This document shows, piece by piece, positions 1 to 64,000 of a stretch of 64,000 nucleotides of DNA. The stretch covers positions 1,184,001 to 1,248,000 of the forward strand of contig OZ219816.1 of NCBI GenBank assembly GCA_964291235.2, written 5' to 3'. Under the pieces are notes generated by a model. The model was not told the origin of the DNA, searched no databases, and was given only the letters and a program-made list of their open reading frames with translations. A program made the translations under genes and the position numbers. This DNA is from Vicinamibacteria bacterium (GTDB taxonomy: Bacteria; Acidobacteriota; Vicinamibacteria; Marinacidobacterales; Marinacidobacteraceae). Each line of letters begins with the position of its first letter. The first letter of the stretch is position 1.

Positions 1-236
1 AGCTCCCGCGGCAAGAGCAGGGCGAGATCGCCGGTCCCGCAACACAGATCGAGGATCCGGGAACCCGTCGGACAGTCCAGTTCCTTGAGAGCGGCGCGTC
101 GCCAGCCCTGGTCGAGTCCCACGCTGAGGATCCGGTTCATCCGGTCGTAGCGGGGCGCAACGGCTTCGAACATCCGCCGAATGGCCCCCGGCGTCTGGCG
201 CCGGATCGCGGGATCGTCGCTACCGCTGGTCATCAT
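1..236 (-). CDS. UbiE/MenG-family quinone biosynthesis methyltransferase (partial, runs off window start)
   Basis: Manual translation of the minus strand from ATG 236: ...MFEAVAPRYDRMNRILSVGLDQGWRRAA...RILDLCCGTGDLA. This is the UbiE/MenG N-terminus plus SAM motif I. Confidence 0.85.
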   Translation of the reverse strand, partial: MMTSGSDDPAIRRQTPGAIRRMFEAVAPRYDRMNRILSVGLDQGWRRAALKELDCPTGSRILDLCCGTGDLALLLPRE

Positions 237-496
237 CGGCGCGCGGGGGCAGGGGCGACGAACCTCCGCAAAATCCCGGTGGGCCGGCCCCGGGCTGCAC
301 AAGCGGATCGGCCCGGACGCATGATTCAGTGTAGCGAGCCCGTCCGGAAGCAAGCCGCCCTCCGAGACCCGGCCATCCGCCGGGCGAGCGGGGACCCGGG
401 ACGGACCGGATGAGGCGATATCTCCGCTGCCGGAGTGGGGCGGACTCGACAAGGGACCGGCATTTCATCCGCAGGTGACTCGCGGGGAAGACGATA

Positions 497-1030
497 ATGT
501 TCGGGACCTTGTCCCCGCTCTCCTTTCTCCTGCTGATGATCGGGCCGCTCGGCATGCAGGAGATGCTCATCATTCTGGTGGTGGCGTTGATCGTGTTCGG
601 CCCACGCAAGTTGCCGCAGATCGGGAAGACGCTCGGCAAGAGCATCGCGGAGTTTCGACGGACCAGCACCGAACTGCGGAGCACCCTGGAGCGGGAAGTC
701 CAGATGGAGGAGTTTCGGGCGGCGCGGACCGAGGTTTCCGACCTGAAGAAAGAGGTGACGAGCCTGGGCGGCGGACTCGATCCGGCGGCGGGCTCCGAGC
801 CGGAGGTGGCGAAGGCACCCCGGGGGGGAAACGCCGGCCCGGGCGCCTCCACGGAGGGGCCCGCCACGGGCGCTCCGGAATCTGCCGGGGCGAGCGGGAC
901 CGCGGAGAGTCCGGGGACGCCGGTTCCCGGCGCCGAGACACCCGCCGGGGAGACATCCTCCAGCACCAGCCCGCCGGACGGCGACGCCACTGGTGCGGCG
1001 CCGGAGTCCGCAGAGGACTCCGGGAAGTGA
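497..1030 (+). CDS. tatA: Twin-arginine translocase TatA/TatB-family subunit with long low-complexity C-tail
   Basis: GMQEMLIILVVALIVFGPRKLPQIGKTLGKSIAEFRR signature; directly upstream of tatC. The true start may be ~536. Confidence 0.85.
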   Translation: MFGTLSPLSFLLLMIGPLGMQEMLIILVVALIVFGPRKLPQIGKTLGKSIAEFRRTSTELRSTLEREVQMEEFRAARTEVSDLKKEVTSLGGGLDPAAGSEPEVAKAPRGGNAGPGASTEGPATGAPESAGASGTAESPGTPVPGAETPAGETSSSTSPPDGDATGAAPESAEDSGK

Positions 1031-1066
1031 CACAACGGGGTCGGTCCCACCGCTCTGCGACAGCCG

Positions 1067-1849
1067 GTGAGTGACGCTGACCGGACGGACGGCGCCGCAG
1101 GGCCGGCCGACCGGATGACCTTTCTCGAACACCTGGACGAACTGCGTCGTCGCCTGATCCGCGCGGCGATCGCGATTCTCGTCGCGTTCGTCGGATGTTT
1201 CTTCTTCTACGAGCAGATCTTCGATTTCCTGATGCAGCCGCTGCGGCAGGTTATCGAGCCGTTCGGGGGCGAGCTGATTGCGACGTCGCCGCCGGAGATC
1301 TTTGTCCTCGGGATCAAGATGAGCTTTCTGGTCGCGATCGTGGTTTCCACGCCCGCGTGGCTTGGCCAGGCCTGGGGCTTTATCGCTCCGGGTCTTTACC
1401 GCCACGAGCGCCACCTGGCGGTTCCGTTCATCCTGATCGGTTCCGTCTTCTTCGTGTCCGGGGCAGTTTTTTGCCACTACGTCCTCTTCCCGGTCGGCGT
1501 TGAGTTCCTTGGCACCTTCGGGGGCGGTGGAGAAGACATCGAGATCCGCTACCGGGTCTCCGAAGTGTTCAGCTTTTATGCCCGCCTGGTGCTGGTGACC
1601 GCGGTGATGTTCCAGATCCCGACGCTGGCGCTGCTGCTCTCCCGCATGGGGCTCATCACCCCGAGCTTCCTGGTGCGGTACTTCAAGTACTCCATTCTGC
1701 TGAGTTTCGTCTTCGCCGCACTCCTGACGCCGCCGGACCCTGCCACCCAGATCATTCTGGCGGGACCCATGATCGTCCTCTACACCCTGTCCATCGGAAT
1801 TGCGTGGATCGGGAACCGCATGCGCGGCCGCCAACGAGAGGAGGAGTGA
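1067..1849 (+). CDS. tatC: Twin-arginine translocase subunit TatC
   Basis: MTFLEHLDELRRRL, FIAPGLY, FQIP and LTPPDP motifs; about 6 TM helices. Confidence 0.97.
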   Translation: MSDADRTDGAAGPADRMTFLEHLDELRRRLIRAAIAILVAFVGCFFFYEQIFDFLMQPLRQVIEPFGGELIATSPPEIFVLGIKMSFLVAIVVSTPAWLGQAWGFIAPGLYRHERHLAVPFILIGSVFFVSGAVFCHYVLFPVGVEFLGTFGGGGEDIEIRYRVSEVFSFYARLVLVTAVMFQIPTLALLLSRMGLITPSFLVRYFKYSILLSFVFAALLTPPDPATQIILAGPMIVLYTLSIGIAWIGNRMRGRQREEE

Positions 1850-1880
1850 CGCGGGTCTCGGGGTAGCTCAGGCTGGCGGC

Positions 1881-2081
1881 CAGCAGCCGTGGACGAAGTC
1901 ACGCGGCATTGGAACGGCGATGCATCCCGGCCGAACCGGGGCGCTCCGCGCCCCTCATCGTTGCGTTTCGGTCGACATACACTCGGTATTCCTCCCTCAC
2001 GCGCCGCCCCCACCGGGAGACCGGGTCGGCCGGGCGCCTCGCCACTCTCGGCGCTCACGGGGGTTTCACCACAGACTGCTA
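1881..2081. mobile_element. MITE-like non-autonomous element, copy 1 (chimeric ends)
   Basis: Shares the core CTCATCGTTGCGTTTCG.TCGA.ATACACTCGGTATTCCTCCCTCACGCGCC with 7496-7717 and 25240-25424; imperfect terminal inverted repeats (TIRs) CAGCAGCCGTGG...CCACAGACTGCTA. Confidence 0.8.
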
Positions 2082-2091
2082 GGATCACGCC

Positions 2092-3768
2092 ATGAGGCTC
2101 CGGGCGCGGGTCATCCCCCTGTTGATGCCGCTCCTGGTGGGAGCGGCCATCTCGGCCACCATCCTGGGTGTTCAGCCGGCCCGCGGGGTTCCGCCCGCGG
2201 ACGGGCTGAAGACGCTGCTCCAGCGGCACTCGAATGTCATCCGGGAGATCGAGACGCGATACGTTCGGGAACTGGAGCCGGAAGCGCTCACCCGGGCGAC
2301 CGTGTCGGGAATGCTCGCTCGGCTCGATCCCCATTCGAACCTCTTCGTCCCGCGCAACTACCGCCAGATGCGCGAGCGCCAGCAGGGCGGGTACGTTGGC
2401 CTCGGGATTCGGGTGCAGCATCGGGGCGGCCTCTTGACGGTCGTTTCGCCCTTTGAAGGGACACCCGCCTACCGATTGGGAATTCGCGCCGGCGACGTGA
2501 TCTCCCGAATCGAGGGCGAGGATGCAACGCAGTATTCGATGGATGATGCGGTGAGCCTGCTCCGGGGTCCCCGGGGCACGCCGGTCAGCATCACCGTCAC
2601 GAGGCCCGGGTACGACGCGCCACTCGACTTCACCGTGATCCGGGACCGCATTCCGCTGAAGAGCGTGCCCTACTACTTCGTGCTCGACGAGCCCACCGGC
2701 TCCGAAAAAACCGGGTACGTCCGGGTGTCGGACTTCAACGAGAACACGGAAAGCGAATTGCGGGACGCCATCGTGGAACTGCGCCTCGGAGGGGCGACCC
2801 GGCTCCTCGTGGACCTTCGCCACAACCCCGGCGGGCTTCTCAACCAGGCGGTGGCCGTCTCCAACGTCTTCTTGAAGCAGCACCAGGAAGTCGTTTCCAT
2901 CCGCGGCCGGCATTCCGAGAACGACCAGGTCTTCTACGCCGAGAATCCCAGCCCCTACACCGACCTGCCGGTGATCGTTCTCGTGTCTCCCGAGAGCGCA
3001 TCCGCATCGGAGATCGTGGCGGGCGCCATTCAGGACCACGATCGCGGGCTCATCCTTGGCGAGAACACCTACGGCAAGGGGCTCGTCCAATCGGTCTTCC
3101 AACTGAAGTACGGCTACGCGCTCGGGCTTACCTCCGCGGAGTACTTCACCCCTAGTGGCCGCCGTCTCCAGCGGGACTACGACTCGGGAGACTTCCTTGA
3201 GTACTTCCAGGGCCGCGGGGAGCGCGACTCGAATGACGAGGCCGGGACGATCGTGCTGACGGGCCTGGGCAGGGAGATCCAGGGTGGCGGGGGGGTTGCG
3301 CCGGACATCGCGGTGCCGACCCCGGAACTCCCCGACGTCCTGGTGGATATCGCGCAGCACGGCGCCTTCTTCCGGTTCGCGACCCGTTTCGTTCCGGCTG
3401 GCGGTCGGGGCGCGGTGGACGGTGCGGGGACGAGGCCGGATGAGCTGGAGGCGCGAGGCGACCTGATCCGCGCCGTCGATCAGGATTTCCGCGTCGACGA
3501 GACGACGATCGGTGAGTTCTTCGAGTTCCTGGTCGAGGAGCGGATTCCGCATGATCGCGAGGGCCTCACAGAACACCGCGGCGCGCTGGCTCTTCGGATC
3601 GAAGGCGAGGTGTTCAGTCTTCTGTGGGGGCCGGCCGCCTCACGACAGGCGACCATGGATCGCGATCCGCAGATCGTGGCGGCTCTCGAGGCCATGCCGC
3701 GGGCAGCCCTGCTGCTGAACGATCCCGAGGCGTACCTCGCCGGCGCCACCGGCGGGGAGGGTCGCTGA
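2092..3768 (+). CDS. S41-family carboxyl-terminal processing protease (PDZ + protease)
   Basis: LDPHS, GLGI PDZ, DLRHNPGGLL, SASASEIVAGAIQD (catalytic Ser) and TYGKGLVQ (Lys) motifs; N-terminal signal. Confidence 0.95.
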   Translation: MRLRARVIPLLMPLLVGAAISATILGVQPARGVPPADGLKTLLQRHSNVIREIETRYVRELEPEALTRATVSGMLARLDPHSNLFVPRNYRQMRERQQGGYVGLGIRVQHRGGLLTVVSPFEGTPAYRLGIRAGDVISRIEGEDATQYSMDDAVSLLRGPRGTPVSITVTRPGYDAPLDFTVIRDRIPLKSVPYYFVLDEPTGSEKTGYVRVSDFNENTESELRDAIVELRLGGATRLLVDLRHNPGGLLNQAVAVSNVFLKQHQEVVSIRGRHSENDQVFYAENPSPYTDLPVIVLVSPESASASEIVAGAIQDHDRGLILGENTYGKGLVQSVFQLKYGYALGLTSAEYFTPSGRRLQRDYDSGDFLEYFQGRGERDSNDEAGTIVLTGLGREIQGGGGVAPDIAVPTPELPDVLVDIAQHGAFFRFATRFVPAGGRGAVDGAGTRPDELEARGDLIRAVDQDFRVDETTIGEFFEFLVEERIPHDREGLTEHRGALALRIEGEVFSLLWGPAASRQATMDRDPQIVAALEAMPRAALLLNDPEAYLAGATGGEGR

Positions 3769-5064
3769 GTGAGCTGGCGCCGCCCGCTTTGCGCGGCGAT
3801 TGTTGTTTCCCTTCTCGTCGGCTCGGCGACCCTGGGGTTCGCACAGTCGAGCGTTGAGGAGTTGGCGGCTCTCCTCGACAGCGCCGACGCGAGAACCCGC
3901 CGGGACGCGGCGCGAGATCTCGGCGAAGACGGGTCGGCCGAAGCGGTTGTTGCTCTGACGGAGGCGGTCGGCGACATCGATCGCAACGTTCGCCGCGTCG
4001 TGTTGGAAGGCTTGCTGTCGGTCCGGCGTCCCGACGCGGTTTCGGGACTGATCGGGTTCTTGTCGGATGAGGGTTCGGAAAACCGCCGGGACGCGATCGG
4101 TGGCCTGGTGGATATCCACGACCGGGAGGCGCCCCCGGGGCGCAGGGAACGGGCGATGGACTGGCTGCTCCGCCGAGAGCAGGACTTCGTACTGGATCCC
4201 CTCCGTCCGGTGGAACCTCGGGTCGTCCAGGCGCTCGCCCGGTCGCTCGAGGACGAAGACGATGACGTTCGGGAGCTTGCCGCGGAAGCGCTGGGCGCAC
4301 TCCGCGCGTCTTCGGAGGTGGGACCGCTGGCGACCGCCGCAACGGAGGATCCCGACGGCGACGTCCGGCGGGAAGCGGTGCGGGCCCTCGGAACGATCGG
4401 AACCGACGATGCGGGAGCGAGGCTGCTCCCGATGCTCGAGGTTCGCGAACTTCGCGAGGCGGCGATCCGCGCCCTCGGGCGTTTCGCCTACAGCCCGGCG
4501 ACGACCGCGTTGATCGGGATTTACGACGCCGATCCCGAGAGCGACGAGGCGCTCGCCGCGCTGGAGGCATTGGCCCGGATCGGCGCCGTCGAGGCGCGCG
4601 GCACCTTCTACCACGAGCTCAACAGCGACGATGCCCGAAGGCGTGAGTTCGCCGCGGAAGGCATTGGGAGGATCGGCGATCCAACGCTCCGTGACGGGAT
4701 GATCAAGGACTTCCTGCGCGAGGAGAATCGGCGCGTTCAGCTCGCGTTCTGCTTCGCGCTGGTCCGGATGGGCTTGCCCCCATTCGTGGACCGGGTCATC
4801 CTTTCGCTCCCGGATTCGCGAGTCGGGGAGGTGGCGCGGCAGTACGCTCTGGAACTTGGCCGCGATCACCTTCAGGAAATGCTCCCTTATCTCGAAGATC
4901 CCGACCGACGAGTTCGTCTCGAACTCATTTCTCTCCTGGAGCAACTGGGGGACGACGGCGCCATCCCCTCGCTTCAGGCGATCACCCAGAATTCGGATTC
5001 GGAAGTGGCGGATCGCGCGCGGCTCGCCGTGAGACGCTTGTCTCCATCCGGAGAGGGACGCTAG
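3769..5064 (+). CDS. Secreted HEAT-repeat protein
   Basis: Signal peptide; repeated VRxxAAxALG / D.D..VR motifs; abuts the protease stop codon. Confidence 0.85.
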   Translation: MSWRRPLCAAIVVSLLVGSATLGFAQSSVEELAALLDSADARTRRDAARDLGEDGSAEAVVALTEAVGDIDRNVRRVVLEGLLSVRRPDAVSGLIGFLSDEGSENRRDAIGGLVDIHDREAPPGRRERAMDWLLRREQDFVLDPLRPVEPRVVQALARSLEDEDDDVRELAAEALGALRASSEVGPLATAATEDPDGDVRREAVRALGTIGTDDAGARLLPMLEVRELREAAIRALGRFAYSPATTALIGIYDADPESDEALAALEALARIGAVEARGTFYHELNSDDARRREFAAEGIGRIGDPTLRDGMIKDFLREENRRVQLAFCFALVRMGLPPFVDRVILSLPDSRVGEVARQYALELGRDHLQEMLPYLEDPDRRVRLELISLLEQLGDDGAIPSLQAITQNSDSEVADRARLAVRRLSPSGEGR

Positions 5065-5068
5065 ACCG

Positions 5069-6601
5069 GTGGCGGTTCCAGCCTCTTCCCGGCGGGAGAA
5101 ATCCCAAGCCGGCCCGGGATCGCGTCGAGCCCGGTTGAAGAACGGGCGGAAGGGTGAGACGATCCGAGCCGTGCGTAGCGGCTTTTTCCCCACCTTTGCG
5201 CCCGACCGCCGGGTCCGGCGTCCGTTCCTGATCGGACTCTTCGTGCTCACCGTAGGCGGTAGCGGGGCCCTGGCGCCCACCGCCGCAGCCGAGCGGCCTT
5301 CCCGGAAGTCCGTCTGGCCCGAGGTTCAACGCGACGGCAAGTCACTTGTCATTGGCCGCTTCGTGGGCAAATTCGAGAGCCCCGATTTCCGTTCGCGCCG
5401 AATCGTGCTGCGCCATCGGGATACCGGCCGTAACGAAACCCTTTCGGTGGACGACGGGCTTGGCCTGATCAACGAATTGGTTCCGCCGGGCGTCTATGAC
5501 GTGGAGGCCATCGAGGCCGTCTATTTCCCGGACATCCGTCCCATGAATACCCGGCGCTTCCGCCCGATCCGCCAGCGCTTCACGGTCGCGCCCCGGGAAC
5601 ACGAGCGGGGGGAGACGCTGATTTCCGTCCCTGCCGACCGCCCGGTCTATATCGGCACGATACGCGCCGCCGCCGAGCGGCAGGGAATGGTGTACGAGGG
5701 GCAGAAACTCCGCGTTCTGGATGACTTCGACGTCGCGATGGAGCGCCTGGCGGTGGCCTATCCGGTGCTCGCCGCAAGTCTGAGCGAGCGAGCGGTCGTC
5801 CCGCAGCGACACTTCATGCTCCGTCCTACGGTTCCGGAACCGCCGCTGGAGATGATTGTCGGGATGGAGGATCCGATCCGGCAGGCGCGTCGCTACATCG
5901 AGGACGGGAAGTTCGAACAGGCGATCAACTGGCTCTCGACGTTCATGCCCGTGTCGGACGCGCAAAGGAACGATGTCCGACTGCTGATCGGCGAGTCGCA
6001 CCTCGGGTCACGGAACCTGGACCTCGCCATCGAAGAACTCGGTGAGGTGTTGCTTCAGAATCCGACGAACCTGCGGGCCCTGCGACTTCTTGCCCGCTCC
6101 CACTCTCTGAATGGAGACCTTGAGGACACCGAGAGCCTCTATCAGGCCTTGCTCGACCTCCGTCCGCGCGACGCGGAAGCCCATCTGCAACTCGGCTATC
6201 TCTACGCCCTCCGGTCGGACGGCGCGGGTGCGGAAGCAGCGTTCGAGGTGGCTTTCGAGACGGATTTCGACTACCTCATGCACGACCTGGCGCCGTTCCT
6301 GATGGCGGTTCGCGAACGTTCCAACAATCCGGGCATCCTCTACGAGCCGCCGATCCTCCGCAGCACGCCGGTGCCGATGGGAGGCAGCGGTGGATCGCGT
6401 CGCTCCTCGGAGCGAGATGGAATCATGGTGCTCATCGATCACCGCGGCCGGGTCAAATCAGCGCACTTCGCACCCGAGAGTTCGAACCGGGTCCACCAGA
6501 CCATGATGTCGCTGGTTCGTGGCCGTTACACGCCCGCCACGCTCAACGGAGTGGCCGTGCCCTCCATCATGGCTTTGGGCAACTTCGGGGCGGAGCGCTA
6601 A
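5069..6601 (+). CDS. TPR-containing exported protein with possible C-terminal TonB-C-like domain
   Basis: TPR-like helices (PRDAEAHLQLGYLY); C-terminus VLIDHRGRV...RYTPATLNGVAV. The real start is probably ~5171. Confidence 0.6.
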   Translation: MAVPASSRREKSQAGPGSRRARLKNGRKGETIRAVRSGFFPTFAPDRRVRRPFLIGLFVLTVGGSGALAPTAAAERPSRKSVWPEVQRDGKSLVIGRFVGKFESPDFRSRRIVLRHRDTGRNETLSVDDGLGLINELVPPGVYDVEAIEAVYFPDIRPMNTRRFRPIRQRFTVAPREHERGETLISVPADRPVYIGTIRAAAERQGMVYEGQKLRVLDDFDVAMERLAVAYPVLAASLSERAVVPQRHFMLRPTVPEPPLEMIVGMEDPIRQARRYIEDGKFEQAINWLSTFMPVSDAQRNDVRLLIGESHLGSRNLDLAIEELGEVLLQNPTNLRALRLLARSHSLNGDLEDTESLYQALLDLRPRDAEAHLQLGYLYALRSDGAGAEAAFEVAFETDFDYLMHDLAPFLMAVRERSNNPGILYEPPILRSTPVPMGGSGGSRRSSERDGIMVLIDHRGRVKSAHFAPESSNRVHQTMMSLVRGRYTPATLNGVAVPSIMALGNFGAER

Positions 6602-6714
6602 ACCCGGACCGCTCTCCCGGGCCGCCGCGCCCGTTTGTTGCTCCAGCGGTTACCGCGGGCGGTCGAATTCGCCCAGGCGCGAAAGGCTGTTCCGCCGAAC
6701 GGCGATTCGGGGAT

Positions 6715-7485
6715 TCAGGGTGAGTCGGCCGGCAGCGCCAGGACCCGGTCCACTTCGGCCTCGAGGACTGCGAAGGGTTGGTCGGTGCTCGGCGCCGGAT
6801 GAAGGAGACCGTTCCGGTCGATCAGGAAATTGGCCGGATAGCGCGCCGTCTCGGTGAAGATGCCGGGCATCACGCCGTTCTCGAGAGCACCGGGGAGCAA
6901 CAACGGATAGTCCACCGACAGGACATCGTTGCGAAAGCCCTGCTGGATGGACTCCTCCTCCGTGGAAACACCGTAAACCACCAGCCCCTCAGCCGCCCGT
7001 TCATTGGCCAGGCGGTCCAGTTCCGGCATTTCGGCACGGCACGGGGGACACCAGGTGGCCCAGATGTTCACGAGCACGACCGATCCACGGTGATCCGACA
7101 GGCGGTGGACTCTGCCGTCGAGGTCCTCGGCCACAAACTCGGGCGCGGCCACTCCAGAAAGGGCCAAATTGGCAGCCTGCCGGGCGCGGCGAACGGCGCC
7201 GCCGACGGGAGCAATGACCAGTCCGAGCGAAAGGAAGGCCACGGACGCCCCCAGCCAGCCGGTCCAGCGAAGTCCTCCGCCCCGATAGCCGAGCCAAGCG
7301 CGGCGGAGCGCGAAAGCGGGAGGCGCCAGCATGGCGAGCGCCACCGCACCCAGACGGAACAGGTAGTCCTCGTCCGGGTTCGAACTCAATCGGGTGAGCC
7401 CCAGATACACGCCGGCGCCAAGAACCGCGGAGAGGAAAGGCGCGAGAATCCCGGACCACAGAGGGGAACGCAGCGGGCTGGTCAT
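6715..7485 (-). CDS. Membrane-anchored TlpA/ResA-family thiol-disulfide oxidoreductase
   Basis: VLVNIWATWCPPCRAEMPEL thioredoxin motif after three TM segments. Confidence 0.9.
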   Translation of the reverse strand: MTSPLRSPLWSGILAPFLSAVLGAGVYLGLTRLSSNPDEDYLFRLGAVALAMLAPPAFALRRAWLGYRGGGLRWTGWLGASVAFLSLGLVIAPVGGAVRRARQAANLALSGVAAPEFVAEDLDGRVHRLSDHRGSVVLVNIWATWCPPCRAEMPELDRLANERAAEGLVVYGVSTEEESIQQGFRNDVLSVDYPLLLPGALENGVMPGIFTETARYPANFLIDRNGLLHPAPSTDQPFAVLEAEVDRVLALPADSP

Positions 7486-7495
7486 CGAGGCAGCC

Positions 7496-7717
7496 TAGCA
7501 GCCTGTGGACAAAGTCACGCGGCATCCGAACAGCGATGCATCCCGGCTGAACCGGGCCGCTGCGCGGACCCTCATCGTTGCGTTTCGATCGAAATACACT
7601 CGGTATTCCTCCCTCACGCGCCGCCCCCACCGGGAGAACTGGGTCAGCCGGACCCCCACCGGGAGAACTGGGCCTCACTGTTCTCGGTGCTCACGTCACT
7701 TTGTCCACAGGCTGCTA
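7496..7717. mobile_element. MITE-like element, copy 2, with perfect 20-bp terminal inverted repeats
   Basis: TAGCAGCCTGTGGACAAAGT (7496-7515) is the exact reverse complement of ACTTTGTCCACAGGCTGCTA (7698-7717); conserved core; no transposase ORF. Confidence 0.88.
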
Positions 7718-8731
7718 CCCGGAGCGGGCGGGGTCTTTCTGGTAGCGGGACCGGATCCCGGGAATGAGATAGCGGGAAAAAAGTGTTTCCGCGTCGTACA
7801 CGGGATCGAAACGGAAATCCCGTCGGGCGGCCGCATCGTCCACCGCGGCCGGCCAGCTCGCGACAATTCGGTCCCGGGCTTCGTCGCGTTCGAAAAAGAC
7901 CGCCAATTCCGGAAAGTCCCGGGTGACGCGGGCGATGATCTCGGCGGCCGACAGGCTCGGGCCGCCCAGGTTGTAGGCGGTCCGGGTCAGCGCGCTCTTC
8001 TCGCACGACGCCAGACGAAGGATCCCCTCCACGGCGTCCGGCATTGCGCAAAAGGGCAGGCGGGCGCCGGGTTTGACAAAGCACCCGTACGGCTCTCCGC
8101 GGGCCGCCGCGTGGATGAGTTCGGGCGCCCAGTCGCTCGTGCCCCCCTGGGGCAGGGTGTCCGAGGAGATGAGCCCCGGAAGCCGCACCGCCCGGAAGTC
8201 CAGACCGCTGCTCCGGCGTTCCACGGTGGCGCCCAGCCGCTCGACGTAGAGCTTTTGGGCGCCATAGAGCGTCGCCGGGTCGAGCCAGTCGTCCTCACCG
8301 ACGGGTCCCGCGGCGTCCTTCGCCTCTTGGGACGGGAGGCCGTACACCGCGATCGAACTCGGAAAGACGAAGCGGATCGGATCTCCAGGCGTCGCGAGGT
8401 CCGCGGCCATGGCGACGACACGGGCGGCGCCGTCCGCGTTGACCTGGTGGGCGAGCACCGGAACCGACTCCGCGCGGGTGGAGAGGATCGCGGCGAGGTG
8501 GAAAATCCTGGACGGCCGGTAGCGCTCCAGGAGCGTTTCCCAAAGCGCGGGATCGAGGATATTGCCCTCGAAATGCTCCCGGTGAATTTCGGGATCCGCC
8601 CCGGAAAGGGGTCGGAGGTCCACGGTAACCACCGGTTCGCTTCGACCTTCGACGAGGCGGTGCAGAAGAGCCTGTCCGATCTCGCCGGCGGCTCCGGTGA
8701 TCAGAGTTGCCGAAATTCGTCCGGTGCTCAC
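7715..8731 (-). CDS. NAD-dependent epimerase/dehydratase (L-threonine 3-dehydrogenase-like extended SDR)
   Basis: LITGAAGEIG Rossmann motif, FHLAAILS, YGAQK (YxxxK), GGTSDW. GTG start at 8731 overlaps the upstream stop. Confidence 0.85.
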   Translation of the reverse strand: MSTGRISATLITGAAGEIGQALLHRLVEGRSEPVVTVDLRPLSGADPEIHREHFEGNILDPALWETLLERYRPSRIFHLAAILSTRAESVPVLAHQVNADGAARVVAMAADLATPGDPIRFVFPSSIAVYGLPSQEAKDAAGPVGEDDWLDPATLYGAQKLYVERLGATVERRSSGLDFRAVRLPGLISSDTLPQGGTSDWAPELIHAAARGEPYGCFVKPGARLPFCAMPDAVEGILRLASCEKSALTRTAYNLGGPSLSAAEIIARVTRDFPELAVFFERDEARDRIVASWPAAVDDAAARRDFRFDPVYDAETLFSRYLIPGIRSRYQKDPARSG

Positions 8732-9480
8732 TTTGCGAAACCCGTGGCGGAAACGTGGTGGCCGAGTACGCGCAGCAGGAAGAACCGGATGTCGTGGATC
8801 TCCGGTTCCGACACCTGATGGGCCATCGGATACTCGTGGTACTCCACCGGCCAGCCCGCGCTTGCGAGGGTGCGCTGACTCATGGCGGCAAAATGGAGGG
8901 GGATCAGCGCATCGAAGGAACCATGGGCCTGGAAGATGGGCGTGGGCGGCTTCGGCGGAGGAGCGACTGAGTTGAACTCGGCGAGATAGGTGGAAAGGGC
9001 CAGGACTCCGGCAGCCCGAATCGGGGGCTCTCCCCCGGGGCCCGAACACGTCGCCGCCTGAAGAACCACCGCGCCGCCCTGCGAGAACCCCGCGAGCACC
9101 AGGCGTTCGGGGGGAATTCCCCGTGCCCGCTCGTGCTCCACCAGGGCCCGTACCCCGGCCACGGACTCGGCCAAGTGCTTTCGATTCACCCCCGCGTCAC
9201 GCCGCACGGACTCGATGTCGAACCAGGCACGCATCTCGGCGCCCCCGTTAATGGTCACCGGACGAACGGGCGCTTCCGGGAAGAGGAAACGGATTCCGAG
9301 CGAATCCGGCAGACGGAACGCGGGAACGATCGGCTCGAAGTCGTGTCCGTCGGCGCCGAGCCCGTGAAGCCAGATGACGGTGGCTCGATGCTCCCCCGCA
9401 GGCGGCAGTTCGACGATGCTCCACGGTGGGGTGGCATCCGCGAGAGGGCCACTGGGGGGCCGTGTGGCTGGCTCGGGCAC
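8728..9480 (-). CDS. Carboxylesterase/phospholipase (alpha/beta hydrolase, abhydrolase_2)
   Basis: WLHGLGADG, MRAWFDI, GFSQGG nucleophile elbow, HGSFD and MAHQV. Confidence 0.92.
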   Translation of the reverse strand: MPEPATRPPSGPLADATPPWSIVELPPAGEHRATVIWLHGLGADGHDFEPIVPAFRLPDSLGIRFLFPEAPVRPVTINGGAEMRAWFDIESVRRDAGVNRKHLAESVAGVRALVEHERARGIPPERLVLAGFSQGGAVVLQAATCSGPGGEPPIRAAGVLALSTYLAEFNSVAPPPKPPTPIFQAHGSFDALIPLHFAAMSQRTLASAGWPVEYHEYPMAHQVSEPEIHDIRFFLLRVLGHHVSATGFAK

Positions 9481-9485
9481 GCGGG

Positions 9486-12400
9486 TCAGAATTGCTCCTC
9501 CAGCACGTATTCGAGAACCTCCAGGTAGTGGGCGGCGTCGGCGGGAGAAAAGGCCAGCGGCGGTTTCAATTTGATGACGTTGGCGTCTGGGCCGTCGGTG
9601 CTGTTCAGGACTCGAAAATCGCGGAGGCGATTCACGAGGCGAGTCGCTTCGGCAGCGGCGGGCTCTCGAGTACCGGGATCCCGCACCAGTTCAAACCCGA
9701 GAAACAGTCCGCGCCCCCGGACCTGACCGAGAATAGGGTAGCGGTTCTGAAGGTGCTTTAGCCCCTTCAGGAGAGTGTCGCCGACCGCTCCGGCGTGCTC
9801 CGCGAGGCGTTCCTCACGGATGACGTCGAGGACCGCGAGGCCGGCAGCGCAGGAAACCGGATTCCCGCCGAAGGTGTTGAAGTACTCCATGCCGTTGTCG
9901 AAGGAAGCAGCGAGTTCGCGTGTGGTGACCACCGCCCCGAGAGGATGTCCGTTGCCGGCGGGTTTCCCGAGGGTCACGATGTCCGGCCACACCGCCGGCT
10001 TGCCGCGCTGGACGTCGAGGAACGCCCAGAAATCGGGGCCCACCCGCCCGAAACCGGTCTGCACTTCATCTGCCACGATGAGTCCTCCAGCGTTCCGGAC
10101 GGCTTGGTAGAGCGCTCGCACATAGCCGGGAGGCGGCACGATCTGGCCACCGCAGCTCAGGATGGCTTCGCTGATGAGGGTGGCCGGTCCAAGTTCGCCC
10201 ACCCGGGTTGCGGCATCGGTCGTCAGGGCAGCGGCGAAATCGGGGCCGCTGTCGCGAAAGCGACCGCGGAAACCATCCGGCATGGGCAGCCGATGCAACC
10301 AGGCAGGCCCCGGGCGTCCGCCCTTGCCATCGAGCTTGTATGGGCTGACCTCGATCAGCGAGGTCAGGTTGCCGTGATAACCGCCGTCGAAGACCAGGGT
10401 TTCCCGCCGCCCCAGGTGGGTGCGCGCGATACGGAGCGCCAGGTCGTTCGCCTCGCTTCCGGAGTTCGTGAGGAAGACCACCTCAAGGGGGGCGGGAAGG
10501 GTCGCCGCAAGACGCCCGGCATAGTCGGTGAGGTTTCGATAGAGATAGCGGGTGTTCGTGTTGAGAAGCTGCGCCTGTGCCCGGATCGCCTCGACCACCC
10601 GGGGATGGGCGTGTCCGACGTGACAGACGTTGTTGACCATGTCGAGGAAATCACGGCCCTCCTGGTCGTAGAGGCGGGCGCCGCGTCCGCGCACGACCTG
10701 TATGGGGGATTCATAGGACAGGCTGAGTGCTCCGGAGATGTGCCGCTTCCGGAGCTTCAGGAGACGGTCGGTTTCATCGGCCCCGAGATCCTTCACGGTC
10801 GCGGCGGCGGCATCGTCGTCAAGCCCCAGGAAGCCGGTGGGATCGGGGCTGAGCGCCGCGAGTACGGGAGCGTCGCGTCCGGTGCTCCGGCGGGGAGGAG
10901 ATCCCCCGAAGTCGTCGGTAGTCACCTGAAAGCTCAGGCGTGCGGGCCGTTCGGGCGTGGTGAAGGCCATGAGCCGGCCGAAGACGGCTCCCCGGGACAG
11001 CTCGTCGCCCGGACGTAGCGACGACAGGCACGTCGCGTCGAGATGGCGGTAGACCGTCCAGAAGGACTCGCCGTTCCACCGGTGGCGAAGGCCGACCGAG
11101 GCGCCGCTTTCCTCATCGCCGCCGTTACTGCCGCTGGCCCACGCCACCCGGGCATCCAGCGGGGCCCGTACGGAGGTTCCGGCGGCGCGGAACACTTCGG
11201 CGTCCAACTGGCGGGTGGCCGGCTCAACGCCTGGCGGGCGGAACCGTGGACCGGAGGTTGCTTCGGCGCAGCGCGGCTCGAGATAGCGTCCGACTGCTGC
11301 CCCGCCGTCTTGGGTCGCCGCGGCAACGACCTTCTCGATGCTGTGCGTGACGCAGGCCGGATCCACCTTGGGACTGACGGGGGAAAGGTCCAGGATGCGG
11401 ACCCGGCCGTCGAGCGAGATCGGCGGAATGGCGTTTGCCGCGGCCTGGCGAATGGCGGCGTGTCGGGTTTCCAGGTTGTGTCGGGGGGCGTGGCCGGCGG
11501 CCATTCGGAAACGCCCGCGGGTCAACTCGGGCGCTTCCGAGTCGAGGGCTGCGAGGAACCGCCAGATGCCGGCCTCGCTCGTCATGAGATACGCCTCCCG
11601 GTCCGCCCCCGGCACATGCTTCCGGCGGAGGGCGGCAACGCCGGCGCTCACCAAAGCCCTTAGCGCGACCGCGGTCCGGAAGGCGTCGGCCTCCTCCTCG
11701 TCCACCGGCCGTTCACGGGCAAAACCGGCGAGTACGGTGGCCGCGGCCCGGAGCGGCTCCACGGCGGCGGCTGCGACATAGACGGCTGCGGTGGCGGCTT
11801 CGATGATTGCCGGCGCCCGGAGTGCGTCGCCGAAATCGAGCAGTGCGAGATCGTCGGGGGACGCTGATTCCGGCTCCGCCTCGAGGAGGAGCACGTTGTC
11901 GTCATTGGCGTCGTTGTGAAGCGCGGTGTCGGGTAGTTCGAAGAGCCGCGGCATCCGGCTCCGGATCGAGTCGCCGACTCGGCGGTAGAGCTCGCCGGCC
12001 TCCCCTTCGGGCAACACCTCCACGGCCGCTTCCATCACGGCAACGGCGTGAGCCGGGTCCCAGGGGAGCTCCTGATGGTTCAGGCCGGGATGATCAAACC
12101 CGGCAAGCGCCCGCTGCAAGCGCCCCAGCAGGCGTCCGACGGACTCCAGCAGAACTGGCGGGCGGCGGCGGAATGCCGAGAGGGGCCGGCCACGGACAAA
12201 GGGCAGGAGGCGGACCAGGTGCTCACCGCCCCGGAAGGGGCAGGCGACGAGATGTTGCCCGCCGGCGGGCACGCTCTCCGAGAGATTCAGGCCGGGATCG
12301 CGGGCGCGGGCGTGCCGGGCCATGCGGAGCTGCATATCCACCCGGGATCGATCCTCGGCGCGGCTGCTGATCTTCAGGACGAACCGGGCGCCCTGACCGT

Positions 12401-12560
12401 CCTCCAGCAGAAAGTTGCGGTCGCGCTCCCCGGGAAGCGGGGTTGCGGTGGCTTTGATCCCCCACTGGGCCAGGGCCACCGCGGCTGCCTCCCCGGGTTC
12501 CACCCGCGGCCGGGTCGCCAGGGGATCGAGAGCGAACGGAAGCGGTTCCGCGGGCGGCAT
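9486..12560 (-). CDS. Fused aminoglycoside-phosphotransferase-like kinase + degenerate M23-like domain + class-III aminotransferase (hydroxylysine kinase/phospho-lyase type)
   Basis: [16 protein letters not shown] and LLDFGD kinase motifs; [36 protein letters not shown] and YFNTFGGNP aminotransferase motifs. Confidence 0.88.
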
Positions 12561-12568
12561 ATCGGGGA

Positions 12569-13942
12569 TCAGCGGAGCAGAAGCCGAAGCAGGCCGAGCC
12601 GGTTTCGATACGGGGGATACCGCACCGGGGGATCCAGCCAGGTTGCCGCGTTCAGGACTGCCCGCGAATGGGACAGCAGATCGAAGCCATGGACCCCGTG
12701 ATAGTTGCCGTGGCCGCTCTTGCCGACGCCGCCGAAGGGCAGGGCGGGATTGGCGCACTGGACAACGGCGTCGTTCGTAACGAGGGCTCCCGAGCGCAGT
12801 GCCGAGGCGGCTCGCCGAACCGGCTCCCGCCGCCGGGAAAATACGTAGAGCGCTAGGGGATCCGGGTGCATGCCGATCTCTTCGAGTGCTTCGTCGAAAT
12901 CGCGATAGGGAAGCAGCGGCAGAATGGGCCCGAAGATTTCCTCCCGCGCGGCCGGGTGCTCCGCGGGCCAGGGGCCCGTGATGGTGGGGCCGAAGTAGAG
13001 GCGCTCGAGGTCCCGGTCGCCGCCCTTCAGGAGCCGGAGTCCGGTCAACAGTCCTTCGAGGCGCTGGAAATGATCCCGGTGGACGATCCTGCCGTAATCG
13101 GGACTCCGGGCCGGTGCTCCCCCATAGAAGCGGTCCAGGTTTCGGCCCAGCATCTGGACGAACTCGTCGAAGCGTTCCTCGGGAACAAGCACGAAATCGG
13201 GTGCGACACAGGTCTGCCCGGCGTTGAGGAACTTCGCCCAGGCAAGTCGGCGCGCCGCGACTCGCAGGTTCGCGCTCCGGTCCAGGATCGCCGGACACTT
13301 GCCTCCCAACTCAAGAGTGACGGGTGTCAGACAACGTCCGGCCGCTTCCGCGACGAGGGCTCCCACCCGCCGGCTGCCAGTGAAGAGAACGTGGTCGAAC
13401 CCCTGCGTGACGAGTTCCCGAGCGGTGTCGGGTCCCCCTTCGACGACCTGGACGAGTCCGGGCGGCAGCGCGGGGGGCACCAGTTCGGCCAGCTTGCGGG
13501 CGGTCGCCGGAGCGTGCTCGGACGGTTTGATGATCACCGCGTTCCCGGCCGCGATGGCGGCGACGGCCGGCGCCAGCGTCAACTGCAGGGGGTAGTTCCA
13601 CGGGGCGATGACGAGGACCGCTCCGACCGGGGCCGGCTCAACGCGGCTGAGCGCCGGCATGACGGCCAGTGGGGTCCCCACTCGGCGCGAACGCATCCAT
13701 CGCCGCAGGTGACGCCTGGCGTGACGAATCTCCGCGAGGACCAGGCCCGTCTGGGTGGCCCAGGTCTCAAACGCCGGTGCCCCGAGATCGTCGCGCAGCG
13801 CGTTTTCCCAGGTGCGCCGCTGGTCGCGGAGGAGCCCCGCGAGCGTTCCCAGCGCCTCGCTGCGAAACGCCCTGGACGCGGTTTTCCCCGACGCCACCAG
13901 GCGGCGCGCCCGCTCGCGGACCTCTGGCACGTCTTTGTTCAC
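12569..13942 (-). CDS. Aldehyde dehydrogenase (ALDH3-like)
   Basis: IAPWNYP, KPSE, FTGS, LELGGKCP, NAGQTCVAPD, EEIFGP and PFGGVGKSG motifs; GTG start at 13942. Confidence 0.93.
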   Translation of the reverse strand: MNKDVPEVRERARRLVASGKTASRAFRSEALGTLAGLLRDQRRTWENALRDDLGAPAFETWATQTGLVLAEIRHARRHLRRWMRSRRVGTPLAVMPALSRVEPAPVGAVLVIAPWNYPLQLTLAPAVAAIAAGNAVIIKPSEHAPATARKLAELVPPALPPGLVQVVEGGPDTARELVTQGFDHVLFTGSRRVGALVAEAAGRCLTPVTLELGGKCPAILDRSANLRVAARRLAWAKFLNAGQTCVAPDFVLVPEERFDEFVQMLGRNLDRFYGGAPARSPDYGRIVHRDHFQRLEGLLTGLRLLKGGDRDLERLYFGPTITGPWPAEHPAAREEIFGPILPLLPYRDFDEALEEIGMHPDPLALYVFSRRREPVRRAASALRSGALVTNDAVVQCANPALPFGGVGKSGHGNYHGVHGFDLLSHSRAVLNAATWLDPPVRYPPYRNRLGLLRLLLR

Positions 13943-14047
13943 AGGCGGCGCGAGTATACGGAGCGGCGCCTTCCGGATCGCGACCCTGGGGCCCGAGGCC
14001 GCTAGCAGCCGCTGGATACACTTCGCGGACGCGAACGACCGACCGCG

Positions 14048-14689
14048 ATGCGATTTCTCGAACCCACGCTGCCTTCGCCCGCGACCGCTCTGGATGGGCG
14101 GGCCGAAGCGATACCGATACCCGAGAAACACTTCGTTCTCAAGACTCCGCTGGCGCCGCCGTGGCCCGCGGGAATGGCGGAAGCCGTGTTCGGGATGGGT
14201 TGTTTCTGGGGTGCGGAACGGCTCTTCTGGACTGCCGCGGGCGTTTACACCACGGCCGTCGGGTATGCGGGCGGCCTGACCCCGAACCCCAGCTACCGCG
14301 AGGTCTGCACCGGCCGTACCGGGCACGCCGAGGTCGTTCGGGTGGTGTTCGATCCAGGCCGGACGTCGTACGAGAGGCTCCTTCAAGTCTTCTGGGAAAA
14401 CCATGATCCGACGCAGGGGATGCGCCAGGGCAACGATGTCGGGACCCAGTACCGATCCGCGATCTACGCCATCGGGATGGAGCAGCGTCGCGCGGCGCTG
14501 CGGGCCAGGGATGCCTACCGGGAGCGTCTCGGAATGGCGGGATACGGAGACATCACCACGGAGATCCGGGAGGCGCCGGTCTTTTACTACGCCGAGGACT
14601 ACCACCAGCAATACCTCGCGAAGAACCCGAGCGGCTACTGCGGCATCGGCGGTACCGGGGTTTCCTGCCCGACCGGCATCTCCGCCTGA
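14048..14689 (+). CDS. msrA: Peptide-methionine (S)-S-oxide reductase
   Basis: GCFWGAE active site, [25 protein letters not shown]. Confidence 0.97.
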
Positions 14690-14696
14690 CTCTCCG

Positions 14697-15068
14697 GTGG
14701 CGGACAACGCTCCGAAGACAGCGGCCGAGAAAGCCGCGGCGCTCGCTCTGGACCGCGTGGAACGTCACATCTTCCTGTGTGCCGATGCGGACCAACCCAA
14801 GTGCTGCGACCCGCCCCGCGGCTGCGAGAGCTGGCTCTACCTCAAACGCCGCCTGGAGGAACTGGGGCTCGCCAACGGCCCGGCGGGAGGGCGGGTGGCG
14901 CGCAGCAAGGCGAACTGCCTCCGCGTCTGCGCCGAAGGCCCGATCGCCGTGGTGTACCCCGAGGGCGTCTGGTACTCGGGGATGACGCCGGAAGCCATCG
15001 AGGAGGTCATCCAGAGCCACCTGATCGGGGGAAGACCCGTCGAGAAATACCGCATCCCCAACAGTTGA
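14697..15068 (+). CDS. Thioredoxin-like [2Fe-2S] ferredoxin
   Basis: RHIFLC...KCC...KANCLRVCAEGPIAVVYPEGVWY; GTG start at 14697. Confidence 0.88.
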   Translation: MADNAPKTAAEKAAALALDRVERHIFLCADADQPKCCDPPRGCESWLYLKRRLEELGLANGPAGGRVARSKANCLRVCAEGPIAVVYPEGVWYSGMTPEAIEEVIQSHLIGGRPVEKYRIPNS

Positions 15069-15089
15069 CGCTCCGGGGACGGGCGCCGG

Positions 15090-18000
15090 CTACGCCAGGT
15101 AGCGGCGGAGCAGACGTTCCGCTTCGCTGGTAGCGATTCCACGGCGGCGGGCGTAGTCCTCCAGTTGATCGCGGCCGACGGCGCCGATCGAGAAGTAACG
15201 TGATTCAGGGCTTGCGAAGTAGAAGCCGGCGACCGAGGCCGCCGGGAGGATCGCGAAGCTCTCGGTGAGCTGGACTCCAATCGCCTGCTCGGCATCGAGC
15301 AGACGGAATACCTCTTCCAGCATGCCGATATCCGGCGTCGCCGGATATCCCGGGGCGGGGCGGATTCCGCGGTAACGCCCGCGGATCAGATCCTGATGCG
15401 TCAGATCGTCCGCCTTCTCGTAGCCCAACTCGCAGCGAGCGCGCCGGTGGAGCCACTCGGCGAGCGCCTCGGCAAGTCGGTCCCCGAGTGAGCGCAGCAA
15501 GAGGGCTTCGTAGTCGTCGCCTGCTCTCTCGGCAGCCTCGACGAGTTCGGCCAACCCGTGGCCGGCAGTCACGGCGAACGCCCCCAGGACATCGGCTCCG
15601 GCGCCTGACGACGGCCCCTCGGCCGCCCGGTTCAGAAAATCGGACACCGCGAGGCGCGGCCCCGGGCGGTCTTCCTGTTGCCGGAGCGTTGGGAGCCGGG
15701 TCAGCGGCGGATCCTCAGGCCGTCCGGGGCGCCAGATGAGAATGTCGTCGCCCTCGCTCGCCGCGGGGAAAAACCCATAGACGGCCGTTGGCCTCAGGGC
15801 TCGCTGCTGGGCCAGTTCCTCCAGTTTGCGGAGGGCGTTGTCGAGGAGTTCCCGAGCCTGAGCGCCGGTGGGTTCTTGCTCAATCAGCGCGGGGAAGGCG
15901 CCGCGGAACTCCCAGGCATGGAAGAACGGGGTCCAGTCCACGTACGGAATCAAGTCCCGGATGGGGACGTTCGGGATCACGCGGCAACCCCAAAAAGGCG
16001 GCTCGATCCGCTCCGTTACGCCAAACCTGGGGGCGCGGCGACGGGCGGCGGCAAGCGCGAGGAGTTTCGGACGCCGGCGGTCCGTGCGATGTCGCTCACG
16101 CTCCTGGGCATCGCGGTTGTCCTCCAAAAAGGCGGCCGAGGCCGTCCCCAGGAGAGCCCGGACGACCCCCGAGGTACGCGAGGCATCGGCCACGTGAACA
16201 ACCGGGCCCGAGCGGGCGGGGGCGATGCGGAGCGCGGTATGGCGGGATGAGGTCGTTGCACCGCCGATCAACAGCGGCAAGGAGACGCCGCGGCGCTCCA
16301 TCTCCGCGGCGAAGCGCTCCATCTCGTCGAGAGACGGGGTGATGAGTCCGGAGAGGCCGATCAGGTCGGCGCCCCCTTCGGCGGCGGTGTCGAGAATCCG
16401 GTCGGCGGGCACCATGACGCCGAGGTCTTCCACCTGGTACCCGTTACAGGCCAGCACGATCCCCACGATGCTCTTCCCGATGTCGTGGACGTCGCCCTTC
16501 ACGGTAGCCAGAACGATCTTCTCCCGAGGGCTGCCGGCCTCCTCCGACTCCATGTACGGCTCCAGGACCGCGACCGCCCTCTTCATCACCCGCGCGCTCT
16601 TGACGACCTGCGGAAGGAACATTCTTCCGTCCCCGAAGCGGTCGCCGACGACGCGCATTCCGTCCATGAGCGGGCCCTCGATGACTTCGAGGGCAGAGGC
16701 CATCTGGCGCCGCGCCTCGTCGGCGTCCCGTTCGACGAATTCGAGCACGCCGTTGACCACTGCGTGAGCGAGTCGCTCCCCGACGGGCCGGCGACGCCAG
16801 GAATCGTCGGTCAGGGAAGTTCTTCGCTCCGCGCGGGCGGCGCCAGCCACCTCGAGCAAGCGATCGGTCGCGTCGCCGCGCCGCGCGAGCACCACGTCTT
16901 CGACCCGCTCGCGCAGCGATGGCTCGATCTCGTCGTAAACGGGGAGCCGTCCGGCATTCACGATCCCCATGTCGAGTCCCGCGGCGATGGCGTGGTGCAA
17001 GAAGACGGCGTTCATGGCCTGTCGCACTCCCTCGTTGCCGCGAAACGCGAAGGAGAGATTCGAAATGCCTCCCGAGACGAGCGACCCGGGACACGCTGCC
17101 CGGATTCGCGGAATCGCCTCGAGGAACTCGACGGCGTAACGGTCGTGTTCGGGAATTCCCGTGGCCACGGCGAGGACGTTCGGGTCGAAGATGATGTCCT
17201 CGGGGAAAAAGCCGGCGGCTTCGGTCAGCAGGCGATAGGCGCGGGCACAGATGGCCGTCTTGCGGGCCGCATCCACCGCCTGGCCCTCCTCGTCGAAGGC
17301 CATCACGATGACCGCCGCCCCGAAGCGGCGAATCCGGCGGGCGGCGGCCACGAAAGCCTCCTCTCCGTCCTTCAAGGAAAGCGAGTTGACCACCCCCTTG
17401 CCGGGAAGACAGCGGAGGCCGGCCTCGATGACGTCGATCCGGGAGCTGTCCACGATGATCGGAAGCCGGGCGATGTCCGGCTCCATGGCGATGAGGTTCA
17501 GGAACCGGCTCATCACGTTCGCGGAATCGAGCAGCCCCTCGTCCATGTTGACGTCGAGCAGGTTGGCGCCGCCCTCCACCTGGTCGCGCGCCACCCCCAC
17601 GGCGGCCTCGAAGCGCTCCTCCCGAATGAGCCGGGCGAAACGGCGGGAGCCGGTGACGTTGGTGCGCTCGCCCACGATCAGAAACGCCGATGCCGGCCGC
17701 ACCAGCGGTTCGGTCCCGGCGAGTTGCAGCGCCCGAGAGGATTCGGGGACGCGGCGCGGCCGTGCTCCGGCCACCGAGCTACGAATCTGCCGGATGTGCT
17801 CCGGCGTTGTGCCGCAGCAGCCGCCAACGAAGTTGACGAGCCCGGCCGCTGCAAGTTCACCGAGGGCCGCCCCGGTGATCTCCGGAGCCTCGTCATAGCC
17901 GCCGAGATCGTTCGGAAGGCCGGCGTTCGGGACTGCCCCCACCGGCACCGGAGCGAGACGCGCGAGGGTCGCCACGATGGGGCGCATCGCTTCGGCGCCG

Positions 18001-18740
18001 ATCGAGCAGTTCGCCCCCACCGCCGTCACCTCCGCGTGGGCGACGGACACCCAGAAGGCCTCGGAGTCCTGACCGGTGAGATTGCGCCCTCCCTGGTCCA
18101 CGGAGGTAAAGGAAACGAGAAGGCCGGGGTCTCCCGGCGCCTCGGCAATGGCTTCCCGGGCGGCGTCGAGGGCCGCTTTGGCATTCAGGGTGTCGAAGCA
18201 CGTTTCGACAAGGAGCAGGTCGGCGCCGCCCGCGAGGAGTCCCGCCGCCTGCTCGCGGTATGCCGAGCGCAACTCGTCCCAGGTCACGGCCCGGAAAGCT
18301 GGATCCGAGACGGTGGGTGAGACGCTCAGGGTCCGGTTGGTGGGCCCCATGGAGCCCAGGACGAAGCAGGGCCGACCGGCGGCGTCGGCGGCGCGGCGGG
18401 CCGCCTCCGCCCCCAGGCGGTTGAGCTCGAAGCTGCGATCTTCGAGCCCGTAGTCCAGCAGCGATATGGCGTTCGCGTTGAACGTATTGGTGGTGAGCGC
18501 TTCCGCGCCGGCATCCAGGTAGAGCTCATGCACCTTCTGGATCAGCTCTGGACGGGTCAGCGACAGCACGTCGTGAAGTCCCTGGAGCGGCTTCGTATGG
18601 CCGCGGAGCCGTTGGCCCCGAAAGCCGGCTTCGTCGAGGCGCTCCGCCTGCAGCATCGTTCCGATGGCGCCGTCGAACACGAGGACGCGCTCGGAAAGCG
18701 CCCTCAGGAAGCCCGGTCGGCCCAGCCGCGGTGCGGTCAT
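15090..18740 (-). CDS. metH: Cobalamin-dependent methionine synthase
   Basis: [45 protein letters not shown] (B12 motif) and RPAPGYPA; 1216 aa. Confidence 0.97.
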
Positions 18741-18825
18741 AAAGCACCGGAAGTCTAGGAGTCCGCCCGGGGCGGCGTTCGGCTGCCGGTACCATGGACT
18801 CCACTTCAGTCCGCGAGACCCGCAA

Positions 18826-20049
18826 ATGCCGCTTCATATCCAGGTCGTCCTCGGCGCGGTCGGCGGTGTGCTGGCCGGGATACTCCTCGGCGAGCAGGCC
18901 GCGGTCCTGCAGCCGATCGCGGATCTGTTCGTGCGTCTGCTGCGGATGATCATCGCACCGCTGATCTTCGTCACCCTGGCCCTCGCGTTGACCAGGACCG
19001 GGGGCAAAGGTACGGGCAGGATTGGCGTCCGGGCGATTGCCTACAACCTGAGCACGCTGGCGGTGGCGTTGGCGGTCGGTATCGGAATCGCCGTCTGGCT
19101 CGGTCCGGGACGGGGAGTGGACATCTCCGCCCTGGGTGGCGCCGAGGAATCCGCGGGGGTGGCTGCGGGGCAGGCGCGCTCCATCATGGACATCCTGGTG
19201 GGAATCGTGCCCACAAACGTCGTCGGCGCCTTCGCCGAAGCCGAGGTCCTTCAGGTTCTGTTCCTCGCGATCCTGTTCGGGGTAGCCGTAAACGCGCTCG
19301 GCAGCGAACGCGTCAGGCCGCTGATCGACGTGCTGCAGGCGGTCAACGACGTGCTGTACCGGGTCGTGCACTGGGTGGTCTTGCTGGCGCCCGCCGGGGT
19401 GTTCGCGATCCTGGCGGCCGTCGTGGGGCAATCCGGACTGAACATCCTGGGGACGCTCTTCTGGTATGTCCTGGTGTGTCTCATCGCGACGCTGGTGCAC
19501 GTCGGCGGGGTTCATGCGCTGCTCCTCCGCGTTTGGGCTCGCCAGCCTCTGGGGACGCTGTTGCGCGCGTTGCGCGAACCGCTCCCCATCGCTTTCGCCT
19601 CGGTCTCGACTGCCGCGGCGCTTCCGGTCTCCATGGCCGCGGTCCCCCGCGAGACGGGAATCTCCGAGAAGGTCGCGGGGTTTGTGTTGCCGTTGGGCGC
19701 CGCGGCGGGACGAGACTCGAGCGGGATCTATCAGGTCGTCTCGGTCGTGGCCATCGCGCAATTGGTGGGCCGTACCCTCGACCCGGGCGAGTTGGTGCTC
19801 CTTTGGGTGACCGCCATCCTGAGTTCGCTGGCGGTTTCCGGTGTTCCCGCCGCCAGCTTCGTGAATCTCACGATCCTCCTCGGGGCGCTGGGGCTGCCGG
19901 TGACGCTCTCGGCGCTGGTGCTGGCCGTCGAGCGTCCGCTGGATCACCTGCGGACGAGCGGAAACCTGATCGGTCAGATCTCGAATGCGATTTTCACCGG
20001 AGCCACGACCGGGGAAATGGATTCACGAGAAGCGCAACCCGGCGAATGA
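18826..20049 (+). CDS. Dicarboxylate/amino acid:cation symporter (DAACS family)
   Basis: [37 protein letters not shown] and LDHLRT motifs; hydrophobic throughout. Confidence 0.9.
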
Positions 20050-21050
20050 GGGCCGCACGGCTGGGGGCCCTGTGCGGCCTGGCCCTCGTGGCGTGCGGCG
20101 GAGGCGAGACATCCTCCCCAAGCCCGCCAACCGCGCCGACGGCGCCGCCCGCATCGTTCAGCGTGCGCGGGGCCGTCACGCGAACCGTTCTTGGGGGGCC
20201 GGTCGCCGGCGCCACGCTCAGCGCCGGCGGAGCGACCGCCCGTTCGGGAGCGGATGGATCCTTCGGACTCGACCTGCCGGCGGGCGAACATCGGCTTACG
20301 GTGTCAGGGCCGGGAATCGTGGAACGCACCACGACCATCCGCGCTCCCCAGGATGCGGTTGCCCTTGATGTCGTTGTTGACGATTCGCCCTGGAACCTCG
20401 ATTTCTACCGGGAGATCGCCCGCAACGGGGCTGGAGGCGGGGATCTCGAAACGCTGATCCCCTGGGATGGCGAGCCCACGTTCTACATCGATGCGCGCCC
20501 GGAACCCACCACCGGCGCCGAGATTCCGGCGGAGACGATCGACTTCGTGGAACAGGCCATCCGGATCACCGTCCCGCTGCTCAGTGGCGGCCGCTACCTG
20601 GGAGAGCGCGTCGAGGTGACTCATGAACCGCCGGCGGACATGACGCCCGGCACCGTCATTTTTCGCTGGAACGCCGAGGAGGTATCCGAATTCGCGGACA
20701 GTGCGGATGCCTTCGCCTATCGGGTCGGTGGCGGCGCAAACGTGGTGGTGTTCCGGCACATCCCGGAAACCTGGGCCGTCCATCATGAAATCGGCCATGT
20801 GATGGGGCTGTTCCATCCGCTTGGCGGCCTTCGCCCGTCTCACATGTGGTACTCCGGCGAACTCGAACCTCCGCACTTCACCGAGTGGGACATCTTCCAC
20901 GCGCAGGTCCTGTATTCCCGGCCGGCGGGCAACGCGGATGTGGATGTGGACCCGCCGGGGTTCGTTACCCGGGGGACGAACGCGGCCGGGGTCTCGGGCA
21001 GCGGGCCGATCGCCTGCTTCTTCCCGAAGCCGGGTCCGCCGCGCCGCTGA
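20046..21050 (+). CDS. Lipoprotein with Ig/carboxypeptidase-regulatory-like domain and metzincin-type Zn-protease domain
   Basis: LVAC lipobox, Pro-rich linker, HEIGHVMGLFH (HExxHxxGxxH) and downstream Met (SHMWY); ATGA overlap with the upstream gene. Confidence 0.75.
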   Translation: MRAARLGALCGLALVACGGGETSSPSPPTAPTAPPASFSVRGAVTRTVLGGPVAGATLSAGGATARSGADGSFGLDLPAGEHRLTVSGPGIVERTTTIRAPQDAVALDVVVDDSPWNLDFYREIARNGAGGGDLETLIPWDGEPTFYIDARPEPTTGAEIPAETIDFVEQAIRITVPLLSGGRYLGERVEVTHEPPADMTPGTVIFRWNAEEVSEFADSADAFAYRVGGGANVVVFRHIPETWAVHHEIGHVMGLFHPLGGLRPSHMWYSGELEPPHFTEWDIFHAQVLYSRPAGNADVDVDPPGFVTRGTNAAGVSGSGPIACFFPKPGPPRR

Positions 21051-21056
21051 CCCGAT

Positions 21057-22691
21057 TCAGCGCAGCAGTAGGTTTCGGGCGCGCCGGTCCGTTTCCGGCC
21101 TCTCGAGGGCGGCGAGAAGCCATTGGCCGAAGGCCGGCCCGTAGCGGTTCGCGAAGACGAACGGACTCAAGCGCCGCTCCTGTGGGGTCCCCCCGGGAAA
21201 GAGAGCGTTTCGGGCTCTCAGGAAACGCTGCCGGCGTTCCTCATCGCGGCGTTTTGCGGCACGCACGCTCTTCGCTTCGAGGTCGTTGACGATGGAAAGC
21301 ACCTTGCCCCGGGCGCGGTGGGCCGCGGCGGTCAGGCTCCCGTCCACGGCGCTGATGGTCCGTTCCACTTCGCCGAACGAGGAGTCGAGCGCGGCCTTGG
21401 CCTCGGCGAACGCGGCAGCCGCCGCCGGATCGGCAGCGCGCCGGTTGAGGGCGGCTTCGTCGCCGGCGGAAAGCTCGTCGAAGGCGATGCCGTCCCCGTC
21501 CAGCACCCGGAGCTGCGACCGCGTGAGTATCGCGACCTGATGGCGGGGAATCACCAGCGGACGCGGAATCCGGTGGATGTCGTAGAGGTCGCCCATTTGT
21601 GCGTGGTAGGCGATTTCGGAAGGCCCGCCAACGTACATCGCCGTGGGGAGCAGGAAGTCCTGTACGAGGGGGCGCAGCAACACGGCAGCGCTGAGACGCT
21701 CGACACAACCTTCGAGCAGGGCATCCGGGGGCCTTCCGGAGGCGTCGGTCCGGACCCGCGTCCGGACTCCGCTCGCTCCCGTGCAGAAGACGCCGTAGCC
21801 CTCGGGAGCGGCCTGACCCGGAAACCCGATAGCTTCGATCTCGCGCGTTCGCAGAGCGATTTGCCGGCGGCCTTCGGCTTCGTGTTCGATGGCCGCCTCG
21901 TACACCGGAAAGGCGAGGTGCTTGAGTTCCGGCGCCGTCGGGTCCATCACCACCAGCCCGGTTCCTCGGGACAGATGCAGGAGGAGGCGCCCGAATGCCT
22001 CGGGAAGGGAGTGTCCCGGGGCGTAGCACTCCTGGACCACGGCGTGGAGTTCGGCCGAGTACTCGGTTTCGGGCAGGATTTCCCGCAACTGCCGGTGCAG
22101 GTCGAGAACGGAGTCATCGAGGATGCGTTGAAACGCCGGGAGGCCGAGGTGTTCGTCCCTGGGTTCGTAGCGGAGCGGATGTGGATCTCCGGATCGATCG
22201 AGGAACCAGGCATCCCGAATCTCCTCGAAATCATGATCGTCACCCTCGATCCAGAAGACGGCGACGGTTCGCTGTCCGCTCCGCGCTTCGAGTTCGCGCG
22301 CGGCGGCGACGGTGGACATCGCCTTGATGAGCGAATAGAGCGGGCCGCCGAAGAGTCCGGGCTGCTGGCCGGTAACCACGGCAAGGGTGTCGGAACCGGC
22401 CAGGCGCTGTGCCGCCGCCAGCGCCGCCGGGTCCGCTCCCCAGGTGCGGTTCGTCGCGGCGATCACCTCTGCGGCGCGGGTCCGGGTGGCGTCAGCCGCG
22501 CGGGCTCGTCCCGCGCGTTCCCAGGCTTCTTCCGCAAACGGATCGGGAAGAAGGGTCGCAAACCGCTGGGGGTTGCGGCTCCAGGCGTCGAAGAAGGTGC
22601 CGGCGCGGACCCGAAGCGTTCGCACGAACGGGACCTCGTCGCGGGAGGCGGCGGGGTCGGGGGGACGGCTCAGCGTCTCGGTGGCGTTCAT
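21057..22691 (-). CDS. bshC: Bacillithiol biosynthesis cysteine-adding enzyme
   Basis: VVTGQQPGLFGGPLY, FWIEGDDHDFEE, LLRPLVQDFLLPT, YVGGPSEIAY and PQER motifs; 544 aa. Confidence 0.9.
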   Translation of the reverse strand: MNATETLSRPPDPAASRDEVPFVRTLRVRAGTFFDAWSRNPQRFATLLPDPFAEEAWERAGRARAADATRTRAAEVIAATNRTWGADPAALAAAQRLAGSDTLAVVTGQQPGLFGGPLYSLIKAMSTVAAARELEARSGQRTVAVFWIEGDDHDFEEIRDAWFLDRSGDPHPLRYEPRDEHLGLPAFQRILDDSVLDLHRQLREILPETEYSAELHAVVQECYAPGHSLPEAFGRLLLHLSRGTGLVVMDPTAPELKHLAFPVYEAAIEHEAEGRRQIALRTREIEAIGFPGQAAPEGYGVFCTGASGVRTRVRTDASGRPPDALLEGCVERLSAAVLLRPLVQDFLLPTAMYVGGPSEIAYHAQMGDLYDIHRIPRPLVIPRHQVAILTRSQLRVLDGDGIAFDELSAGDEAALNRRAADPAAAAAFAEAKAALDSSFGEVERTISAVDGSLTAAAHRARGKVLSIVNDLEAKSVRAAKRRDEERRQRFLRARNALFPGGTPQERRLSPFVFANRYGPAFGQWLLAALERPETDRRARNLLLR

Positions 22692-23269
22692 GGTGTTACC
22701 GGCCCGATCCGGCGCCAGGGAAAAATCCGGAAGACCGCTTCGCCAATGACGTCGTCTCCGGATATGGCGCCCCAGTGGCGACTGTCGCTGCTGGCGCCGC
22801 GGTTGTCGCCGAGCACGAAGTAGTCACCGGGAGCGAGAACGACCGAGACTGTTCCCGGCCCGTCGAAGGTCGTGGGGCCACCGGCTCCGGCCGCATTCGC
22901 CACCGGGGTCACGACCTCCGACAGGGACATCCCCGTGTCGGATGCGGGCAGCACCTGCACGTCATTGCCGCGAAACTGGACCGTGTCTCCCGGCACGCCG
23001 ATCACCCGTTTCACCATCACGGTGCCCTCGTCGGAGGGATCCCGGAAGAGCAGGACATCATCGCGAGCGATCGAGGTGACCCGGAGGCTCAGCTTGTTCA
23101 CCACGACCCGCTCGCCCGAGCGGAGGGTTGGCGCCATGCTCGATCCCTGGATTCGGTACACCTGGGCACCGTAGGCCATGACGATCCAGGCGCCCGCGGC
23201 CGCGATTGCCGCCGTGCGCAGGAATCCGAGCACCGGCCGGAGCGGGCCGGGTTTTGGAAGTTGCTCCAT
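22688..23269 (-). CDS. lepB: Signal peptidase I
   Basis: GSSMAPTL (Ser), VKRVIGVPGD (Lys), YFVLGDNRGASSDSRHWG. Confidence 0.93.
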   Translation of the reverse strand: MEQLPKPGPLRPVLGFLRTAAIAAAGAWIVMAYGAQVYRIQGSSMAPTLRSGERVVVNKLSLRVTSIARDDVLLFRDPSDEGTVMVKRVIGVPGDTVQFRGNDVQVLPASDTGMSLSEVVTPVANAAGAGGPTTFDGPGTVSVVLAPGDYFVLGDNRGASSDSRHWGAISGDDVIGEAVFRIFPWRRIGPVTP

Positions 23270-23273
23270 CGGA

Positions 23274-25184
23274 CTACATCCGTTCGGGAACCGGAATTCC
23301 GAGGAGTCCGAGACCCTGCCGGTGCTGGGCCACAAACGTCTCCACCGCATAGGTGCGAAGCAGGCGTGCCCCGGGATCCGGCTCCCCGGAGATGCGGTAG
23401 CGGTGGTAGAAGGCGTTGAAGCGTTGCGCACCCTCGTAGGCCCAGCGCGCCAGGACCTGGGGATCCTCCGCGGCGGCGGCCGCCGCCGCGGCCTCCCGGA
23501 GTTCGAGCGCGCCGCGCACCAGGGTCCAGAGGTCGGCTGCCTCCTCCGGGCTCCGTTTGGCGAGCAAGTCGTCGAAACCCTCCGGCGGCGCCGGGCAGGC
23601 CTCCGGAATGGAGCGTTCGAGCCGCGCGAGAATCTTGGCTCCCCGCACCGCGGCGTATTGCAGGTAGGGACCGGTAGCCCCCTCGAGGCTCAGGGCCTCC
23701 TCCAGATCGAAGACGATGAGCTGGTTCTTGGTCACCCGCACCATCAGGTAGCGAAGCGCTCCGACCGCGATCGCCAGGGCCACCGAGCGTTGCGCTCCCG
23801 ACTCCAGGTCAGGATTCCGCGCCGCCACTTCCGCGCTCGTTCGCTCGATGAGCGCATCGAGGAAATCGTCGGCCTTGATTCCGATCCCCTTTCGGCCGGA
23901 GACCTCCACCGCGCCGTCCCCCACACCGCTTCCCAGACCGAGCGCCTCCACCGTTGCCGGAGTCAGCGCCACCATTTCGTACGACAGATGACGCGTTCGC
24001 GCCCGATCGGCCTCGGAGGTCAGGCGGGCGACCGCTTCCTGAACGACCTGCTGGGTGTACGACTGCCGGGCGTCGATCACGTGATGCACGAGCGCGGCAG
24101 CGCCGAAGCTCGGGGCGCTGGCGTCTTGCGGCCCGGCGGTGCTCATCCAGACGCGTCCTCCATCGGGATACCGGTAGAAGGAACGCCAGCGGAATTCGCG
24201 ATCCAGTAGCCCCAGTTGCCACATCTGGTAGGCGATGTCCTTGCCGACGTAGGTCACGGTCCCGTTGGAGCGGACGATGACCTTTTCACCGTCCTGAGCC
24301 AGATCGGTGTCCATCACCCAGCAGCCCCGGTTCTTCCCGGACTCGCTCCGGCGGATAGCGCGCCCCTCGCGCAGCAGTTCGAAAGCACGGTCCCAGAAAT
24401 GCAGGTGCAGAATCGACTTTTCGCAGGGCAGGAGGTCGTAACGGACCCCGATCCGCTCCATGGTCTCCAGATGCCGGTAGGCGACGGCGTCCGCCACGAT
24501 GGCGCCGATCTCCGCCCATGGGTTCTCGCCGTGTTCGAGGCCATGCAGCGCCTCCTGGCGAGCCGCACGACCGTCGGGGTCTTCCTCGATCCAGCGAGAT
24601 ATCTCGGTGTAGAGATCCCAGCACAGATAGTCGAACCGCGGCTGCTGCACCAGGCGCCGCACCTCGTCGGCATCCACTTGCCGCAGCCGCAGGAAGCCGA
24701 GCACCACGTCCGCGACCTGCACACCGGTGTCGTCGATGTAGGTTTGCACCTCGATCCGGTGTCCCAAGAACCGAAGGATGCGGGCATAGGCGTCACCGAG
24801 GGCGGCGTTTCGGAGATGGCCGATGTGGGCCGCCTTGTTCGGATTGATGCTGGTGTGTTCGACGACGTGGATCCCTTCGGGAGCCTCGCCCCCGCTTTCG
24901 GCCAGCGCGTGTCGTATCCACAGCTCCCGGTTCAGGAAGACGTTGACGTAACCAGGGCCGGCCACCTCCACCCGCCGGACTTCAGGACGGTCGGCGAGCA
25001 CCTCCGCGAGGGTCTTGGCGATCTCTCGCGGCGGCCGGCGTAGCTGCCGGGCCAGACCGAATGCGGCTGGGAAAGCGAGATCTCCCTGCTCGGGAGATGG
25101 GGGAGTTTCCGAGACCACGGCAAACCCCGGAGCCCCGGCATTCGCGGCGGTCTCGCGTATGACTTCCTCGAGCACTCGGAGCAT
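23274..25184 (-). CDS. argS: Arginine--tRNA ligase
   Basis: GPGYVN, EHTSINPNKAAHIGHLRN (HIGH), RSNGTVTY, GPYLQY and terminal PERM. Confidence 0.95.
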   Translation of the reverse strand: MLRVLEEVIRETAANAGAPGFAVVSETPPSPEQGDLAFPAAFGLARQLRRPPREIAKTLAEVLADRPEVRRVEVAGPGYVNVFLNRELWIRHALAESGGEAPEGIHVVEHTSINPNKAAHIGHLRNAALGDAYARILRFLGHRIEVQTYIDDTGVQVADVVLGFLRLRQVDADEVRRLVQQPRFDYLCWDLYTEISRWIEEDPDGRAARQEALHGLEHGENPWAEIGAIVADAVAYRHLETMERIGVRYDLLPCEKSILHLHFWDRAFELLREGRAIRRSESGKNRGCWVMDTDLAQDGEKVIVRSNGTVTYVGKDIAYQMWQLGLLDREFRWRSFYRYPDGGRVWMSTAGPQDASAPSFGAAALVHHVIDARQSYTQQVVQEAVARLTSEADRARTRHLSYEMVALTPATVEALGLGSGVGDGAVEVSGRKGIGIKADDFLDALIERTSAEVAARNPDLESGAQRSVALAIAVGALRYLMVRVTKNQLIVFDLEEALSLEGATGPYLQYAAVRGAKILARLERSIPEACPAPPEGFDDLLAKRSPEEAADLWTLVRGALELREAAAAAAAAEDPQVLARWAYEGAQRFNAFYHRYRISGEPDPGARLLRTYAVETFVAQHRQGLGLLGIPVPERM

Positions 25185-25239
25185 CGGCGCGGAGTCTAGT
25201 GGCTGGGGGAGGGCCCGGCGTCTGGGGTGTCCAGACGGT

Positions 25240-25424
25240 TAACAGCCTGTGGCAAAACCCCCGCGGCGTTCGCCGGGCGATTCATCCCGCATGAACCGCG
25301 CCTCTGCGAGGCGCTCATCGTTGCGTTTCGGTCGAAATACACTCGGTATTCCTCCCTCACGCGCCTTGTCAGCCGGGCGCCTCACCCGTCTCGGCGCTCA
25401 CGGGGGTTTCACCACAGGCTGTTA
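25240..25424. mobile_element. MITE-like element, copy 3 (lacks the internal cassette)
   Basis: Perfect 15-bp inverted repeat GTTAACAGCCTGTGG (25238-25252) / CCACAGGCTGTTAAC (25412-25426); same core as copies 1 and 2. Confidence 0.85.
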
Positions 25425-26399
25425 ACGCCCGGTTTCCGGGTCGCTCGCCGGCTCGAAGGGCCCGTAATAGCCCCGCCGGGCTCGTATCTCCGCTTTGCCG
25501 CCGTCCGGTAGCGCCACCTCGACCTCGATGCGGCGATACCGCCCTTCGCGCCGGGTGTTCGACGAGACATAACCGATCGTGTATTGGCTGTAGAGCTCGT
25601 CCAGGATCCGGTCATAGAGTTCGTCGAGTTGTTCGAGCGAAGACGCGAGGGCGTAGGAACCACCGCTGTTCTCGGCGATCGCCCGCAGGAAGCGGGCGTT
25701 TTGGAACACCTGGTCGTGCCGGCTGCGATCTCCGAACTGAATCGAATGGATGGTGGTGTCGCTGAGCTTCACGAGGTCGAGCGCTTCGGAAAACATGAGG
25801 GTGGACCGGGAGTCGGCGCCGTCGCTGAATACCGCGAGCGTCTTCCGGCCGTCGTAGTCGTACACCCGGTCGAGAAACGTGGCCACCGCGTCATAGAGCG
25901 CGGTCCAGCCCTCGGCTTCGATGTCGTAGATGCGGTTCGAAATCGTGCGCTGGTCGTCGCTTGAAAACTCGGACAGCCAGATGTTCTCGTCGAAGCTGAT
26001 GACGAAGAGGTTTTGGGTCCTCGGAATGTTGGTGAGGAACTTGATCGCCGCTTCGTGCAGCAGCGCAAGATCCTCCTCCATGCTGCCCGATGAATCGAGC
26101 AGCAGGCCGATGACCTGCTTCTGGGCGAGCTCCTCTTTCTGATCGGGCGGCAGATCGACCCAGGATTCCTCGAGCCCGGCGCCGAACACGAGGATCTCCT
26201 GCTCCACGCCGTCCTCGAGCACCCGGAAGTCCCCGGCGCCGAGTCCCGTAACGAACTCCCCGTCCTCCCGGGTGACCGCCACCGGCACCGAAACAAGATC
26301 GACTCCGGCCTCGAATCGGAAGATTTCCTGTTCCTGGGCCGGCGCCGCAAACGCGAACAGGAGTAACCCGGCCCCCAGCGTGGCCACCCGGTGGGTCAT
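25422..26399 (-). CDS. Secreted VWA-domain protein (acidobacterial VWFA-related type)
   Basis: Signal peptide; VDLVSVPVAV...DFRVLEDGVEQ, LLLDSSGSM (MIDAS), TALYDA, SDGAD, QYTIGY and RARRGYY. Confidence 0.88.
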   Translation of the reverse strand: MTHRVATLGAGLLLFAFAAPAQEQEIFRFEAGVDLVSVPVAVTREDGEFVTGLGAGDFRVLEDGVEQEILVFGAGLEESWVDLPPDQKEELAQKQVIGLLLDSSGSMEEDLALLHEAAIKFLTNIPRTQNLFVISFDENIWLSEFSSDDQRTISNRIYDIEAEGWTALYDAVATFLDRVYDYDGRKTLAVFSDGADSRSTLMFSEALDLVKLSDTTIHSIQFGDRSRHDQVFQNARFLRAIAENSGGSYALASSLEQLDELYDRILDELYSQYTIGYVSSNTRREGRYRRIEVEVALPDGGKAEIRARRGYYGPFEPASDPETGR

Positions 26400-26498
26400 G
26401 CGCGGCATTGTCCCATCCGGATGGGAGAGCACGCGAGCGTCGTTCCACCCCAGGGGGGTCACCCCGAGCCCGGTAGGGAACGCCGCGCCCACGGCCCC

Positions 26499-28361
26499 TC
26501 AGATGAGCCCGGCCACGCTCCGGATGGCGAGGTCGAAGCGGTTGAAGGGCGGCATCACGTACACCCCGGCGGCGACGTCCCGCGCGGCGGCGACCATGTC
26601 GCGGGCCACCGCCACCCCGACTTCACGGGCGCGCTGCCGGTTCGGAGCGGCCGCGAGGCGACTGCGGACCGATCGCGGGACGCTCATTCCGGGAACCTCG
26701 TTGTGGAGGAACTCGGCGTTTCGGGAGCTGACCAGCGGCAAGACTCCGACGAGCACGGGAATCTCGAAGCCGCGGACATCGCCGAGGAATCGCTCCAGCA
26801 GATTCGTTTCATACACAGGCTGCGTAAGGCAGTACTGCGCGCCGGCCGCGACCTTCTTCTCGAACTTCCGCATTTCGGCCTCGGGGTCGGCCGCCGCCGG
26901 ATTCGCGCCGACTCCGATGTAGAAGGGAAGCGGCGCGCCGAGGGGATTCCCCGCCAGGTCGAAACCGTGGTTCAGGCCGTCCAGGATGCGGACGAGTCCA
27001 ACCGAGTCCACATCGAAAACCGCCGTCGCGTGGGGGTAGTCCCCGAGCTTCGGTGGATCGCCGGTGACCGCCAGCAGGTTGCGGATTCCCAGGGCGTGGG
27101 CGCCCAACAGGTCCGATTGGATACCGATCAGATTGCGGTCCCGGCACTGGTAGTGAAGGATCGTCTCCACGCCGCCCCTCCGCTCGACCAGCGCGGCGAA
27201 CGCGATCGCGCTCATCCGGGCGGTGGCGCGCGGCCCGTCGGCAATGTTCACGAACCGGATCCCGGCCTCGGCCAGTTCCTCCACCTTGTCAAGGAATCTG
27301 CCGGGATCGGCGCCCCGTGGCGGATCCATTTCCACCGACACGGCGAAGCGGCCGTCAACCAGGCAGCCGGCCAGGCCGGAACGCTCGCGTGGCGCCACGA
27401 CGGGGACGGCGGCGGGCTCCGCTTCCGGCGCGGCCGGGGGTCCTGTTCCGGCAGCCCTCACGCGGGCCGTCCGTCTCCCGGCCGACGCGGCCCGGACCAC
27501 CCCGGCTACCGCGCCGATGTGCTCGACGCCGGTGCCGCAACACCCGCCGATCAGGGAGACGCCGAGCCGGAGATAGCGCTTCGCATAGTGAGCCACATAG
27601 TCCGGGGAGGATGGATACAGGAAGCGCCCCTCCACCCGCTCCGGAATCCCGGCGTTCGGCTGGGCGACCAGCGGGAGGCTGACGGCGTCCCGCATGCGTT
27701 CCAACGCGGTCAGAGTGGTGTCCGGGCCGATGCCGCAGTTGGAGCCGACCGCGTCGGCTCCGTCAGCGGCGAGCGCCTCGGCCGTCTGATCCGCCGACAC
27801 CCCGTAGAGGGTCGTTGCGTGCTCGGAAAACGTCATGAGCACGATGACCCCCAGGTCGGGCGCCACCTCCCGCGCCGCGGACAGGGCCAACCGGGCCTCG
27901 GGAAGGCTGGTGAAGGTCTCGATGAGGAGCGCGTCCACTCCGCTCTCGGCCAGCGCCGCGATCTGCTCGCGAAACCCCGCGGCGAATTGCGGCGCCTTCT
28001 CCTCGTCCAGGGGACCGAGAACCTCTCCGCTCGGTCCCACCGATCCGAAGACGGCAACCCCCGGGGCGACAGCGCCGCGCGCGAGGGCGACTCCCGCCGC
28101 ATTGATCCTGGCCACCTCGGAGGCGAGTCCATGCCGCCCCAGCTTCCAGCGGTTGGCGCCGAAGGTGTTGGTGCTCACCACTTCGGCGCCTGCCTCGACG
28201 TGGGCGGCGTGGATCGCCCGCACCCGGTCGGGATCGGACCGATTCAGGTCGTCGAAGGAGCGCCGCGCCGCGACGCCGCCGGTATAGAGCGCGGTGCCCA
28301 GCGCCCCGTCACCGACCCGGGACCGTTCCCTGAGAAATGCGGTCAGTTCGGCGCGGCGCAT
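26499..28361 (-). CDS. Bifunctional homocysteine S-methyltransferase / 5,10-methylenetetrahydrofolate reductase (YitJ-like)
   Basis: DGALGT, TNTFGAN and IGGCCGT, followed by an MTHFR domain (VEMDPPRG, CRDRNLIG, TGDPP, KKVAAGA, TQPVY, HNEVPG). Confidence 0.93.
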   Translation of the reverse strand: MRRAELTAFLRERSRVGDGALGTALYTGGVAARRSFDDLNRSDPDRVRAIHAAHVEAGAEVVSTNTFGANRWKLGRHGLASEVARINAAGVALARGAVAPGVAVFGSVGPSGEVLGPLDEEKAPQFAAGFREQIAALAESGVDALLIETFTSLPEARLALSAAREVAPDLGVIVLMTFSEHATTLYGVSADQTAEALAADGADAVGSNCGIGPDTTLTALERMRDAVSLPLVAQPNAGIPERVEGRFLYPSSPDYVAHYAKRYLRLGVSLIGGCCGTGVEHIGAVAGVVRAASAGRRTARVRAAGTGPPAAPEAEPAAVPVVAPRERSGLAGCLVDGRFAVSVEMDPPRGADPGRFLDKVEELAEAGIRFVNIADGPRATARMSAIAFAALVERRGGVETILHYQCRDRNLIGIQSDLLGAHALGIRNLLAVTGDPPKLGDYPHATAVFDVDSVGLVRILDGLNHGFDLAGNPLGAPLPFYIGVGANPAAADPEAEMRKFEKKVAAGAQYCLTQPVYETNLLERFLGDVRGFEIPVLVGVLPLVSSRNAEFLHNEVPGMSVPRSVRSRLAAAPNRQRAREVGVAVARDMVAAARDVAAGVYVMPPFNRFDLAIRSVAGLI

Positions 28362-28410
28362 CTCGCGGCCGGGGTCCCGGTTCCTTCGGGTGGGGAGCCG
28401 GGCGGGTGGC

Positions 28411-28722
28411 TCAGTACCCGACTACCCAGCGGTGGTCCACGACGAAGCGGAAACCCGAAGCGAGCGGGCGGAGGCCGAGCTCGGCGATCAGCGCGCGGGA
28501 AAAGGCGCGCGCCAGAATCGCATGCACCTCTTCACCGGTCTTTTGGGCCTGCTCTTCGGCGGCGCTGGATGCCAGATCGGTGACCAGCATCGTGCCCTCC
28601 ACGGTTTCGCCGCCCGAGGCGGCCTTCAGCGACCACGGCTGGTGCTTGTCGGTTTCGGAGCGTTCGGCGATTGCCGCGGCGGCCGCCCAACGGGCGCCGC
28701 GGCCTTCAAAGCTGACCTGCAT
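28411..28722 (-). CDS. Small hypothetical protein (103 aa)
   Basis: ATG-started ORF with protein-like composition, co-directional with both neighbours. Confidence 0.55.
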   Translation of the reverse strand: MQVSFEGRGARWAAAAAIAERSETDKHQPWSLKAASGGETVEGTMLVTDLASSAAEEQAQKTGEEVHAILARAFSRALIAELGLRPLASGFRFVVDHRWVVGY

Positions 28723-28737
28723 GGGGACGGAATTGTA

Positions 28738-28818
28738 TTAGCAATCTGTGGGGAAACCCACGCGAGCGCCGAGGCCGCGAGCGGGAGAACGGGGCCGCGT
28801 TGGTGGTGTCACCGGCTA
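28738..28818. repeat. Degenerate remnant of the MITE right end (inverted orientation) plus cassette-like motif
   Basis: TTAGCAATCTGTGGGGAAACCCACGCGAGCGCCGAG closely matches the reverse complement of the copy-1 right end (CTAGCAGTCTGTGGTGAAACCCCCGTGAGCGCCGAG); CGGGAGAACGGGGCC at 28782-28796. Confidence 0.65.
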
Positions 28819-29880
28819 GGGCAGGGCGGGTGGCTCGAAGATCTGCGGGCCGCTCCGGCAGTCGAGGGTCTCCAGGAACGCGACGAGATCGGTGATCTGC
28901 TCGTCACTGAGATCCCGGTCCACGAGTTCATCGGTGTCCAGGTAGGGATTGGCCAGCCCGCCGCTCGCCATCAGGCGCACCGCCTCCTCCAGAGTCGCCA
29001 CGCTTCCGTCGTGGAAATAGGGAGCGCTCTTCGAGATGTCGCGGAGGGTAGGGGTCTTGAAGGCGCCCTGGCAGGGTTCATCTTCGGTGGTGCTGCAAAG
29101 AGCCTCTTCCGTCACCCGCCCGCGGCCCAGGTCCGGCTCATCGGCATCCATGCCGATCCCGACGTTGTGGTACTTCATGTCGGTGAACAGGACCCCGCTG
29201 TGGCAGGTCGCGCAGCCGGCGCCCGCGGTAAACAGTTCCGCCCCCCGCATCGCCGCCTCCGACATGGCCGACGCGTCGCCCCGCCGCCAGTCGTCATAAG
29301 CGGTGTCCCCGCAGTAAAACGCCTCCCGCTCGAAGGCGGAAATCGCCTGCACGACGGCGTCCGGAGTTGCAGGGCCGCCGAAGACCGCCTGAAACTGTTC
29401 CGCGTAACCGGGAATTGCGTTCAACTCGGTGACGACCGCATCGGCATCGGCGCCCATGTTCCCGCCCGTCCAGGCGGCGCGCGCCTGGGCCTCGAGCGAT
29501 CCGCTCCGGCCGTCCCAATAGAACTGGGTGTGGTACGCGATGTTCCAGAGCGTGGGGCTGGATCGGGTCAGCACGCGGCCCAGCGCGCCCTCGGCGACCG
29601 GCTTTCCGTCGGTAAGGCCGTTTTCGACGAGGTGACAGCTGTAGCAGGACCGGGTTCCGTCCGCCGAGAGGCGGGTGTCGAAGTACAACTGCTTGCCGAG
29701 CGCCACTTTTTCCGGAGTTTGGGGATTGTCGGCGGGTACGACCGGCCTCTCGAAATCGGCGGGAGGTCCGGGGACGAACGCGGGCGGGGCCATCTCGCCG
29801 GCGGGCTCCTCGGCGGGCGGAGCGCAGGCGAGCGCGCCGGCGAACGCCAAGGGGAGGGTGAGAAATGAGAAAGCCCGCAT
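28816..29880 (-). CDS. Di-heme cytochrome c peroxidase (CcpA/MauG family), lipoprotein
   Basis: Two CxxCH motifs (CYSCH, CATCH), LGKQLYFDTRLS, QFYWDGR, FKTPTLR, PYFHDGS; LAC lipobox. Confidence 0.93.
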   Translation of the reverse strand: MRAFSFLTLPLAFAGALACAPPAEEPAGEMAPPAFVPGPPADFERPVVPADNPQTPEKVALGKQLYFDTRLSADGTRSCYSCHLVENGLTDGKPVAEGALGRVLTRSSPTLWNIAYHTQFYWDGRSGSLEAQARAAWTGGNMGADADAVVTELNAIPGYAEQFQAVFGGPATPDAVVQAISAFEREAFYCGDTAYDDWRRGDASAMSEAAMRGAELFTAGAGCATCHSGVLFTDMKYHNVGIGMDADEPDLGRGRVTEEALCSTTEDEPCQGAFKTPTLRDISKSAPYFHDGSVATLEEAVRLMASGGLANPYLDTDELVDRDLSDEQITDLVAFLETLDCRSGPQIFEPPALP

Positions 29881-30085
29881 CGCAGTACCCCGCTTCGGAA
29901 AACGTGGAGGAAAGAGGCGCCCAATGCTACCAGCCGAAGCCCGTCGGAAGGCTCCTCCCAAGCCGCGCCGAGGCTTGCTCCAAGAGTGCCAAAACGGCCG
30001 GCGTTGAGTCCCGTTTCCGTTCCCGCATTCAGCGGCAAGAGAGGAAAGGGGCGATCATCCCGGAGACGCGATAGGCTCCGGCAAC

Positions 30086-30913
30086 GTGTCTCGTCGAGGG
30101 ATTCTGGCCGCCGCCCTGCTTCTGGCTGCGGCAGGCGCGTCCTGGGGCGCCCTGGCGCTCCGCGCTCCGCTGGCGACGGTTCAGCCGACTCCCCGCCAGC
30201 TTCGCGAGATGATCGCGGACGCCGTCGGAGACGATTTGGGGGGGCCGCGTTTCGGAAAACCTCCGGTCCACGATTTCCATTTCACCCGGGCCGCCTACAC
30301 GAGTTATGGCTGGCGGGGCTGGCACGTTGACTACCCGAAGGCGGATCGGCAGTTCCTGATCGGCCTCCGCCGGATCACCAATCTCGACTCCTACGAGTAC
30401 GAGAACGCGGTTCTGCTCACGGATCCAAATCTTGGCAAGTACCCCTTCCTCTACACGGTGGAAGTCGGAGCCATGGCCATGACGGAAGCTGAGGTGGTGG
30501 CCCTGCGCCGCTACCTGCACCAGGGCGGCTTCCTGGTGGTGGACGACTTCTGGGGCACCTCCGAGTGGGTGAACTTCGCGCACGAGATGGGGCGGGTGCT
30601 GCCCGGCCGGCCGATCGAGGACATCCCGCTGGACCATCCGGTGTTCCGCTCTTTCTTCGAGATGGACGAGATCGTCCAGGTGCCCAACGTCGGGCAGGGG
30701 ATCCGTGGCGGGCCGACCTGGGAGCGGGACGGTTACGAGCCCGTGGTGCGGGGGATCTTCGACGATGAGGGGCGGCTGATGGTCCTGGTGAACTGGAACA
30801 CCGACCTCGGGGACGCCTGGGAGTGGGCCGAGAATCCCTATTACCCGCTGCACTTTTCGACCTACGCCTACGAAATGGGAGTCAACTTCATCATCTACGC
30901 GATGACGCACTGA
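30086..30913 (+). CDS. DUF4159-domain protein (1)
   Basis: WHVDYP, YPFLY, LRRYLHQGGFLVVDDFWG, DHPVF, NTDLGDAWE and MGVNFIIYAMTH; signal peptide. Confidence 0.85.
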   Translation: MSRRGILAAALLLAAAGASWGALALRAPLATVQPTPRQLREMIADAVGDDLGGPRFGKPPVHDFHFTRAAYTSYGWRGWHVDYPKADRQFLIGLRRITNLDSYEYENAVLLTDPNLGKYPFLYTVEVGAMAMTEAEVVALRRYLHQGGFLVVDDFWGTSEWVNFAHEMGRVLPGRPIEDIPLDHPVFRSFFEMDEIVQVPNVGQGIRGGPTWERDGYEPVVRGIFDDEGRLMVLVNWNTDLGDAWEWAENPYYPLHFSTYAYEMGVNFIIYAMTH

Positions 30914-30930
30914 CTGCCGGCTCCCGGATC

Positions 30931-33282
30931 GTGTTTCTCTCCGTCTTCGAGTGGCTGCTGGGCAGTCCTCCAGTCGCGTTCGAGCGCGGGCAGGTGGAAC
31001 TCCTCGTTCCCTGGGCTGTCTTCTGGATCGCCGCCGCGGCCGTCGCGGCGATCGTCTTCTCGCTGCTCGGGTATCGGCGCCTGGGGCGGAGGCTCGGCAG
31101 AACGGGCCGCGTCCTGCTCGGGGTGGCGCGCGCCGCCGCCATCGCGCTCGTTCTTCTCTGCCTGCTGCGCCCGCAACTGGTGCTGTCCCTGGTGGTTCCC
31201 CAGGAGAACGTCGTGGGTGTCCTTCTCGACGACTCGCGAAGCATGCGGATCGCCGACGCGGAAGAAGGCCGGGAGCGAAGAGACGTCCTGCTGGCCGCCT
31301 TTGCCGATGGGACGGAAGAGGAGCGGGACGAGGAAGCGCTGGGTTTCCGCCTGAGCGAGAAGTTCGTAACCCGACTGTTCCGGTTCTCCGATACGACCGA
31401 GCGGGTGCGGCGGGCATCGGAACTCGACTTCACGGGCGCCCGGACCGACCTGCTCGGGGGGCTCGGCCAGGCCGCCGAAGCACTCGCCTCATTGCCGGTG
31501 GCCGGAATCGTGTTGATGAGCGACGGGGCGGACACCGTGGCCGGGGGCGAAGACGCCGAACTCGATCGGACGCTGCTCGATTTGCGGACGCGCGGGATCC
31601 GGGTCTATCCGGTCCTGGTGGGACGTCCCGAATTCGAGGTTGACCTCGAGCTGGACACGCCCGATGTGCCGCCGCGAGTCCTGCGCGGCTCGCTCCTGGA
31701 GGTTCGTTTGCCACTCCGGGCTCGTGGACTCGCCGGGCGGACGGCGCGGGTGGAGGTGCTGGACGAGGGCCGCATCGTGGCCACCGAGAGCGTGCGTTTC
31801 GCGAGCGACTCGGTGGAGACGGCGGTGACGCTGCTGGCGCCCGCGGAAGAAGCCGGCGTGCGCCAACTCCGGTTTCGGGTGGCCCCCTTTCCGGGCGAAG
31901 TACTGACCCGCAACAACGAGCAGAGCGTCCTGGTTCGGGTGGACGACGAACCGCTCCGGTTGCTCTATTTCGAGGGACAGCCGCGCTGGGAACTGAAGTT
32001 CCTGCGGCGGGCCGTCGCCGGCGACCCGGAGTTGCAGGTTTCCTGCCTCATCCGCACCGCGGAGGGCAAGTACTACCGGGTGGACGTCGTCACCGCGGAC
32101 GAGCTCGCCGGCGGCTTTCCCGACACCCGCGAAGAACTCTTCGGCTACGACGGCGTGATCCTCGGCAGCGTGGAAGCGAGCTTCTTCAGCCAGGATCAGC
32201 TCAACATGCTTCGCGATTTCGTGAGCCAGCGTGGTGGCGGCCTCCTGACGCTTGGAGGGACGGCGGCTTTCGGCGAGGGTGGCTACCGGGATACGCCCCT
32301 CGCCGAGGTCTTGCCCCTCACGCTGCCCGAAGCGGTTCCCGCTTCCGGCGCCGCCGGATCGCCGACACCGTCGGTTTTCCGTGAGCTGCGGATTCTCCCG
32401 ACGCGGGCCGGCTCCCTCCACCCCGTTGTTCGACTGGACGCGGACCCGTTGGCCAACGAGGATCTCTACCGGAACCTGCCTCCGCTCTCCAGCGTCAATC
32501 GGGTGGCGGGAGCCAAACCCGGCGCGGCGGTGCTCCTCGAGGGTTTGGGTCCGGCCGAAGAGGCGGAGCCGGTGCTTCTGATCCAGAGATTTGGCCGGGG
32601 ACGGGCGGCAAGCCTGACGGTCCAGGACCTTTGGGTGTGGCAGATGGACGCGACGATCCCGGTCGAGGACGAGACCCACGAGCTGCTGACGCGCCGCCTG
32701 CTCCGCTGGCTGGCGGCCGATTCCCCCCGGCAGTTGGAGGTCACGGCGGATCCGGCCAAATCACAGGTCGGGGAGCGCGTCACCCTGCGGGCGCGGGTGG
32801 AAGACGAACGGTTCCTGGCGGTGAACGACGCGCTGGTGGAGGCGGAGGTCACCGGACCGGACGGGGTCACCTCGGTGGTGCCGCTGCGCTGGACGGGGCA
32901 GGGGGACGGTGAGTACTCCGGCGTTTATGTCAGCGGTGAGAGCGGCACGCATCAGGTGGAGGTAAGCGCCGCCGGCGCCGGGCTCGCAGGGGATTCCGGA
33001 GCGCCCCGGTCCGAGACGTCCTTTGAGGCCGGCATCGTGGAGGACGAGTTTTTCGACGCGGAGGCGGATCCCGACCTGCTCCAGCGCATCGCGGAGGCTA
33101 CGGGCGGCCGGGTCTTCGAAGCCGATGAGGCCGAACAGCTGGTTATGGACCTGAGCCTCGCGGAGTCGGGCACCACCGTCGTTGACCGCCGGGATCTGTG
33201 GAACGTTCCGGCGGTGTTCTTGCTGTTGTTCGGGCTGCTGGCCACCGAATGGGGTGTCCGCCACACCCGGGGGCTTCCGTGA
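30931..33282 (+). CDS. Membrane protein with VWA-like and glutamine-amidotransferase-like domains
   Basis: Two N-terminal TMs, LLDDSRSM, MSDG, EGQPRWELKFLRR, YDGVILG, FVSQRGGGLL, RFGRGR, C-terminal TM ..EW..R. Confidence 0.8.
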   Translation: MFLSVFEWLLGSPPVAFERGQVELLVPWAVFWIAAAAVAAIVFSLLGYRRLGRRLGRTGRVLLGVARAAAIALVLLCLLRPQLVLSLVVPQENVVGVLLDDSRSMRIADAEEGRERRDVLLAAFADGTEEERDEEALGFRLSEKFVTRLFRFSDTTERVRRASELDFTGARTDLLGGLGQAAEALASLPVAGIVLMSDGADTVAGGEDAELDRTLLDLRTRGIRVYPVLVGRPEFEVDLELDTPDVPPRVLRGSLLEVRLPLRARGLAGRTARVEVLDEGRIVATESVRFASDSVETAVTLLAPAEEAGVRQLRFRVAPFPGEVLTRNNEQSVLVRVDDEPLRLLYFEGQPRWELKFLRRAVAGDPELQVSCLIRTAEGKYYRVDVVTADELAGGFPDTREELFGYDGVILGSVEASFFSQDQLNMLRDFVSQRGGGLLTLGGTAAFGEGGYRDTPLAEVLPLTLPEAVPASGAAGSPTPSVFRELRILPTRAGSLHPVVRLDADPLANEDLYRNLPPLSSVNRVAGAKPGAAVLLEGLGPAEEAEPVLLIQRFGRGRAASLTVQDLWVWQMDATIPVEDETHELLTRRLLRWLAADSPRQLEVTADPAKSQVGERVTLRARVEDERFLAVNDALVEAEVTGPDGVTSVVPLRWTGQGDGEYSGVYVSGESGTHQVEVSAAGAGLAGDSGAPRSETSFEAGIVEDEFFDAEADPDLLQRIAEATGGRVFEADEAEQLVMDLSLAESGTTVVDRRDLWNVPAVFLLLFGLLATEWGVRHTRGLP

Positions 33283-34382
33283 TCCGCCGGCCCCCGGGAC
33301 GCGTTGGGGCACGCGGCTGCGGGGCGCTTCGGTGGTCTCTCCCCGGCATTTCCCGGCGCCTCGCTCCCGTTTTCGTTGGCGCGTTGTCCCTGAGCGGAAG
33401 CGTTACGGGGGCGGCGCCGCTTGCGGAGGGCGGGCGCGGCGCGGCGCCGGCGCTGCTGATCGTTGCGGGGGTCGGCGGCTCACCGGAACATCGGGAGCGC
33501 TTTTCCGGTTGGGCGCATGATCTTTGCGCCGCGGTGGCGGCCCTGCCGGTTCCGGCGCAAGTTCGGGTTCTGGTGGAACGCCCACCCGAGGGAGCGGACG
33601 ACGAGGACCGCTGCGCCCCCGCCGGCCGGAGCACCGAGGAAGAGTTGTCCCGCCAGATCGCCGCTCTCGCAGGGACTGCTGACGGAGGTCTTGTGCTCAT
33701 CCTGCTGGGACACGGAACCGGAGGGGGCAACCCGCGCTTCCAGCTCCCGGGGCCCGACCTTTCTCCGGAGCGCCTTCGGGAAATGCTGGAAGCCCTTGAG
33801 CCGCAACCGGTGACCATCGCCCATCTCGGGAGCGCGGCGGGAGCCTTCGTGGCCCCGCTTTCGGGAGCAGGGCGGGTGGTGCTCGCGGCGTCGCGCGCCC
33901 ACGAGACGAACGAGACCCGTTTCGCCCGGCATTTCATCGCTTCTTTTGCCGGGGAGGATGCGGACCGGAACAAGGACGGGTCTTTGTCGGCGCTGGAAGC
34001 TTTCGAGTTTGCGCGGGTCGCAGTGGAGCGCGAATACGAGAGCGAGGGGCTGCTGCGGAGCGAGCACGCACTCCTCGACGACAACGGAGACGGTGTCGGA
34101 AGCCTTGAACCGGAGATGGCCGCGGGGTCGGACGGCGTTGTCGCCGGCCGGCGGCCGTTGCTGTTTCGAACCGCGGAGGCGGCAGGCGACCGCGGGGCGG
34201 ATTCACCGGAATTGCGGGAACTCGTCTCGGAGCGGGACGAGCTGGTTGCCCGGGTGGATGCCCTCCGCGAGGCCAGGAGCGGTGTGGACGAGGAAACCTA
34301 CCTGGCGGAACTCGAGCGGCTCCTGTTGCGGATTGCGGAGATCTCCGAGCGGATCGCGGCGCTGAGGGAGACACCCGAATGA
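33279..34382 (+). CDS. Hypothetical exported protein, possible caspase/legumain-like fold
   Basis: GTGA overlap; LLIVAGVGG, LILLGHG, EF-hand-like DRNKDGSLS, EHALLDDNGDG; C-terminal coiled coil. Confidence 0.65.
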   Translation: MIRRPPGRVGARGCGALRWSLPGISRRLAPVFVGALSLSGSVTGAAPLAEGGRGAAPALLIVAGVGGSPEHRERFSGWAHDLCAAVAALPVPAQVRVLVERPPEGADDEDRCAPAGRSTEEELSRQIAALAGTADGGLVLILLGHGTGGGNPRFQLPGPDLSPERLREMLEALEPQPVTIAHLGSAAGAFVAPLSGAGRVVLAASRAHETNETRFARHFIASFAGEDADRNKDGSLSALEAFEFARVAVEREYESEGLLRSEHALLDDNGDGVGSLEPEMAAGSDGVVAGRRPLLFRTAEAAGDRGADSPELRELVSERDELVARVDALREARSGVDEETYLAELERLLLRIAEISERIAALRETPE

Positions 34383-37138
34383 GACGGCCGACGCGCGGCG
34401 TCGCGGGCCGGATGGGAAGGCTTGCCCTCAGCGCATCGTGTCTCGTCTGGCTGGCCGCCGGGGGCGCGGCCTCCCCAGGGGGTGGCGCGCCGGAGCAGGC
34501 TCGCGATGCGCCGGAAAGCGCCTGGCCTGGAGGGCCCGCGGCGGCGGCCGCGGCGCTTCGCTCCGGCAACTACGACGAAGCCGAAGCGGCCTACCGGGCT
34601 TCGCTCGCGGAGCCCGGCGCGCGCCTCGGCCTCGCCGAGACGCTTCGGCTGACGGGAAGATATCGGGAGGCGCTCGGGATGCTGGAAGCCGGGACGCCGT
34701 CGGAACCGCCTTCCGTGGCGACTCTCCTGGCCCGGGCGGAAATCCATCTGGAAATCGGCGAGGCCGCGGACGCGGAGGCGCTCCTCCGCCGCATCCTGGA
34801 GGATGAGGGATCCGGAGGCGGTGGGATCTCCGGAGGCGGAAAAATCGAGGTCCGGGCCGAGACCGCGCTCGCCCTGCTCGAACTCCGCCGGGGGGAGCAG
34901 AAGGCCGGGCTGGCCCGGCTCGACCGGGTCATCGACATCTACAACGGGTCACCGGGAGTCCCCTTCAGTGCCCGGGAGCTCGTCGCGGTCGGGCAGGCCG
35001 CCGCCGCCCTCGGATTCCAGAATTCGGGACTCTTCCGTGACGCTCTGCGGGTCTTCGACACCGCCGTGCGCCTGGACCCCGGAGATCCGCTCCCACTGCT
35101 GCTGGCCAGCGAACTTCTCCTTGACAAGTACAACACCGCCGAGGCGGTCGAGAGCATCGGCGCCGTCCTCCGGGACAACCCGAGGCACCCGTGGGCGCTC
35201 CTTCTGATGGCGCGGGTCCAGCAGCGCCAGGGTGGCTCCTTGTCCGCGGACGGCGTGCTGGCGGACCCGCTGGCCGAATCCCTGGAGGCCAACCCGAAGT
35301 TCCCACCGGCGCGGGCGCTGGAGGTCCACCGGCTCCTCGAGCAGGAACGCCGCTCCGAGGCGGAGAGCCGGGCGGTGGCGGCCGTCGAGGCGCTACCCGC
35401 GTCCCCGGACACCATCGCCGCGCTGGCCGCGGTCCGCTTCCTGGCGAACGACGACGCGGCGCTGGCCGCGCTGGAAGGGCGGTACCAGGAGGACTGGGCC
35501 GGAGATCCGCTGCTCGATCTCGCGCTGGCGTCGGCCGCCGAACGGCGGCGCTGGTACCGGGAGGCGGCCCGGCGAAGCCGGGCCGCCCTGGAGCGGCGAC
35601 CGGATTCGGCAACCGCGTTTCGCCTGCTGGGGCTGAACCTGCTCCGCCTGGGGGAGATCGAGGCGGGGCGGAAGGCGCTGGAGGAAGCATTCGGTCGCGA
35701 TCCGTTCGACGCCCTGGTCAAGAACACGCTCGACCTGCTCGACGAAATGCAGGGATTCGAGACGGTGGCGGCGCCGCCCTTCGAGTTCGTCCTGCCGGCC
35801 GGCGAGGCGGCGCTGCTCGGCCCTTACGTGGAAGAAATCTCCCGGGAGGCGGTGGAATCCTTCAGGAGCCGCTACGGATACGAGCCGCCGGAGAGGCTGC
35901 GGATCGAAATCTACGACCGGTCCGCCGACTTCTCCGTACGGACCGTTGGAGTTACCGGAATCGGCGCTCACGGGGTGTGTTTTGGGAACGTGATCGCGAT
36001 GGAGTCCCCATCGGCGCGTGAGATCGGGTCCTACCACTGGGCCTCCACGCTGTGGCACGAGCTGGCGCACGCGGTGTCCATGGGACTTACCGACAACCGG
36101 GTTCCTCGCTGGTTTACGGAGGGCCTCAGCATGTTGGAGGAGCGCCGGCGTTTCGGTGACGGAGCCGGACTGGCGTTCTTCGCCGCCCTCCGGGACGGAA
36201 GGCTTCTCGACGTCCCGCACCTGAACGACGGCTTCGTCCGGCCGACCTGGCCGGGCCAGGTGGGGATTTCCTACTTCCACGCCTCCCTGGTGTTGGAACA
36301 CATCGAGACGGAGTACGGGTTTCCCGCCATTTTGGAGATGCTCTCCGGGTACCGGGACGGCCTGGACACGGTGGAGGTCATCGAGCAGGTTCTGGGAACC
36401 ACCCCGAAAGCGCTGGACGACGCGGTCGATGCCCTCATGGACACGCGTTTCGGCGCTACCGTCCGGGGGCTCGAGCGATCCGCGGCGCACGGCACACCAC
36501 CTCCGGCTGTGCCCCTTCCCGAGGGAAAGCCCTCCATCGAGGCACTCGTCCTCGAGGCGGATGCGGCGCCGGAGGATTTCGTCCTCCAGCTCCGCGCCGG
36601 AATCGCGCTTCACGAGGCCGGGCGGAATGACGAAGCCACCGCGCGGTTCGAGGCCGCCGCGGAACTCGCTCCCGAATACGGTGGCCCCGATGCTCCGCAC
36701 CGCTACCTTTCGGTGCTGTATGCCGAGGCGGAGGACCTCGAGGCGGCCCGAGGCTCGCTCCGGCGGCATCTAAGCCGGTTCCCGGCGGCTTACGAGGACT
36801 GGCTCCGGCTGGCGGCGATGTATTCGGGAGCAGAGGAGGCGCCAGAAGCGCACCGAGCCTTGCAATCCGCAATCGAGGCGTATCCGATGCTCCCCGAACC
36901 GCACGAACGGCTCGCGGAGGCGGCCGAGCGCCAGAGCCTGCCCGATCTTGAGGTTCGCGAGCGCCTCGCGGCCCTGGCGAGCGGCGCCCCGGACCGGGTC
37001 GGCGCGCTCTATTCGCTGGCTGCTGCGCACTTCCGTGCGGGAGAGCGCGAGATGGCCCGGCGCCGGGTCCTCGAGGCCCTGGAAATCGCCCCCACCTTCG
37101 ACCCCGCCCTGCGGCTTTTGCTGAATCTAAGAAGATAA
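34379..37138 (+). CDS. TPR protein with peptidase-MA-like (HExxH) domain
   Basis: Many TPR-like helices flanking TLWHELAHAV...PRWFTEGLS (gluzincin-like HExxH plus downstream Glu). Confidence 0.82.
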   Translation: MRRPTRGVAGRMGRLALSASCLVWLAAGGAASPGGGAPEQARDAPESAWPGGPAAAAAALRSGNYDEAEAAYRASLAEPGARLGLAETLRLTGRYREALGMLEAGTPSEPPSVATLLARAEIHLEIGEAADAEALLRRILEDEGSGGGGISGGGKIEVRAETALALLELRRGEQKAGLARLDRVIDIYNGSPGVPFSARELVAVGQAAAALGFQNSGLFRDALRVFDTAVRLDPGDPLPLLLASELLLDKYNTAEAVESIGAVLRDNPRHPWALLLMARVQQRQGGSLSADGVLADPLAESLEANPKFPPARALEVHRLLEQERRSEAESRAVAAVEALPASPDTIAALAAVRFLANDDAALAALEGRYQEDWAGDPLLDLALASAAERRRWYREAARRSRAALERRPDSATAFRLLGLNLLRLGEIEAGRKALEEAFGRDPFDALVKNTLDLLDEMQGFETVAAPPFEFVLPAGEAALLGPYVEEISREAVESFRSRYGYEPPERLRIEIYDRSADFSVRTVGVTGIGAHGVCFGNVIAMESPSAREIGSYHWASTLWHELAHAVSMGLTDNRVPRWFTEGLSMLEERRRFGDGAGLAFFAALRDGRLLDVPHLNDGFVRPTWPGQVGISYFHASLVLEHIETEYGFPAILEMLSGYRDGLDTVEVIEQVLGTTPKALDDAVDALMDTRFGATVRGLERSAAHGTPPPAVPLPEGKPSIEALVLEADAAPEDFVLQLRAGIALHEAGRNDEATARFEAAAELAPEYGGPDAPHRYLSVLYAEAEDLEAARGSLRRHLSRFPAAYEDWLRLAAMYSGAEEAPEAHRALQSAIEAYPMLPEPHERLAEAAERQSLPDLEVRERLAALASGAPDRVGALYSLAAAHFRAGEREMARRRVLEALEIAPTFDPALRLLLNLRR

Positions 37139-37144
37139 CCGGCA

Positions 37145-38038
37145 ATGTTCGTGTCGCCTCCCGGCCGTGGCCCAGGAAAACACCCTCTCCGGATCCGCCT
37201 CGTGGCGCTGCTTCCGATGGCGATGGGCGCCGGCCTTTTCGCCGCTGGCCTGTTCGCCGCCAGCCGGTTGGGCGAGCCCCCCGCGGATCCGCCCGGAAGG
37301 GACGCCGTCGAGCTCACCGCGACCTTCCGTCCGGACCCGAATGCGGTGGAATTTCCGCTCGACTACGAAAACTACCCCTACAGCGATCGTTTCACGTTCG
37401 CGCGGATCCGCTTCGAACCCCCGCAGTATCGGCGCGGTCGGTTCTACTGGGGGCTCGACCTGAAGTGGAACCACGACTACCCATGGGGAGAGCAGAACTT
37501 CACCCGGATCCTCGGCGAATACACCTCCCTCACCCTCAACGAGGGAGGTGGCGACATCTACTCGCTCAATGAGGCCGCGCTCTTCCGCCGCCCCTTCGCG
37601 TATCTGTGCGAGGTGGGGTTCTGGCATCCGAGCGATCAGGAGGCGGAGAACCTGCGCGCCTGGCTGCTCAAGGGTGGGTTCCTGGTGGTGGACGACTTCG
37701 TCCAGCCCCGCCAACTCGGCAATTTTCTGGACCAGATGGGGCGCGTCCTTCCCGACTACGACGCGGTGGAGCTCGACGTTTCGCACCCGGTCTTCGATTC
37801 CTTCTTCCACATCGAGACACTCGACTTCGAGCACGCCGTGCGTCCGGATCTCGTGCCCGTGTACTACGGATTCTTCGAGAACAACGATCCGAACCAGCGC
37901 CTCATGGTGATTGCCAACTACAACCACGACATCGGCGACTACTGGGAGTGGTCAGGCAATGCCTACTGGCCGGTGGCGCTCACCAACGAGGCGTTCAAGC
38001 TGGGTGTGAACTACGTGATTTACGGAATGATTCATTGA
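37145..38038 (+). CDS. DUF4159-domain protein (2)
   Basis: WNHDYP, PFAY, LRAWLLKGGFLVVDDF, SHPVFDSFF, NHDIGDYWE and LGVNYVIYGMIH; paralog of 30086-30913. Confidence 0.85.
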   Translation: MFVSPPGRGPGKHPLRIRLVALLPMAMGAGLFAAGLFAASRLGEPPADPPGRDAVELTATFRPDPNAVEFPLDYENYPYSDRFTFARIRFEPPQYRRGRFYWGLDLKWNHDYPWGEQNFTRILGEYTSLTLNEGGGDIYSLNEAALFRRPFAYLCEVGFWHPSDQEAENLRAWLLKGGFLVVDDFVQPRQLGNFLDQMGRVLPDYDAVELDVSHPVFDSFFHIETLDFEHAVRPDLVPVYYGFFENNDPNQRLMVIANYNHDIGDYWEWSGNAYWPVALTNEAFKLGVNYVIYGMIH

Positions 38039-38066
38039 TGGCTGATACGCCGAAACGGAGGATCTC

Positions 38067-39125
38067 TTGTCAGAACAGGACCTGAACCCAGGGGGCGGCG
38101 GAGCCGCGGTCATGGAGCCGCCGGCCGCCTCCGACGGCGAACTCGCCGAGCGTCTGCGCGAGGCCGCCGAGCGCACCACCGGCGAAATCCGGAAGCGGAT
38201 CATCGGACAGGAAAAGGCGGTGGAGGAGGTGTTGATCAGCCTCCTCGTGGGTGGCAACAGCATCATCACCGGCGTTCCCGGGCTCGCCAAGACACTCATC
38301 GTCCAGACCCTCTCGGAGGTTCTGGCGCTGCGCTTTCAGCGGATCCAGTTCACCCCGGACCTGATGCCGTCGGACATCACCGGGACGGACATCATCCAGG
38401 AGAATCCGGAAACCGGAAAGCGCAACCTGGTCTTCGTTCCCGGCCCGGTTTTCGCGAACATCGTGCTGGCGGACGAAATCAACCGGACCCCACCGAAAAC
38501 CCAATCGGCTCTCCTGGAGGCGATGCAGGAGCACCAGGTGACGGTGCAGGGCCGCACCTATCCCTTGCCTGAACCCTATTTCGTGTTCGCGACCCAGAAC
38601 CCGATCGAACTGGAGGGCACCTATCCGCTTCCCGAGGCCCAGCTCGACCGTTTCCTCTTCAACATCATCATCGACTATCTGCCCGTCGATCAGGAGCGCG
38701 ATGTGGTTCGCTCGACAACGTCCGACCACGCCGCGGACCTGGAGAACGTCCTCTCGGGTGAGGAACTGCTCGAGTTCCAGCGGCTGGTGCGCCGGGTTCC
38801 GGTCTCGGAACCCGTACTCGCCTACGCCGTGGAACTGGCGCGCCGCAGCCGCCCCGGCGAGCCCGGAGCTCCGGATTTCGTGAACGAACAGGTCCAGTAC
38901 GGCGCCAGCGTCCGCGCGGCGCAGTTCTCGGTCCTCGGCGGGAAAGCGCGCGCGTTGATTCACGGCCGGCATCACGTGGCGATCGAAGACGTGCAGGCGC
39001 TGGCGCCTCCCATTTTCCGGCACCGGGTGTTGCCGAACTTCCACGCGCAGTCGGAAAAGGTGGACTCCGAAGCCATCGTCCGGCGGCTCATCGAGGAAGT
39101 GCCGGTTCCGTCCTCGCGGATGTAG
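38067..39125 (+). CDS. MoxR-family AAA+ ATPase
   Basis: GVPGLAKT Walker [60 protein letters not shown]. Confidence 0.96.
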
Positions 39126-39146
39126 CTCCCGAACTTGCCACGAACC

Positions 39147-40097
39147 ATGCCGGCCGCCCGGACCCGGTTCATCGATCCGGCGGCGCTCGCGCGGATCCAG
39201 AACCTGTCGCTGGTCGCGAAGATGGTGGTCCAGGGATTCATCAGCGGCCTCCATCGCTCGACCTTTCTCGGCCGCTCCATCGACTTTGCGGAACATCGGC
39301 CCTACATGCCCGGCGATGACATTCGCCGCCTCGACTGGCGGCTCTTCGCGCGTTCGGATCGCTTCCACGTCAAGGAGTTCGAGGCCGACACGAACGCCAA
39401 TTTCGTGGTTGCGGTGGATGTGTCGCGCTCGATGGATTTCGGCTGGCGGGGCATCCGGAAACTGGACTACGCGCGTTTCCTGGCGGGCAGCCTGACTGCG
39501 TTTTCGCGCGGCCAGCGCGACCGGGTGGGGCTCGCAATCTTCGACCACGAACTTCGGGAGTTCGTGCCCCCGTCGGCAAAGCACCTGGAGACGGTTCTCC
39601 AGCACCTCGCGCGGGCGGCGCCGTCCGCCGAGCCCGTGGGGCGGGGCAAGGACGCGGGCGCCTCCGGTCTCGAAGCGCCGCTTGCCCGGCTCGGTGCGGC
39701 GCTCGGCCGGCGGGGGCTGATCGCGGTGGTGTCCGATTTCTACGAGCCCCCCGACCGGGTCCTGGCGGCGTTCGACCGGCTTCGCGTGGCCGGGCACGAC
39801 ATCATGGCGTTTCACGTACTGGATCCGGCCGAGCTGGATCTCGATCTGGACGGGGCTGCCGGATTCGAGGAGTCCGGGACCCGGTTCCGCGATCTCGAGT
39901 CGGGAGCTGTCCTCGACCTTTCTCCGGCGCGCGCCCGCGAGCGGTATCGCAGCGCGATGTCGGAACACATTGGCGCGCTCAGAAAGGGGCTCGGCCGCCG
40001 CGACGTGGACTATGTGCTCACCGACACCAAGACCCCCCTTGATTTCGCGTTGTTCCGCTATCTGAGCCAACGCGAAGGTCGCCGCCGCCGTCGCTAA
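39147..40097 (+). CDS. DUF58-domain protein
   Basis: GLHRS..GRSIDFAEHRPYMPGDDIRRLDWR, VKEFE, VDVSRSM, VVSDF. Confidence 0.93.
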   Translation: MPAARTRFIDPAALARIQNLSLVAKMVVQGFISGLHRSTFLGRSIDFAEHRPYMPGDDIRRLDWRLFARSDRFHVKEFEADTNANFVVAVDVSRSMDFGWRGIRKLDYARFLAGSLTAFSRGQRDRVGLAIFDHELREFVPPSAKHLETVLQHLARAAPSAEPVGRGKDAGASGLEAPLARLGAALGRRGLIAVVSDFYEPPDRVLAAFDRLRVAGHDIMAFHVLDPAELDLDLDGAAGFEESGTRFRDLESGAVLDLSPARARERYRSAMSEHIGALRKGLGRRDVDYVLTDTKTPLDFALFRYLSQREGRRRRR

Positions 40098-40106
40098 CAG
40101 CCTCAA

Positions 40107-42152
40107 ATGAGTTTTCTGGCGCCGCTCTTCCTGTTGGGCGGGCTCCTCGTGGCGATTCCGGTGATCCTCCACCTGACGCGCCGAAGACGCGAACCCGTCC
40201 AATTCCCCTCCTTCCTGCTGCTGCAGATGACGAGCGCGACCGCCCGTTTCAAGCGCCGCCGCTTCCGCAACATTCCGCTGCTGATCCTTCGCTGTCTCGC
40301 CCTGTTGCTGCTGGCCGCGGCATTCGCCGAACCGGTACTGCGGGGCGGCGCGTTCGCCGCCTCCGGCGAGGATCCGGTGGATCTGGCGGTCGTGGTGGAC
40401 CGGTCGCTGAGCATGACGGTGGGAAACCGCATGGATTCCGCCCGGGAACTCGCCGCCGACGAGTTGAGCACGTTGGGGCGCGACGATCGCGCCGTGATGG
40501 TCGGCTTTGACGAGCGGGCGGAGGCGCTGACCGAACTGACCGGGGACGCCGGGATTCTCGGGCCTGCGGTGGCGGGGCTCACGGCCGGGGAAGGAGGCAC
40601 GAGCTTCGTGTCGGCGCTGGGCCTCGCGGGTCGGCTGCTTCCCCGGACCACGGGACGGCGACGGGAAGTCGTGCTGATTTCGGATCTCCAACGGAGCGGC
40701 TTCGAGGAGGGCCGGCCGGAGCCGAGCCTGCCGTCCGGGGTCGGGTTCCGGGTGCGGGAAGTCGGCCAGGGGGCGCCGGCGAATGCCTGGGTGGCCGGAG
40801 TCGCGCTGGTGCCGGAAGGGCGGGATCAACTCGTGGTGACGGCCGAGCTCCGCTTCGCGCCGTCCCCGGGGCAGCCGGAGTGGAGCGGCGAGGCGGAACT
40901 CGTGCTCTCCGGCAGGACGGTGGACCGGCAGACTCTGAGCGTGACAGACGATCGATTGGCGACCGCCCGGTTCGCTCCGGTCTTGCGCCCTAGCGAACCG
41001 CTCGCCGCGGAGATACGGCTTCCCGGAGACGCGCTCGGCGGGGATGACCGCTTCCACTTCGTGGTGCATCCCGAGGCGGCGATTCAGGTCGCCGATCTCG
41101 GAGGTGATCCAGCCTCGGTGTACGTGCAGGAGGCGCTCGGTGTCGGCATCGCCCCCGGATTCCTCCTCGATCGGGGCCCGGCTCGCGGCGAGCGGGCGGT
41201 GCGGCAATCGCTTGCGGAGAATGAAGTGGCGCTGGTCCGCGATCCGGGACGGTTGGACGCCGGAGCGGTGCGCGCGGTCAGGGAGTTCGTGGAGGCGGGC
41301 GGCGGCCTGGTGATGGCGATGGGGCCCCGGCGCCTCTCGGGGGCCGCGGTTGCCGAGCTCGAGACATTGATACCGGCGCGGCCGGCAGGGTTCGTGGACC
41401 GCGATCCAGCCGGCCGATTCGGAGACCTGGCGGCCCGGCATCCCATCTTCGCACCGTTCGGGGGCGAAGGGCCGGCCGGGCTTGGAGGGCTTTCGTTCTT
41501 TCGCTACCGGGACCTTGGCGAGACCACTCCGGACGCCGAGGTGCTGGCGCGATTCGACGACGGGAAACCCGCCGTGGTCGCATCCGGCCGGGGCGAAGGC
41601 CGGGTCCTTCTCTTCGCGTCCTCACTCGATGCGGAATGGACCGATCTCCCGCGCCGCCCCGCCTTCGTTCCCTTCCTGCACCGGCTGGTCGAGGTCGCCG
41701 CCGGTTACGAGCGGATTCCGGTCGCCTACCGGGTGGGCGAAAGCGTGGACCCGCACGGCGCGTTCCGGTTGGGCCCGGCGCCGGACGCCGAAGCCGGCGA
41801 GGTGCTGGCGGATTCCCCTTCCGGGGAACGTACCGTCCTGAGGGGGAACGACGCTCTGCGACTGGAGGAGGCGGGCGTGTATCGGGCGCGGCGCCCCGGA
41901 GCGGCGGAGTTCCGGCAGATCGGAGTGAATTCGCCGGTGGCCGAATCGGACCTTCGCACCCTCGATCCGGCGGACGTGCGGATGGCCGCCGCGGCCCCGG
42001 CCGAACCGGAGACGGTCGCGGTGCAGGCCGCGACAACCCCCGAGGCGGGGGGCCAGGCGGTGGCATGGTTGCTGTTGTCCGGGCTCTTGCTGCTGCTGGC
42101 GAGCGAGGCGTGGGCCGCGAACCGGAGGGTGGCGCCGGTGCAGCCGGAATGA
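40107..42152 (+). CDS. BatA-domain / VWA membrane protein
   Basis: MSFLAPLFLLG...PVILHL...FPS..LL N-terminus, VDRSLSM, LISDLQ, WTDLP..PAFVP, ESDL and C-terminal TM. Confidence 0.88.
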   Translation: MSFLAPLFLLGGLLVAIPVILHLTRRRREPVQFPSFLLLQMTSATARFKRRRFRNIPLLILRCLALLLLAAAFAEPVLRGGAFAASGEDPVDLAVVVDRSLSMTVGNRMDSARELAADELSTLGRDDRAVMVGFDERAEALTELTGDAGILGPAVAGLTAGEGGTSFVSALGLAGRLLPRTTGRRREVVLISDLQRSGFEEGRPEPSLPSGVGFRVREVGQGAPANAWVAGVALVPEGRDQLVVTAELRFAPSPGQPEWSGEAELVLSGRTVDRQTLSVTDDRLATARFAPVLRPSEPLAAEIRLPGDALGGDDRFHFVVHPEAAIQVADLGGDPASVYVQEALGVGIAPGFLLDRGPARGERAVRQSLAENEVALVRDPGRLDAGAVRAVREFVEAGGGLVMAMGPRRLSGAAVAELETLIPARPAGFVDRDPAGRFGDLAARHPIFAPFGGEGPAGLGGLSFFRYRDLGETTPDAEVLARFDDGKPAVVASGRGEGRVLLFASSLDAEWTDLPRRPAFVPFLHRLVEVAAGYERIPVAYRVGESVDPHGAFRLGPAPDAEAGEVLADSPSGERTVLRGNDALRLEEAGVYRARRPGAAEFRQIGVNSPVAESDLRTLDPADVRMAAAAPAEPETVAVQAATTPEAGGQAVAWLLLSGLLLLLASEAWAANRRVAPVQPE

Positions 42153-42207
42153 GGGTTGTCCCGACGGCGCCCATCGCGGTTGCCTATACTGCGTCCGCCC
42201 GCCTTCC

Positions 42208-45200
42208 ATGACGCAACTCGGGTTGCATCCGTCGCAACAAACGTCCTACGACGAACTCCTCCGGGTCATCCGGCGGGTGCGCAGCCGTTGGCGCACAAGG
42301 CGTCTTCTGCTCGGCTTCGCGATGGTGGGTGCGGCGACGGTGCTCGTCGTCGGAGTTTCCTCCGCCGCGATCGACGCGCTGCGATACGCCCCGTGGGTCG
42401 TGCGGAGCCTCCAGGCGCTGACCCTGGTGGCTTTTGGCGCAGCGGTGTGGCGGTTTGCCATTCGACCGCTTCGTTCCCGGGTCAGCGACCAGCAGGTGGC
42501 CCTCTACGTCGAGGAACACGATCCCACGCTTCGGGAAGCGGTGATCAGCGGCGTCGAGCTCGGGCGCGAGGCTTCGGGCGGAGAGGCGCGCAGCAGCGGG
42601 ATTTCGCCGGACCTCACCCGGTTGGTCGTGGAGGAGGCGATTCACCGCCTGGAGACCCTGAATCAGGGCCGCCTGATCGAGACATCCGCCCTCCGGCGGG
42701 CTGCAGGGGTCTTCGCCACCGTGGGCGGGGTGGCCGTCGTGGCGTCGCTGCTGGCTCCTCCCGCGCTCCTCAAGGGAGCTGCGCTGCTGCTGTCGCCCTG
42801 GGGCGACATCACCGGCGCCAACCCCTACCGGGTGCTGGTGGACCCCGGTGACGCGGCCGTCGCGCGCGACTCGGACCGCTGGATCGAGGCGCGTCTCGAC
42901 GGGTTCACGGCGGAACGGGTGGATCTCCGGACCCGGGTCGAGGGCGGCGCCCAGTGGGAATCGATTCCGATGCTCCCCGATCCGGAAGATGGCGCCTTTC
43001 GCCACCTCCTGCTCGGGATCCCCGAAGCAACCGACTACTACGTGGACGCGGACGGGGTGCTGTCCCCGACGTTCCGGATCGAGGTCGAGGATGTCCCCTA
43101 CGTGGCGCGGATCGCACTCCGCTACCGCTATCCCGACCACACCGGACTGAGTCCCCGCGAGGTCGAGGACGGCGGAGACATCGCCGGTGTCGCCGGCACG
43201 GTCATCGAACTGCAAGTCATTCCCACGGTCCCCGCGTCGGCCGGCGTCCTTCGCCTGGAGCCGGGAGCTGTCGAGATTCCGCTCGAGATTGCCGAGGCGC
43301 CCGGAGAGTCGCCATCGGGGGCGGGGGCGGAAGTGCTGACCGCCGCGTTGACGCTCGCCGAGTCGGGGTCCTATCGGGTGGCGCTCGCCGGTCCCGACGG
43401 CAACCTGCGAACCGCCTCGCGGGACTACCTGATCGAGGTCCTCGAGGACCTGCCGCCGCTCGTGCGCTTCCTGCGGCCCGGCCGGGACGCCCAGGCGAAC
43501 CCGGTCGAAGAGGTGTTCACCGAGGTCCTGGCCGAGGATGATTACGCGGTCCGGGGGCTCGAAATACGGGTTTCCGTGAATGGCGGCGAAGAGACGCGCG
43601 AGGTGCTGGCGTCCGGCGGAGCGCGGGACGAGATCCAGTCGGGATACACGCTGTTCCTGGAGGAGCACGACCTGGTCCCGGGCGACCTGGTCTCCTACTA
43701 CGCGGTGGCCCGGGACGGGGCCGGCGCCGAAGCCTCGACGGACATGTTCTTCATCGCGGTGCGGCCGTTCGACCGAACCTATCGGCAGGCTGATGCGATG
43801 CCTGGCGGAGGTGGCGCCGGCGCCGGGGATGGGCTCGACGGGACCCTGACGCTGCGCCAGAAGCAGGTCGTGGTCGCGACGTTCAAGATCCTTCGTGATC
43901 GCGACGGAATGCCGGCGAACGCCGTCACCGAGACCGTCGCCACCATCGGCCTCGCACAGGGGCGCCTCCGCGAACAGGTCGCCACCCTGACGCGGCGTCT
44001 CCAGAATCGCGGGATCGGCGCAAGCGCCGAATTCGGCGAGATCGTGGAGCACCTCGACGCGGGCCTGGTCGAAATGACCGCGGCCGAGGAACTGCTGGTC
44101 GCCGAGCGGCCGGACGACGCACTTCCCCGGGAACAAAAGGCGCTGACCCATTTGCAGCGCGCCGACGCGGTGTTCCGGGATGTCCAGGTCGCCTTCGGAC
44201 AAGGCGGCGGCGGAGGCGGGGGTGGCGGGCCGCCGGCGCAGGCCGAGGACCTCGCGCATCTCTTCGAACTGGAGATGGACAAGCTGCGAAACCAGTACGA
44301 GACGGTGGAACAGCAGCGCCGCTCGTCCGCCGACAACGAGGTGGACGAGGTACTCCAGCGCCTCGCGGAGCTGGCCCGCCGCCAGGAGCAGGAGAACGAA
44401 CGTCTGCGCCGCGGTGTCCGGCAATCGGGCGGGGGCGCCGGGTCGGCACAGAACCAGTTGGCGGCCGAAACCGAGGATGTGGCCCGACGGCTGGAGCGCC
44501 TGGCCCGCGAGCGCTCCCGGCCGGACCTCGCCGCCGTCTCCCGGCGACTCCGGGACGCAGCGCAGGAAATGCGGGCGGCCAGCGGGGGGAACGGCGGGGA
44601 AGGTCTCGAGAGCGGTCTTTCGGCCGCCAATGCGCTGCGCGGAGCGCGCCGCGATCTTGACGGACAGCGGCGCGAGCGGCTCGGACGCGACGTGGACAAC
44701 GCTCTCGCCGAAGTGAAGCGCCTGCGGAGCGCGCAGGACCGGATTCGCTCCGCCGTGCAGGACCTCGAATCGGAGCGGAGCGCCGAGGCGATCGCGCAGA
44801 TTTCGGGAGACAAGCAGGAACTCGCGGGACGTGTCCAGCGGCTGGAGCAGCAACTCGACGAGGTGAGCCGGGACTGGAGCCGGGACGAACCGGAGGCGTC
44901 GCGGGCGGTGGGTGAGGCCGCCGATGGCATCCGCGATCGCAAGCTGAAGGAAAAGATCCACTACTCCCGCGGGGTCGCGGCGGAGCGGTCCACGGACTAT
45001 GCCGACCAGTTCGAAGCGATGATCGAAGGCGATCTGGAAGCGTTGGAGCAGGATCTCGCGGCGGCGCGGGACGCGGTGGAAGGTTCCGACCGCGCGGGCC
45101 GCAACGACGTGCTCGATCGGGCGGCAAACCTTGTCCGGGGGCTCGAGGGACTCAGGAACCGACTCGCGGATCGCGCCGAGCAATCCGGATCCGAGTCGGA

Positions 45201-45675
45201 GTCCGGATCCGAGTCGGCATCGGAATCCGCATCGGAATCCGAAGGCCAGGACACTTCCGGTTCCGGGCAAGAGAGTTCAGGAGAGGGGCAGGGCAGTGGC
45301 GGGCGCGCGGCCGACGGGCGTGAAGCCCGCCAGCTCCAGCGCGAACTCGACCGCCGGGTCCAGGATGCGGAAGCCCTCGGGCGGGAGTTGACCGGGATCG
45401 GCGCGAGCGGCAACCGGGGCGCCGAGCGTCTCGGGCAGGTGGCCTCCGCGCTCCGCGGCCTGAATCCCGAGCGTCTGACGGGAGATCCTCGGGGCATGGA
45501 GATTCTCGAAGCCGAAGTGCTCGACAGTCTCCGTCAGATCGAGTTCGAGCTCCGGCGGGCGCTCGGCGGGGGCGCCGGAGCGGATGTCCTCACCGGGTCC
45601 GACGACCGCGTGCCCGAGGAGTACCGGGAGATGGTGGAGGAGTACTTCCGGGCGCTCAGCCGCCGCCCGACCTAA
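42208..45675 (+). CDS. Large membrane protein with Ig-like domains and long coiled coil (DUF4175-like)
   Basis: Three N-terminal TMs, YPDHTGL, DLPPLV, AEDDYAV, coiled-coil region and terminal VPEEYREMVEEYFRAL. Confidence 0.75.
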   Translation: MTQLGLHPSQQTSYDELLRVIRRVRSRWRTRRLLLGFAMVGAATVLVVGVSSAAIDALRYAPWVVRSLQALTLVAFGAAVWRFAIRPLRSRVSDQQVALYVEEHDPTLREAVISGVELGREASGGEARSSGISPDLTRLVVEEAIHRLETLNQGRLIETSALRRAAGVFATVGGVAVVASLLAPPALLKGAALLLSPWGDITGANPYRVLVDPGDAAVARDSDRWIEARLDGFTAERVDLRTRVEGGAQWESIPMLPDPEDGAFRHLLLGIPEATDYYVDADGVLSPTFRIEVEDVPYVARIALRYRYPDHTGLSPREVEDGGDIAGVAGTVIELQVIPTVPASAGVLRLEPGAVEIPLEIAEAPGESPSGAGAEVLTAALTLAESGSYRVALAGPDGNLRTASRDYLIEVLEDLPPLVRFLRPGRDAQANPVEEVFTEVLAEDDYAVRGLEIRVSVNGGEETREVLASGGARDEIQSGYTLFLEEHDLVPGDLVSYYAVARDGAGAEASTDMFFIAVRPFDRTYRQADAMPGGGGAGAGDGLDGTLTLRQKQVVVATFKILRDRDGMPANAVTETVATIGLAQGRLREQVATLTRRLQNRGIGASAEFGEIVEHLDAGLVEMTAAEELLVAERPDDALPREQKALTHLQRADAVFRDVQVAFGQGGGGGGGGGPPAQAEDLAHLFELEMDKLRNQYETVEQQRRSSADNEVDEVLQRLAELARRQEQENERLRRGVRQSGGGAGSAQNQLAAETEDVARRLERLARERSRPDLAAVSRRLRDAAQEMRAASGGNGGEGLESGLSAANALRGARRDLDGQRRERLGRDVDNALAEVKRLRSAQDRIRSAVQDLESERSAEAIAQISGDKQELAGRVQRLEQQLDEVSRDWSRDEPEASRAVGEAADGIRDRKLKEKIHYSRGVAAERSTDYADQFEAMIEGDLEALEQDLAAARDAVEGSDRAGRNDVLDRAANLVRGLEGLRNRLADRAEQSGSESESGSESASESASESEGQDTSGSGQESSGEGQGSGGRAADGREARQLQRELDRRVQDAEALGRELTGIGASGNRGAERLGQVASALRGLNPERLTGDPRGMEILEAEVLDSLRQIEFELRRALGGGAGADVLTGSDDRVPEEYREMVEEYFRALSRRPT

Positions 45676-45696
45676 GCGCCGGCGCCGGTCGGGCCC

Positions 45697-47070
45697 CTAC
45701 CGCCGCGCGGTCGGGAACACCACCACACTCTCGTTCCCGTCGGAAGCCACCGAGGCGACGCCGAAGAGGTAGTTGTCGATCACCAGGTTTTCGAACACGT
45801 ACTCCGTCACCTCCCCCACGAACCGCGAGTGCTCCCACTGCGGCGCGGTGGTGTCCCGCCAATAGACGCGGTACCCGGCGAGGTCCGCCGAGGACGCCGG
45901 ATCCCACGACAGGACGGCGGAGGCTCGCACCGCGCCCGCGATCCCGACATTCGGGGGCGGGGCGGGGGCCCAGGCCAGCCCGGCGAGGCTGATCACGTTC
46001 ACGCCGGTCAACTTCGCGGCGTACGCGAAGTTGACCCCCTCGATCACATCCCCGTATTCGATCCCGTCTTCCACCCGGAGATCCTGGTGCTGGCGCCGGT
46101 AGTTCTCGTGGGTTTCCATGATGCGGACGCCGGGAAACCCGGCGTCATTGAACGGGCGATGGTGGCCGCCGCGTCCGAACCGGTCGAGGCGGTAGATCAG
46201 CTTGGCCTCCAGGTTCGGGATGTAGAGGTCCGTCATCCGCGCCACGTAGCGCGCGAGTTGACGCGAGACTCCGTCCACTTCACCGCCGGTGACTCGTCTC
46301 CGCCGGCGCGCCTCTTCGGTTTCGGTCACCGGGGTGGGCTCCGAGAACACCCGGAAGACATCGTTGCGGATGACTCCGTCCACCCCTTCGATGTTCCCGA
46401 TCATGTCGTTGTTCAGCACGGCCTCGATGTCCCAGCCTTCTTCGACCGCGACGCTCGCCATGTGCCGGCCGCCGTAGAGCCCCTGTTCTTCGCCGGAAAG
46501 GCCGGCCAGGATGATGGTGGCGGGGAACGAGCCGGCGTATCGGCTCAGCACCCGGGCCGCCTCGATCGCGCCCGCCATTCCGCTCGCGTTGTCGTTGGCG
46601 CCGGGTGAGTCGTCGGTGAAGTTGTTCGAGTCGGAGATTCGGCTGTCGATGTCGCCGGACATGATCACGTAGCGGTTCGGTTCGGTAGCGCCCCGAATGG
46701 TCGCGAGGACGTTGACCACCTCGGTGTCCACCGGGATGCGGCTCCCCTCCCGGCCCGGAACCACCGTCCGCTGATAGGAGACCTCGAGGCATCCCCCGCA
46801 GGCATCGGAGATCAGGGTGAATTCCGCGTGAATCCAGCGCCTTGCGGCACCGATGCCGCGGGTTTCGCTCTCGGTGTCGGAGAGGGTGTGACGGGTGCCG
46901 AAGTCCACCAGGGTGCGGATGTCGGATTCGATGCGTTCCGCGGAAACCTCCTTCAGGAGGTCGTACATGCGGGGATCCCGCCCCGGCGGTTCGCCAGGCT
47001 GGGCCATCCCCGCGACCGGCGCGGCGAGGAGGAGGAGGCAGCAGGCGACGGGACGGAGGCGCTCAAGCAT
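45697..47070 (-). CDS. M28-family metallopeptidase with C-terminal FN3-like domain
   Basis: FGTRHT, PGANDNASG, GEEQGLYG, NNDMIG, DRFGRGGHH; signal peptide. Confidence 0.9.
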   Translation of the reverse strand: MLERLRPVACCLLLLAAPVAGMAQPGEPPGRDPRMYDLLKEVSAERIESDIRTLVDFGTRHTLSDTESETRGIGAARRWIHAEFTLISDACGGCLEVSYQRTVVPGREGSRIPVDTEVVNVLATIRGATEPNRYVIMSGDIDSRISDSNNFTDDSPGANDNASGMAGAIEAARVLSRYAGSFPATIILAGLSGEEQGLYGGRHMASVAVEEGWDIEAVLNNDMIGNIEGVDGVIRNDVFRVFSEPTPVTETEEARRRRRVTGGEVDGVSRQLARYVARMTDLYIPNLEAKLIYRLDRFGRGGHHRPFNDAGFPGVRIMETHENYRRQHQDLRVEDGIEYGDVIEGVNFAYAAKLTGVNVISLAGLAWAPAPPPNVGIAGAVRASAVLSWDPASSADLAGYRVYWRDTTAPQWEHSRFVGEVTEYVFENLVIDNYLFGVASVASDGNESVVVFPTARR

Positions 47071-47123
47071 GGCCGGGGTTTGTATCACCGCCGCCCGCGC
47101 GGGCCGGCGGGTTGGCCGCCCTC

Positions 47124-47633
47124 TCAACCGGAAGAAGTGTGGTCGTGGGAAATCTTCCAGCCGTCTCCGGTCCGTTCGAAGAGCAGGGTGAAAAGCCCGG
47201 TGGGGGCGTCGTTTCGCCGCTCGAGGTTGTAGCGCCCGAAGACAAAGACGAATTCGTCGGAGAGCACGCGGACGTCGAGGTCGGTGAACGTCAGCGTTCC
47301 CATGGCGGCGCGATCCGGATACGTCCGCCGGTACCGCTCGAGCACGTCCTCGGTCCCGTAACGAACGCTCCCTCCCGACACGAACCGCATCCGCGGGGAC
47401 TCCAGGTAATCCGCGACGAAGGTAACCAGATCCCCCTCGTTCCAGGCGCCGGACTGCCGCTCCATCAGGGAGCGGACGTCGGCCTCGATGGCGGCCGCAG
47501 CTTCCGGCGTGACCGCTTCGCGCTCCTCTTCGGGCGCATCGGGAGCGGGAGCGGAGTCCGGCGGCGGCGCGCAGGCGCCGGAGAGCAGGATCGATATTCC
47601 GAGAGAGATCGCGTGTTTCCGCATCCGGCGCAT
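47124..47633 (-). CDS. SnoaL/NTF2-like (DUF4440/YybH) lipoprotein
   Basis: GAC lipobox; AWNEGDL..F...Y, MGTLTF, GLFTLLF and WKISHDHTS. Confidence 0.85.
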   Translation of the reverse strand: MRRMRKHAISLGISILLSGACAPPPDSAPAPDAPEEEREAVTPEAAAAIEADVRSLMERQSGAWNEGDLVTFVADYLESPRMRFVSGGSVRYGTEDVLERYRRTYPDRAAMGTLTFTDLDVRVLSDEFVFVFGRYNLERRNDAPTGLFTLLFERTGDGWKISHDHTSSG

Positions 47634-47686
47634 GGTAGCGACCGGGCTGCGCGCTACGATCAACTGGCATCAGGAGGCGAGAGCGA

Positions 47687-48778
47687 ATGGCGTTTTATGA
47701 CAATCCCGGGGGCAACGGACCCTGGTCGGGACTCGGCGGGGAAGGCCCCGCCATGCCCGATCTGGAGAGCCTGTTGCGGCGCTTCGGCAAGAGTGCGCGG
47801 CAGACGGCCCTCCGGGTCGGCGCGGGGGTCTTGGTGGTGATCCTGTTCTTCATGTCGGTCTATCAGGTACAGCCGGAGGAGGTGGGAGTGGTCACCCGCT
47901 TTGGACGCTACGCGCGGGTGAGCGCTTCGGGGCTGCACTTCATCGTGCCGTTTCTCGAGTCGGTGACCAAGGTGCCGGTGGGGCGGCAGCTCAAGGAGGA
48001 GTTCGGCTTCCGGACCGTCGAAGCCGGGGTGCGGACCACCTACGACGACCGCCAGTTCCTCGAGGAGTCGCTCATGCTCACCGGCGATCTGAACGTCGCC
48101 GTCGTCGAATGGATCGTCCAGTTCAAGGTGCAGGATCCGAGGGCCTACCTCTTCAACGTGCGGGAGATCCGCTCCACCTTTCGCGACATGAGCGAGGCCG
48201 CCATGCGCGACGTGGTGGGGGATCACAGCGTGGATGAGGTCCTCACCGTCGGCCGCGAGCGGATGGCGGCGCTGGCCAAGGATCTCCTCCAGGATCTGAG
48301 CGACCGCTACGAGACCGGGATCAGCGTCCAGCAACTGGTCCTCCAGGACGTGAATCCTCCGGATGCGGTGAAGCCCTCCTTCAACGAGGTCAACGAGGCC
48401 ATTCAGGAGAAGGAAAGGCTCACGAACGAAGCGCTGGCTGAATACAACCAGGCGATTCCGCGTGCCCGCGGTGACGCCGAACGGCTGATCCAGGAGGCCG
48501 AGGGGTACGCCGCCGAGCGGGTCAACCGGTCTCGCGGCGAGGCCTCACGCTTCGAGGCAATTTACGCGGAGTACCGCAACGCCCCCCGGGTGACCCGGTC
48601 GCGGATGTATCTCGAAACCCTTTCCGAGGTGATGCCGAAACTCGGGCAGAAGGTGATCCTGGACGAGAGCGGAGCGAACATCCTGCCGCTCCTCAATTTG
48701 AACGGGCAACGTCGCCAGCAGCCCAATCCCGGGGCGCCCCCTCCGAATCAGGATCCGGGACGGGAGGACTCGAGATGA
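47687..48778 (+). CDS. hflK: FtsH protease modulator HflK
   Basis: SPFH domain; MLTGDLN, LQDVNPPDAVKPSFNEV, ARGDA...AEGY, VTRSRMYLET. Confidence 0.93.
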   Translation: MAFYDNPGGNGPWSGLGGEGPAMPDLESLLRRFGKSARQTALRVGAGVLVVILFFMSVYQVQPEEVGVVTRFGRYARVSASGLHFIVPFLESVTKVPVGRQLKEEFGFRTVEAGVRTTYDDRQFLEESLMLTGDLNVAVVEWIVQFKVQDPRAYLFNVREIRSTFRDMSEAAMRDVVGDHSVDEVLTVGRERMAALAKDLLQDLSDRYETGISVQQLVLQDVNPPDAVKPSFNEVNEAIQEKERLTNEALAEYNQAIPRARGDAERLIQEAEGYAAERVNRSRGEASRFEAIYAEYRNAPRVTRSRMYLETLSEVMPKLGQKVILDESGANILPLLNLNGQRRQQPNPGAPPPNQDPGREDSR

Positions 48779-49704
48779 AGCGCGCGGCGCCGGTCCTCGG
48801 GACCCTACTCGGCCTCGTCGCCTTCTTCTCGGCAACCTACACGATCAACGAGACGGAACAGGCCATCATCACCCAGTTCGGGGAGCCCGTGGGCGGCGCG
48901 GTGAACGAGCCGGGCCTCCACTTCAAGCTTCCCTTCATCCAGCGGGTGACCCGCTTCGACCAGCGTTGGCTGCCCTGGGATGGGGACGCCAACCAGATCA
49001 CCACCCGGGACAAGAAGTTCATCTGGGTGGACACCTACGCGCGCTGGCGGATTTCCGACCCGCTGCTGTTCTTCCAGTCGGTTCGCGACGAGCTGGGAGC
49101 GCAGAGCCGCCTCGACGACATCATCGACGGAGAAACCCGCAATGCGGTGGCGACCTACGACCTCATCGAGATCGTGCGCATCACCAACCGCGAGTTCGAG
49201 ATAACCGAGGATCTCATGTCCTTCGCCAACGAAGAAGTCGTCGGGGACATCGAGTTCGGCCGTAACGCCATCACTCGCAGCATCCTCGAAAAGGCATCGG
49301 ACGTGACCCCCAACTTCGGAATCGAGCTGGTGGACGTGCGGATCAAGCGCGTCAACTACGTCGAGGAGGTCCGGGCCAAGGTGTACGAACGGATGATCTC
49401 GGAGCGCCAGCGGATTGCCGAGCGGAGCCGTTCCGAGGGCCAGGGGCGAGCGGCTGAAGTCCGTGGCCAACGCGAGCGGGAGCTGAAGACCATCGAATCC
49501 GAGGCCTTCCGTCAGGCCGAGGAAATTCGTGGCCGGGCCGACGCGGAAGCCTCGGCGATCTACGCCAGTGCCTACCAGCGGGACGCTGACTTCTACCGGT
49601 TCATGAAGTCGCTCGAGACCTACCGCACGGCGCTCGACGACGGGGTCACCCTGGTCATCGGCAGCGACAGCGAGTTCCTCGATTTCCTCCGTCGGTCCCG
49701 GTAG
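48775..49704 (+). CDS. hflC: FtsH protease modulator HflC
   Basis: EPGLHFKLPFIQ, TRDKK, WRISDP, VYERMISER, FYRFMKSLETY; ATGA overlap with hflK. Confidence 0.95.
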   Translation: MKRAAPVLGTLLGLVAFFSATYTINETEQAIITQFGEPVGGAVNEPGLHFKLPFIQRVTRFDQRWLPWDGDANQITTRDKKFIWVDTYARWRISDPLLFFQSVRDELGAQSRLDDIIDGETRNAVATYDLIEIVRITNREFEITEDLMSFANEEVVGDIEFGRNAITRSILEKASDVTPNFGIELVDVRIKRVNYVEEVRAKVYERMISERQRIAERSRSEGQGRAAEVRGQRERELKTIESEAFRQAEEIRGRADAEASAIYASAYQRDADFYRFMKSLETYRTALDDGVTLVIGSDSEFLDFLRRSR

Positions 49705-49849
49705 GACCGAGCCCCTTCTCCCGGGCCGCCGTGGCCCGGGAGGAGGCGGGTGGAATTCGTCCGGTGGCGCCCGCCGCATTGCCGCCTCGGCGGGGTTTCC
49801 GTCATCATTGCGAGCCGCACTCCTCTTTCCGCAAAGGTTGCATTCCAAA

Positions 49850-52414
49850 ATGAAGACGAAATTCCGTTCCCGCCTCGCCTTCCGGTCGGCGCTGGTGTTG
49901 CTGGTAGCCGCCTTTACGGCGGCGCCCGTGTTCTCCCAGGACGCGCCGCCCACCATCGAAGAGAAGACCTCCGGGATGGAGCCGATTTCCGGGTTCGTGC
50001 CGCTCTTCTGGGACGAGCGCACGGGGCACCTGTTCGCCGAGTTCGCAGAAATGGACGAGGAGTTCCTCTATTCGGTTTCGGCGGCTTCCGGCCTGGGCAG
50101 CAACCCGATCGGGCTGGATCGGGGACAGATCAGCCGGCGCGCCATCCTCAAGCCGATTCGGGTCGGCCCGCGGGTGCTGCTCATGGAACCCAACTACCGC
50201 TTCCGTGCCGTCAGCGACAACCCCGACGAGGTGCGCGCGGTACAGGACGCCTTCGCCCCCTCGGTGCACTGGGGCTTCCAGGTGGTGGCGGAAACCGGAG
50301 AGCGGGTCCTCGTGGACATGACCGACTTCTTCCTGCGGGACGCCCACGGTTCCGCAGCGCGGATCCAGCGCGCCGGGCAGGGGACCTACCGGCTGGACCG
50401 GGACCGGAGTGTCTTCTACCTGCCGAACATCAAGGGCTTCCCCGACAACACCGAAGTGGAGACGATGCTGACGTTCACGAGCGACCAGCCCGGGCGGCTG
50501 GTAACCGGCGTCGCCGCCAGCGGGGACGCGGTGACCCTGCGGCACCACCATTCGCTCGTGCGGCTGCCGGGACCGGGTTTCGAGGTCCGGGTGGCCGACC
50601 CCCGCATCGGGGTGAACGGCCCCACCTACATGGACTACGCGACCCCGATCGACCAGCCCATGACGGTGCGGCTGACCGCCCGCCACCGGCTTGAGAAGGT
50701 TGATCCCACCGCGGAACGTTCGGAGGTCGTGGAACCGATCGTGTACTACCTCGACCGCGGCGTCCCCGAGCCGGTGCGCACCGCGCTCCTCGAGGGCGCC
50801 CGCTGGTGGGCCGAGGCCTTCGAGGCGGCCGGATTCATCGATGCCTATCGGGTCGAAGTGCTGCCGGAGGGAGCCGACGCCCAGGACATCCGCTACAACA
50901 TGATCCACTGGACGCATCGCCGCACCCGCGGCTGGTCGTACGGGGGAGGGGTCCAGGATCCGCGAACCGGGGAGATCATCAAGGGCAACGTGAACCTGGG
51001 TAGCCTGCGGCTCCGCCAGGACCACCTCCACGGGGTGGGTCTGGTGGCGCCTTTCGACGGGGCCTCCGGCGCTCCTCCCGCCGGGCTGCCGCCGGATCCG
51101 GACGGACCCCACTCCTGCGGGCTCTCCGCCGCCCCGGGCTTTTCCTATCTGGCCCAGGTGGGCGAGGGCGCGTCGCCGGTGGACCTGGCACTCGCCCGGG
51201 TCGCCCAGCTTTCCGCCCACGAAGTCGGGCACACGCTCGGCTTTCCGCACAACTACATGAGTTCGACCTACGGCGGCCGGGCCAGCGTCATGGACTACCC
51301 GGCGCCGCTCGCGGTCCTCGAGGACGGCGTGGTGAAGCTGGATGACGCCTACGGGGTCGGGGTGGGCTCCTACGACATCCTGTCCGTTCGCTGGGCCTAC
51401 GGACAGTTCTCGCCGGAGGAGACCGCCGCGGCGCTCGACGCCATCATGCAGGAAGGGCTGATGTCCGAGACGCGGTTCATGGCCCACACCGACAACTACA
51501 TCGGCGCGGGCGCCCATCCGCTCGCCTCCGTCTGGGACAACGGCCAGGACCTGGTCCGGCACCTGGGACGCGAAATCGAGATCCGCCAGGCCGGGCTCGA
51601 CGCGTTCGGGGAAAACGTCATCCGGCCGGGCGAGGCCATGTCACTGCTCGAGCCCGTGCTGGTTCCGCTCTACCTGCACCACCGCTTCCAGATGAAGGCG
51701 GCGCTGAACACCGTCGGCGGCCAGGAGTACTACTACGCGGTGCGGGGTGACGGACAGCGACCGGTCGCGTCCGTTCCGGGAAGCCGCCAGCGGGAGGCGC
51801 TCGACATCGTCCTCCAGACGCTCGAAACCGACTTCCTGGCGCTGCCGGAACGGATCATCGAGATGATCCCTCCGCCCGCCTACCGGGAAGCCGGTGGCGA
51901 GACCTTCGACGGCAACACCGGCCTGGTATTCGACCCGCTCGCGGCCGCGGACACCTCGGCTGACTACACGGTGGAGCTCCTGCTCCACCCGGAGCGGATG
52001 GCGCGGCTCGTGAACAATCACGCCCTGGATCCCGACCAACCCGGACTCGCGGAAGTGCTGGATCGACTGGTCGAAGAGACCTGGGGCGCCGCGGAGCCGG
52101 AGGGCAGCTACCGGCGGGCGGTGCAGGACGCCGCCGAGCGGAGCGTCCTGAACGGCATGATGCGCGAGGCGATGAACCCGGACAACCCGGCGCGGGTGCG
52201 GGCGGTCCTCGAGGATCGGCTCATGGCCCTCGGGGGAACGCTCGGTGACATGGACGGTAGAACGCCTCACGAGACGTTGGCCGCCGCCGACATCCACCGG
52301 TTCGCCAACCGCGACGAGAGCCTCGACCCGAACGCCAGCCGTCCGGAGCGGCCGCCGGGATCGCCCATCGGGGGCGCGAGCGCTTCCGGGACGCGGAGGG
52401 TTCCGGGTCGCTGA
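49850..52414 (+). CDS. Secreted zinc-dependent metalloprotease (DUF5117/DUF4953-type)
   Basis: Signal peptide; HHSLVRLP, W..AFEAAGF, DIRYN, DPRTGEIIKG, HEVGHTLGFPHN and SVMDY Met-turn. Confidence 0.9.
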   Translation: MKTKFRSRLAFRSALVLLVAAFTAAPVFSQDAPPTIEEKTSGMEPISGFVPLFWDERTGHLFAEFAEMDEEFLYSVSAASGLGSNPIGLDRGQISRRAILKPIRVGPRVLLMEPNYRFRAVSDNPDEVRAVQDAFAPSVHWGFQVVAETGERVLVDMTDFFLRDAHGSAARIQRAGQGTYRLDRDRSVFYLPNIKGFPDNTEVETMLTFTSDQPGRLVTGVAASGDAVTLRHHHSLVRLPGPGFEVRVADPRIGVNGPTYMDYATPIDQPMTVRLTARHRLEKVDPTAERSEVVEPIVYYLDRGVPEPVRTALLEGARWWAEAFEAAGFIDAYRVEVLPEGADAQDIRYNMIHWTHRRTRGWSYGGGVQDPRTGEIIKGNVNLGSLRLRQDHLHGVGLVAPFDGASGAPPAGLPPDPDGPHSCGLSAAPGFSYLAQVGEGASPVDLALARVAQLSAHEVGHTLGFPHNYMSSTYGGRASVMDYPAPLAVLEDGVVKLDDAYGVGVGSYDILSVRWAYGQFSPEETAAALDAIMQEGLMSETRFMAHTDNYIGAGAHPLASVWDNGQDLVRHLGREIEIRQAGLDAFGENVIRPGEAMSLLEPVLVPLYLHHRFQMKAALNTVGGQEYYYAVRGDGQRPVASVPGSRQREALDIVLQTLETDFLALPERIIEMIPPPAYREAGGETFDGNTGLVFDPLAAADTSADYTVELLLHPERMARLVNNHALDPDQPGLAEVLDRLVEETWGAAEPEGSYRRAVQDAAERSVLNGMMREAMNPDNPARVRAVLEDRLMALGGTLGDMDGRTPHETLAAADIHRFANRDESLDPNASRPERPPGSPIGGASASGTRRVPGR

Positions 52415-52504
52415 CCCCGCGGAGCGGCGAGTTCGGCTTGACTCGCCGCTCCCGGTTTCTTGTCCGGATTCTGCATACTTCCGCGGTAGAGATCGACGCA
52501 GACT

Positions 52505-52559
52505 GGTTCTCCGCTCGGCGGGAATCCCACCAGCCTTGACGTCGCACGGGCACGGGAGC
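52505..52559 (-). repeat. Left part of an inverted REP-like repeat unit interrupted by the cassette and IS110
   Basis: GGTTCTCCGCTCGGCGGGAATCCCACCAGCCTTGACGTCGCACGGGCACGGGAGC matches the reverse complement of the 121-bp unit at 54271-54783; the match resumes at 54116. Confidence 0.8.
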
Positions 52560-52577
52560 CCCCTATAGGATCGGCGA

Positions 52578-52767
52578 CGTCCTGCGGGAGCTGAGATTCA
52601 GCTGCCGTTGTATCAACTCAGGTTGGCCAATCCGCCGGGAGTACTAACTGAGCCCCGGTGCTGCGAGCACCTACGGTGGACACGTACCCCGACGGATGGC
52701 CGTGATGGACGACCAGTGGAGAGTCGGTTCCAATCGAGAACCAGTATAGGGGCTGGACAGCATCGCG
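52578..52767 (+). ncRNA. Predicted IS110 bridge RNA (5' hairpin, target-binding loop, donor-binding loop); ends approximate
   Basis: 5' hairpin AGCTGA-GAT-TCAGCT (52589-52603). Stem 52625-52644/52684-52701 encloses GAGCCCC + hairpin + CGGTGG. Stem 52701-52716/52753-52767 encloses TGGAGAGTC + hairpin + TATAGG. The guides match the flanking target and the end-joined donor. Confidence 0.85.
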
Positions 52768-52812
52768 GCGCGGCGGACCTCCGACGGAGCGCAAGCTCGA
52801 AGGAAGACAGCG

Positions 52813-54075
52813 ATGAAGCAGAAGCTGAGCTGGTTCGTGGGCATCGACTGGGGCGAGCAGAGCCACCAGGTGTGCCTGTGCGACAGGCGCGGGAAGGTGC
52901 GCGGGGAGCGCGCCTTCGCGCACAAGGGATCGGGGCTGGCGGCCCTGGTGAAGTGGCTTAGGAAGCAGACGGGTGTGCCGCCGGCGCGGGTGGCGGTCGC
53001 GATCGAGCGGCCGGATGGGGCGGTGGTGGCGACGCTGCTGGAGGCGGGGTTTGCGGTCTATGCGGTGAACCCGCGGCAGACGAGCCACCTGCGGAAGTTC
53101 ATCTCCCACCCGGGGCACAAGAACGACCGGCGGGACGCCCGGATGTTGGCCACCACGCTGCAGGCGAGCCTGGCGGGGTTCCGGCTGCTGGTGCCGCTAC
53201 CGGGGTTGGTGCTGCGGCTGCGGGAGCGGACCCGGACGGCGGACCGTCTGCTCCAGGAGCAGGTCCGGCAGTGCCTGCGGATCCGGAGTGCGCTGGTGGA
53301 CTACTTCCCGCAACTGCTGGAGGTAGCCGGCGAGGCGAAGAACCTGGGGACTCCGTTCTTCCGGGAGTTGTGGGCTCGGGCTTCTACGCCGGCGAAAGCG
53401 CGGAAGGTGTGGTTGTCCACGTTGGAGAAGCTGGTTCGGCGGTATGGAGTGACCCGGATCAGCGCCGCGCGGATCCAGGCGTTGTTCCGGGAGCCGGCGT
53501 TGGTGATGGCGCCGGGGGCGACCGAGGCGTCGGTGGAGACGATCCGCACGGCGCTCGCGCAGTTGGAGGTCGTGCGAGCGGAACTCGTCCGGGCGGAGGG
53601 CCAGATGACCCAGCTGCTGGACGAGTTCTCGGAGACGGCGGAGGCCGGGGGTGGTTCGGATGCCACGGGCCTGGATCTGGTGAGCGCGTTGCGCTCACGC
53701 CCGGGCGCGGGGGACAAGGCGCTGGCCCGGTTGTTCGCCTGGGGCTTCGAAGCGCTCTCGGAGGGGAACTACCGCCGTCTGCGCGCCTACTGTGGAGTAG
53801 CCCCGATCGAGGACCAGTCCGGCAAGTCCGCACAGCTCCGGCAACGGCGCGCCGTTCCCAGTTCGCTGCAACACGCCACCTACATCCTGGCGCGGGGGGT
53901 CGTCCGCTGGGACGAGAAGGTGGCGGCCTACAACCGGAAGTTGAAGGCGGAAGGGAAGCACACGGCCCGGCGCCACCGGAGCATCGCGGATCAACAACTC
54001 CGGGTGCTGTGCGCGATGGCCCGGAACCGAACCCTCTTTGATCCCAACTTCTCCCAGAAGCGGAGGGCCGCCTAA
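52813..54075 (+). CDS. IS110-family DEDD recombinase/transposase
   Basis: RuvC-like DEDD residues GIDWG, VAIERP and KNDRRDA; C-terminal domain PGAG...YCGVAPIEDQSGKS with the conserved Ser; RBS AGGAAG upstream. Confidence 0.95.
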   Translation: MKQKLSWFVGIDWGEQSHQVCLCDRRGKVRGERAFAHKGSGLAALVKWLRKQTGVPPARVAVAIERPDGAVVATLLEAGFAVYAVNPRQTSHLRKFISHPGHKNDRRDARMLATTLQASLAGFRLLVPLPGLVLRLRERTRTADRLLQEQVRQCLRIRSALVDYFPQLLEVAGEAKNLGTPFFRELWARASTPAKARKVWLSTLEKLVRRYGVTRISAARIQALFREPALVMAPGATEASVETIRTALAQLEVVRAELVRAEGQMTQLLDEFSETAEAGGGSDATGLDLVSALRSRPGAGDKALARLFAWGFEALSEGNYRRLRAYCGVAPIEDQSGKSAQLRQRRAVPSSLQHATYILARGVVRWDEKVAAYNRKLKAEGKHTARRHRSIADQQLRVLCAMARNRTLFDPNFSQKRRAA

Positions 54076-54080
54076 CGCTC

Positions 54081-54086
54081 TTGCGT
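54081..54086 (+). promoter_or_regulatory. Outward-facing -35 element (TTGCGT) in the IS110 right end
   Basis: After end-joining at CC it lies exactly 17 bp from TAGGAT (52566-52571) in the left end. Confidence 0.7.
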
Positions 54087-54115
54087 TCTCGTGGAAAGTC
54101 CACCGGGAGAACTGG

Positions 54116-54206
54116 GCCGGCCTCCAGGCTGGCACAGCGGGCCGCAGGCCCGCGTCGGCGCAGACCCCACCCGTCGGCATGGTTCCCGTCTCGGCCCGTA
54201 CCCCAC
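54116..54206 (-). repeat. Right part of the inverted REP-like repeat unit
   Basis: GCCGGCCTCCAGGCTGGCACAGCGGGCCGCAGGCCCGC...CATGGTTCCCGTCTCGGCCCGTACCCCAC is a diverged reverse complement of the tandem unit. Confidence 0.78.
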
Positions 54207-54270
54207 TCGGCGCGGTGGCCCGGTTTTCTCTGTCGCCAAATGCACCGGTTCTGGATGTCGCTTGACGCAG

Positions 54271-54783
54271 GGCTGGTGGACTTCTCCCCGAGAGCGGAAC
54301 CATCGTGACGCTGGAGAGTCCGTCCGGCCGCCCGCCTGCGGCGGGCTGTGCCGGCCTGGAGGCCGGCGTTCCCGTGCCGGCGCGACATCAAGGCTGGTGG
54401 GGTGGCCGCCGAGAGGGGAACCATCCTGACGCTGAAGGGTCCGTCCCGCCGCCCGCCTGGGGCGGGCTGTGCCGACCAGAGGTCGGCGTTCCCGTGCCTA
54501 CGGGACATTAAGGCTGGTGGGGTGGCCGCGGAGAGGGGAACCATCGTGACGCTGAAGGGTCCGTCCCGCCGCCCGCCTGCGGCGGGCTGTGCCGGCCTGG
54601 AGGCCGGCGTTCCCGTGCCTGCGTGACATCAAGGCTGGTGGGGCGGCGGCCGAGAGGGGAACCGTCCTGACGCTGAAGGGTCCGTCCCGCCGCCCGCCTG
54701 CGGCGGGCTGTGCCGGCCTGGAGGCCGGCGTTCCCGTGCCTGGGCGACATCAAGGCTGGTGGGGTGGCGGCCGAGAGGGGAAC
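54271..54783 (+). repeat. Tandem array of ~4.3 copies of a 120-121-bp REP-like palindromic unit
   Basis: Units start at 54271, 54392, 54512, 54633 and 54754. Each full unit has the hairpins GCCCGCC-TGC-GGCGGGC and GCCGGCC-TGGA-GGCCGGC followed by GTTCCC. Confidence 0.92.
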
Positions 54784-54826
54784 TATCTGGCGTTGATCTC
54801 GGCGGCGGGAGTACGAGAAATCCGCG

Positions 54827-56299
54827 CTAGTGGTGGGTCGGAATCGGTAAGGCGAGGACCGACGCGCGGGCCCGGATCATCATGTGGACGGCGGGGTCCG
54901 GCCGGAAGAAGGAGCCGGCGTGGCCCTGGTCGTAGCCGAGCACCAGGAGATCCCGCGGACCGGTGAGCCGCGCGAGTTGGCGGGGCGGGTTGCCTTCCGC
55001 GCGGATGATGGGAACCCGGACCCGGTAGAGATCGGCCATCCGTTCGATGGCCTTCAGCACGGAGGCGACGTCGCCGCCGCTCTCGAGACCCCGGCCGATG
55101 AAGGAGGGGGGCGTCACCAGCACGGCGGCGAGCGGGATGCGGAACTGCCGGGCCAGTCCGATCGCGGTGTCCGCGGCGCGCAGGGTGGCCTCCACGTCGG
55201 TGACCGGGATCACGAGCCGTTCCCACGGAAAGCTGCCGCCCGGGATCAGGACCGGGCACGAAAAACGCGCCATGGTGGAGAGGAAACGCGCCGCGTTCAG
55301 GCCGATCCGGGCGGCGAAGGAGGCCTCTCCGTGGTCGATGAGGACGCAGCCGGCGTCCGGCCGGGCGGCGTCGAAGGGATCGTCGCCGGGTGGGATCCTG
55401 GTAACCCGGTCCGCGGGGACATCGAAGTCGTCGGGAGGCTCGACGCCCTCGGGGGCGACGATGCGCAACCGGCGCGCTCTCGAGGTGCGGAACAGGTACT
55501 CCGCTTCGCGCCAGGCGACCTCGGGGAGCGGCCGTTCGGCGAAGACCACGATGTGACTCCCGAACTGGAGCGGGAACAGGGACTTCCCCTCGCGGAGGAA
55601 TTCGGCGGCGCCCGGAGCGACCTCGGGCTCCCCGGTGATCAGGAGGCGGTCTCCCGCCTCGATCACCGCGTCGCCGTCCGGCACCACGAAGCGCCCGCCC
55701 CGGTAGATGCCGGCGACAAGCCACTTGCGGGCGCCGAGGTCCCTGAGCTTCACGTTGACCGCGGGCGAGGTGGGCAACACCTGGATCTCCCGGATCTCGC
55801 CGTGACCGAGGCCCAGGGAGGCCTCCACCTGGTGGGAGCGTTCCACCCGGTTCCGGATCTGGCTCGCGATGACGCCGGGCCGGGCGATGCTTTCGGCTCC
55901 GGTGGCCCGCAGCCGCCCGGCCCGGTGGGATTCGCGCAGGGTGCCAATGGTGGCCGGACGGGGCGTCAGGTCGGCCGCCACCCGGCAGACCTCGATGTTG
56001 ACGGTGTCCTGGTCGGTGGCGGCGATGACCCACTCGGCCCCGTCGCCGGCGGCGGCGGCGAGTGCCAGCGCACTCGTACCGTCGCGGAGCAGGGTCTCCA
56101 CCGGCCGGCCGGCGGCATCCTCGCGGAGGCGGTCCAGTTTCTTCGGGTCCGTGTCGAGCACCACCACCCGCCGCTCGCCGGCAAGCTGGCGCGCCAGCTC
56201 CCGCCCGGTCTGCCCGGCGCCGACGATGACGACCCGAGGGAGGTCGTGGGGGGACGGCGCTTCACTCTCCGGAGAGAGGTCCGGAGAGCGTTCAGGCAT
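54827..56299 (-). CDS. TrkA-N/TrkA-C (RCK) protein fused to universal-stress-protein-like domain(s)
   Basis: VVIVGAGQTG, DGTS, ATDQDTVN, VPDGDAVIEAGDRLLITG; C-terminal DLLVLG...ARASVLALP (USP-like). Confidence 0.8.
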   Translation of the reverse strand: MPERSPDLSPESEAPSPHDLPRVVIVGAGQTGRELARQLAGERRVVVLDTDPKKLDRLREDAAGRPVETLLRDGTSALALAAAAGDGAEWVIAATDQDTVNIEVCRVAADLTPRPATIGTLRESHRAGRLRATGAESIARPGVIASQIRNRVERSHQVEASLGLGHGEIREIQVLPTSPAVNVKLRDLGARKWLVAGIYRGGRFVVPDGDAVIEAGDRLLITGEPEVAPGAAEFLREGKSLFPLQFGSHIVVFAERPLPEVAWREAEYLFRTSRARRLRIVAPEGVEPPDDFDVPADRVTRIPPGDDPFDAARPDAGCVLIDHGEASFAARIGLNAARFLSTMARFSCPVLIPGGSFPWERLVIPVTDVEATLRAADTAIGLARQFRIPLAAVLVTPPSFIGRGLESGGDVASVLKAIERMADLYRVRVPIIRAEGNPPRQLARLTGPRDLLVLGYDQGHAGSFFRPDPAVHMMIRARASVLALPIPTHH

Positions 56300-56412
56300 G
56301 ACGGAGAAGGGTCCGGACCGGGCGCGGCACGAGGCCCGAGGCGCGGCGCGTCAAGGCGCCGCGCCGGAACGGAATCTTCCGTCCGGCGCGCGGCGAACCA
56401 GTGAGCGGAAAA

Positions 56413-57180
56413 CTACTGCGCTCTCAGGGTGCCCGTAATCGTGGACACCGCCTCGGTGTCCCAGGGCGGCACCATCACCCTGCTGATGGGCGCCTGGGGG
56501 TCCGTCGGGGTGTCCGGACCGGTCTCTTCGGTACCGCCGACGGCCATGTACGGTTCGCCATCAACGACTCCGGCGTCGTATATCTCGGCTCGGACCATAA
56601 GCGTCTCCATCCAGTTGCCGTCCGCATCGATGGCGCAGGTATTGAAGCCGATGAACCAGTCCGGGCTCGGCGAGAGTTTCTGGGCATAGCTGATGCACGG
56701 AAACTCGGAACTGAGGGTGATTTCCGAGGCTCCCAGCAACGCGACGATCTGATCGAAGCTCTCCGCGAGGACCACCCAGCCCATCTCCATGGCGTCGTCC
56801 GCCAGGTCGTGCGAATGGCCGTCCCAGGCTAGGTGTTCGAGACCCTCGGAGGCCATCCCGCCTTCTTCCCAGACCACGGTATCCAGGGGGTGGGCGATGA
56901 ACGCGATTTCGTTCTCGGCCATCGCGCCCTCGGGGTACAACTCCGCGCCAAGGATCAGGAAAAGCGGATTCGTCGAATAGTGCGGGTCGTACATGATGTC
57001 GTAGGTGCGCATCTCGGCTTCCGGCTCCGGCTCGGGCTCCGGTGCGGGAGGCGGCGTAGGCGTGGGCGCCGGGGCGGGCGCGGGCGCGGGGGTGGTGCCG
57101 CCCGAATCGCCGCCGCAACTCGCCAAGAGGAAGGCACTGGCCAGCAGCACGGTTCCCACCCAGATGGTTCTTGTTTTCAT
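56413..57180 (-). CDS. Spondin_N-domain lipoprotein (1)
   Basis: LASC lipobox, PAPAP linker, MASEGLEHLA, LSPSPDWFIG, YDAG and TDPQAPI; good RBS (AGGAGG). Confidence 0.82.
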   Translation of the reverse strand: MKTRTIWVGTVLLASAFLLASCGGDSGGTTPAPAPAPAPTPTPPPAPEPEPEPEAEMRTYDIMYDPHYSTNPLFLILGAELYPEGAMAENEIAFIAHPLDTVVWEEGGMASEGLEHLAWDGHSHDLADDAMEMGWVVLAESFDQIVALLGASEITLSSEFPCISYAQKLSPSPDWFIGFNTCAIDADGNWMETLMVRAEIYDAGVVDGEPYMAVGGTEETGPDTPTDPQAPISRVMVPPWDTEAVSTITGTLRAQ

Positions 57181-57309
57181 CGCGGTTCCTCCTTTAGGTC
57201 CCGAAAATACCCGTTTCCCGTAACGATTCCATTACGGTCAAAATGAATGGTACCGCATCGCGGTTCGCTTGGGCCGGCGAAAACGCGCGGACCCTCTCCG
57301 CCACCGAAC

Positions 57310-58116
57310 CTATTCCTGCTGACGCGTCGCGGTGAGCGGATAGGCGACGGCGGGCGCCGCGAGGTAGGGCGGGGCGTCGAGAACCGCTATGGGCTCCCGC
57401 GGGTCGGTGTCGGAGGACTTGACCATGAAGTCCTCACCTTCGGCGGTGCCCGCGTCGTAGGCGATCACGTCGGCCCCCATCTCGTCGAGCCAGCGCCCCT
57501 CTTCGTCCGTCGCGCAGGCGTTGCTGAGCCCGATAAACCAGTCCGAGCTGGGAGCGATCTGCTGGGCATAGGTGAGACAGGGTCGCTCGAGGTCCATCTC
57601 GATCGAAGGGTCCGGACTGAGGAATATCTGGAGAAACTCCCCCAGGTTCGCGGCAATTACTTTCATGCCGGCGGCTTCGGCCTCGGCGACGAACGCCGCC
57701 GACGCTCCCGTCTCGGCGAGCAGCTTCAGGGCATCGGAAGCAGTCTCCCCGACTGTCCATGGGGCGGCGTCCCGCGGGTGCGCGATCATGGCGAGCGGAA
57801 ACGCGAAGTCCACGCCCTCGGGGAGGGAACCGGGAACCCGTGGCCCGAGCTGGGCAACCGGCTGGGCGAACGTGTAGGTCGCGGTTTCCGGCTCCGGGGG
57901 TGGCGGCGGATCGGGAGCAGGTGCAGGAGTCGGCGCGGGCGCCGGCGCCACCGGCGCGGGGCGGTCCTCACCACAGGCGGAGATCGAAAGGGCGGCAGCA
58001 GCCAGCAACAGAGCGGTCAGGGCGGGAAAGAGGGAACGAGAAGGAACCAGCTTGAGGCAAGCAGCAAGGCGCAACGAATTACTCCGGGGTGGGCCGGCAG
58101 GAACCGGGTTTGGCAA
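57310..58116 (-). CDS. Spondin_N-domain lipoprotein (2); start codon uncertain
   Basis: ISAC lipobox, PAPAP linker, ASDALKLLAETG, IAPSSDWFIG, YDAGTAEG and TDPREPI. Confidence 0.8.
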   Translation of the reverse strand: MPNPVPAGPPRSNSLRLAACLKLVPSRSLFPALTALLLAAAALSISACGEDRPAPVAPAPAPTPAPAPDPPPPPEPETATYTFAQPVAQLGPRVPGSLPEGVDFAFPLAMIAHPRDAAPWTVGETASDALKLLAETGASAAFVAEAEAAGMKVIAANLGEFLQIFLSPDPSIEMDLERPCLTYAQQIAPSSDWFIGLSNACATDEEGRWLDEMGADVIAYDAGTAEGEDFMVKSSDTDPREPIAVLDAPPYLAAPAVAYPLTATRQQE

Positions 58117-58181
58117 GCAGAGAGGCCGGTGGGGGGGACGCCGGCGCCGGGAAGTCTATATTTTGAAACCGGCTTTCAGTT

Positions 58182-59927
58182 TCACTCTTGCGAAACGGCG
58201 ACCCCCGTGCCGGCACGAACCGGATCCACCCCCGGCTCGAACCGCGTTTCTTCCCCGGCCGAACCGCGGAGGATGCCGCTCGCGCGCCCAAAGTGCCCGC
58301 TCAACGCGGTCTCCCGCCGCACCAGCACTTCGTGCCCGCGCGCTTCGAGGCCGTGGGCGATGGCCCGGCAATCGGACGTCCGCTCATCGAGCGTGAGAGG
58401 TCCGAGGTCGGCGTGGAAGCCGGGGCCACCCACCGCGTCCTGAACCGACACGTCCCGATCCACCAGCCGGGCGACTCCCAGCGCGGCGGCGGAAATGAGG
58501 CGCCGCCCGCCGGGCGATCCCACCGCGGCCCAGGGGAACGCGCCGCGGGAGAGGATTGCGGGCGCCCCGGCGTGGAGCGCCCGGCGTCCGGGCGCCGGGG
58601 AGATCAGCCGCCCCGGACGCGGGTCGAACCACATCATTCCGTTGTTGAGCGGATAGCCGAGCCCGGGGGCCGCGAAGGCCGAGCCGAAACGGCCGCCGAG
58701 GGTCGCCGTGAGGGATACCGCCATCCCCCCGGAATCCATCGCGTTGACATGGGTCGTGCAGTCTCCCGTCGGGCCACCCGCAGGCGGCGACCGGAAGCGC
58801 TTCTCCGCCCCCGGGGGGAGCGGCCGGGCCAGGGTCTCGATCCGGGGGCCGTCGGGTGACATCCCGTCGCGCCGGGCCCGGAGATAGCCGGGATCGAGGA
58901 GATCGGCAGACGCTACGGGAGCGACGTCCGGGTCTCCCAGGTAGCTGAACCGATCCGCGAACGCCAGCCGCAGCGACTCCGCCACCAGGTGGAGGAAGGT
59001 GACTTCCGCCTCGGCTGCACCGCTGTCCGGATCCACGGGGGGAAAGGCGTCCAGGTGCAGGAGGGCGGCGGCGAGGGTGGGTCCTCCCGAATTCGCGGGC
59101 AGGGTGGCCACCGTGCAATCCCGAAACCGGAACCGCAAGGGTGCGACCTCGCGCACCGCCGCCGCTTCAAAGTCGCATTCGGAGAGGATGCCCCCGGCGT
59201 CGTTCACGGTCTCGAGGAGTCGGTGCGCGATCGGCCCCCGGTAAAACGGCTCGGGCCCCTCGCCCGCCAGCAGCCGCAAGGATCCGGCGAGGTCGGGATT
59301 CCGCAGCCGATCTTCCTCGCCCCCCGGAACGAAAGGAACGCCGTCCCCCCGCGTATACAGGGCGAACGCTGCCGGTGAGAGCCGAAGCCGCCGGTAGCCG
59401 GCGGCCGCGTGAACAGCAAACACCCAGTCGGGCAAAAACCCATCCTCGGCCAGCGCGACTGCCGGTTCCACCACCGCCTCGAACGAGAGGCGGCCGAAAC
59501 GGCGGTGCAGTTCGAAGAGGACGGCCGGAGCGGTGGGAACGAGCACACTGAGCGCTCCGGTCTCGGCGCGGTCTCCCCTGGTCGGAGGAAACCCGTAGAG
59601 TCCGCCTCCGACTCCCGTCAGGGGCTCGAACATTTCCTCGTGAGCGCGCGCCGGGCAACGGGCACTGCCGTCGAGCGCCACCGTGGCGCCGCTCGCCGCG
59701 TCGTGGATCACGCCGTAGGCCGTTCCGCCGAGGCCGTTCATGGCCGGCTCGACCACCCCGGCGGCGAGCAACGCCGCGACCGCCGCGTCGGCGGCGTTTC
59801 CTCCCGCGGCGAGGATCTGGCCACCCGCACGGGCAGCGCCCGAAGTCATCGCGGTCACGGCGCCGCGGTTCCCGGACACCCGGGAACGGCCGGGCAGGGG
59901 AACCTGTTCGATGAGCGAGGTCGTCAT
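58182..59927 (-). CDS. ggt: Gamma-glutamyltransferase family protein
   Basis: GGNAADAAVA, EP..NGLGG, LAFADR..YLGDP, CTTH (Thr nucleophile), LNNGM and GSPGG. Confidence 0.9.
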   Translation of the reverse strand: MTTSLIEQVPLPGRSRVSGNRGAVTAMTSGAARAGGQILAAGGNAADAAVAALLAAGVVEPAMNGLGGTAYGVIHDAASGATVALDGSARCPARAHEEMFEPLTGVGGGLYGFPPTRGDRAETGALSVLVPTAPAVLFELHRRFGRLSFEAVVEPAVALAEDGFLPDWVFAVHAAAGYRRLRLSPAAFALYTRGDGVPFVPGGEEDRLRNPDLAGSLRLLAGEGPEPFYRGPIAHRLLETVNDAGGILSECDFEAAAVREVAPLRFRFRDCTVATLPANSGGPTLAAALLHLDAFPPVDPDSGAAEAEVTFLHLVAESLRLAFADRFSYLGDPDVAPVASADLLDPGYLRARRDGMSPDGPRIETLARPLPPGAEKRFRSPPAGGPTGDCTTHVNAMDSGGMAVSLTATLGGRFGSAFAAPGLGYPLNNGMMWFDPRPGRLISPAPGRRALHAGAPAILSRGAFPWAAVGSPGGRRLISAAALGVARLVDRDVSVQDAVGGPGFHADLGPLTLDERTSDCRAIAHGLEARGHEVLVRRETALSGHFGRASGILRGSAGEETRFEPGVDPVRAGTGVAVSQE

Positions 59928-59933
59928 CCGGCG

Positions 59934-60914
59934 TCAGTCGGCGAGCAGCGAGGGGTCCGCGTTCCCCCCACAGAGGGGAGTGAGGATGTCGCGGCGACGA
60001 AACCGCTCCGGATGCTCGAGGAGTGCGGCTACGCCCGCGGCGCCGGCGGGTTCCACCACCAGCCCGAGCGTCCGGTGCAGCAGACGCACGGCCTCCCGAA
60101 GGGCGGACTCGCTGACTTCCACCACCTCGTCCACCACCTGGCGCATGACCGGAACCGCCTCCGGGACCGGCACCCGCACGGCGATGCCGTCGGCGATGGT
60201 CGCCGGGGCAGTTCCGGCTGGAGACGGGTCTCCCGAGAGGAAGGCCCGCCGCATGACCGGCGCTTCCCGCGCGACCACGCCGACCACGGCCATCTCCGGG
60301 GCGGCGTGACGGATCCAGAGTCCCATGCCACCGATAAGGGCGCCGTTCCCGACCGGGATGACGACGGTGTCGGCGGAGACCCCGGCCTCCAGGCACTCGA
60401 GCGCGATGGTCCCGGCGCCCTCGGTGATTTCAGGTTCCCGGCCGTCTTCCACGAACTCAGCGCCGCTCTCCTCGGCGTAGGCAAGAGCCGCTTCCTTCGC
60501 CGCGTCGAAGTCGTCGCCGGCGAGGCGTACGTCGGCGCCGAGATCACGCATCGCCCGGACCTTGTCGGGATTGGCATGGAGCGACGAGAACACCGTGAGG
60601 GGAAGTCCCTGGCGGCGGGCGGCCCACGCCAGGCCCTGTCCGAAATTCCCGGCCGAGCCGGTGACCCACCCCGGGCTCCCCGCCGGAAGAGCGCGGAGAC
60701 GCCGGACCGCTTCCGGCCCTCGCCGGGCGCCGAACCAGCAGGCGCCGCGGGCCTTGAAGCTGCGAATCGGGTTGACGCACTCCACTTTCACGCTGACGCG
60801 GCAGCCGGTGGCGGCGCCGAGGGGGTCCGATCGAAACATCGGCGTATCCCGGAACTCCCGGGGGATGGCGGCGCCGGCGGCTTCGATGCCTTGCGGCGTA
60901 GGTTCTGACGGCAC
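59934..60914 (-). CDS. PLP-dependent threonine/serine dehydratase family protein
   Basis: KVECVNPIRSFKARGA, SAGNFGQG, PVGNGALIGG, TIADGI and EPAGAAG. Confidence 0.9.
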   Translation of the reverse strand: MPSEPTPQGIEAAGAAIPREFRDTPMFRSDPLGAATGCRVSVKVECVNPIRSFKARGACWFGARRGPEAVRRLRALPAGSPGWVTGSAGNFGQGLAWAARRQGLPLTVFSSLHANPDKVRAMRDLGADVRLAGDDFDAAKEAALAYAEESGAEFVEDGREPEITEGAGTIALECLEAGVSADTVVIPVGNGALIGGMGLWIRHAAPEMAVVGVVAREAPVMRRAFLSGDPSPAGTAPATIADGIAVRVPVPEAVPVMRQVVDEVVEVSESALREAVRLLHRTLGLVVEPAGAAGVAALLEHPERFRRRDILTPLCGGNADPSLLAD

Positions 60915-61035
60915 GGCCGGGATGGTAAGGCGCGCGTCTGCCCGGCGGCGGTCGAATACACTTTCGGACCCGTTTGGACCGCCGCTCCCGCGCTGCCGGG
61001 AGGGGCGAAAACGAGCAGCGGGTGAGGAAAATCCG

Positions 61036-62172
61036 ATGAAGAAGAAAGCCCAGTGGACCGGCCGCAATATCAGCCGCCGGCAGTTCGTCCAGGCCGGCGC
61101 CGCGGGCGCCGCCGCTCTCGGCGCGGCCGCCAGCGCGGCGCCGGCGGTGCAATCGTCGGGGCCGAGGCCGGTGGTAATCGCCTCGGGGAACGGGAACCGC
61201 TACAAGAACGGCGGTGACGAGGTCGTCGTCGAACGTGCGTTCCGGATGATGACCGGGGGAAAGGACATCCTCGAGAGCCTGATCGAGGGGGTGAAGATCA
61301 CGGAACTCGATCCCGAGGATGCGAGCGTCGGCTACGGGGGCCGGCCGAACGCGGACGGCGTCGTCCAACTCGATTCATGCTGCATGCACGGACCGAATCG
61401 GCGTGCCGGCGCAGTCGCCGGAATCGAAGGGGTGCGGACTCCGGCATCCGTGGCCTACCAGGTTCTCCAGGTAACGGACCACCACCTGCTCGTGGGGAAG
61501 GGGGCCCAGGGATTCGCCCGCAACATGGGCTTCGAAATCGAGGACGACCTGAACACCCCGCGTTCCCGGGAAATGTGGCTCGAATGGAAGCGGCGGATTG
61601 ATCCCGGACACTACCTCGATCCGAAGAAACGCGCCGAGGCCGGACACGCCGCCGGGCTCTCCATGGTCCGTGACGGACTCATGGACGAAGAGGAGTACTA
61701 CGGCACCATCAACTGCGACGGGCTGAACGCGAACGGCGACCTCGCCGGAGTGACCACCACCAGCGGATTGGCGTGGAAGATCCCGGGGCGCGTCGGCGAT
61801 TCGCCCATCCTGGGCGCCGGGCTCTACGTGGACAATGCGGTGGGCGCGGCGGGCTCCACGGGCCGGGGCGAGGCCAATCTCTACGGCCTCTGCTCCTTCC
61901 TGATCGTGGACGAGATGCGGCGCGGCGCCCACCCCAAGGACGCCGCGATGACCGCGCTCTCGCGCGTCAAGGACAACACGGTAGAGAAGCGGCTCCTGAA
62001 CAGCCGGGGGCTGCCGAACTTCGGGCTGTCGTTCTACGTAGTCAACAAGGCCGGCGAACATGCCGGCGTCTCGATGTACACGAGCGCACGTTCGACCTAC
62101 GCGGTCTGCGACGAGAACGGCCCGCAGTCGGTTTCCATGGAGCCTTTCCTCGAGGGCAGCGCGTCGGACTGA
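61036..62172 (+). CDS. Tat-exported N(4)-(beta-N-acetylglucosaminyl)-L-asparaginase (Ntn hydrolase)
   Basis: SRRQFV twin-arginine motif; SVGYGGRPN, GTI nucleophile, TTTSGLAWKIPGRVGDSPILGAG, STGRGE. Confidence 0.9.
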   Translation: MKKKAQWTGRNISRRQFVQAGAAGAAALGAAASAAPAVQSSGPRPVVIASGNGNRYKNGGDEVVVERAFRMMTGGKDILESLIEGVKITELDPEDASVGYGGRPNADGVVQLDSCCMHGPNRRAGAVAGIEGVRTPASVAYQVLQVTDHHLLVGKGAQGFARNMGFEIEDDLNTPRSREMWLEWKRRIDPGHYLDPKKRAEAGHAAGLSMVRDGLMDEEEYYGTINCDGLNANGDLAGVTTTSGLAWKIPGRVGDSPILGAGLYVDNAVGAAGSTGRGEANLYGLCSFLIVDEMRRGAHPKDAAMTALSRVKDNTVEKRLLNSRGLPNFGLSFYVVNKAGEHAGVSMYTSARSTYAVCDENGPQSVSMEPFLEGSASD

Positions 62173-62199
62173 GACGCCTCGGGAGTCGGGAACCGCCGT

Positions 62200-62565
62200 A
62201 TGCCGTGGAACGCCGAAGGCGTGCGGCCCCGCACTTCGTGCCGCGCCCTGTTGTGGTTGGCCCTCCTCGTCACGATTCCGGCCGGCGCCGCGTGGGGACA
62301 GGAGGAAACCGAAGAGAAGAAGAACCCCCGTCCACCCACGATTTTCGACTTCGGCCACCAGGTGGACGATCCCAGGACACTCCTGTCACCGAAACAGGAC
62401 CTGGAGGACCGTTGGCGGCGTATCTGGCGTCAGACCGGTACGCGCTATCACCTCTATCCGACGCAAAAGGCGGGGCGGGACAACTGGCCGCCGCTCGGCA
62501 TGTACGCGGGGGGCTGGAACTACAGCGTTTGGCGCGATCCGGTCACCGGCTGGCCGGAATTCTGA
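62200..62565 (+). CDS. Small secreted Trp/Tyr-rich hypothetical protein
   Basis: Signal-peptide-like N-terminus (LLWLALLVTIPAGAAWG); fills the gap between two + strand genes. Confidence 0.55.
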   Translation: MPWNAEGVRPRTSCRALLWLALLVTIPAGAAWGQEETEEKKNPRPPTIFDFGHQVDDPRTLLSPKQDLEDRWRRIWRQTGTRYHLYPTQKAGRDNWPPLGMYAGGWNYSVWRDPVTGWPEF

Positions 62566-62606
62566 AGCCGCACCGGGACTCCTCAAGCAACGACGATGGA
62601 CAACCC

Positions 62607-63914
62607 GTGCGGATCCTGAGTTTCACCGCCGGAGCGGGCGAGATGCTCTGTGGGAGCTGCATCCGGGACAACGCGCTGGCGCGGTCCCTTGCCGGCCGCG
62701 GACACGATGTCCACCTCGTTCCGTTGTACCAGCGCAGCCGCACCGACGAAACGAGCGTTTCGGAAACCCAGGTGCGCTTCGGCGGGCTCTCGGTGTTCCT
62801 GCAGCACGCGGCCCCGCTCTTCGGAGCGCTCCCCGGACTCGACCGGATTCTCGATTCACCGGCGCTGCTCGGCCTCGTCGAGCGGTTTTCCTCGTCCACC
62901 GACCCGACCAAACTCGGGCCGCTCACCGTCACCACGCTGGAAGGGGTCCAGGGACCGGCCCGGCGCGCGGTCGAGGCTCTCGCGGAGTCCGTCCGGGATG
63001 CCGGACCCGACGTGGTGGTGCTGCCCAACTCGCTGCTGCTCGGTCTCGCCGCTCCGCTTGCCGCGGCCACCGGAGCCCCGGTCGTCGTTACCTTCTCCGG
63101 AGAGGATCTGTTCCTGTCACGGCTGCCCTCCGGTGACCGCCAGCGGGCTCTCGACCTGATGCGGGACGCCGCGGGAGCCGCGGATCATTTCGTAGGCGTT
63201 ACCGAGCATCACGCCCGCGGAATGGCGGACACGCTGGGCATCCCGGATGACCGGGTGTCCTTCGTGCGGTTGGGAGTGGATCCCGACGGATATCCGGCGG
63301 CGCCGAAGGACGGGCTGACCGTCGGCGCCGGCGATGAAGCGCGGCCGGTGACGATCGGCTTCTTCTCCCGGATCGCTCCGGAGAAGGGACTCGATCGGCT
63401 GGCCCGGGCCGTGCTCCAACTGGCCGCCCAACCGGAAGCGCCGCCGCTCCGGGTCCGGGCGGCCGGCTGGATGAGCCGCGGGAGCAAGGGGTATCTGGAG
63501 GGAGTACGCCGCCTGTTCGCCGCAAGCAAATCCGGCGTCTCCTTCGAGTACGTCGGCGAACTGGATCACGCCGGGAAGATCGCCTTCCTGCGAGGGGCCG
63601 ACGTCATCGGCGTCCCCGCGACGTTCCCCGAACCGAAGGGGATCCCGGCGATCGAGGCAATGATGGCGGGCACCCCCGTCGTGGTCCCGCAGCAAGGGGC
63701 GTATCCGGCCTTGCTGGATCGGGCTGAAGGCGGCGTCCTCGCGAAGAGCAGCGAGCCCGCGGACTTCGCCGCGGCGCTCTCGCGGCTTGTGCTGCACCCG
63801 GAGCGGAGGAGAAGCGTTGGGGCACGCGGGTTCCAGCGCGTGAGGGAAGAGCACTCGGTCGACCGGATGGCCGAAGATGCCGAAGCGGCGTTCGCACGTG
63901 TGATCGCCGCCTGA
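62607..63914 (+). CDS. Glycosyltransferase family 4 protein
   Basis: GT-B motifs IGFFSRIAPEKG and EPKGIPAIEAMMAGTPVV; N-terminal TAGAGEMLCGSCIRDN; GTG start at 62607. Confidence 0.88.
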   Translation: MRILSFTAGAGEMLCGSCIRDNALARSLAGRGHDVHLVPLYQRSRTDETSVSETQVRFGGLSVFLQHAAPLFGALPGLDRILDSPALLGLVERFSSSTDPTKLGPLTVTTLEGVQGPARRAVEALAESVRDAGPDVVVLPNSLLLGLAAPLAAATGAPVVVTFSGEDLFLSRLPSGDRQRALDLMRDAAGAADHFVGVTEHHARGMADTLGIPDDRVSFVRLGVDPDGYPAAPKDGLTVGAGDEARPVTIGFFSRIAPEKGLDRLARAVLQLAAQPEAPPLRVRAAGWMSRGSKGYLEGVRRLFAASKSGVSFEYVGELDHAGKIAFLRGADVIGVPATFPEPKGIPAIEAMMAGTPVVVPQQGAYPALLDRAEGGVLAKSSEPADFAAALSRLVLHPERRRSVGARGFQRVREEHSVDRMAEDAEAAFARVIAA

Positions 63915-63936
63915 CACCGGTTCAGGAAACCAGACG

Positions 63937-64000
63937 ATGGAAACGCAATCGCCAGACTCCGCAGCCGCCGTGGCGGCGCGCCATGACCTCGACGAGCACG
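63937..64000 (+). CDS. Start of an unidentified ORF (truncated by window end)
   Basis: AGGAAA RBS followed by ATG 63937: METQSPDSAAAVAARHDLDEH... Confidence 0.5.
   Translation, partial: METQSPDSAAAVAARHDLDEH

Follow-up and report, generated by a model that had tools for sequence, protein, structure and literature searches.

A short cassette added to repeats in one family of Vicinamibacteria-labelled Acidobacteria and its apparent use as a landing site by an IS110-family clade

The 18-mer CCCCACCGGGAGAACTGG is the core of a 19- to 20-nt module, (G)C plus CCCCACCGGGAGAACTGG, that occurs only within a single family of Acidobacteria labelled Vicinamibacteria. The explanation that we favor, and that we consider probable as a whole, is that this cassette is an added module that rides on repeats, is spread by conversion, and is targeted by a clade of IS110-family elements. 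The cassette has been added as a precise block, usually at the expense of the two bases immediately 5' of it and with no target-site duplication. Most of its copy number would come from riding on a MITE of about 190 bp, on REPs, and on GC hairpins, together with conversion between repeat copies, and direct repeats of the cassette would also mark many deletion junctions. New sites would arise rarely, by a DNA-level step that involves no reverse transcriptase and tracks neither RAYT nor IS110. At the sequence level, the IS110 clade lands in the cassette, with a left guide that would read three flanking bases plus CCCC, a right guide that would read CCACCG, and exchange at CC.

The window, that is, the whole 64,000-nt stretch of DNA that was analyzed, contains four cassette matches at up to 3 mismatches, compared with 0.14 expected, and a count of 4 was reached in 0 of 100 shuffles. 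MITE copy 1 (1884 to 2078), which has the terminal inverted repeats CAGCC(T)GTGG...CCACAG(G/A)CTG, carries a variant cassette at its site D (2006 to 2025, plus strand), the 18-mer of which (2008 to 2025) has two mismatches. MITE copy 2 (7499 to 7714) carries two cassettes on the plus strand, namely, GC plus CCCCACCGGGAGAACTGG at site D (7623 to 7642; exact 18-mer at 7625 to 7642), which stands in place of the TT of the empty copy, and AC plus the 18-mer at site E (7652 to 7671; exact 18-mer at 7654 to 7671). MITE copy 3 (25243 to 25421) is empty at both positions, with TT at 25366 and 25367 for site D and C/G at 25378/25379 for site E (here and below, a slash marks the insertion point). Degenerate cassette copies also exist, and one of them (28775 to 28794, plus strand) lies at the junction of a truncated MITE (approximately 28746 to 28819), at the same junction position as intact cassettes in paralogous truncated MITEs. 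All of these placements, the two empty sites and the degenerate copy included, agree with those of the first-pass annotation. When Logan contigs were compared with positions 6500 to 26499 of the window, the long pieces broke at both MITEs (approximately 7524 to 7688 and 25234 to 25423), and the listed joints derive from other MITE copies.

The motif is not limited to these sites. The 3.45-Mb genome contains 83 exact copies of CCCCACCGGGAGAACTGG; the number rises to 121 when 1 mismatch is allowed and to 194 when up to 3 are, and a genome-wide scan with the reversed sequence as a control returned 0 matches. The 121 copies are distributed over both strands (67 plus and 54 minus), which contradicts the earlier statement that all copies lie on the plus strand, and no genome-wide strand bias of the cassettes relative to the cumulative GC skew was found. 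At least 95% of this genome's copies lie in repeats, and unique flanks on both sides were found in 6 of 121. Tandem arrays have a period of 18 nt, and inverted cassette pairs are common, with complementarity that extends into the flanking GC. The two ends of the cassette are not complementary, so that it has no terminal inverted repeats, and the only palindrome seen on inspection is a weak stem of 5 bp in the reverse strand of the cassette. By eye, the left flanks resemble the middle part of the cassette itself, which is an impression on which we base no claim. A full-text search of one literature library with the 18-mer, its reverse complement, and two substrings found a 15-mer in an unrelated zebrafish paper only.

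The cassette is present in 15 of 15 congeners, with 8 to 1566 copies, and in 20 of 24 other family members, and none of the 16 genomes from two sister families has it; four family members have 0 cassettes. The copy numbers are 1566 in G013, 747 in G001, and 692 in G008. Cassette and MITE numbers differ among genomes, with 38 MITE matches and 15 cassettes in G009 and 33 MITE matches and 1 cassette in G020, and all four MITE-negative genomes among those scanned for the cassette contain 0 cassettes. The same 18-mer consensus occurs in several genera, and 21 independent assemblies contain the motif. The divergence of the cassette is 1.8%, versus 11.3% for the flanks, a contrast that has an ascertainment limit in that the search for copies admitted no more than 4 mismatches and neighboring cassettes lie within some of the flanks. 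An active machine specific for this sequence, or selection acting on it, would also be compatible with the shared consensus and the low divergence relative to the flanks.

The cassette is a discrete block, present or absent, at about 26 recurrent positions within the MITE, RAYT-associated REPs, and GC hairpins. Target duplication is absent from comparisons of filled and empty sites, and 2 or 3 target bases are replaced instead. The two bases 5' of the cassette are usually overwritten, with AC, TT, AA, AT, or CG becoming GC, which effectively amounts to about 20 nt for 2; the exceptions to the 5' GC rule are CC at site C and AC at one REP variant. In a table of filled versus empty MITE sites across all of the sequence analyzed, with [18] denoting the 18-mer, AAC/GCC (64 empties) becomes AGC[18]GCC at site A, AAT/ACC (197 empties) becomes AGC[18]CCC at site G, CTT/GTC (88 empties) becomes CGC[18]GTC at site D, GAA/CCG (33 empties) becomes GGC[18]CCG at site B, and GAT/GCA or GAT/GGA (179 empties) becomes GGC[18]GCA at site H. 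If the AcrB-type gene described below is counted, 6 sites show this "20 for 2" signature, and empties outnumber filled copies at every site. Among 51 full-span MITE copies, 27 have the empty length, and 7, 1, 5, and 1 are longer by 18, 36, 54, and 72 nt, respectively. Cassette blocks occupy 6 positions in the MITE alignment of this genome and further positions in G013, and several of the insertion sites in the MITE lie within about 60 nt of each other. The C/G site proposed in the first-pass annotation is only an approximation; over 75 flank contexts, position -1 is C in 69, position +1 has C in 44 cases and G in 27, and position -2 is G in 47. Two candidate rules for the insertion step were rejected. 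A palindrome-center target rule fits the AcrB site (CCCG-CG-CGGG) but fails at most MITE sites on inspection, and simple template switching would leave the two skipped target bases unexplained.

The AcrB-type pump gene is the sole case found of presence and absence at an orthologous unique site. In G013 and G001 only, the cassette lies in frame in an intact ACR_tran gene (801 bits), to which it adds six residues (+PHRENW). Of 28 orthologues, 2 are filled, the pair being sister genomes, and 26 are empty; the nearest empty orthologue, in G008, reads CCCG-CG/CGGG, versus CCCG-GC[18]CGGG in the filled genes.

Where near-identical genomes differ recently, the differences resemble gene conversion among copies of a repeat and not unit-by-unit hopping. 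A comparison of G013 with G001 (about 96% identical) yielded 5 clean differences at orthologous MITE loci, two of which are the same 36-nt double unit (variant plus consensus), and in these differences the flank bases change together with the block. The haplotigs of G013 (99.3 to 99.7% identical) add one present/absent difference with a nearby SNP cluster and one single-versus-double switch. These 5 plus 2 polymorphisms are all in MITEs, where conversion is easy, so unit-wise insertion may still occur elsewhere. Among the 16 cassettes with one of three MITE left-flank types, 8 are joined to a noncognate right flank, and at one deletion-type junction the end of a MITE is connected to a REP (C2:1130994). 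In this genome, RAYT is flanked by REP arrays, and the cassette is often found at the base or within the arms of the hairpins of these REPs.

The window also contains an IS110-family element (52564 to 54099, plus strand), one of 5 copies that are 98.8 to 100% identical. Its recombinase gene (52813 to 54075, plus strand) encodes 420 amino acids with the DEDD_Tnp_IS110 and Transposase_20 domains (PF01548, 98.4 bits, and PF02371, 35.4 bits, both above the cutoffs). The element splits a cassette. The left part, CCCC (52560 to 52563, plus strand), the last CC of which is the core, is preceded by the REP flank CACGGGAGC, and the second copy of the CC core and the right part ACCGGGAGAACTGG occupy 54100 to 54115 (plus strand), with GTCC plus ACCGGGAGAACTGG at 54098 to 54115 adjoining the right end of the element. 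The REP hairpin unit GCCGGCCTCCAGGCTGGCACAGC, host of the split cassette, follows at 54116 to 54138 (plus strand). The CC dinucleotide is found at both junctions without other duplication (...GCCC-CC/IS/CC-ACCG...), and joining the flanks at this core regenerates CCCCCACCGGGAGAACTGGG, as had been noticed before. All 5 copies read GGGAGCCC-CC/IS/CC-ACCGGGAGAACTGG, with differing outer flanks, and five relatives from G014, G004, and G013 (63 to 82% protein identity over the matched part) are also situated at GTCC/ACCGGGAGAACTGG, in REP and MITE hosts. As far as sequence can show it, a clade of the IS110 family thus uses the cassette as its landing site and recombines at the CC core, in agreement with the earlier description of the cassette as an IS110 landing site. 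The cassette itself is unlike the IS110 ends in sequence. Supplementary Data 2 of PMC11208160, on natural IS110 targets, might include a cassette target.

According to PMC11208160, LTG pairs with the bottom strand and RTG with the top strand, and each includes the core; in the noncoding left end, LTG has the same sense as the left target and LDG the same sense as the left donor, and RTG and RDG are the complements of the right target and the right donor, respectively. The guide-like segments of the IS110 element agree with this rule in order and strand, with GAGCCCC, CGGTGG, GTGGAGAGT, and TATAGG occurring in the guide order. A putative target-binding loop (52635 to 52681, plus strand) contains CCGGGAG (52635 to 52641) and GAGCCCC (52650 to 52656) in the sense of flank plus cassette and, after a hairpin, CGGTGGAC (52674 to 52681, plus strand), the reverse complement of GTCCACCG. 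In a putative donor-binding loop (52716 to 52750, plus strand), GTGGAGAGT (52716 to 52724) resembles the right end GTGGAAAGT, and TATAGG (52745 to 52750, plus strand) pairs with CCTATA at the left end of the element. The left-guide variants GAGCCCC (G000 and G014), GGCCCC (G004, L148), and AGGCCCC (G004, L155) track the flanks GAGC, GGGC, and AGGC, and CGGTGGAC is conserved. These segments show a putative left target guide that would read three flanking bases plus CCCC and a putative right guide that would read CCACCG. The proposal that the right guide is programmed against the cassette is retained with the nuance that both target guides would read the cassette and that the left one would also read three bases outside it. 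A two-loop RNA model of 4 aligned sequences has 97.4% of cells paired, with 3 of 5 helices invariant and both-side helix changes confined to the 5' hairpin; the predicted fold is compatible, not proven, because three helices never vary among the 4 aligned sequences.

Among the rival explanations, the one that survives best, although we think it rather unlikely, is that the unit of about 20 nt is the cargo of a dedicated transposase- or recombinase-like enzyme, which would cut or copy it and paste it in for two target bases. The exact and reproducible block ends, the tandem arrays with their 18-nt period, the "20 for 2" signature at five MITE sites and the unique gene, the clustering of several MITE insertion sites within about 60 nt, and the identical consensus across genera in a cassette far less diverged than its flanks speak for this reading. 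However, no RVT_1 profile match was obtained in G000, G013, G004, G008, or G018, with one in G001, and Y1_Tnp, present in 15 of 28 family genomes, has no match in G013 (1566 copies), G004, G018, or G019. Cassette abundance does not track RVT_1, Y1_Tnp, or the IS110 recombinase. In addition, no repeated coding segment bounded by cassette pairs 0.4 to 6 kb apart was found, so that no gene is flanked by such pairs; the unit lacks terminal inverted repeats and target duplication; at least 95% of copies are in repeats; and the resolved recent changes are conversion-like, including the 36-nt double units that moved as one block. A fuller form of this idea, in which GC plus CCCCACCGGGAGAACTGG is a mobile element, the putative enzyme prefers hairpin-forming repeats, and the IS110 clade has specialized on the unit, appears equally doubtful to us. 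With the resolved differences conversion-like, nearly all copies in repeats, and no enzyme tied to the cassette, the first-pass suggestion of a tiny mobile unit stays doubtful; the order of repeat, cassette, and IS110 in the nested chain that it proposed is real.

It is quite unlikely, in our estimation, that Ku-dependent end joining captures a short cassette duplex at a double-strand break, with the loss of 2 to 3 target bases, and that hitchhiking and conversion follow. The duplex could be a hairpin stem from an inverted cassette pair, extending through the flanking GC. Ku is present in 5 of the 5 genomes tested, and capture would agree with the absence of target duplication, the 2 to 3 target bases lost, the occurrence of both orientations, the common inverted pairs with complementarity into the flanking GC, and the rarity of events in unique DNA. 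However, the fragments and their capture are alike deduced purely from anatomy, and the route leaves unexplained why only the cassette fragment would be taken, always with the same ends. A stable-RNA source of the cassette was rejected, as even the closest tRNA match differs by 5 edits in 20 and the rRNA operon has no match, save for a MITE cassette upstream.

There is a slim chance that the 18-mer is kept and multiplied for a function, for example, in protein binding, in DNA uptake, or as an RNA motif, which would be compatible with the other explanations. The identical consensus in several genera, the low divergence relative to the flanks, and the retention of the in-frame copy in the intact pump gene of two species point in this direction, but the range of 8 to 1566 copies among congeners and the lack of any copy in four family members are not what uptake signals or essential sites look like, selfish repeats hold nearly all of the copies, and the whole window matched no Rfam family at the gathering score. 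A DNA uptake sequence was rejected on this nonuniform density and on the 6 of 121 copies with unique flanks on both sides.

We regard it as very improbable that the cassette is an IS110 by-product or footprint, left, for example, when excision is imprecise, when single-strand circles form, or when targets recombine by half-matches. In favor of this, the IS invariably lies within the cassette, cassettes lie at deletion junctions, and single-strand circles and half-match recombination of IS110 elements are reported in two preprints (10.64898/2026.08.31.748434 and 10.1101/2025.10.25.684509). Nevertheless, G001, with 747 cassettes, has no recombinase match at an E value of ≤1e-30; G008, with 692, has only relatives of 37 to 42%, and the two loci examined there have no cassette; and G013 has fragments and one 42% relative only. 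The cassette also differs from the IS ends, and an 18-nt circle that integrates through a core of 2 nt would, with junctions written out by hand for the GC, GG, and CC registers, miss those of the AcrB gene and site D. The earlier idea of a footprint of another element gained no support either, as no longer element with the two cassette halves as its ends was found; CCCACCGGGAG occurs outside the cassette in 14 of 130 cases and GGGAGAACTGG in 7 of 102, and the shared context is MITE-derived only. Finally, the reading that the repeats originally contained the cassette and that the "empty" copies lost it by deletion, or that it is an assembly artifact, is a formal possibility only (homopolymer-length errors could shift the C run by 1) and is already refuted by the cassette distribution (MITE-rich genomes nearly free of cassettes, and the motif in 21 independent assemblies), by the 26 of 28 empty AcrB-type orthologues with sister genomes as the filled pair, and by the filled/empty table with its majority of empties at every site, and the 27 of 51 MITE copies of empty length likewise indicate a cassette that was added.

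The favored explanation, an added module on repeats, can be set beside several known systems. Rickettsia palindromic elements and yeast mitochondrial GC clusters are short repeats that can lie in frame in protein genes or spread in noncoding DNA, with lengths of tens to about 150 bp, palindromic sequences, and AT-rich genomes as hosts; the cassette is shorter, with one in-gene case found. Like REP/REPIN sequences with RAYT, the cassette is short, abundant, extragenic, and lineage specific, but it has no real palindrome, and its abundance is independent of RAYT; a RAYT-mobilized REP was rejected on the weak 5-bp stem and on the lack of Y1_Tnp in the cassette-rich G013 and G004. Like MITEs, it is noncoding, multicopy, and polymorphic for presence, but it is ten times shorter, has neither terminal inverted repeats nor target duplication, and resides inside a MITE. 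The filamentous prophage recombinase that uses the Neisseria repeat dRS3 belongs to the IS110/Piv group. In PMC1797815, dRS3 is described as a dispersed 20-bp sequence with hundreds of copies between other repeat units, proposed as a recombinase site and used for integration by a filamentous prophage recombinase; its sequence, ATTCCC-N8-GGGAAT, forms an inverted repeat around a center that varies, and in dRS3/NIME arrays it flanks RS units. The cassette is fixed and nonpalindromic, lies within repeats, and in one gene, rather than flanking them, and overwrites two bases on its 5' side; a dRS3-like recombinase site was rejected on these differences. IS621 of Escherichia coli and ISPpu10 of Pseudomonas putida are likewise IS110-family elements that target repeated extragenic sequences, and they resemble the present element in having DEDD and Transposase_20 domains, a left end with guide-like segments for target and donor (the rule of PMC11208160), a core at both junctions, and many copies in one repeated intergenic sequence. 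The target here differs in being an 18- to 20-nt add-on inside several unrelated repeats and not the host repeat, with CC as the core, and the left-guide variants follow three bases outside the cassette.

An IS110 clade specialized on a repeat-borne add-on, with left guides seemingly tuned to three outside bases, would represent a natural and well-replicated case of bridge-RNA programming. The replacement of 2 target bases by a 20-nt block, with no duplication and no reverse transcriptase, is an empirical and directly testable signature, and we know of no described bacterial element that explains it. If a dedicated enzyme exists, its cargo would be unusually small; the 20-nt unit, if mobile, would to our knowledge be the smallest known mobile DNA and would stand in the middle of three nested levels of genomic parasites. 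Deletions at cassette junctions and the transfer of blocks by conversion show how repeats can be remodeled by one short sequence, which can even lengthen an efflux pump by six residues.

The cassette, an 18-mer of sequence CCCCACCGGGAGAACTGG, is present in the window as two exact copies (7625-7642 and 7654-7671), one variant with 2 mismatches (2008-2025), and one split copy, whose right part (GTCC plus ACCGGGAGAACTGG; 54098-54115) borders an IS110-family element of 1,536 bp (52564-54099) on its right side. These four matches at ≤3 mismatches compare with 0.14 expected, and none of 100 shuffles reached four. The first three lie in two copies of a MITE-like repeat of ~190 bp (1884-2078 and 7499-7714), and a third copy (25243-25421) lacks the cassette at both positions. 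The left flank of the IS110 element ends in CCCC, and an intact cassette is regained when the two flanks are joined at a single CC. The first-pass annotation had described the cassette from the window and proposed a genome-wide count; its observation is confirmed at these coordinates and extends to the genome and the family. The window's own genome, G000 (3.45 Mb, 68% G+C, two contigs, with the window at C2:1184001-1248000), contains 83 exact copies, 121 at ≤1 mismatch, and 194 at ≤3 mismatches. All copies had been reported on the + strand, which does not hold genome-wide, with 67 + and 54 - copies at ≤1 mismatch.

At ≤1 mismatch, the cassette occurs in all 15 genomes of the genus, ranging from 8 copies (G011) to 1566 (G013, with 1288 exact copies). 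Of the 24 other genomes in the family, 20 have it, and none of the 16 from two sister families does. As a control, the reversed sequence matched in a single genome only. An exact-match scan across species genomes returned at least 114 stretches with the cassette; among the 80 matches listed, 77 belong to MAGs with the label Vicinamibacteria, Candidatus Marinacidobacterium, or Acidobacteria, and 3 are single matches outside those labels. The sequence was not found in the literature searched. Its presence in 21 independent assemblies rules out an assembly artefact.

Within its host repeats, the cassette behaves as an added block. Among 51 full-span MITE copies, 27 have the empty length, and others are longer by 18 (7 copies), 36 (1), 54 (5), or 72 nt (1); 9 are shorter, and 1 has another insert. 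The blocks occupy six discrete positions in the MITE alignment, in both orientations, with further positions in G013, and head-to-tail doubles have a period of exactly 18 nt. Pooled over all sequence examined, the 585 exact copies that differ in their flanks represent 78 flank contexts, and 26 contexts have at least 3 members; the hosts include the MITE, REP hairpins flanking a RAYT gene, and GC-hairpin loops. Cassette abundance is not dictated by MITE abundance: G009 has 38 MITE matches but 15 cassettes, and G020 has 33 but only 1. No cassette occurs in the four genomes that gave no MITE match and were searched for both.

Several other repeat features were observed. One G000 MITE copy (C2:1054335-1054669) has, besides three cassettes, an extra GC-rich, hairpin-like insert of ~90 bp near its left end. 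Two loci in G009 (C1:1754217-1754767 and 1812852-1813404) are head-to-tail tandem arrays of three cassette-free MITE copies, which overlap by a few bases. Outside the window, locus L011 of G000 (C1:15098-18334) shows the classic REP/RAYT layout, with a RAYT gene (243 aa; Y1_Tnp, 32 bits) between arrays of the REP unit GCCGGCCTCCAGGCCGGCACAGC, which has 276 matches in G000 at ≤4 mismatches. At 16200-17800 of the window, Logan contigs of four runs contain many alternative joints skipping 76-508 bases, and word depth increases about 2- to 7-fold, which suggests that a tandem or dispersed repeat, not related to the cassette, varies here.

The insertion signature was read by setting filled sites against their many empty paralogues (slash, junction; [18], the 18-mer; empty counts in parentheses). 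Site A changes from AAC/GCC (64) to AGC[18]GCC, site G from AAT/ACC (197) to AGC[18]CCC, site D from CTT/GTC (88) to CGC[18]GTC, site B from GAA/CCG (33) to GGC[18]CCG, site H from GAT/GCA or GAT/GGA (179) to GGC[18]GCA, and site C from CGT/CGC or CGC/CGC to CCC[18]CGC. The comparison reveals no target duplication and a net gain of 18 nt per cassette (19 in two REP contexts). Directly 5' of the 18-mer, two target bases are turned into GC, less often CC, so the unit acts as ~20 nt in place of 2. Among 75 contexts, 69 have C at position -1, 47 have G at -2, and 71 have C or G at +1.

This 20-for-2 rule is also valid without a homologous donor repeat, as indicated by the junctions of a cassette lying in frame inside an intact AcrB/AcrD/AcrF-family gene of G013 (ACR_tran, 801 bits), where it adds the residues PHRENW. 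Only 2 of 28 orthologues across the family are filled, those of G013 and of its sister genome G001 (96% identical); the closest relatives after these, G008 (92%) and G004 (90%), are empty, as are 24 others. In cassette orientation, the nearest empty sequence is GAGCCCG-CG/CGGGATG, and the filled one is GAGCCCG-GC[18]CGGGATG. Cassettes with unique flanks are rare, with 6 of 121 in G000 and, in samples, 4 of 258 in G013 and 0 of 37 in G001.

Cassettes are far more uniform than their hosts, diverging from site consensus by 1.8% (18/990 positions) against 11.3% (373/3300 positions), a contrast limited by the sampling of copies at ≤4 mismatches. Five clean differences were resolved at orthologous MITE loci of G013 and G001. 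Two, at site E, are the same 36-nt double of a variant and a consensus unit; two, at site C, are one gain per genome; and in the fifth, at site G, the block is accompanied by changes in three flanking bases and in one base 5 nt away. Contig C1 of G013 (144.5 kb), a second copy of part of C4 (304-421 kb) at 99.3-99.7% identity, is probably a strain haplotig retained in the assembly (stated contamination, 10%) and served as a strain-level comparison. The haplotigs show one site E presence/absence difference, accompanied by a nearby SNP cluster, and one locus alternating between a single with a GGAC flank and a double with a GGGC flank. The differences in both comparisons look like gene conversion among MITE copies, or replacement of alleles between them, rather than hopping of single units. 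Deletions, too, are marked by cassettes: with three MITE left-flank types, 8 of 16 cassettes have a right flank that is not the cognate one, and at one junction a MITE end is joined to a REP.

The claim that the cassette is the IS110 landing site is strongly supported. The five IS110 copies in G000 are 98.8-100% identical. Each has its own locus and outer flanks, and all sit at the same CC, as GGGAGCCC-CC/IS/CC-ACCGGGAGAACTGG; relatives are inserted at this GTCC/ACCGGGAGAACTGG as well, within REP and MITE hosts, in G014 (82% protein identity), G004 (63-64%), and G013 (a fragment, 66%). The recombinase has both IS110 family domains. Along the non-coding left end, CCGGGAG and GAGCCCC come first, both in the same sense as flank plus cassette, followed by a hairpin and then by CGGTGGAC, which is GTCCACCG reverse-complemented. 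Next comes GTGGAGAGT, which resembles the right end GTGGAAAGT, and last TATAGG, which base-pairs with the left-end CCTATA. In the published bridge-RNA arrangement (PMC11208160), the left target and donor guides pair with the bottom strand and the right target and donor guides with the top strand, each including the core, and the putative guide segments of G000 match this arrangement. The left guide GAGCCCC, GGCCCC, or AGGCCCC accompanies the flank GAGC, GGGC, or AGGC, respectively. A two-loop RNA fold, with 97.4% of cells paired, is compatible with a predicted bridge RNA; three helices are invariant in the four sequences aligned, and covariation therefore backs the 5' hairpin only. Another IS110 lineage shares 42% identity with the window's recombinase and is represented by 5-7 copies in G004 and G008 and a single one in G013 (e.g., loci L150, L156, and L157); the two G008 loci read contain no cassette, and at the G013 locus two cassettes with 1 mismatch each lie ~400-500 bp upstream of the gene.

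As to how new sites are reached, it is possible that a short cassette duplex is captured at a break, with two target bases lost. Ku is present in all five genomes tested, G000 (C2:94555-95091) and four relatives, so that these bacteria probably have end joining, and such capture is possible. An 18-nt circle integrating at a 2-nt core did not reproduce the observed junctions in a hand check. The longer element bounded by the two cassette halves, which the first-pass annotation had suggested looking for, was not found, and no stable RNA contains the cassette sequence. No reverse-transcriptase (RVT_1) match was found in G000, G013, G004, G008, and G018; the sole match among cassette-rich genomes tested lies in an 823-aa open frame of G001 (L192, C10:20331-20993). 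Cassette-rich G013 and G004 have no Y1_Tnp (RAYT) match, G001 has no match to the cassette-targeting IS110 at E ≤ 1e-30, and in G008 only 37-42% relatives were found. The native MITE segment GCACCGAGAACAGTGAGGC is similar to the cassette, and this likeness suggests that the unit may have arisen inside the MITE. That the cassette is a "tiny mobile unit," as first proposed, is possible.

Among known systems, those closest to the cassette are IS110 elements that target REP sequences and the Neisseria dRS3/NIME system (PMC1797815). Unlike both, the cassette is fixed in sequence and non-palindromic, lies within other repeats and a gene, and replaces two target bases. The best-supported reading is that the cassette is a discrete 20-nt module that would spread within repeats via hitch-hiking and conversion, would reach new sites rarely, through a DNA-level step, and is parasitised by a bridge-RNA IS110 clade.

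Follow-up and report, generated by a model that had tools for sequence, protein, structure and literature searches.

The 64,000-nucleotide window analyzed here, a stretch of contig OZ219816.1 from a Vicinamibacteria bacterium (Acidobacteriota), carries what we judge, with a probability of about 0.9, to be an intact IS110-group insertion sequence of 1536 bp with a CC core at each junction that recombines under RNA guidance. An IS110 recombinase and a bridge RNA in the left end, with guides matching the element's own target and donor, had been proposed for this locus in an initial annotation made from the sequence alone. Each motif coordinate given there for the two loops, the flanks, and the element ends was found again on rereading. 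All positions below refer to the window, and all features lie on its forward strand.

Element boundaries, copies, and empty target sites

The element spans 52564 to 54099 and is flanked by CC at 52562 to 52563 and again at 54100 to 54101. The genome contains five near-identical copies (0, 0, 1, 18, and 18 differences), three of which are 0 to 1 bases apart over 1536 bp, and the reading frames are open in all five. The junctions are the same in 5/5 copies, GAGCCC-CC on the left and CC-ACCG on the right, placing the chromosomal left half of the target (GAGCCC) at 52556 to 52561 and the right half (ACCG) at 54102 to 54105. Occupied sites have CC on both sides, while the empty site, GAGCCC-CC-ACCG, has a single CC. 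The uninterrupted 31-nt target site occurs exactly at two places in the genome and near-exactly at many, and the 12-nt target GAGCCCCCACCG is found at 21 exact places. The element lacks terminal inverted repeats, and the same core dinucleotide is found at both junctions. Donor and target diverge at the bases immediately flanking CC, which leaves CC as the only possible shared dinucleotide. The two ends of the element differ greatly in length: 249 nt on the left (52564 to 52812) versus 24 nt on the right (54076 to 54099).

The right half of the target is carried by a dispersed 16-nt motif, CCACCGGGAGAACTGG, which lies at 54100 to 54115 here and of which the 3.45-Mb genome contains 88 exact copies. 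The right half of this motif occurs 107 times, with many and varied 6-mers to its left. All five element copies are at GAGCCC-type sites, and 16 perfect GAGCCC-type sites are still unoccupied. The right flank is conserved for ∼40 nt in all five copies, as part of a longer element would be. Element-free empty sites rule out this assignment: the flanks are joined there without the element, so the flank is target and not element.

The recombinase

The recombinase gene (52813 to 54075) follows a ribosome-binding-like GGAAG (52802 to 52806) and encodes a 420-amino-acid protein with both IS110 domains, an N-terminal RuvC-like domain (PF01548, residues 9 to 166, 4.6e−28) and a C-terminal Tnp domain (PF02371, residues 292 to 373, 1.4e−08). 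The NCBIfam model NF033542, "IS110 family RNA-guided transposase," scored 139.7 bits (E value of 1.2e−40), 0.3 bits short of its cutoff of 140, a shortfall that we largely discount, as the Pfam matches and the fold are in agreement. The DEDD tetrad (D12, E65, D105, and D108; counterparts in IS621 are D11, E60, D102, and D105, as given in the part of Hiraizumi et al. [PMC11208158] used here) is invariant both among 10 and among 42 sequences, and in the set of 42 the same holds for S336 and G337.

An AlphaFold model of the recombinase (pLDDT of 87.9) had its best Foldseek matches in the Protein Data Bank to IS621 (8wt6_D, E value of 2.3e−11, TM score on target of 0.76) and ISCro4 (9t56_B, TM score of 0.77). 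Identity to these two recombinases is 18 to 20% by structure superposition. The fold match, domains, and catalytic residues together upheld the assignment of the protein to the IS110 family. The initial annotation had also called the recombinase larger, which is explained by a helical insert of ∼70 amino acids, at about residues 166 to 235, between the two coiled-coil helices of the model; all 42 aligned clade members (42/42) fall in the same length class.

The bridge RNA scaffold

A covariance model of the left end, R1, matched the bridge RNA scaffold at 52625 to 52772 with 155.8 bits. In 90/94 related loci it gave exactly one full-length match just upstream of the recombinase gene, and in its own genome it matched only the five element copies. 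Compensatory changes were found in 23/26 stem pairs among 63 distinct sequences, and 94.1% of the cells of the model were paired versus 32 to 47% when the partners were slid. In the clade alignment, loop positions are hypervariable and stems are conserved. A search of Rfam over positions 51500 to 55500 gave 0 matches at E values up to 1.

The scaffold contains two loops. The target-binding loop and its outer stem (helix 2, with covariation) occupy 52630 to 52697, with 52630 to 52644 pairing with 52684 to 52697. Within it, an inner hairpin, GGTGCT-GCG-AGCACC, at 52657 to 52671 (helix 3, 96.8% paired) is followed by TA. The 6 bp assigned to this hairpin in the initial annotation do form here, but only 4 are modeled as conserved in relatives. 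The donor-binding loop and its outer stem occupy 52699 to 52769, with 52699 to 52707 pairing with 52761 to 52769 (helix 4, 96.6% paired, compensatory changes in 8/9 pairs). Its inner hairpin, GGTTC-CAATCGA-GAACC, at 52726 to 52742, followed by AG, has a conserved TCGA in its loop and was left out of the covariance model as pairs.

Both loops are preceded by a 5′ stem-loop in the minimum-free-energy fold (52586 to 52606). Its T52592-A52600 pair is changed to C-G in the copies at C2:869038 and C2:2040971, and the same double change is present in contigs of sequencing runs X1, X4, and X5.

Guides match the flanks and ends of the element

In bridge RNAs, left guides correspond to the top strand and right guides to its reverse complement, as laid out in the portion of Durrant et al. 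(PMC11208160) on which we rely, and the guides identified here follow this scheme, as the initial annotation had claimed. The left target guide, GAGCCCC (52650 to 52656), consists of the six bases of the left target half and the first core base, and the right target guide, CGGTGG (52674 to 52679), is the reverse complement of CC-ACCG. In the donor-binding loop, the left donor guide GTGGAGAGTC (52716 to 52725) matches the right end GTGGAAAGTC (54091 to 54100), made up of the left donor half GTGGAAAGT (54091 to 54099) and the first core base, with one rG-dT wobble. The right donor guide, TATAGG (52745 to 52750), is the reverse complement of CC-TATA, with which the left end starts (CCTATA, 52562 to 52567, including the core CC). 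When the left end was shuffled (n = 20,000), single guide strings appeared in fractions of 0.039, 0.133, 0.008, and 0.031 of the shuffles, and all four appeared together in 0/20,000 with any arrangement accepted.

The relatives allow guides and flanks to be compared across independent insertions, using one representative per distinct target loop. At the left junction, guide and flank of the same element matched in 31/55 representatives, compared to 3/2,732 cross-controls; at the right junction, the corresponding figures were 34/54 and 16/2,750. The donor guide matched the element's own end in 11/18 cases and another element's end in 4/304. Representatives lacking a guide match numbered 24/55 on the left and 20/54 on the right. 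Element boundaries in relatives were taken from alignments, since ungapped boundary walking was unreliable; strict patterns found left junctions in 44/90 loci, a loose pattern found right junctions in 75/90, and both were found in 33/90. The right-junction test was anchored. An unanchored version accepting any 6-mer of the 3′ side of the loop gave 254/2,484 cross matches because conserved GGA and C runs matched the element end. Relatives with other flanks therefore carry correspondingly different loops, the covariation whose absence had been named beforehand as grounds for abandoning the bridge RNA interpretation. In a 63%-identical element, for example, the guide reads AGGCCCC and the flank reads AGGCCC-CC. 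On the donor side, the wobble position is A/A or G/G in relatives, and those with a TACAGG right donor guide have left ends that start with TGTA. It is on this natural covariation that the description of the element as "reprogrammable" in the initial annotation would rest.

Both right guides cover the core CC, while both left guides cover the first C and then have G, a mismatch to the second core base. The proposal that left guides reach only the first core base is correct for this element but is not a fixed trait, as the left guide covers both core bases in 21/38 distinct relatives. Across the clade, left guides are 7 to 10 nt long and may or may not pair with the second core base. Nearly all clade members have a CC core, and both right guides contain the GG that reads it. 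In a group at 42% identity, the left junction reads TC and the right junction CC, and the empty repeats nearby are one C shorter. The left boundary of a group at 32% identity could not be placed by alignment, and the right end of a group at 36% identity lies beyond the stretch examined.

One further base in each loop follows the right guide. G52751, the handshake base of the donor loop, complements target position 7 (C52561), and 32/35 distinct elements show this complementarity; permutations gave a mean of 17.7, and 0/10,000 reached 32. In the target loop, A52680 complements donor position 7 (T54099) and is a putative handshake base by analogy with IS621, as far as the mechanism is set out in the excerpted text of PMC11208158. 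Nearly all alignment rows keep the G-A that follows the right target guide, and the donor has AGT as its last three bases ahead of the core.

A putative split promoter and a model for transposition

A −35-like hexamer, TTGCGT (54081 to 54086), lies in the right end, and a −10-like hexamer, TAGGAT (52566 to 52571), lies in the left end. The arrangement TTGCGT, 17-nt spacer, TAGGAT arises only when the right and left ends are joined, and no sigma-70-like site was found for the integrated state in 52300 to 54400. Among the 23 distinct elements listed for which both junctions are known, 21 have TTGNNN 19 to 20 nt before the core and 17 have TANNNT 2 nt after it. This suggests that a promoter may be rebuilt across the joined ends, a proposal made at the sequence level.

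By analogy with IS621, the element would excise as a circle. Joining of TTGCGT in the right end to TAGGAT in the left end would then create a sigma-70-like promoter driving a bridge RNA of ∼200 nt with two internal loops, followed by the recombinase gene. The DEDD/Ser recombinase would exchange strands at the CC core, and once this exchange had occurred, A52680 and G52751 would base-pair at position 7 with the other DNA. The outcome would be placement of the element in GAGCCC-CC-ACCG within the dispersed repeat motif. Transcription, circle formation, and catalysis are presumed here from the behavior of related elements.

Alternative explanations

Is the element still mobile? Its copies might be fossils that retain bridge RNA anatomy although movement in this genome has ceased, which we consider improbable. 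Such a reading would fit with the 16 unoccupied perfect GAGCCC-type sites, with the mismatch of the left guides to the second core base, and with the contigs of the sequencing runs, in which no circle junction (right end joined to left end) was seen. Yet three copies are nearly identical, none of the five reading frames is interrupted, the recombinase retains its catalytic residues, and both variant copies keep the 5′ stem pair through a double change. In addition, contig depth was ∼5-fold higher for the element than for unique flank in two runs (130.8 versus 24.8 and 67.2 versus 11.4), although contig depth does not equal copy number. Two contigs contain joints near the element boundaries. 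A contig of run X4 connects 52563 to 54103 through a single other letter and has 27 letters on the shorter side. Excision at this locus was rejected as its source; a repeat variant with G at that place is present in the genome, so we read the joint as a paralogous empty repeat copy. A contig of run X5 joins 52590 to 54100 at a depth of 3, with a side of 28. Weighing the evidence on both sides, we conclude that this is a genuine bridge RNA element from a divergent, Acidobacteriota-centered clade and that it is probably active.

Far less credible is the proposition that the left end is a structured leader for translation or stability of the recombinase mRNA, that the protein itself picks the site, and that the loop matches are by-products. 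The RNA does lie directly 5′ of the gene, with the ribosome-binding-like GGAAG between them. A leader, however, would not need to carry sequence from both strands of the target, nor from both strands of the element's own ends. The hypervariable loops also follow the flanks across dozens of guide sets that are independent of one another, with matches in 0.1 to 0.6% of cross-controls, as the handshake base follows target position 7. We regard as negligible the chance that the matches are coincidental in a GC-rich, repeat-rich region or that the shared flanks belong to a longer element, since even in a genome of 68% G+C no shuffle reproduced all four matches, and the flanks kept for ∼40 nt beside every copy are joined without the element at two exact and many near-exact 31-nt sites.

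Comparison with known systems and distribution

The bridge RNA interpretation places this element beside IS621 of Escherichia coli, with which, on the basis of the sections of PMC11208160 and PMC11208158 drawn on here, it shares many features: the DEDD RuvC-like domain, coiled coil, and Tnp domain with Ser-Gly; a long left end that carries the RNA, opposite a short right end; a pair of internal loops with the same guide-strand scheme; a core dinucleotide at each junction; handshake bases after the right guides; a promoter split between right and left ends; and a target in a repeated extragenic motif. The differences, within the same sections, are also clear. The IS621 recombinase has 326 amino acids (PMC11208158) versus 420 here with the coiled-coil insert, and the two proteins are 19 to 20% identical. 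The core is CT in IS621 and CC here. The left target guide of IS621 has 9 nt and includes both core bases, versus 7 nt and the first core base here, and its right target guide has 4 nt versus 6 nt (PMC11208160).

ISCro4, also called IS622 (9t56), was the best sequence match among solved structures (E value of 2.6e−07, covering the RuvC and Tnp parts), with S336-G337 aligning with its SG. Its fold compares with the recombinase model at TM scores on target of 0.75 to 0.77 and 18 to 19% identity. The host of ISCro4 (Perry et al., preprint 10.1101/2025.05.14.653916) is an enterobacterium, while the clade described here comes from other bacteria. Elements of the IS1111 group have the same recombinase family and RNA-guided principle (seekRNA/bridge RNA), but it is a long right end that holds their RNA, and their subterminal inverted repeats are long. 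Membership of the present element in this group was rejected, given its 24-nt right end and an RNA model that matches the left end only. ISPpu10 and ISPpu9 of Pseudomonas putida, in the partial descriptions consulted, are likewise IS110 elements that insert into extragenic repeats with many identical copies, in another host and with other guide sequences.

Clade records come from Acidobacteriota, Gemmatimonadota, Rhodothermales, and Alphaproteobacteria and include 55 distinct natural target-loop sets. Close relatives have GAGCCC or AGGCCC before the same CC-ACCG, subvariants of one dispersed host motif. The CC core, guide rules, coiled-coil-tip insert, occurrence in at least four phyla or classes, and natural retargeting, of which the GAGCCC and AGGCCC relatives would be an instance, may point to a separate, uncharacterized lineage of bridge recombinases, a tentative proposal to which we give somewhat less than even odds. 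A full-text literature search found no paper combining IS110, "Acidobacteri," and bridge RNA, although supplements of papers from 2024 to 2025 may list the clade. Bridge RNAs were predicted for 85.7% of catalogued IS110 elements in the part of Durrant et al. (PMC11208160) cited here. As a further example of a mechanism first reported in 2024, the element is well supported but was to be expected, and it opens no new question.

The bridge RNA mechanism can be read from sequence alone in a lineage whose recombinase is 18 to 20% identical to the two studied enzymes and which is hosted by uncultured Acidobacteriota (Vicinamibacteria) and by several further phyla. The dozens of natural guide-target pairs, the conserved handshake rule, and the conserved split promoter can help in choosing new orthologues for genome engineering. 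Should the lineage prove active, programmable recombination would gain an independent scaffold, and guide rules could be studied in a natural data set.

Guides that change with the flanking DNA

When positions 52300-54400 were read and each block was re-read, the motifs of the initial annotation were all borne out, letter for letter. [quoted passage not shown] At the junctions, the left flank GAGCCCC (52556-62) meets the left end of the element, CCTATA (52562-67), and the right end, GTGGAAAGTC (54091-100), meets the right flank, CCACCG (54100-05). The four guide strings appeared singly in 3.9%, 13.3%, 0.8%, and 3.1% of 20000 shuffles of the left end and never all together.

Relatives were collected from 61 related genomes, 10 of which (own genome included) gave a match at E ≤1e-30, and from a scan of one genome per species that yielded 80 loci with 36 to 82% identity. 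Their record titles name Vicinamibacteria and other Acidobacteriota, Longimicrobiales/Gemmatimonadota, Rhodothermales, and Alphaproteobacteria. Nine aligned left ends share a conserved scaffold with variable loop positions, and a covariance model was built from them (149 positions, 26 pairs). Of the 94 loci searched with this model, 90 had a single full-length match, in every case immediately upstream of the gene; no match was found at loci L023, L028, L075, and L111. In the window's own genome, the model matched the five element copies only.

The initial annotation had proposed testing whether guides covary with flanks, and in these relatives they do. For each locus, the predicted left junction consisted of a 6-mer taken from the 5′ part of the target loop, any two bases, and the complement of the right donor guide. 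This prediction was found upstream in 44 of 90 loci and, with one representative per distinct target loop, in 31 of 55, compared to 3 of 2732 mismatched loop/locus pairs. The right junction, anchored as a donor-guide 6-mer (≤1 mismatch) with the complement of the 6-nt right target guide immediately after it, was found for 34 of 54 representatives versus 16 of 2750 mismatched pairs. The donor, searched as eight bases of the left donor guide plus a trailing CC, was present in 65 of 90 loci overall and for 11 of the 18 distinct guides; among mismatched pairs, the count was 4 of 304. Missed junctions may reflect truncated copies, other registers, mismatches, or wobbles.

Individual relatives follow the same pattern. 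An 82%-identical element in another genome has the same guides and the same target. A 63%-identical element has the guide AGGCCCC and the flank AGGCCC-CC, and it carries G in both the donor guide and the right end where the window element has a wobble. More distant groups have wholly different guides that match wholly different flanks, for example GGCGTTCC with GGCGTT-CC and GCTTGG with CC-AAGC.

The left target guide extends no further than the first core base, with G as the next base, in the window element and in the two relatives closest to it. The remark in the initial annotation that the left guides cover only the first core base is thus right for this element, yet it describes a trait that varies in the clade, since both core bases are covered in 21 of 38 distinct relatives and only the first in 17 of 38.

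Bridge RNA scaffold

Among 63 distinct sequences, 94.1% of cells were paired, versus 32 to 47% with partners slid by 1 to 3 columns, and both sides had changed in 23 of the 26 pairs, in an alignment that was fitted to the covariance model and thereby somewhat favors the structure. Within the 5′ stem-loop (52586-52606), T52592-A52600 is replaced by C-G in two variant genome copies and in metagenome contigs of three runs, a paired T-to-C and A-to-G change that keeps the base pair.

Contigs of run X5, which is labeled a viral metagenome, match only the conserved scaffold between the loops (window 52677-52709) and continue on both sides with other guides, like those of the 37%-identity group. Three loci of the 36%-identity group, from another genus (L013, L021, and L029), have a recombinase frame of 514 aa with a long C-terminal extension and a target-loop hairpin that is ∼14 nt longer; at L013 and L029, the guide-predicted target GGAGCG-CC-GGAC is present ∼80 nt upstream of the insertion. 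Four loci of one genome in the 42%-identity group (L010, L020, L027, and L034) are identical to one another over >600 bp upstream of the left end of the element, and the element there seems to be nested in a larger repeated unit.

Bases next to the guides and a putative promoter split between the ends

In 32 of 35 distinct elements, the nucleotide that follows the right donor guide is the complement of target position 7, a count reached in 0 of 10000 permutations (mean, 17.7); in the window element, G52751 faces C52561. The base after the right target guide is A in nearly all alignment rows and faces a conserved T that ends the left half of the donor. Both fit the handshake guides described for IS621 in PMC11208158.

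For the 23 distinct elements in which both junctions were located, the top-scoring promoter includes a TTGNNN-type hexamer that precedes the core by 19 nt in 17 elements and by 20 nt in 4 others. The same 17 elements have TANNNT 2 nt after the core in the left end, and the 17-nt spacer between these hexamers arises only with the ends joined. The window hexamers are TTGCGT (54081-86) and TAGGAT (52566-71), and no sigma-70-like site was found in the integrated locus (52300-54400). By analogy with IS621, we infer that the window element would be transcribed, form a circle, and be catalytically active.

Copies and target sites

The 1536-bp stretch 52564-54099 occurs five times in the 3.45-Mb, two-contig genome, and the four other copies show 0, 1, 18, and 18 differences from the window copy. 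Every copy is bordered by ...GGGAGCCCCC on the left and CCACCGGGAGAACTGGGCC... on the right, apart from an A in place of G in the right flank of one. These flanks are also found directly adjoining, sharing one CC: the 31-nt site has two exact occurrences and 40 with ≤5 mismatches, and the 12-nt target occurs 21 times. The conserved flanks thus belong to the target rather than to the element, which adds 1536 bp and one CC on insertion. No dinucleotide other than CC can be the shared one, because target and donor differ immediately before it (C and T, respectively) and immediately after it (A and T, respectively). Contig depth over the element was ∼5× that of the unique left flank in two runs, which agrees with five copies, although depth cannot safely be read as copy number.

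The right half of the target belongs to a 16-nt motif, CCACCGGGAGAACTGG, of which the genome has 88 exact copies, one of them at window 54100-54115. The 13 letters at its start are found 107 times, and the 6-mer in front of them varies widely (GAGCCC, 16; GGGCCC, 13; GCCCCC, 12; AGGCCC, 10; others); in 4 cases, the element's own end precedes them. Sites of the GAGCCC type hold all five element copies, matching the left-guide prediction.

The motif is found in several repeat contexts, sometimes tandem, and also flanks related elements in same-genus genomes and in another genus. The contexts include repeat arrays such as the tandem array of a 121-bp unit right of the insertion (54288-54787; 4.1 copies, 91% matches); the reverse complement of this unit resembles the target surroundings without the ∼20-nt block that holds the target. 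The motif also lies inside a repeat of a few hundred base pairs (26 matches with a loose pattern in the genome; for example, C2:994833, C1:49498, and C2:1931089, all on the minus strand of the respective contig). This repeat, which resembles a miniature inverted-repeat element, terminates in mutually inverted copies (one end contains ...AACAGCCTGTGGTGAAACCCCC..., the other ...GGGGGTTTTGCCACAGGCTGTT...). Single-copy Y1 transposase genes of the PF01797 family are associated with extragenic repeats in other bacteria, and this genome has a single PF01797 match (C1:16598-16834; 33.2 bits, above the cut-off). The genes on either side of the element are convergent. Upstream lies an 868-aa open reading frame (49808-52414) whose translation includes an HEVGH zinc-protease-like motif; after it comes a terminator-like hairpin (52421-52452).

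Recombinase and relation to known IS110 systems

The 420-aa recombinase (52813-54075) matches PF01548 (4.6e-28) and PF02371 (1.4e-08). Its score against NCBIfam NF033542, IS110 family RNA-guided transposase, is 139.7 bits, 0.3 under the 140-bit cut-off, so automatic annotation may leave the clade without that name. D12, E65, D105, D108, S336, and G337 do not vary in either of two clade alignments (10 and 42 members) and are counterparts of IS621 residues named in PMC11208158. Among solved structures, sequence comparison gave only ISCro4 (E, 2.6e-07) and IS621 (E, 3.3e-06) as relatives. An AlphaFold model (pLDDT 87.9, pTM 0.81) superposes on IS621 chains (E, 2.3e-11; TM on target, 0.72 to 0.77; 19 to 20% identity) and on ISCro4 (18 to 19% identity); the next structural matches are TIGR-TasR and Nop5-type proteins. 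In the model, the extra length is predicted to form short helices (∼residues 166 to 225) between long coiled-coil helices (131 to 164 and 236 to 273).

A full-text literature search found no paper joining IS110, Acidobacteri, and bridge RNA; supplementary tables may list the clade. Perry et al. (10.1101/2025.05.14.653916) took 72 orthologues from their database. In architecture, the window element fits the IS110 group as delineated by Durrant et al. (PMC11208160), who predicted bridge RNAs in 85.7% of catalogued IS110 elements, and by Hiraizumi et al. (PMC11208158). Compared to the group as described there, the differences are quantitative: the window element has a CC core, longer guides, and partial core pairing by the left guides, and its recombinase has a coiled-coil insert and 18 to 20% identity to those of IS621 and ISCro4. 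Given this shared architecture and the earlier bridge RNA predictions, the window element is a further example of a described mechanism.
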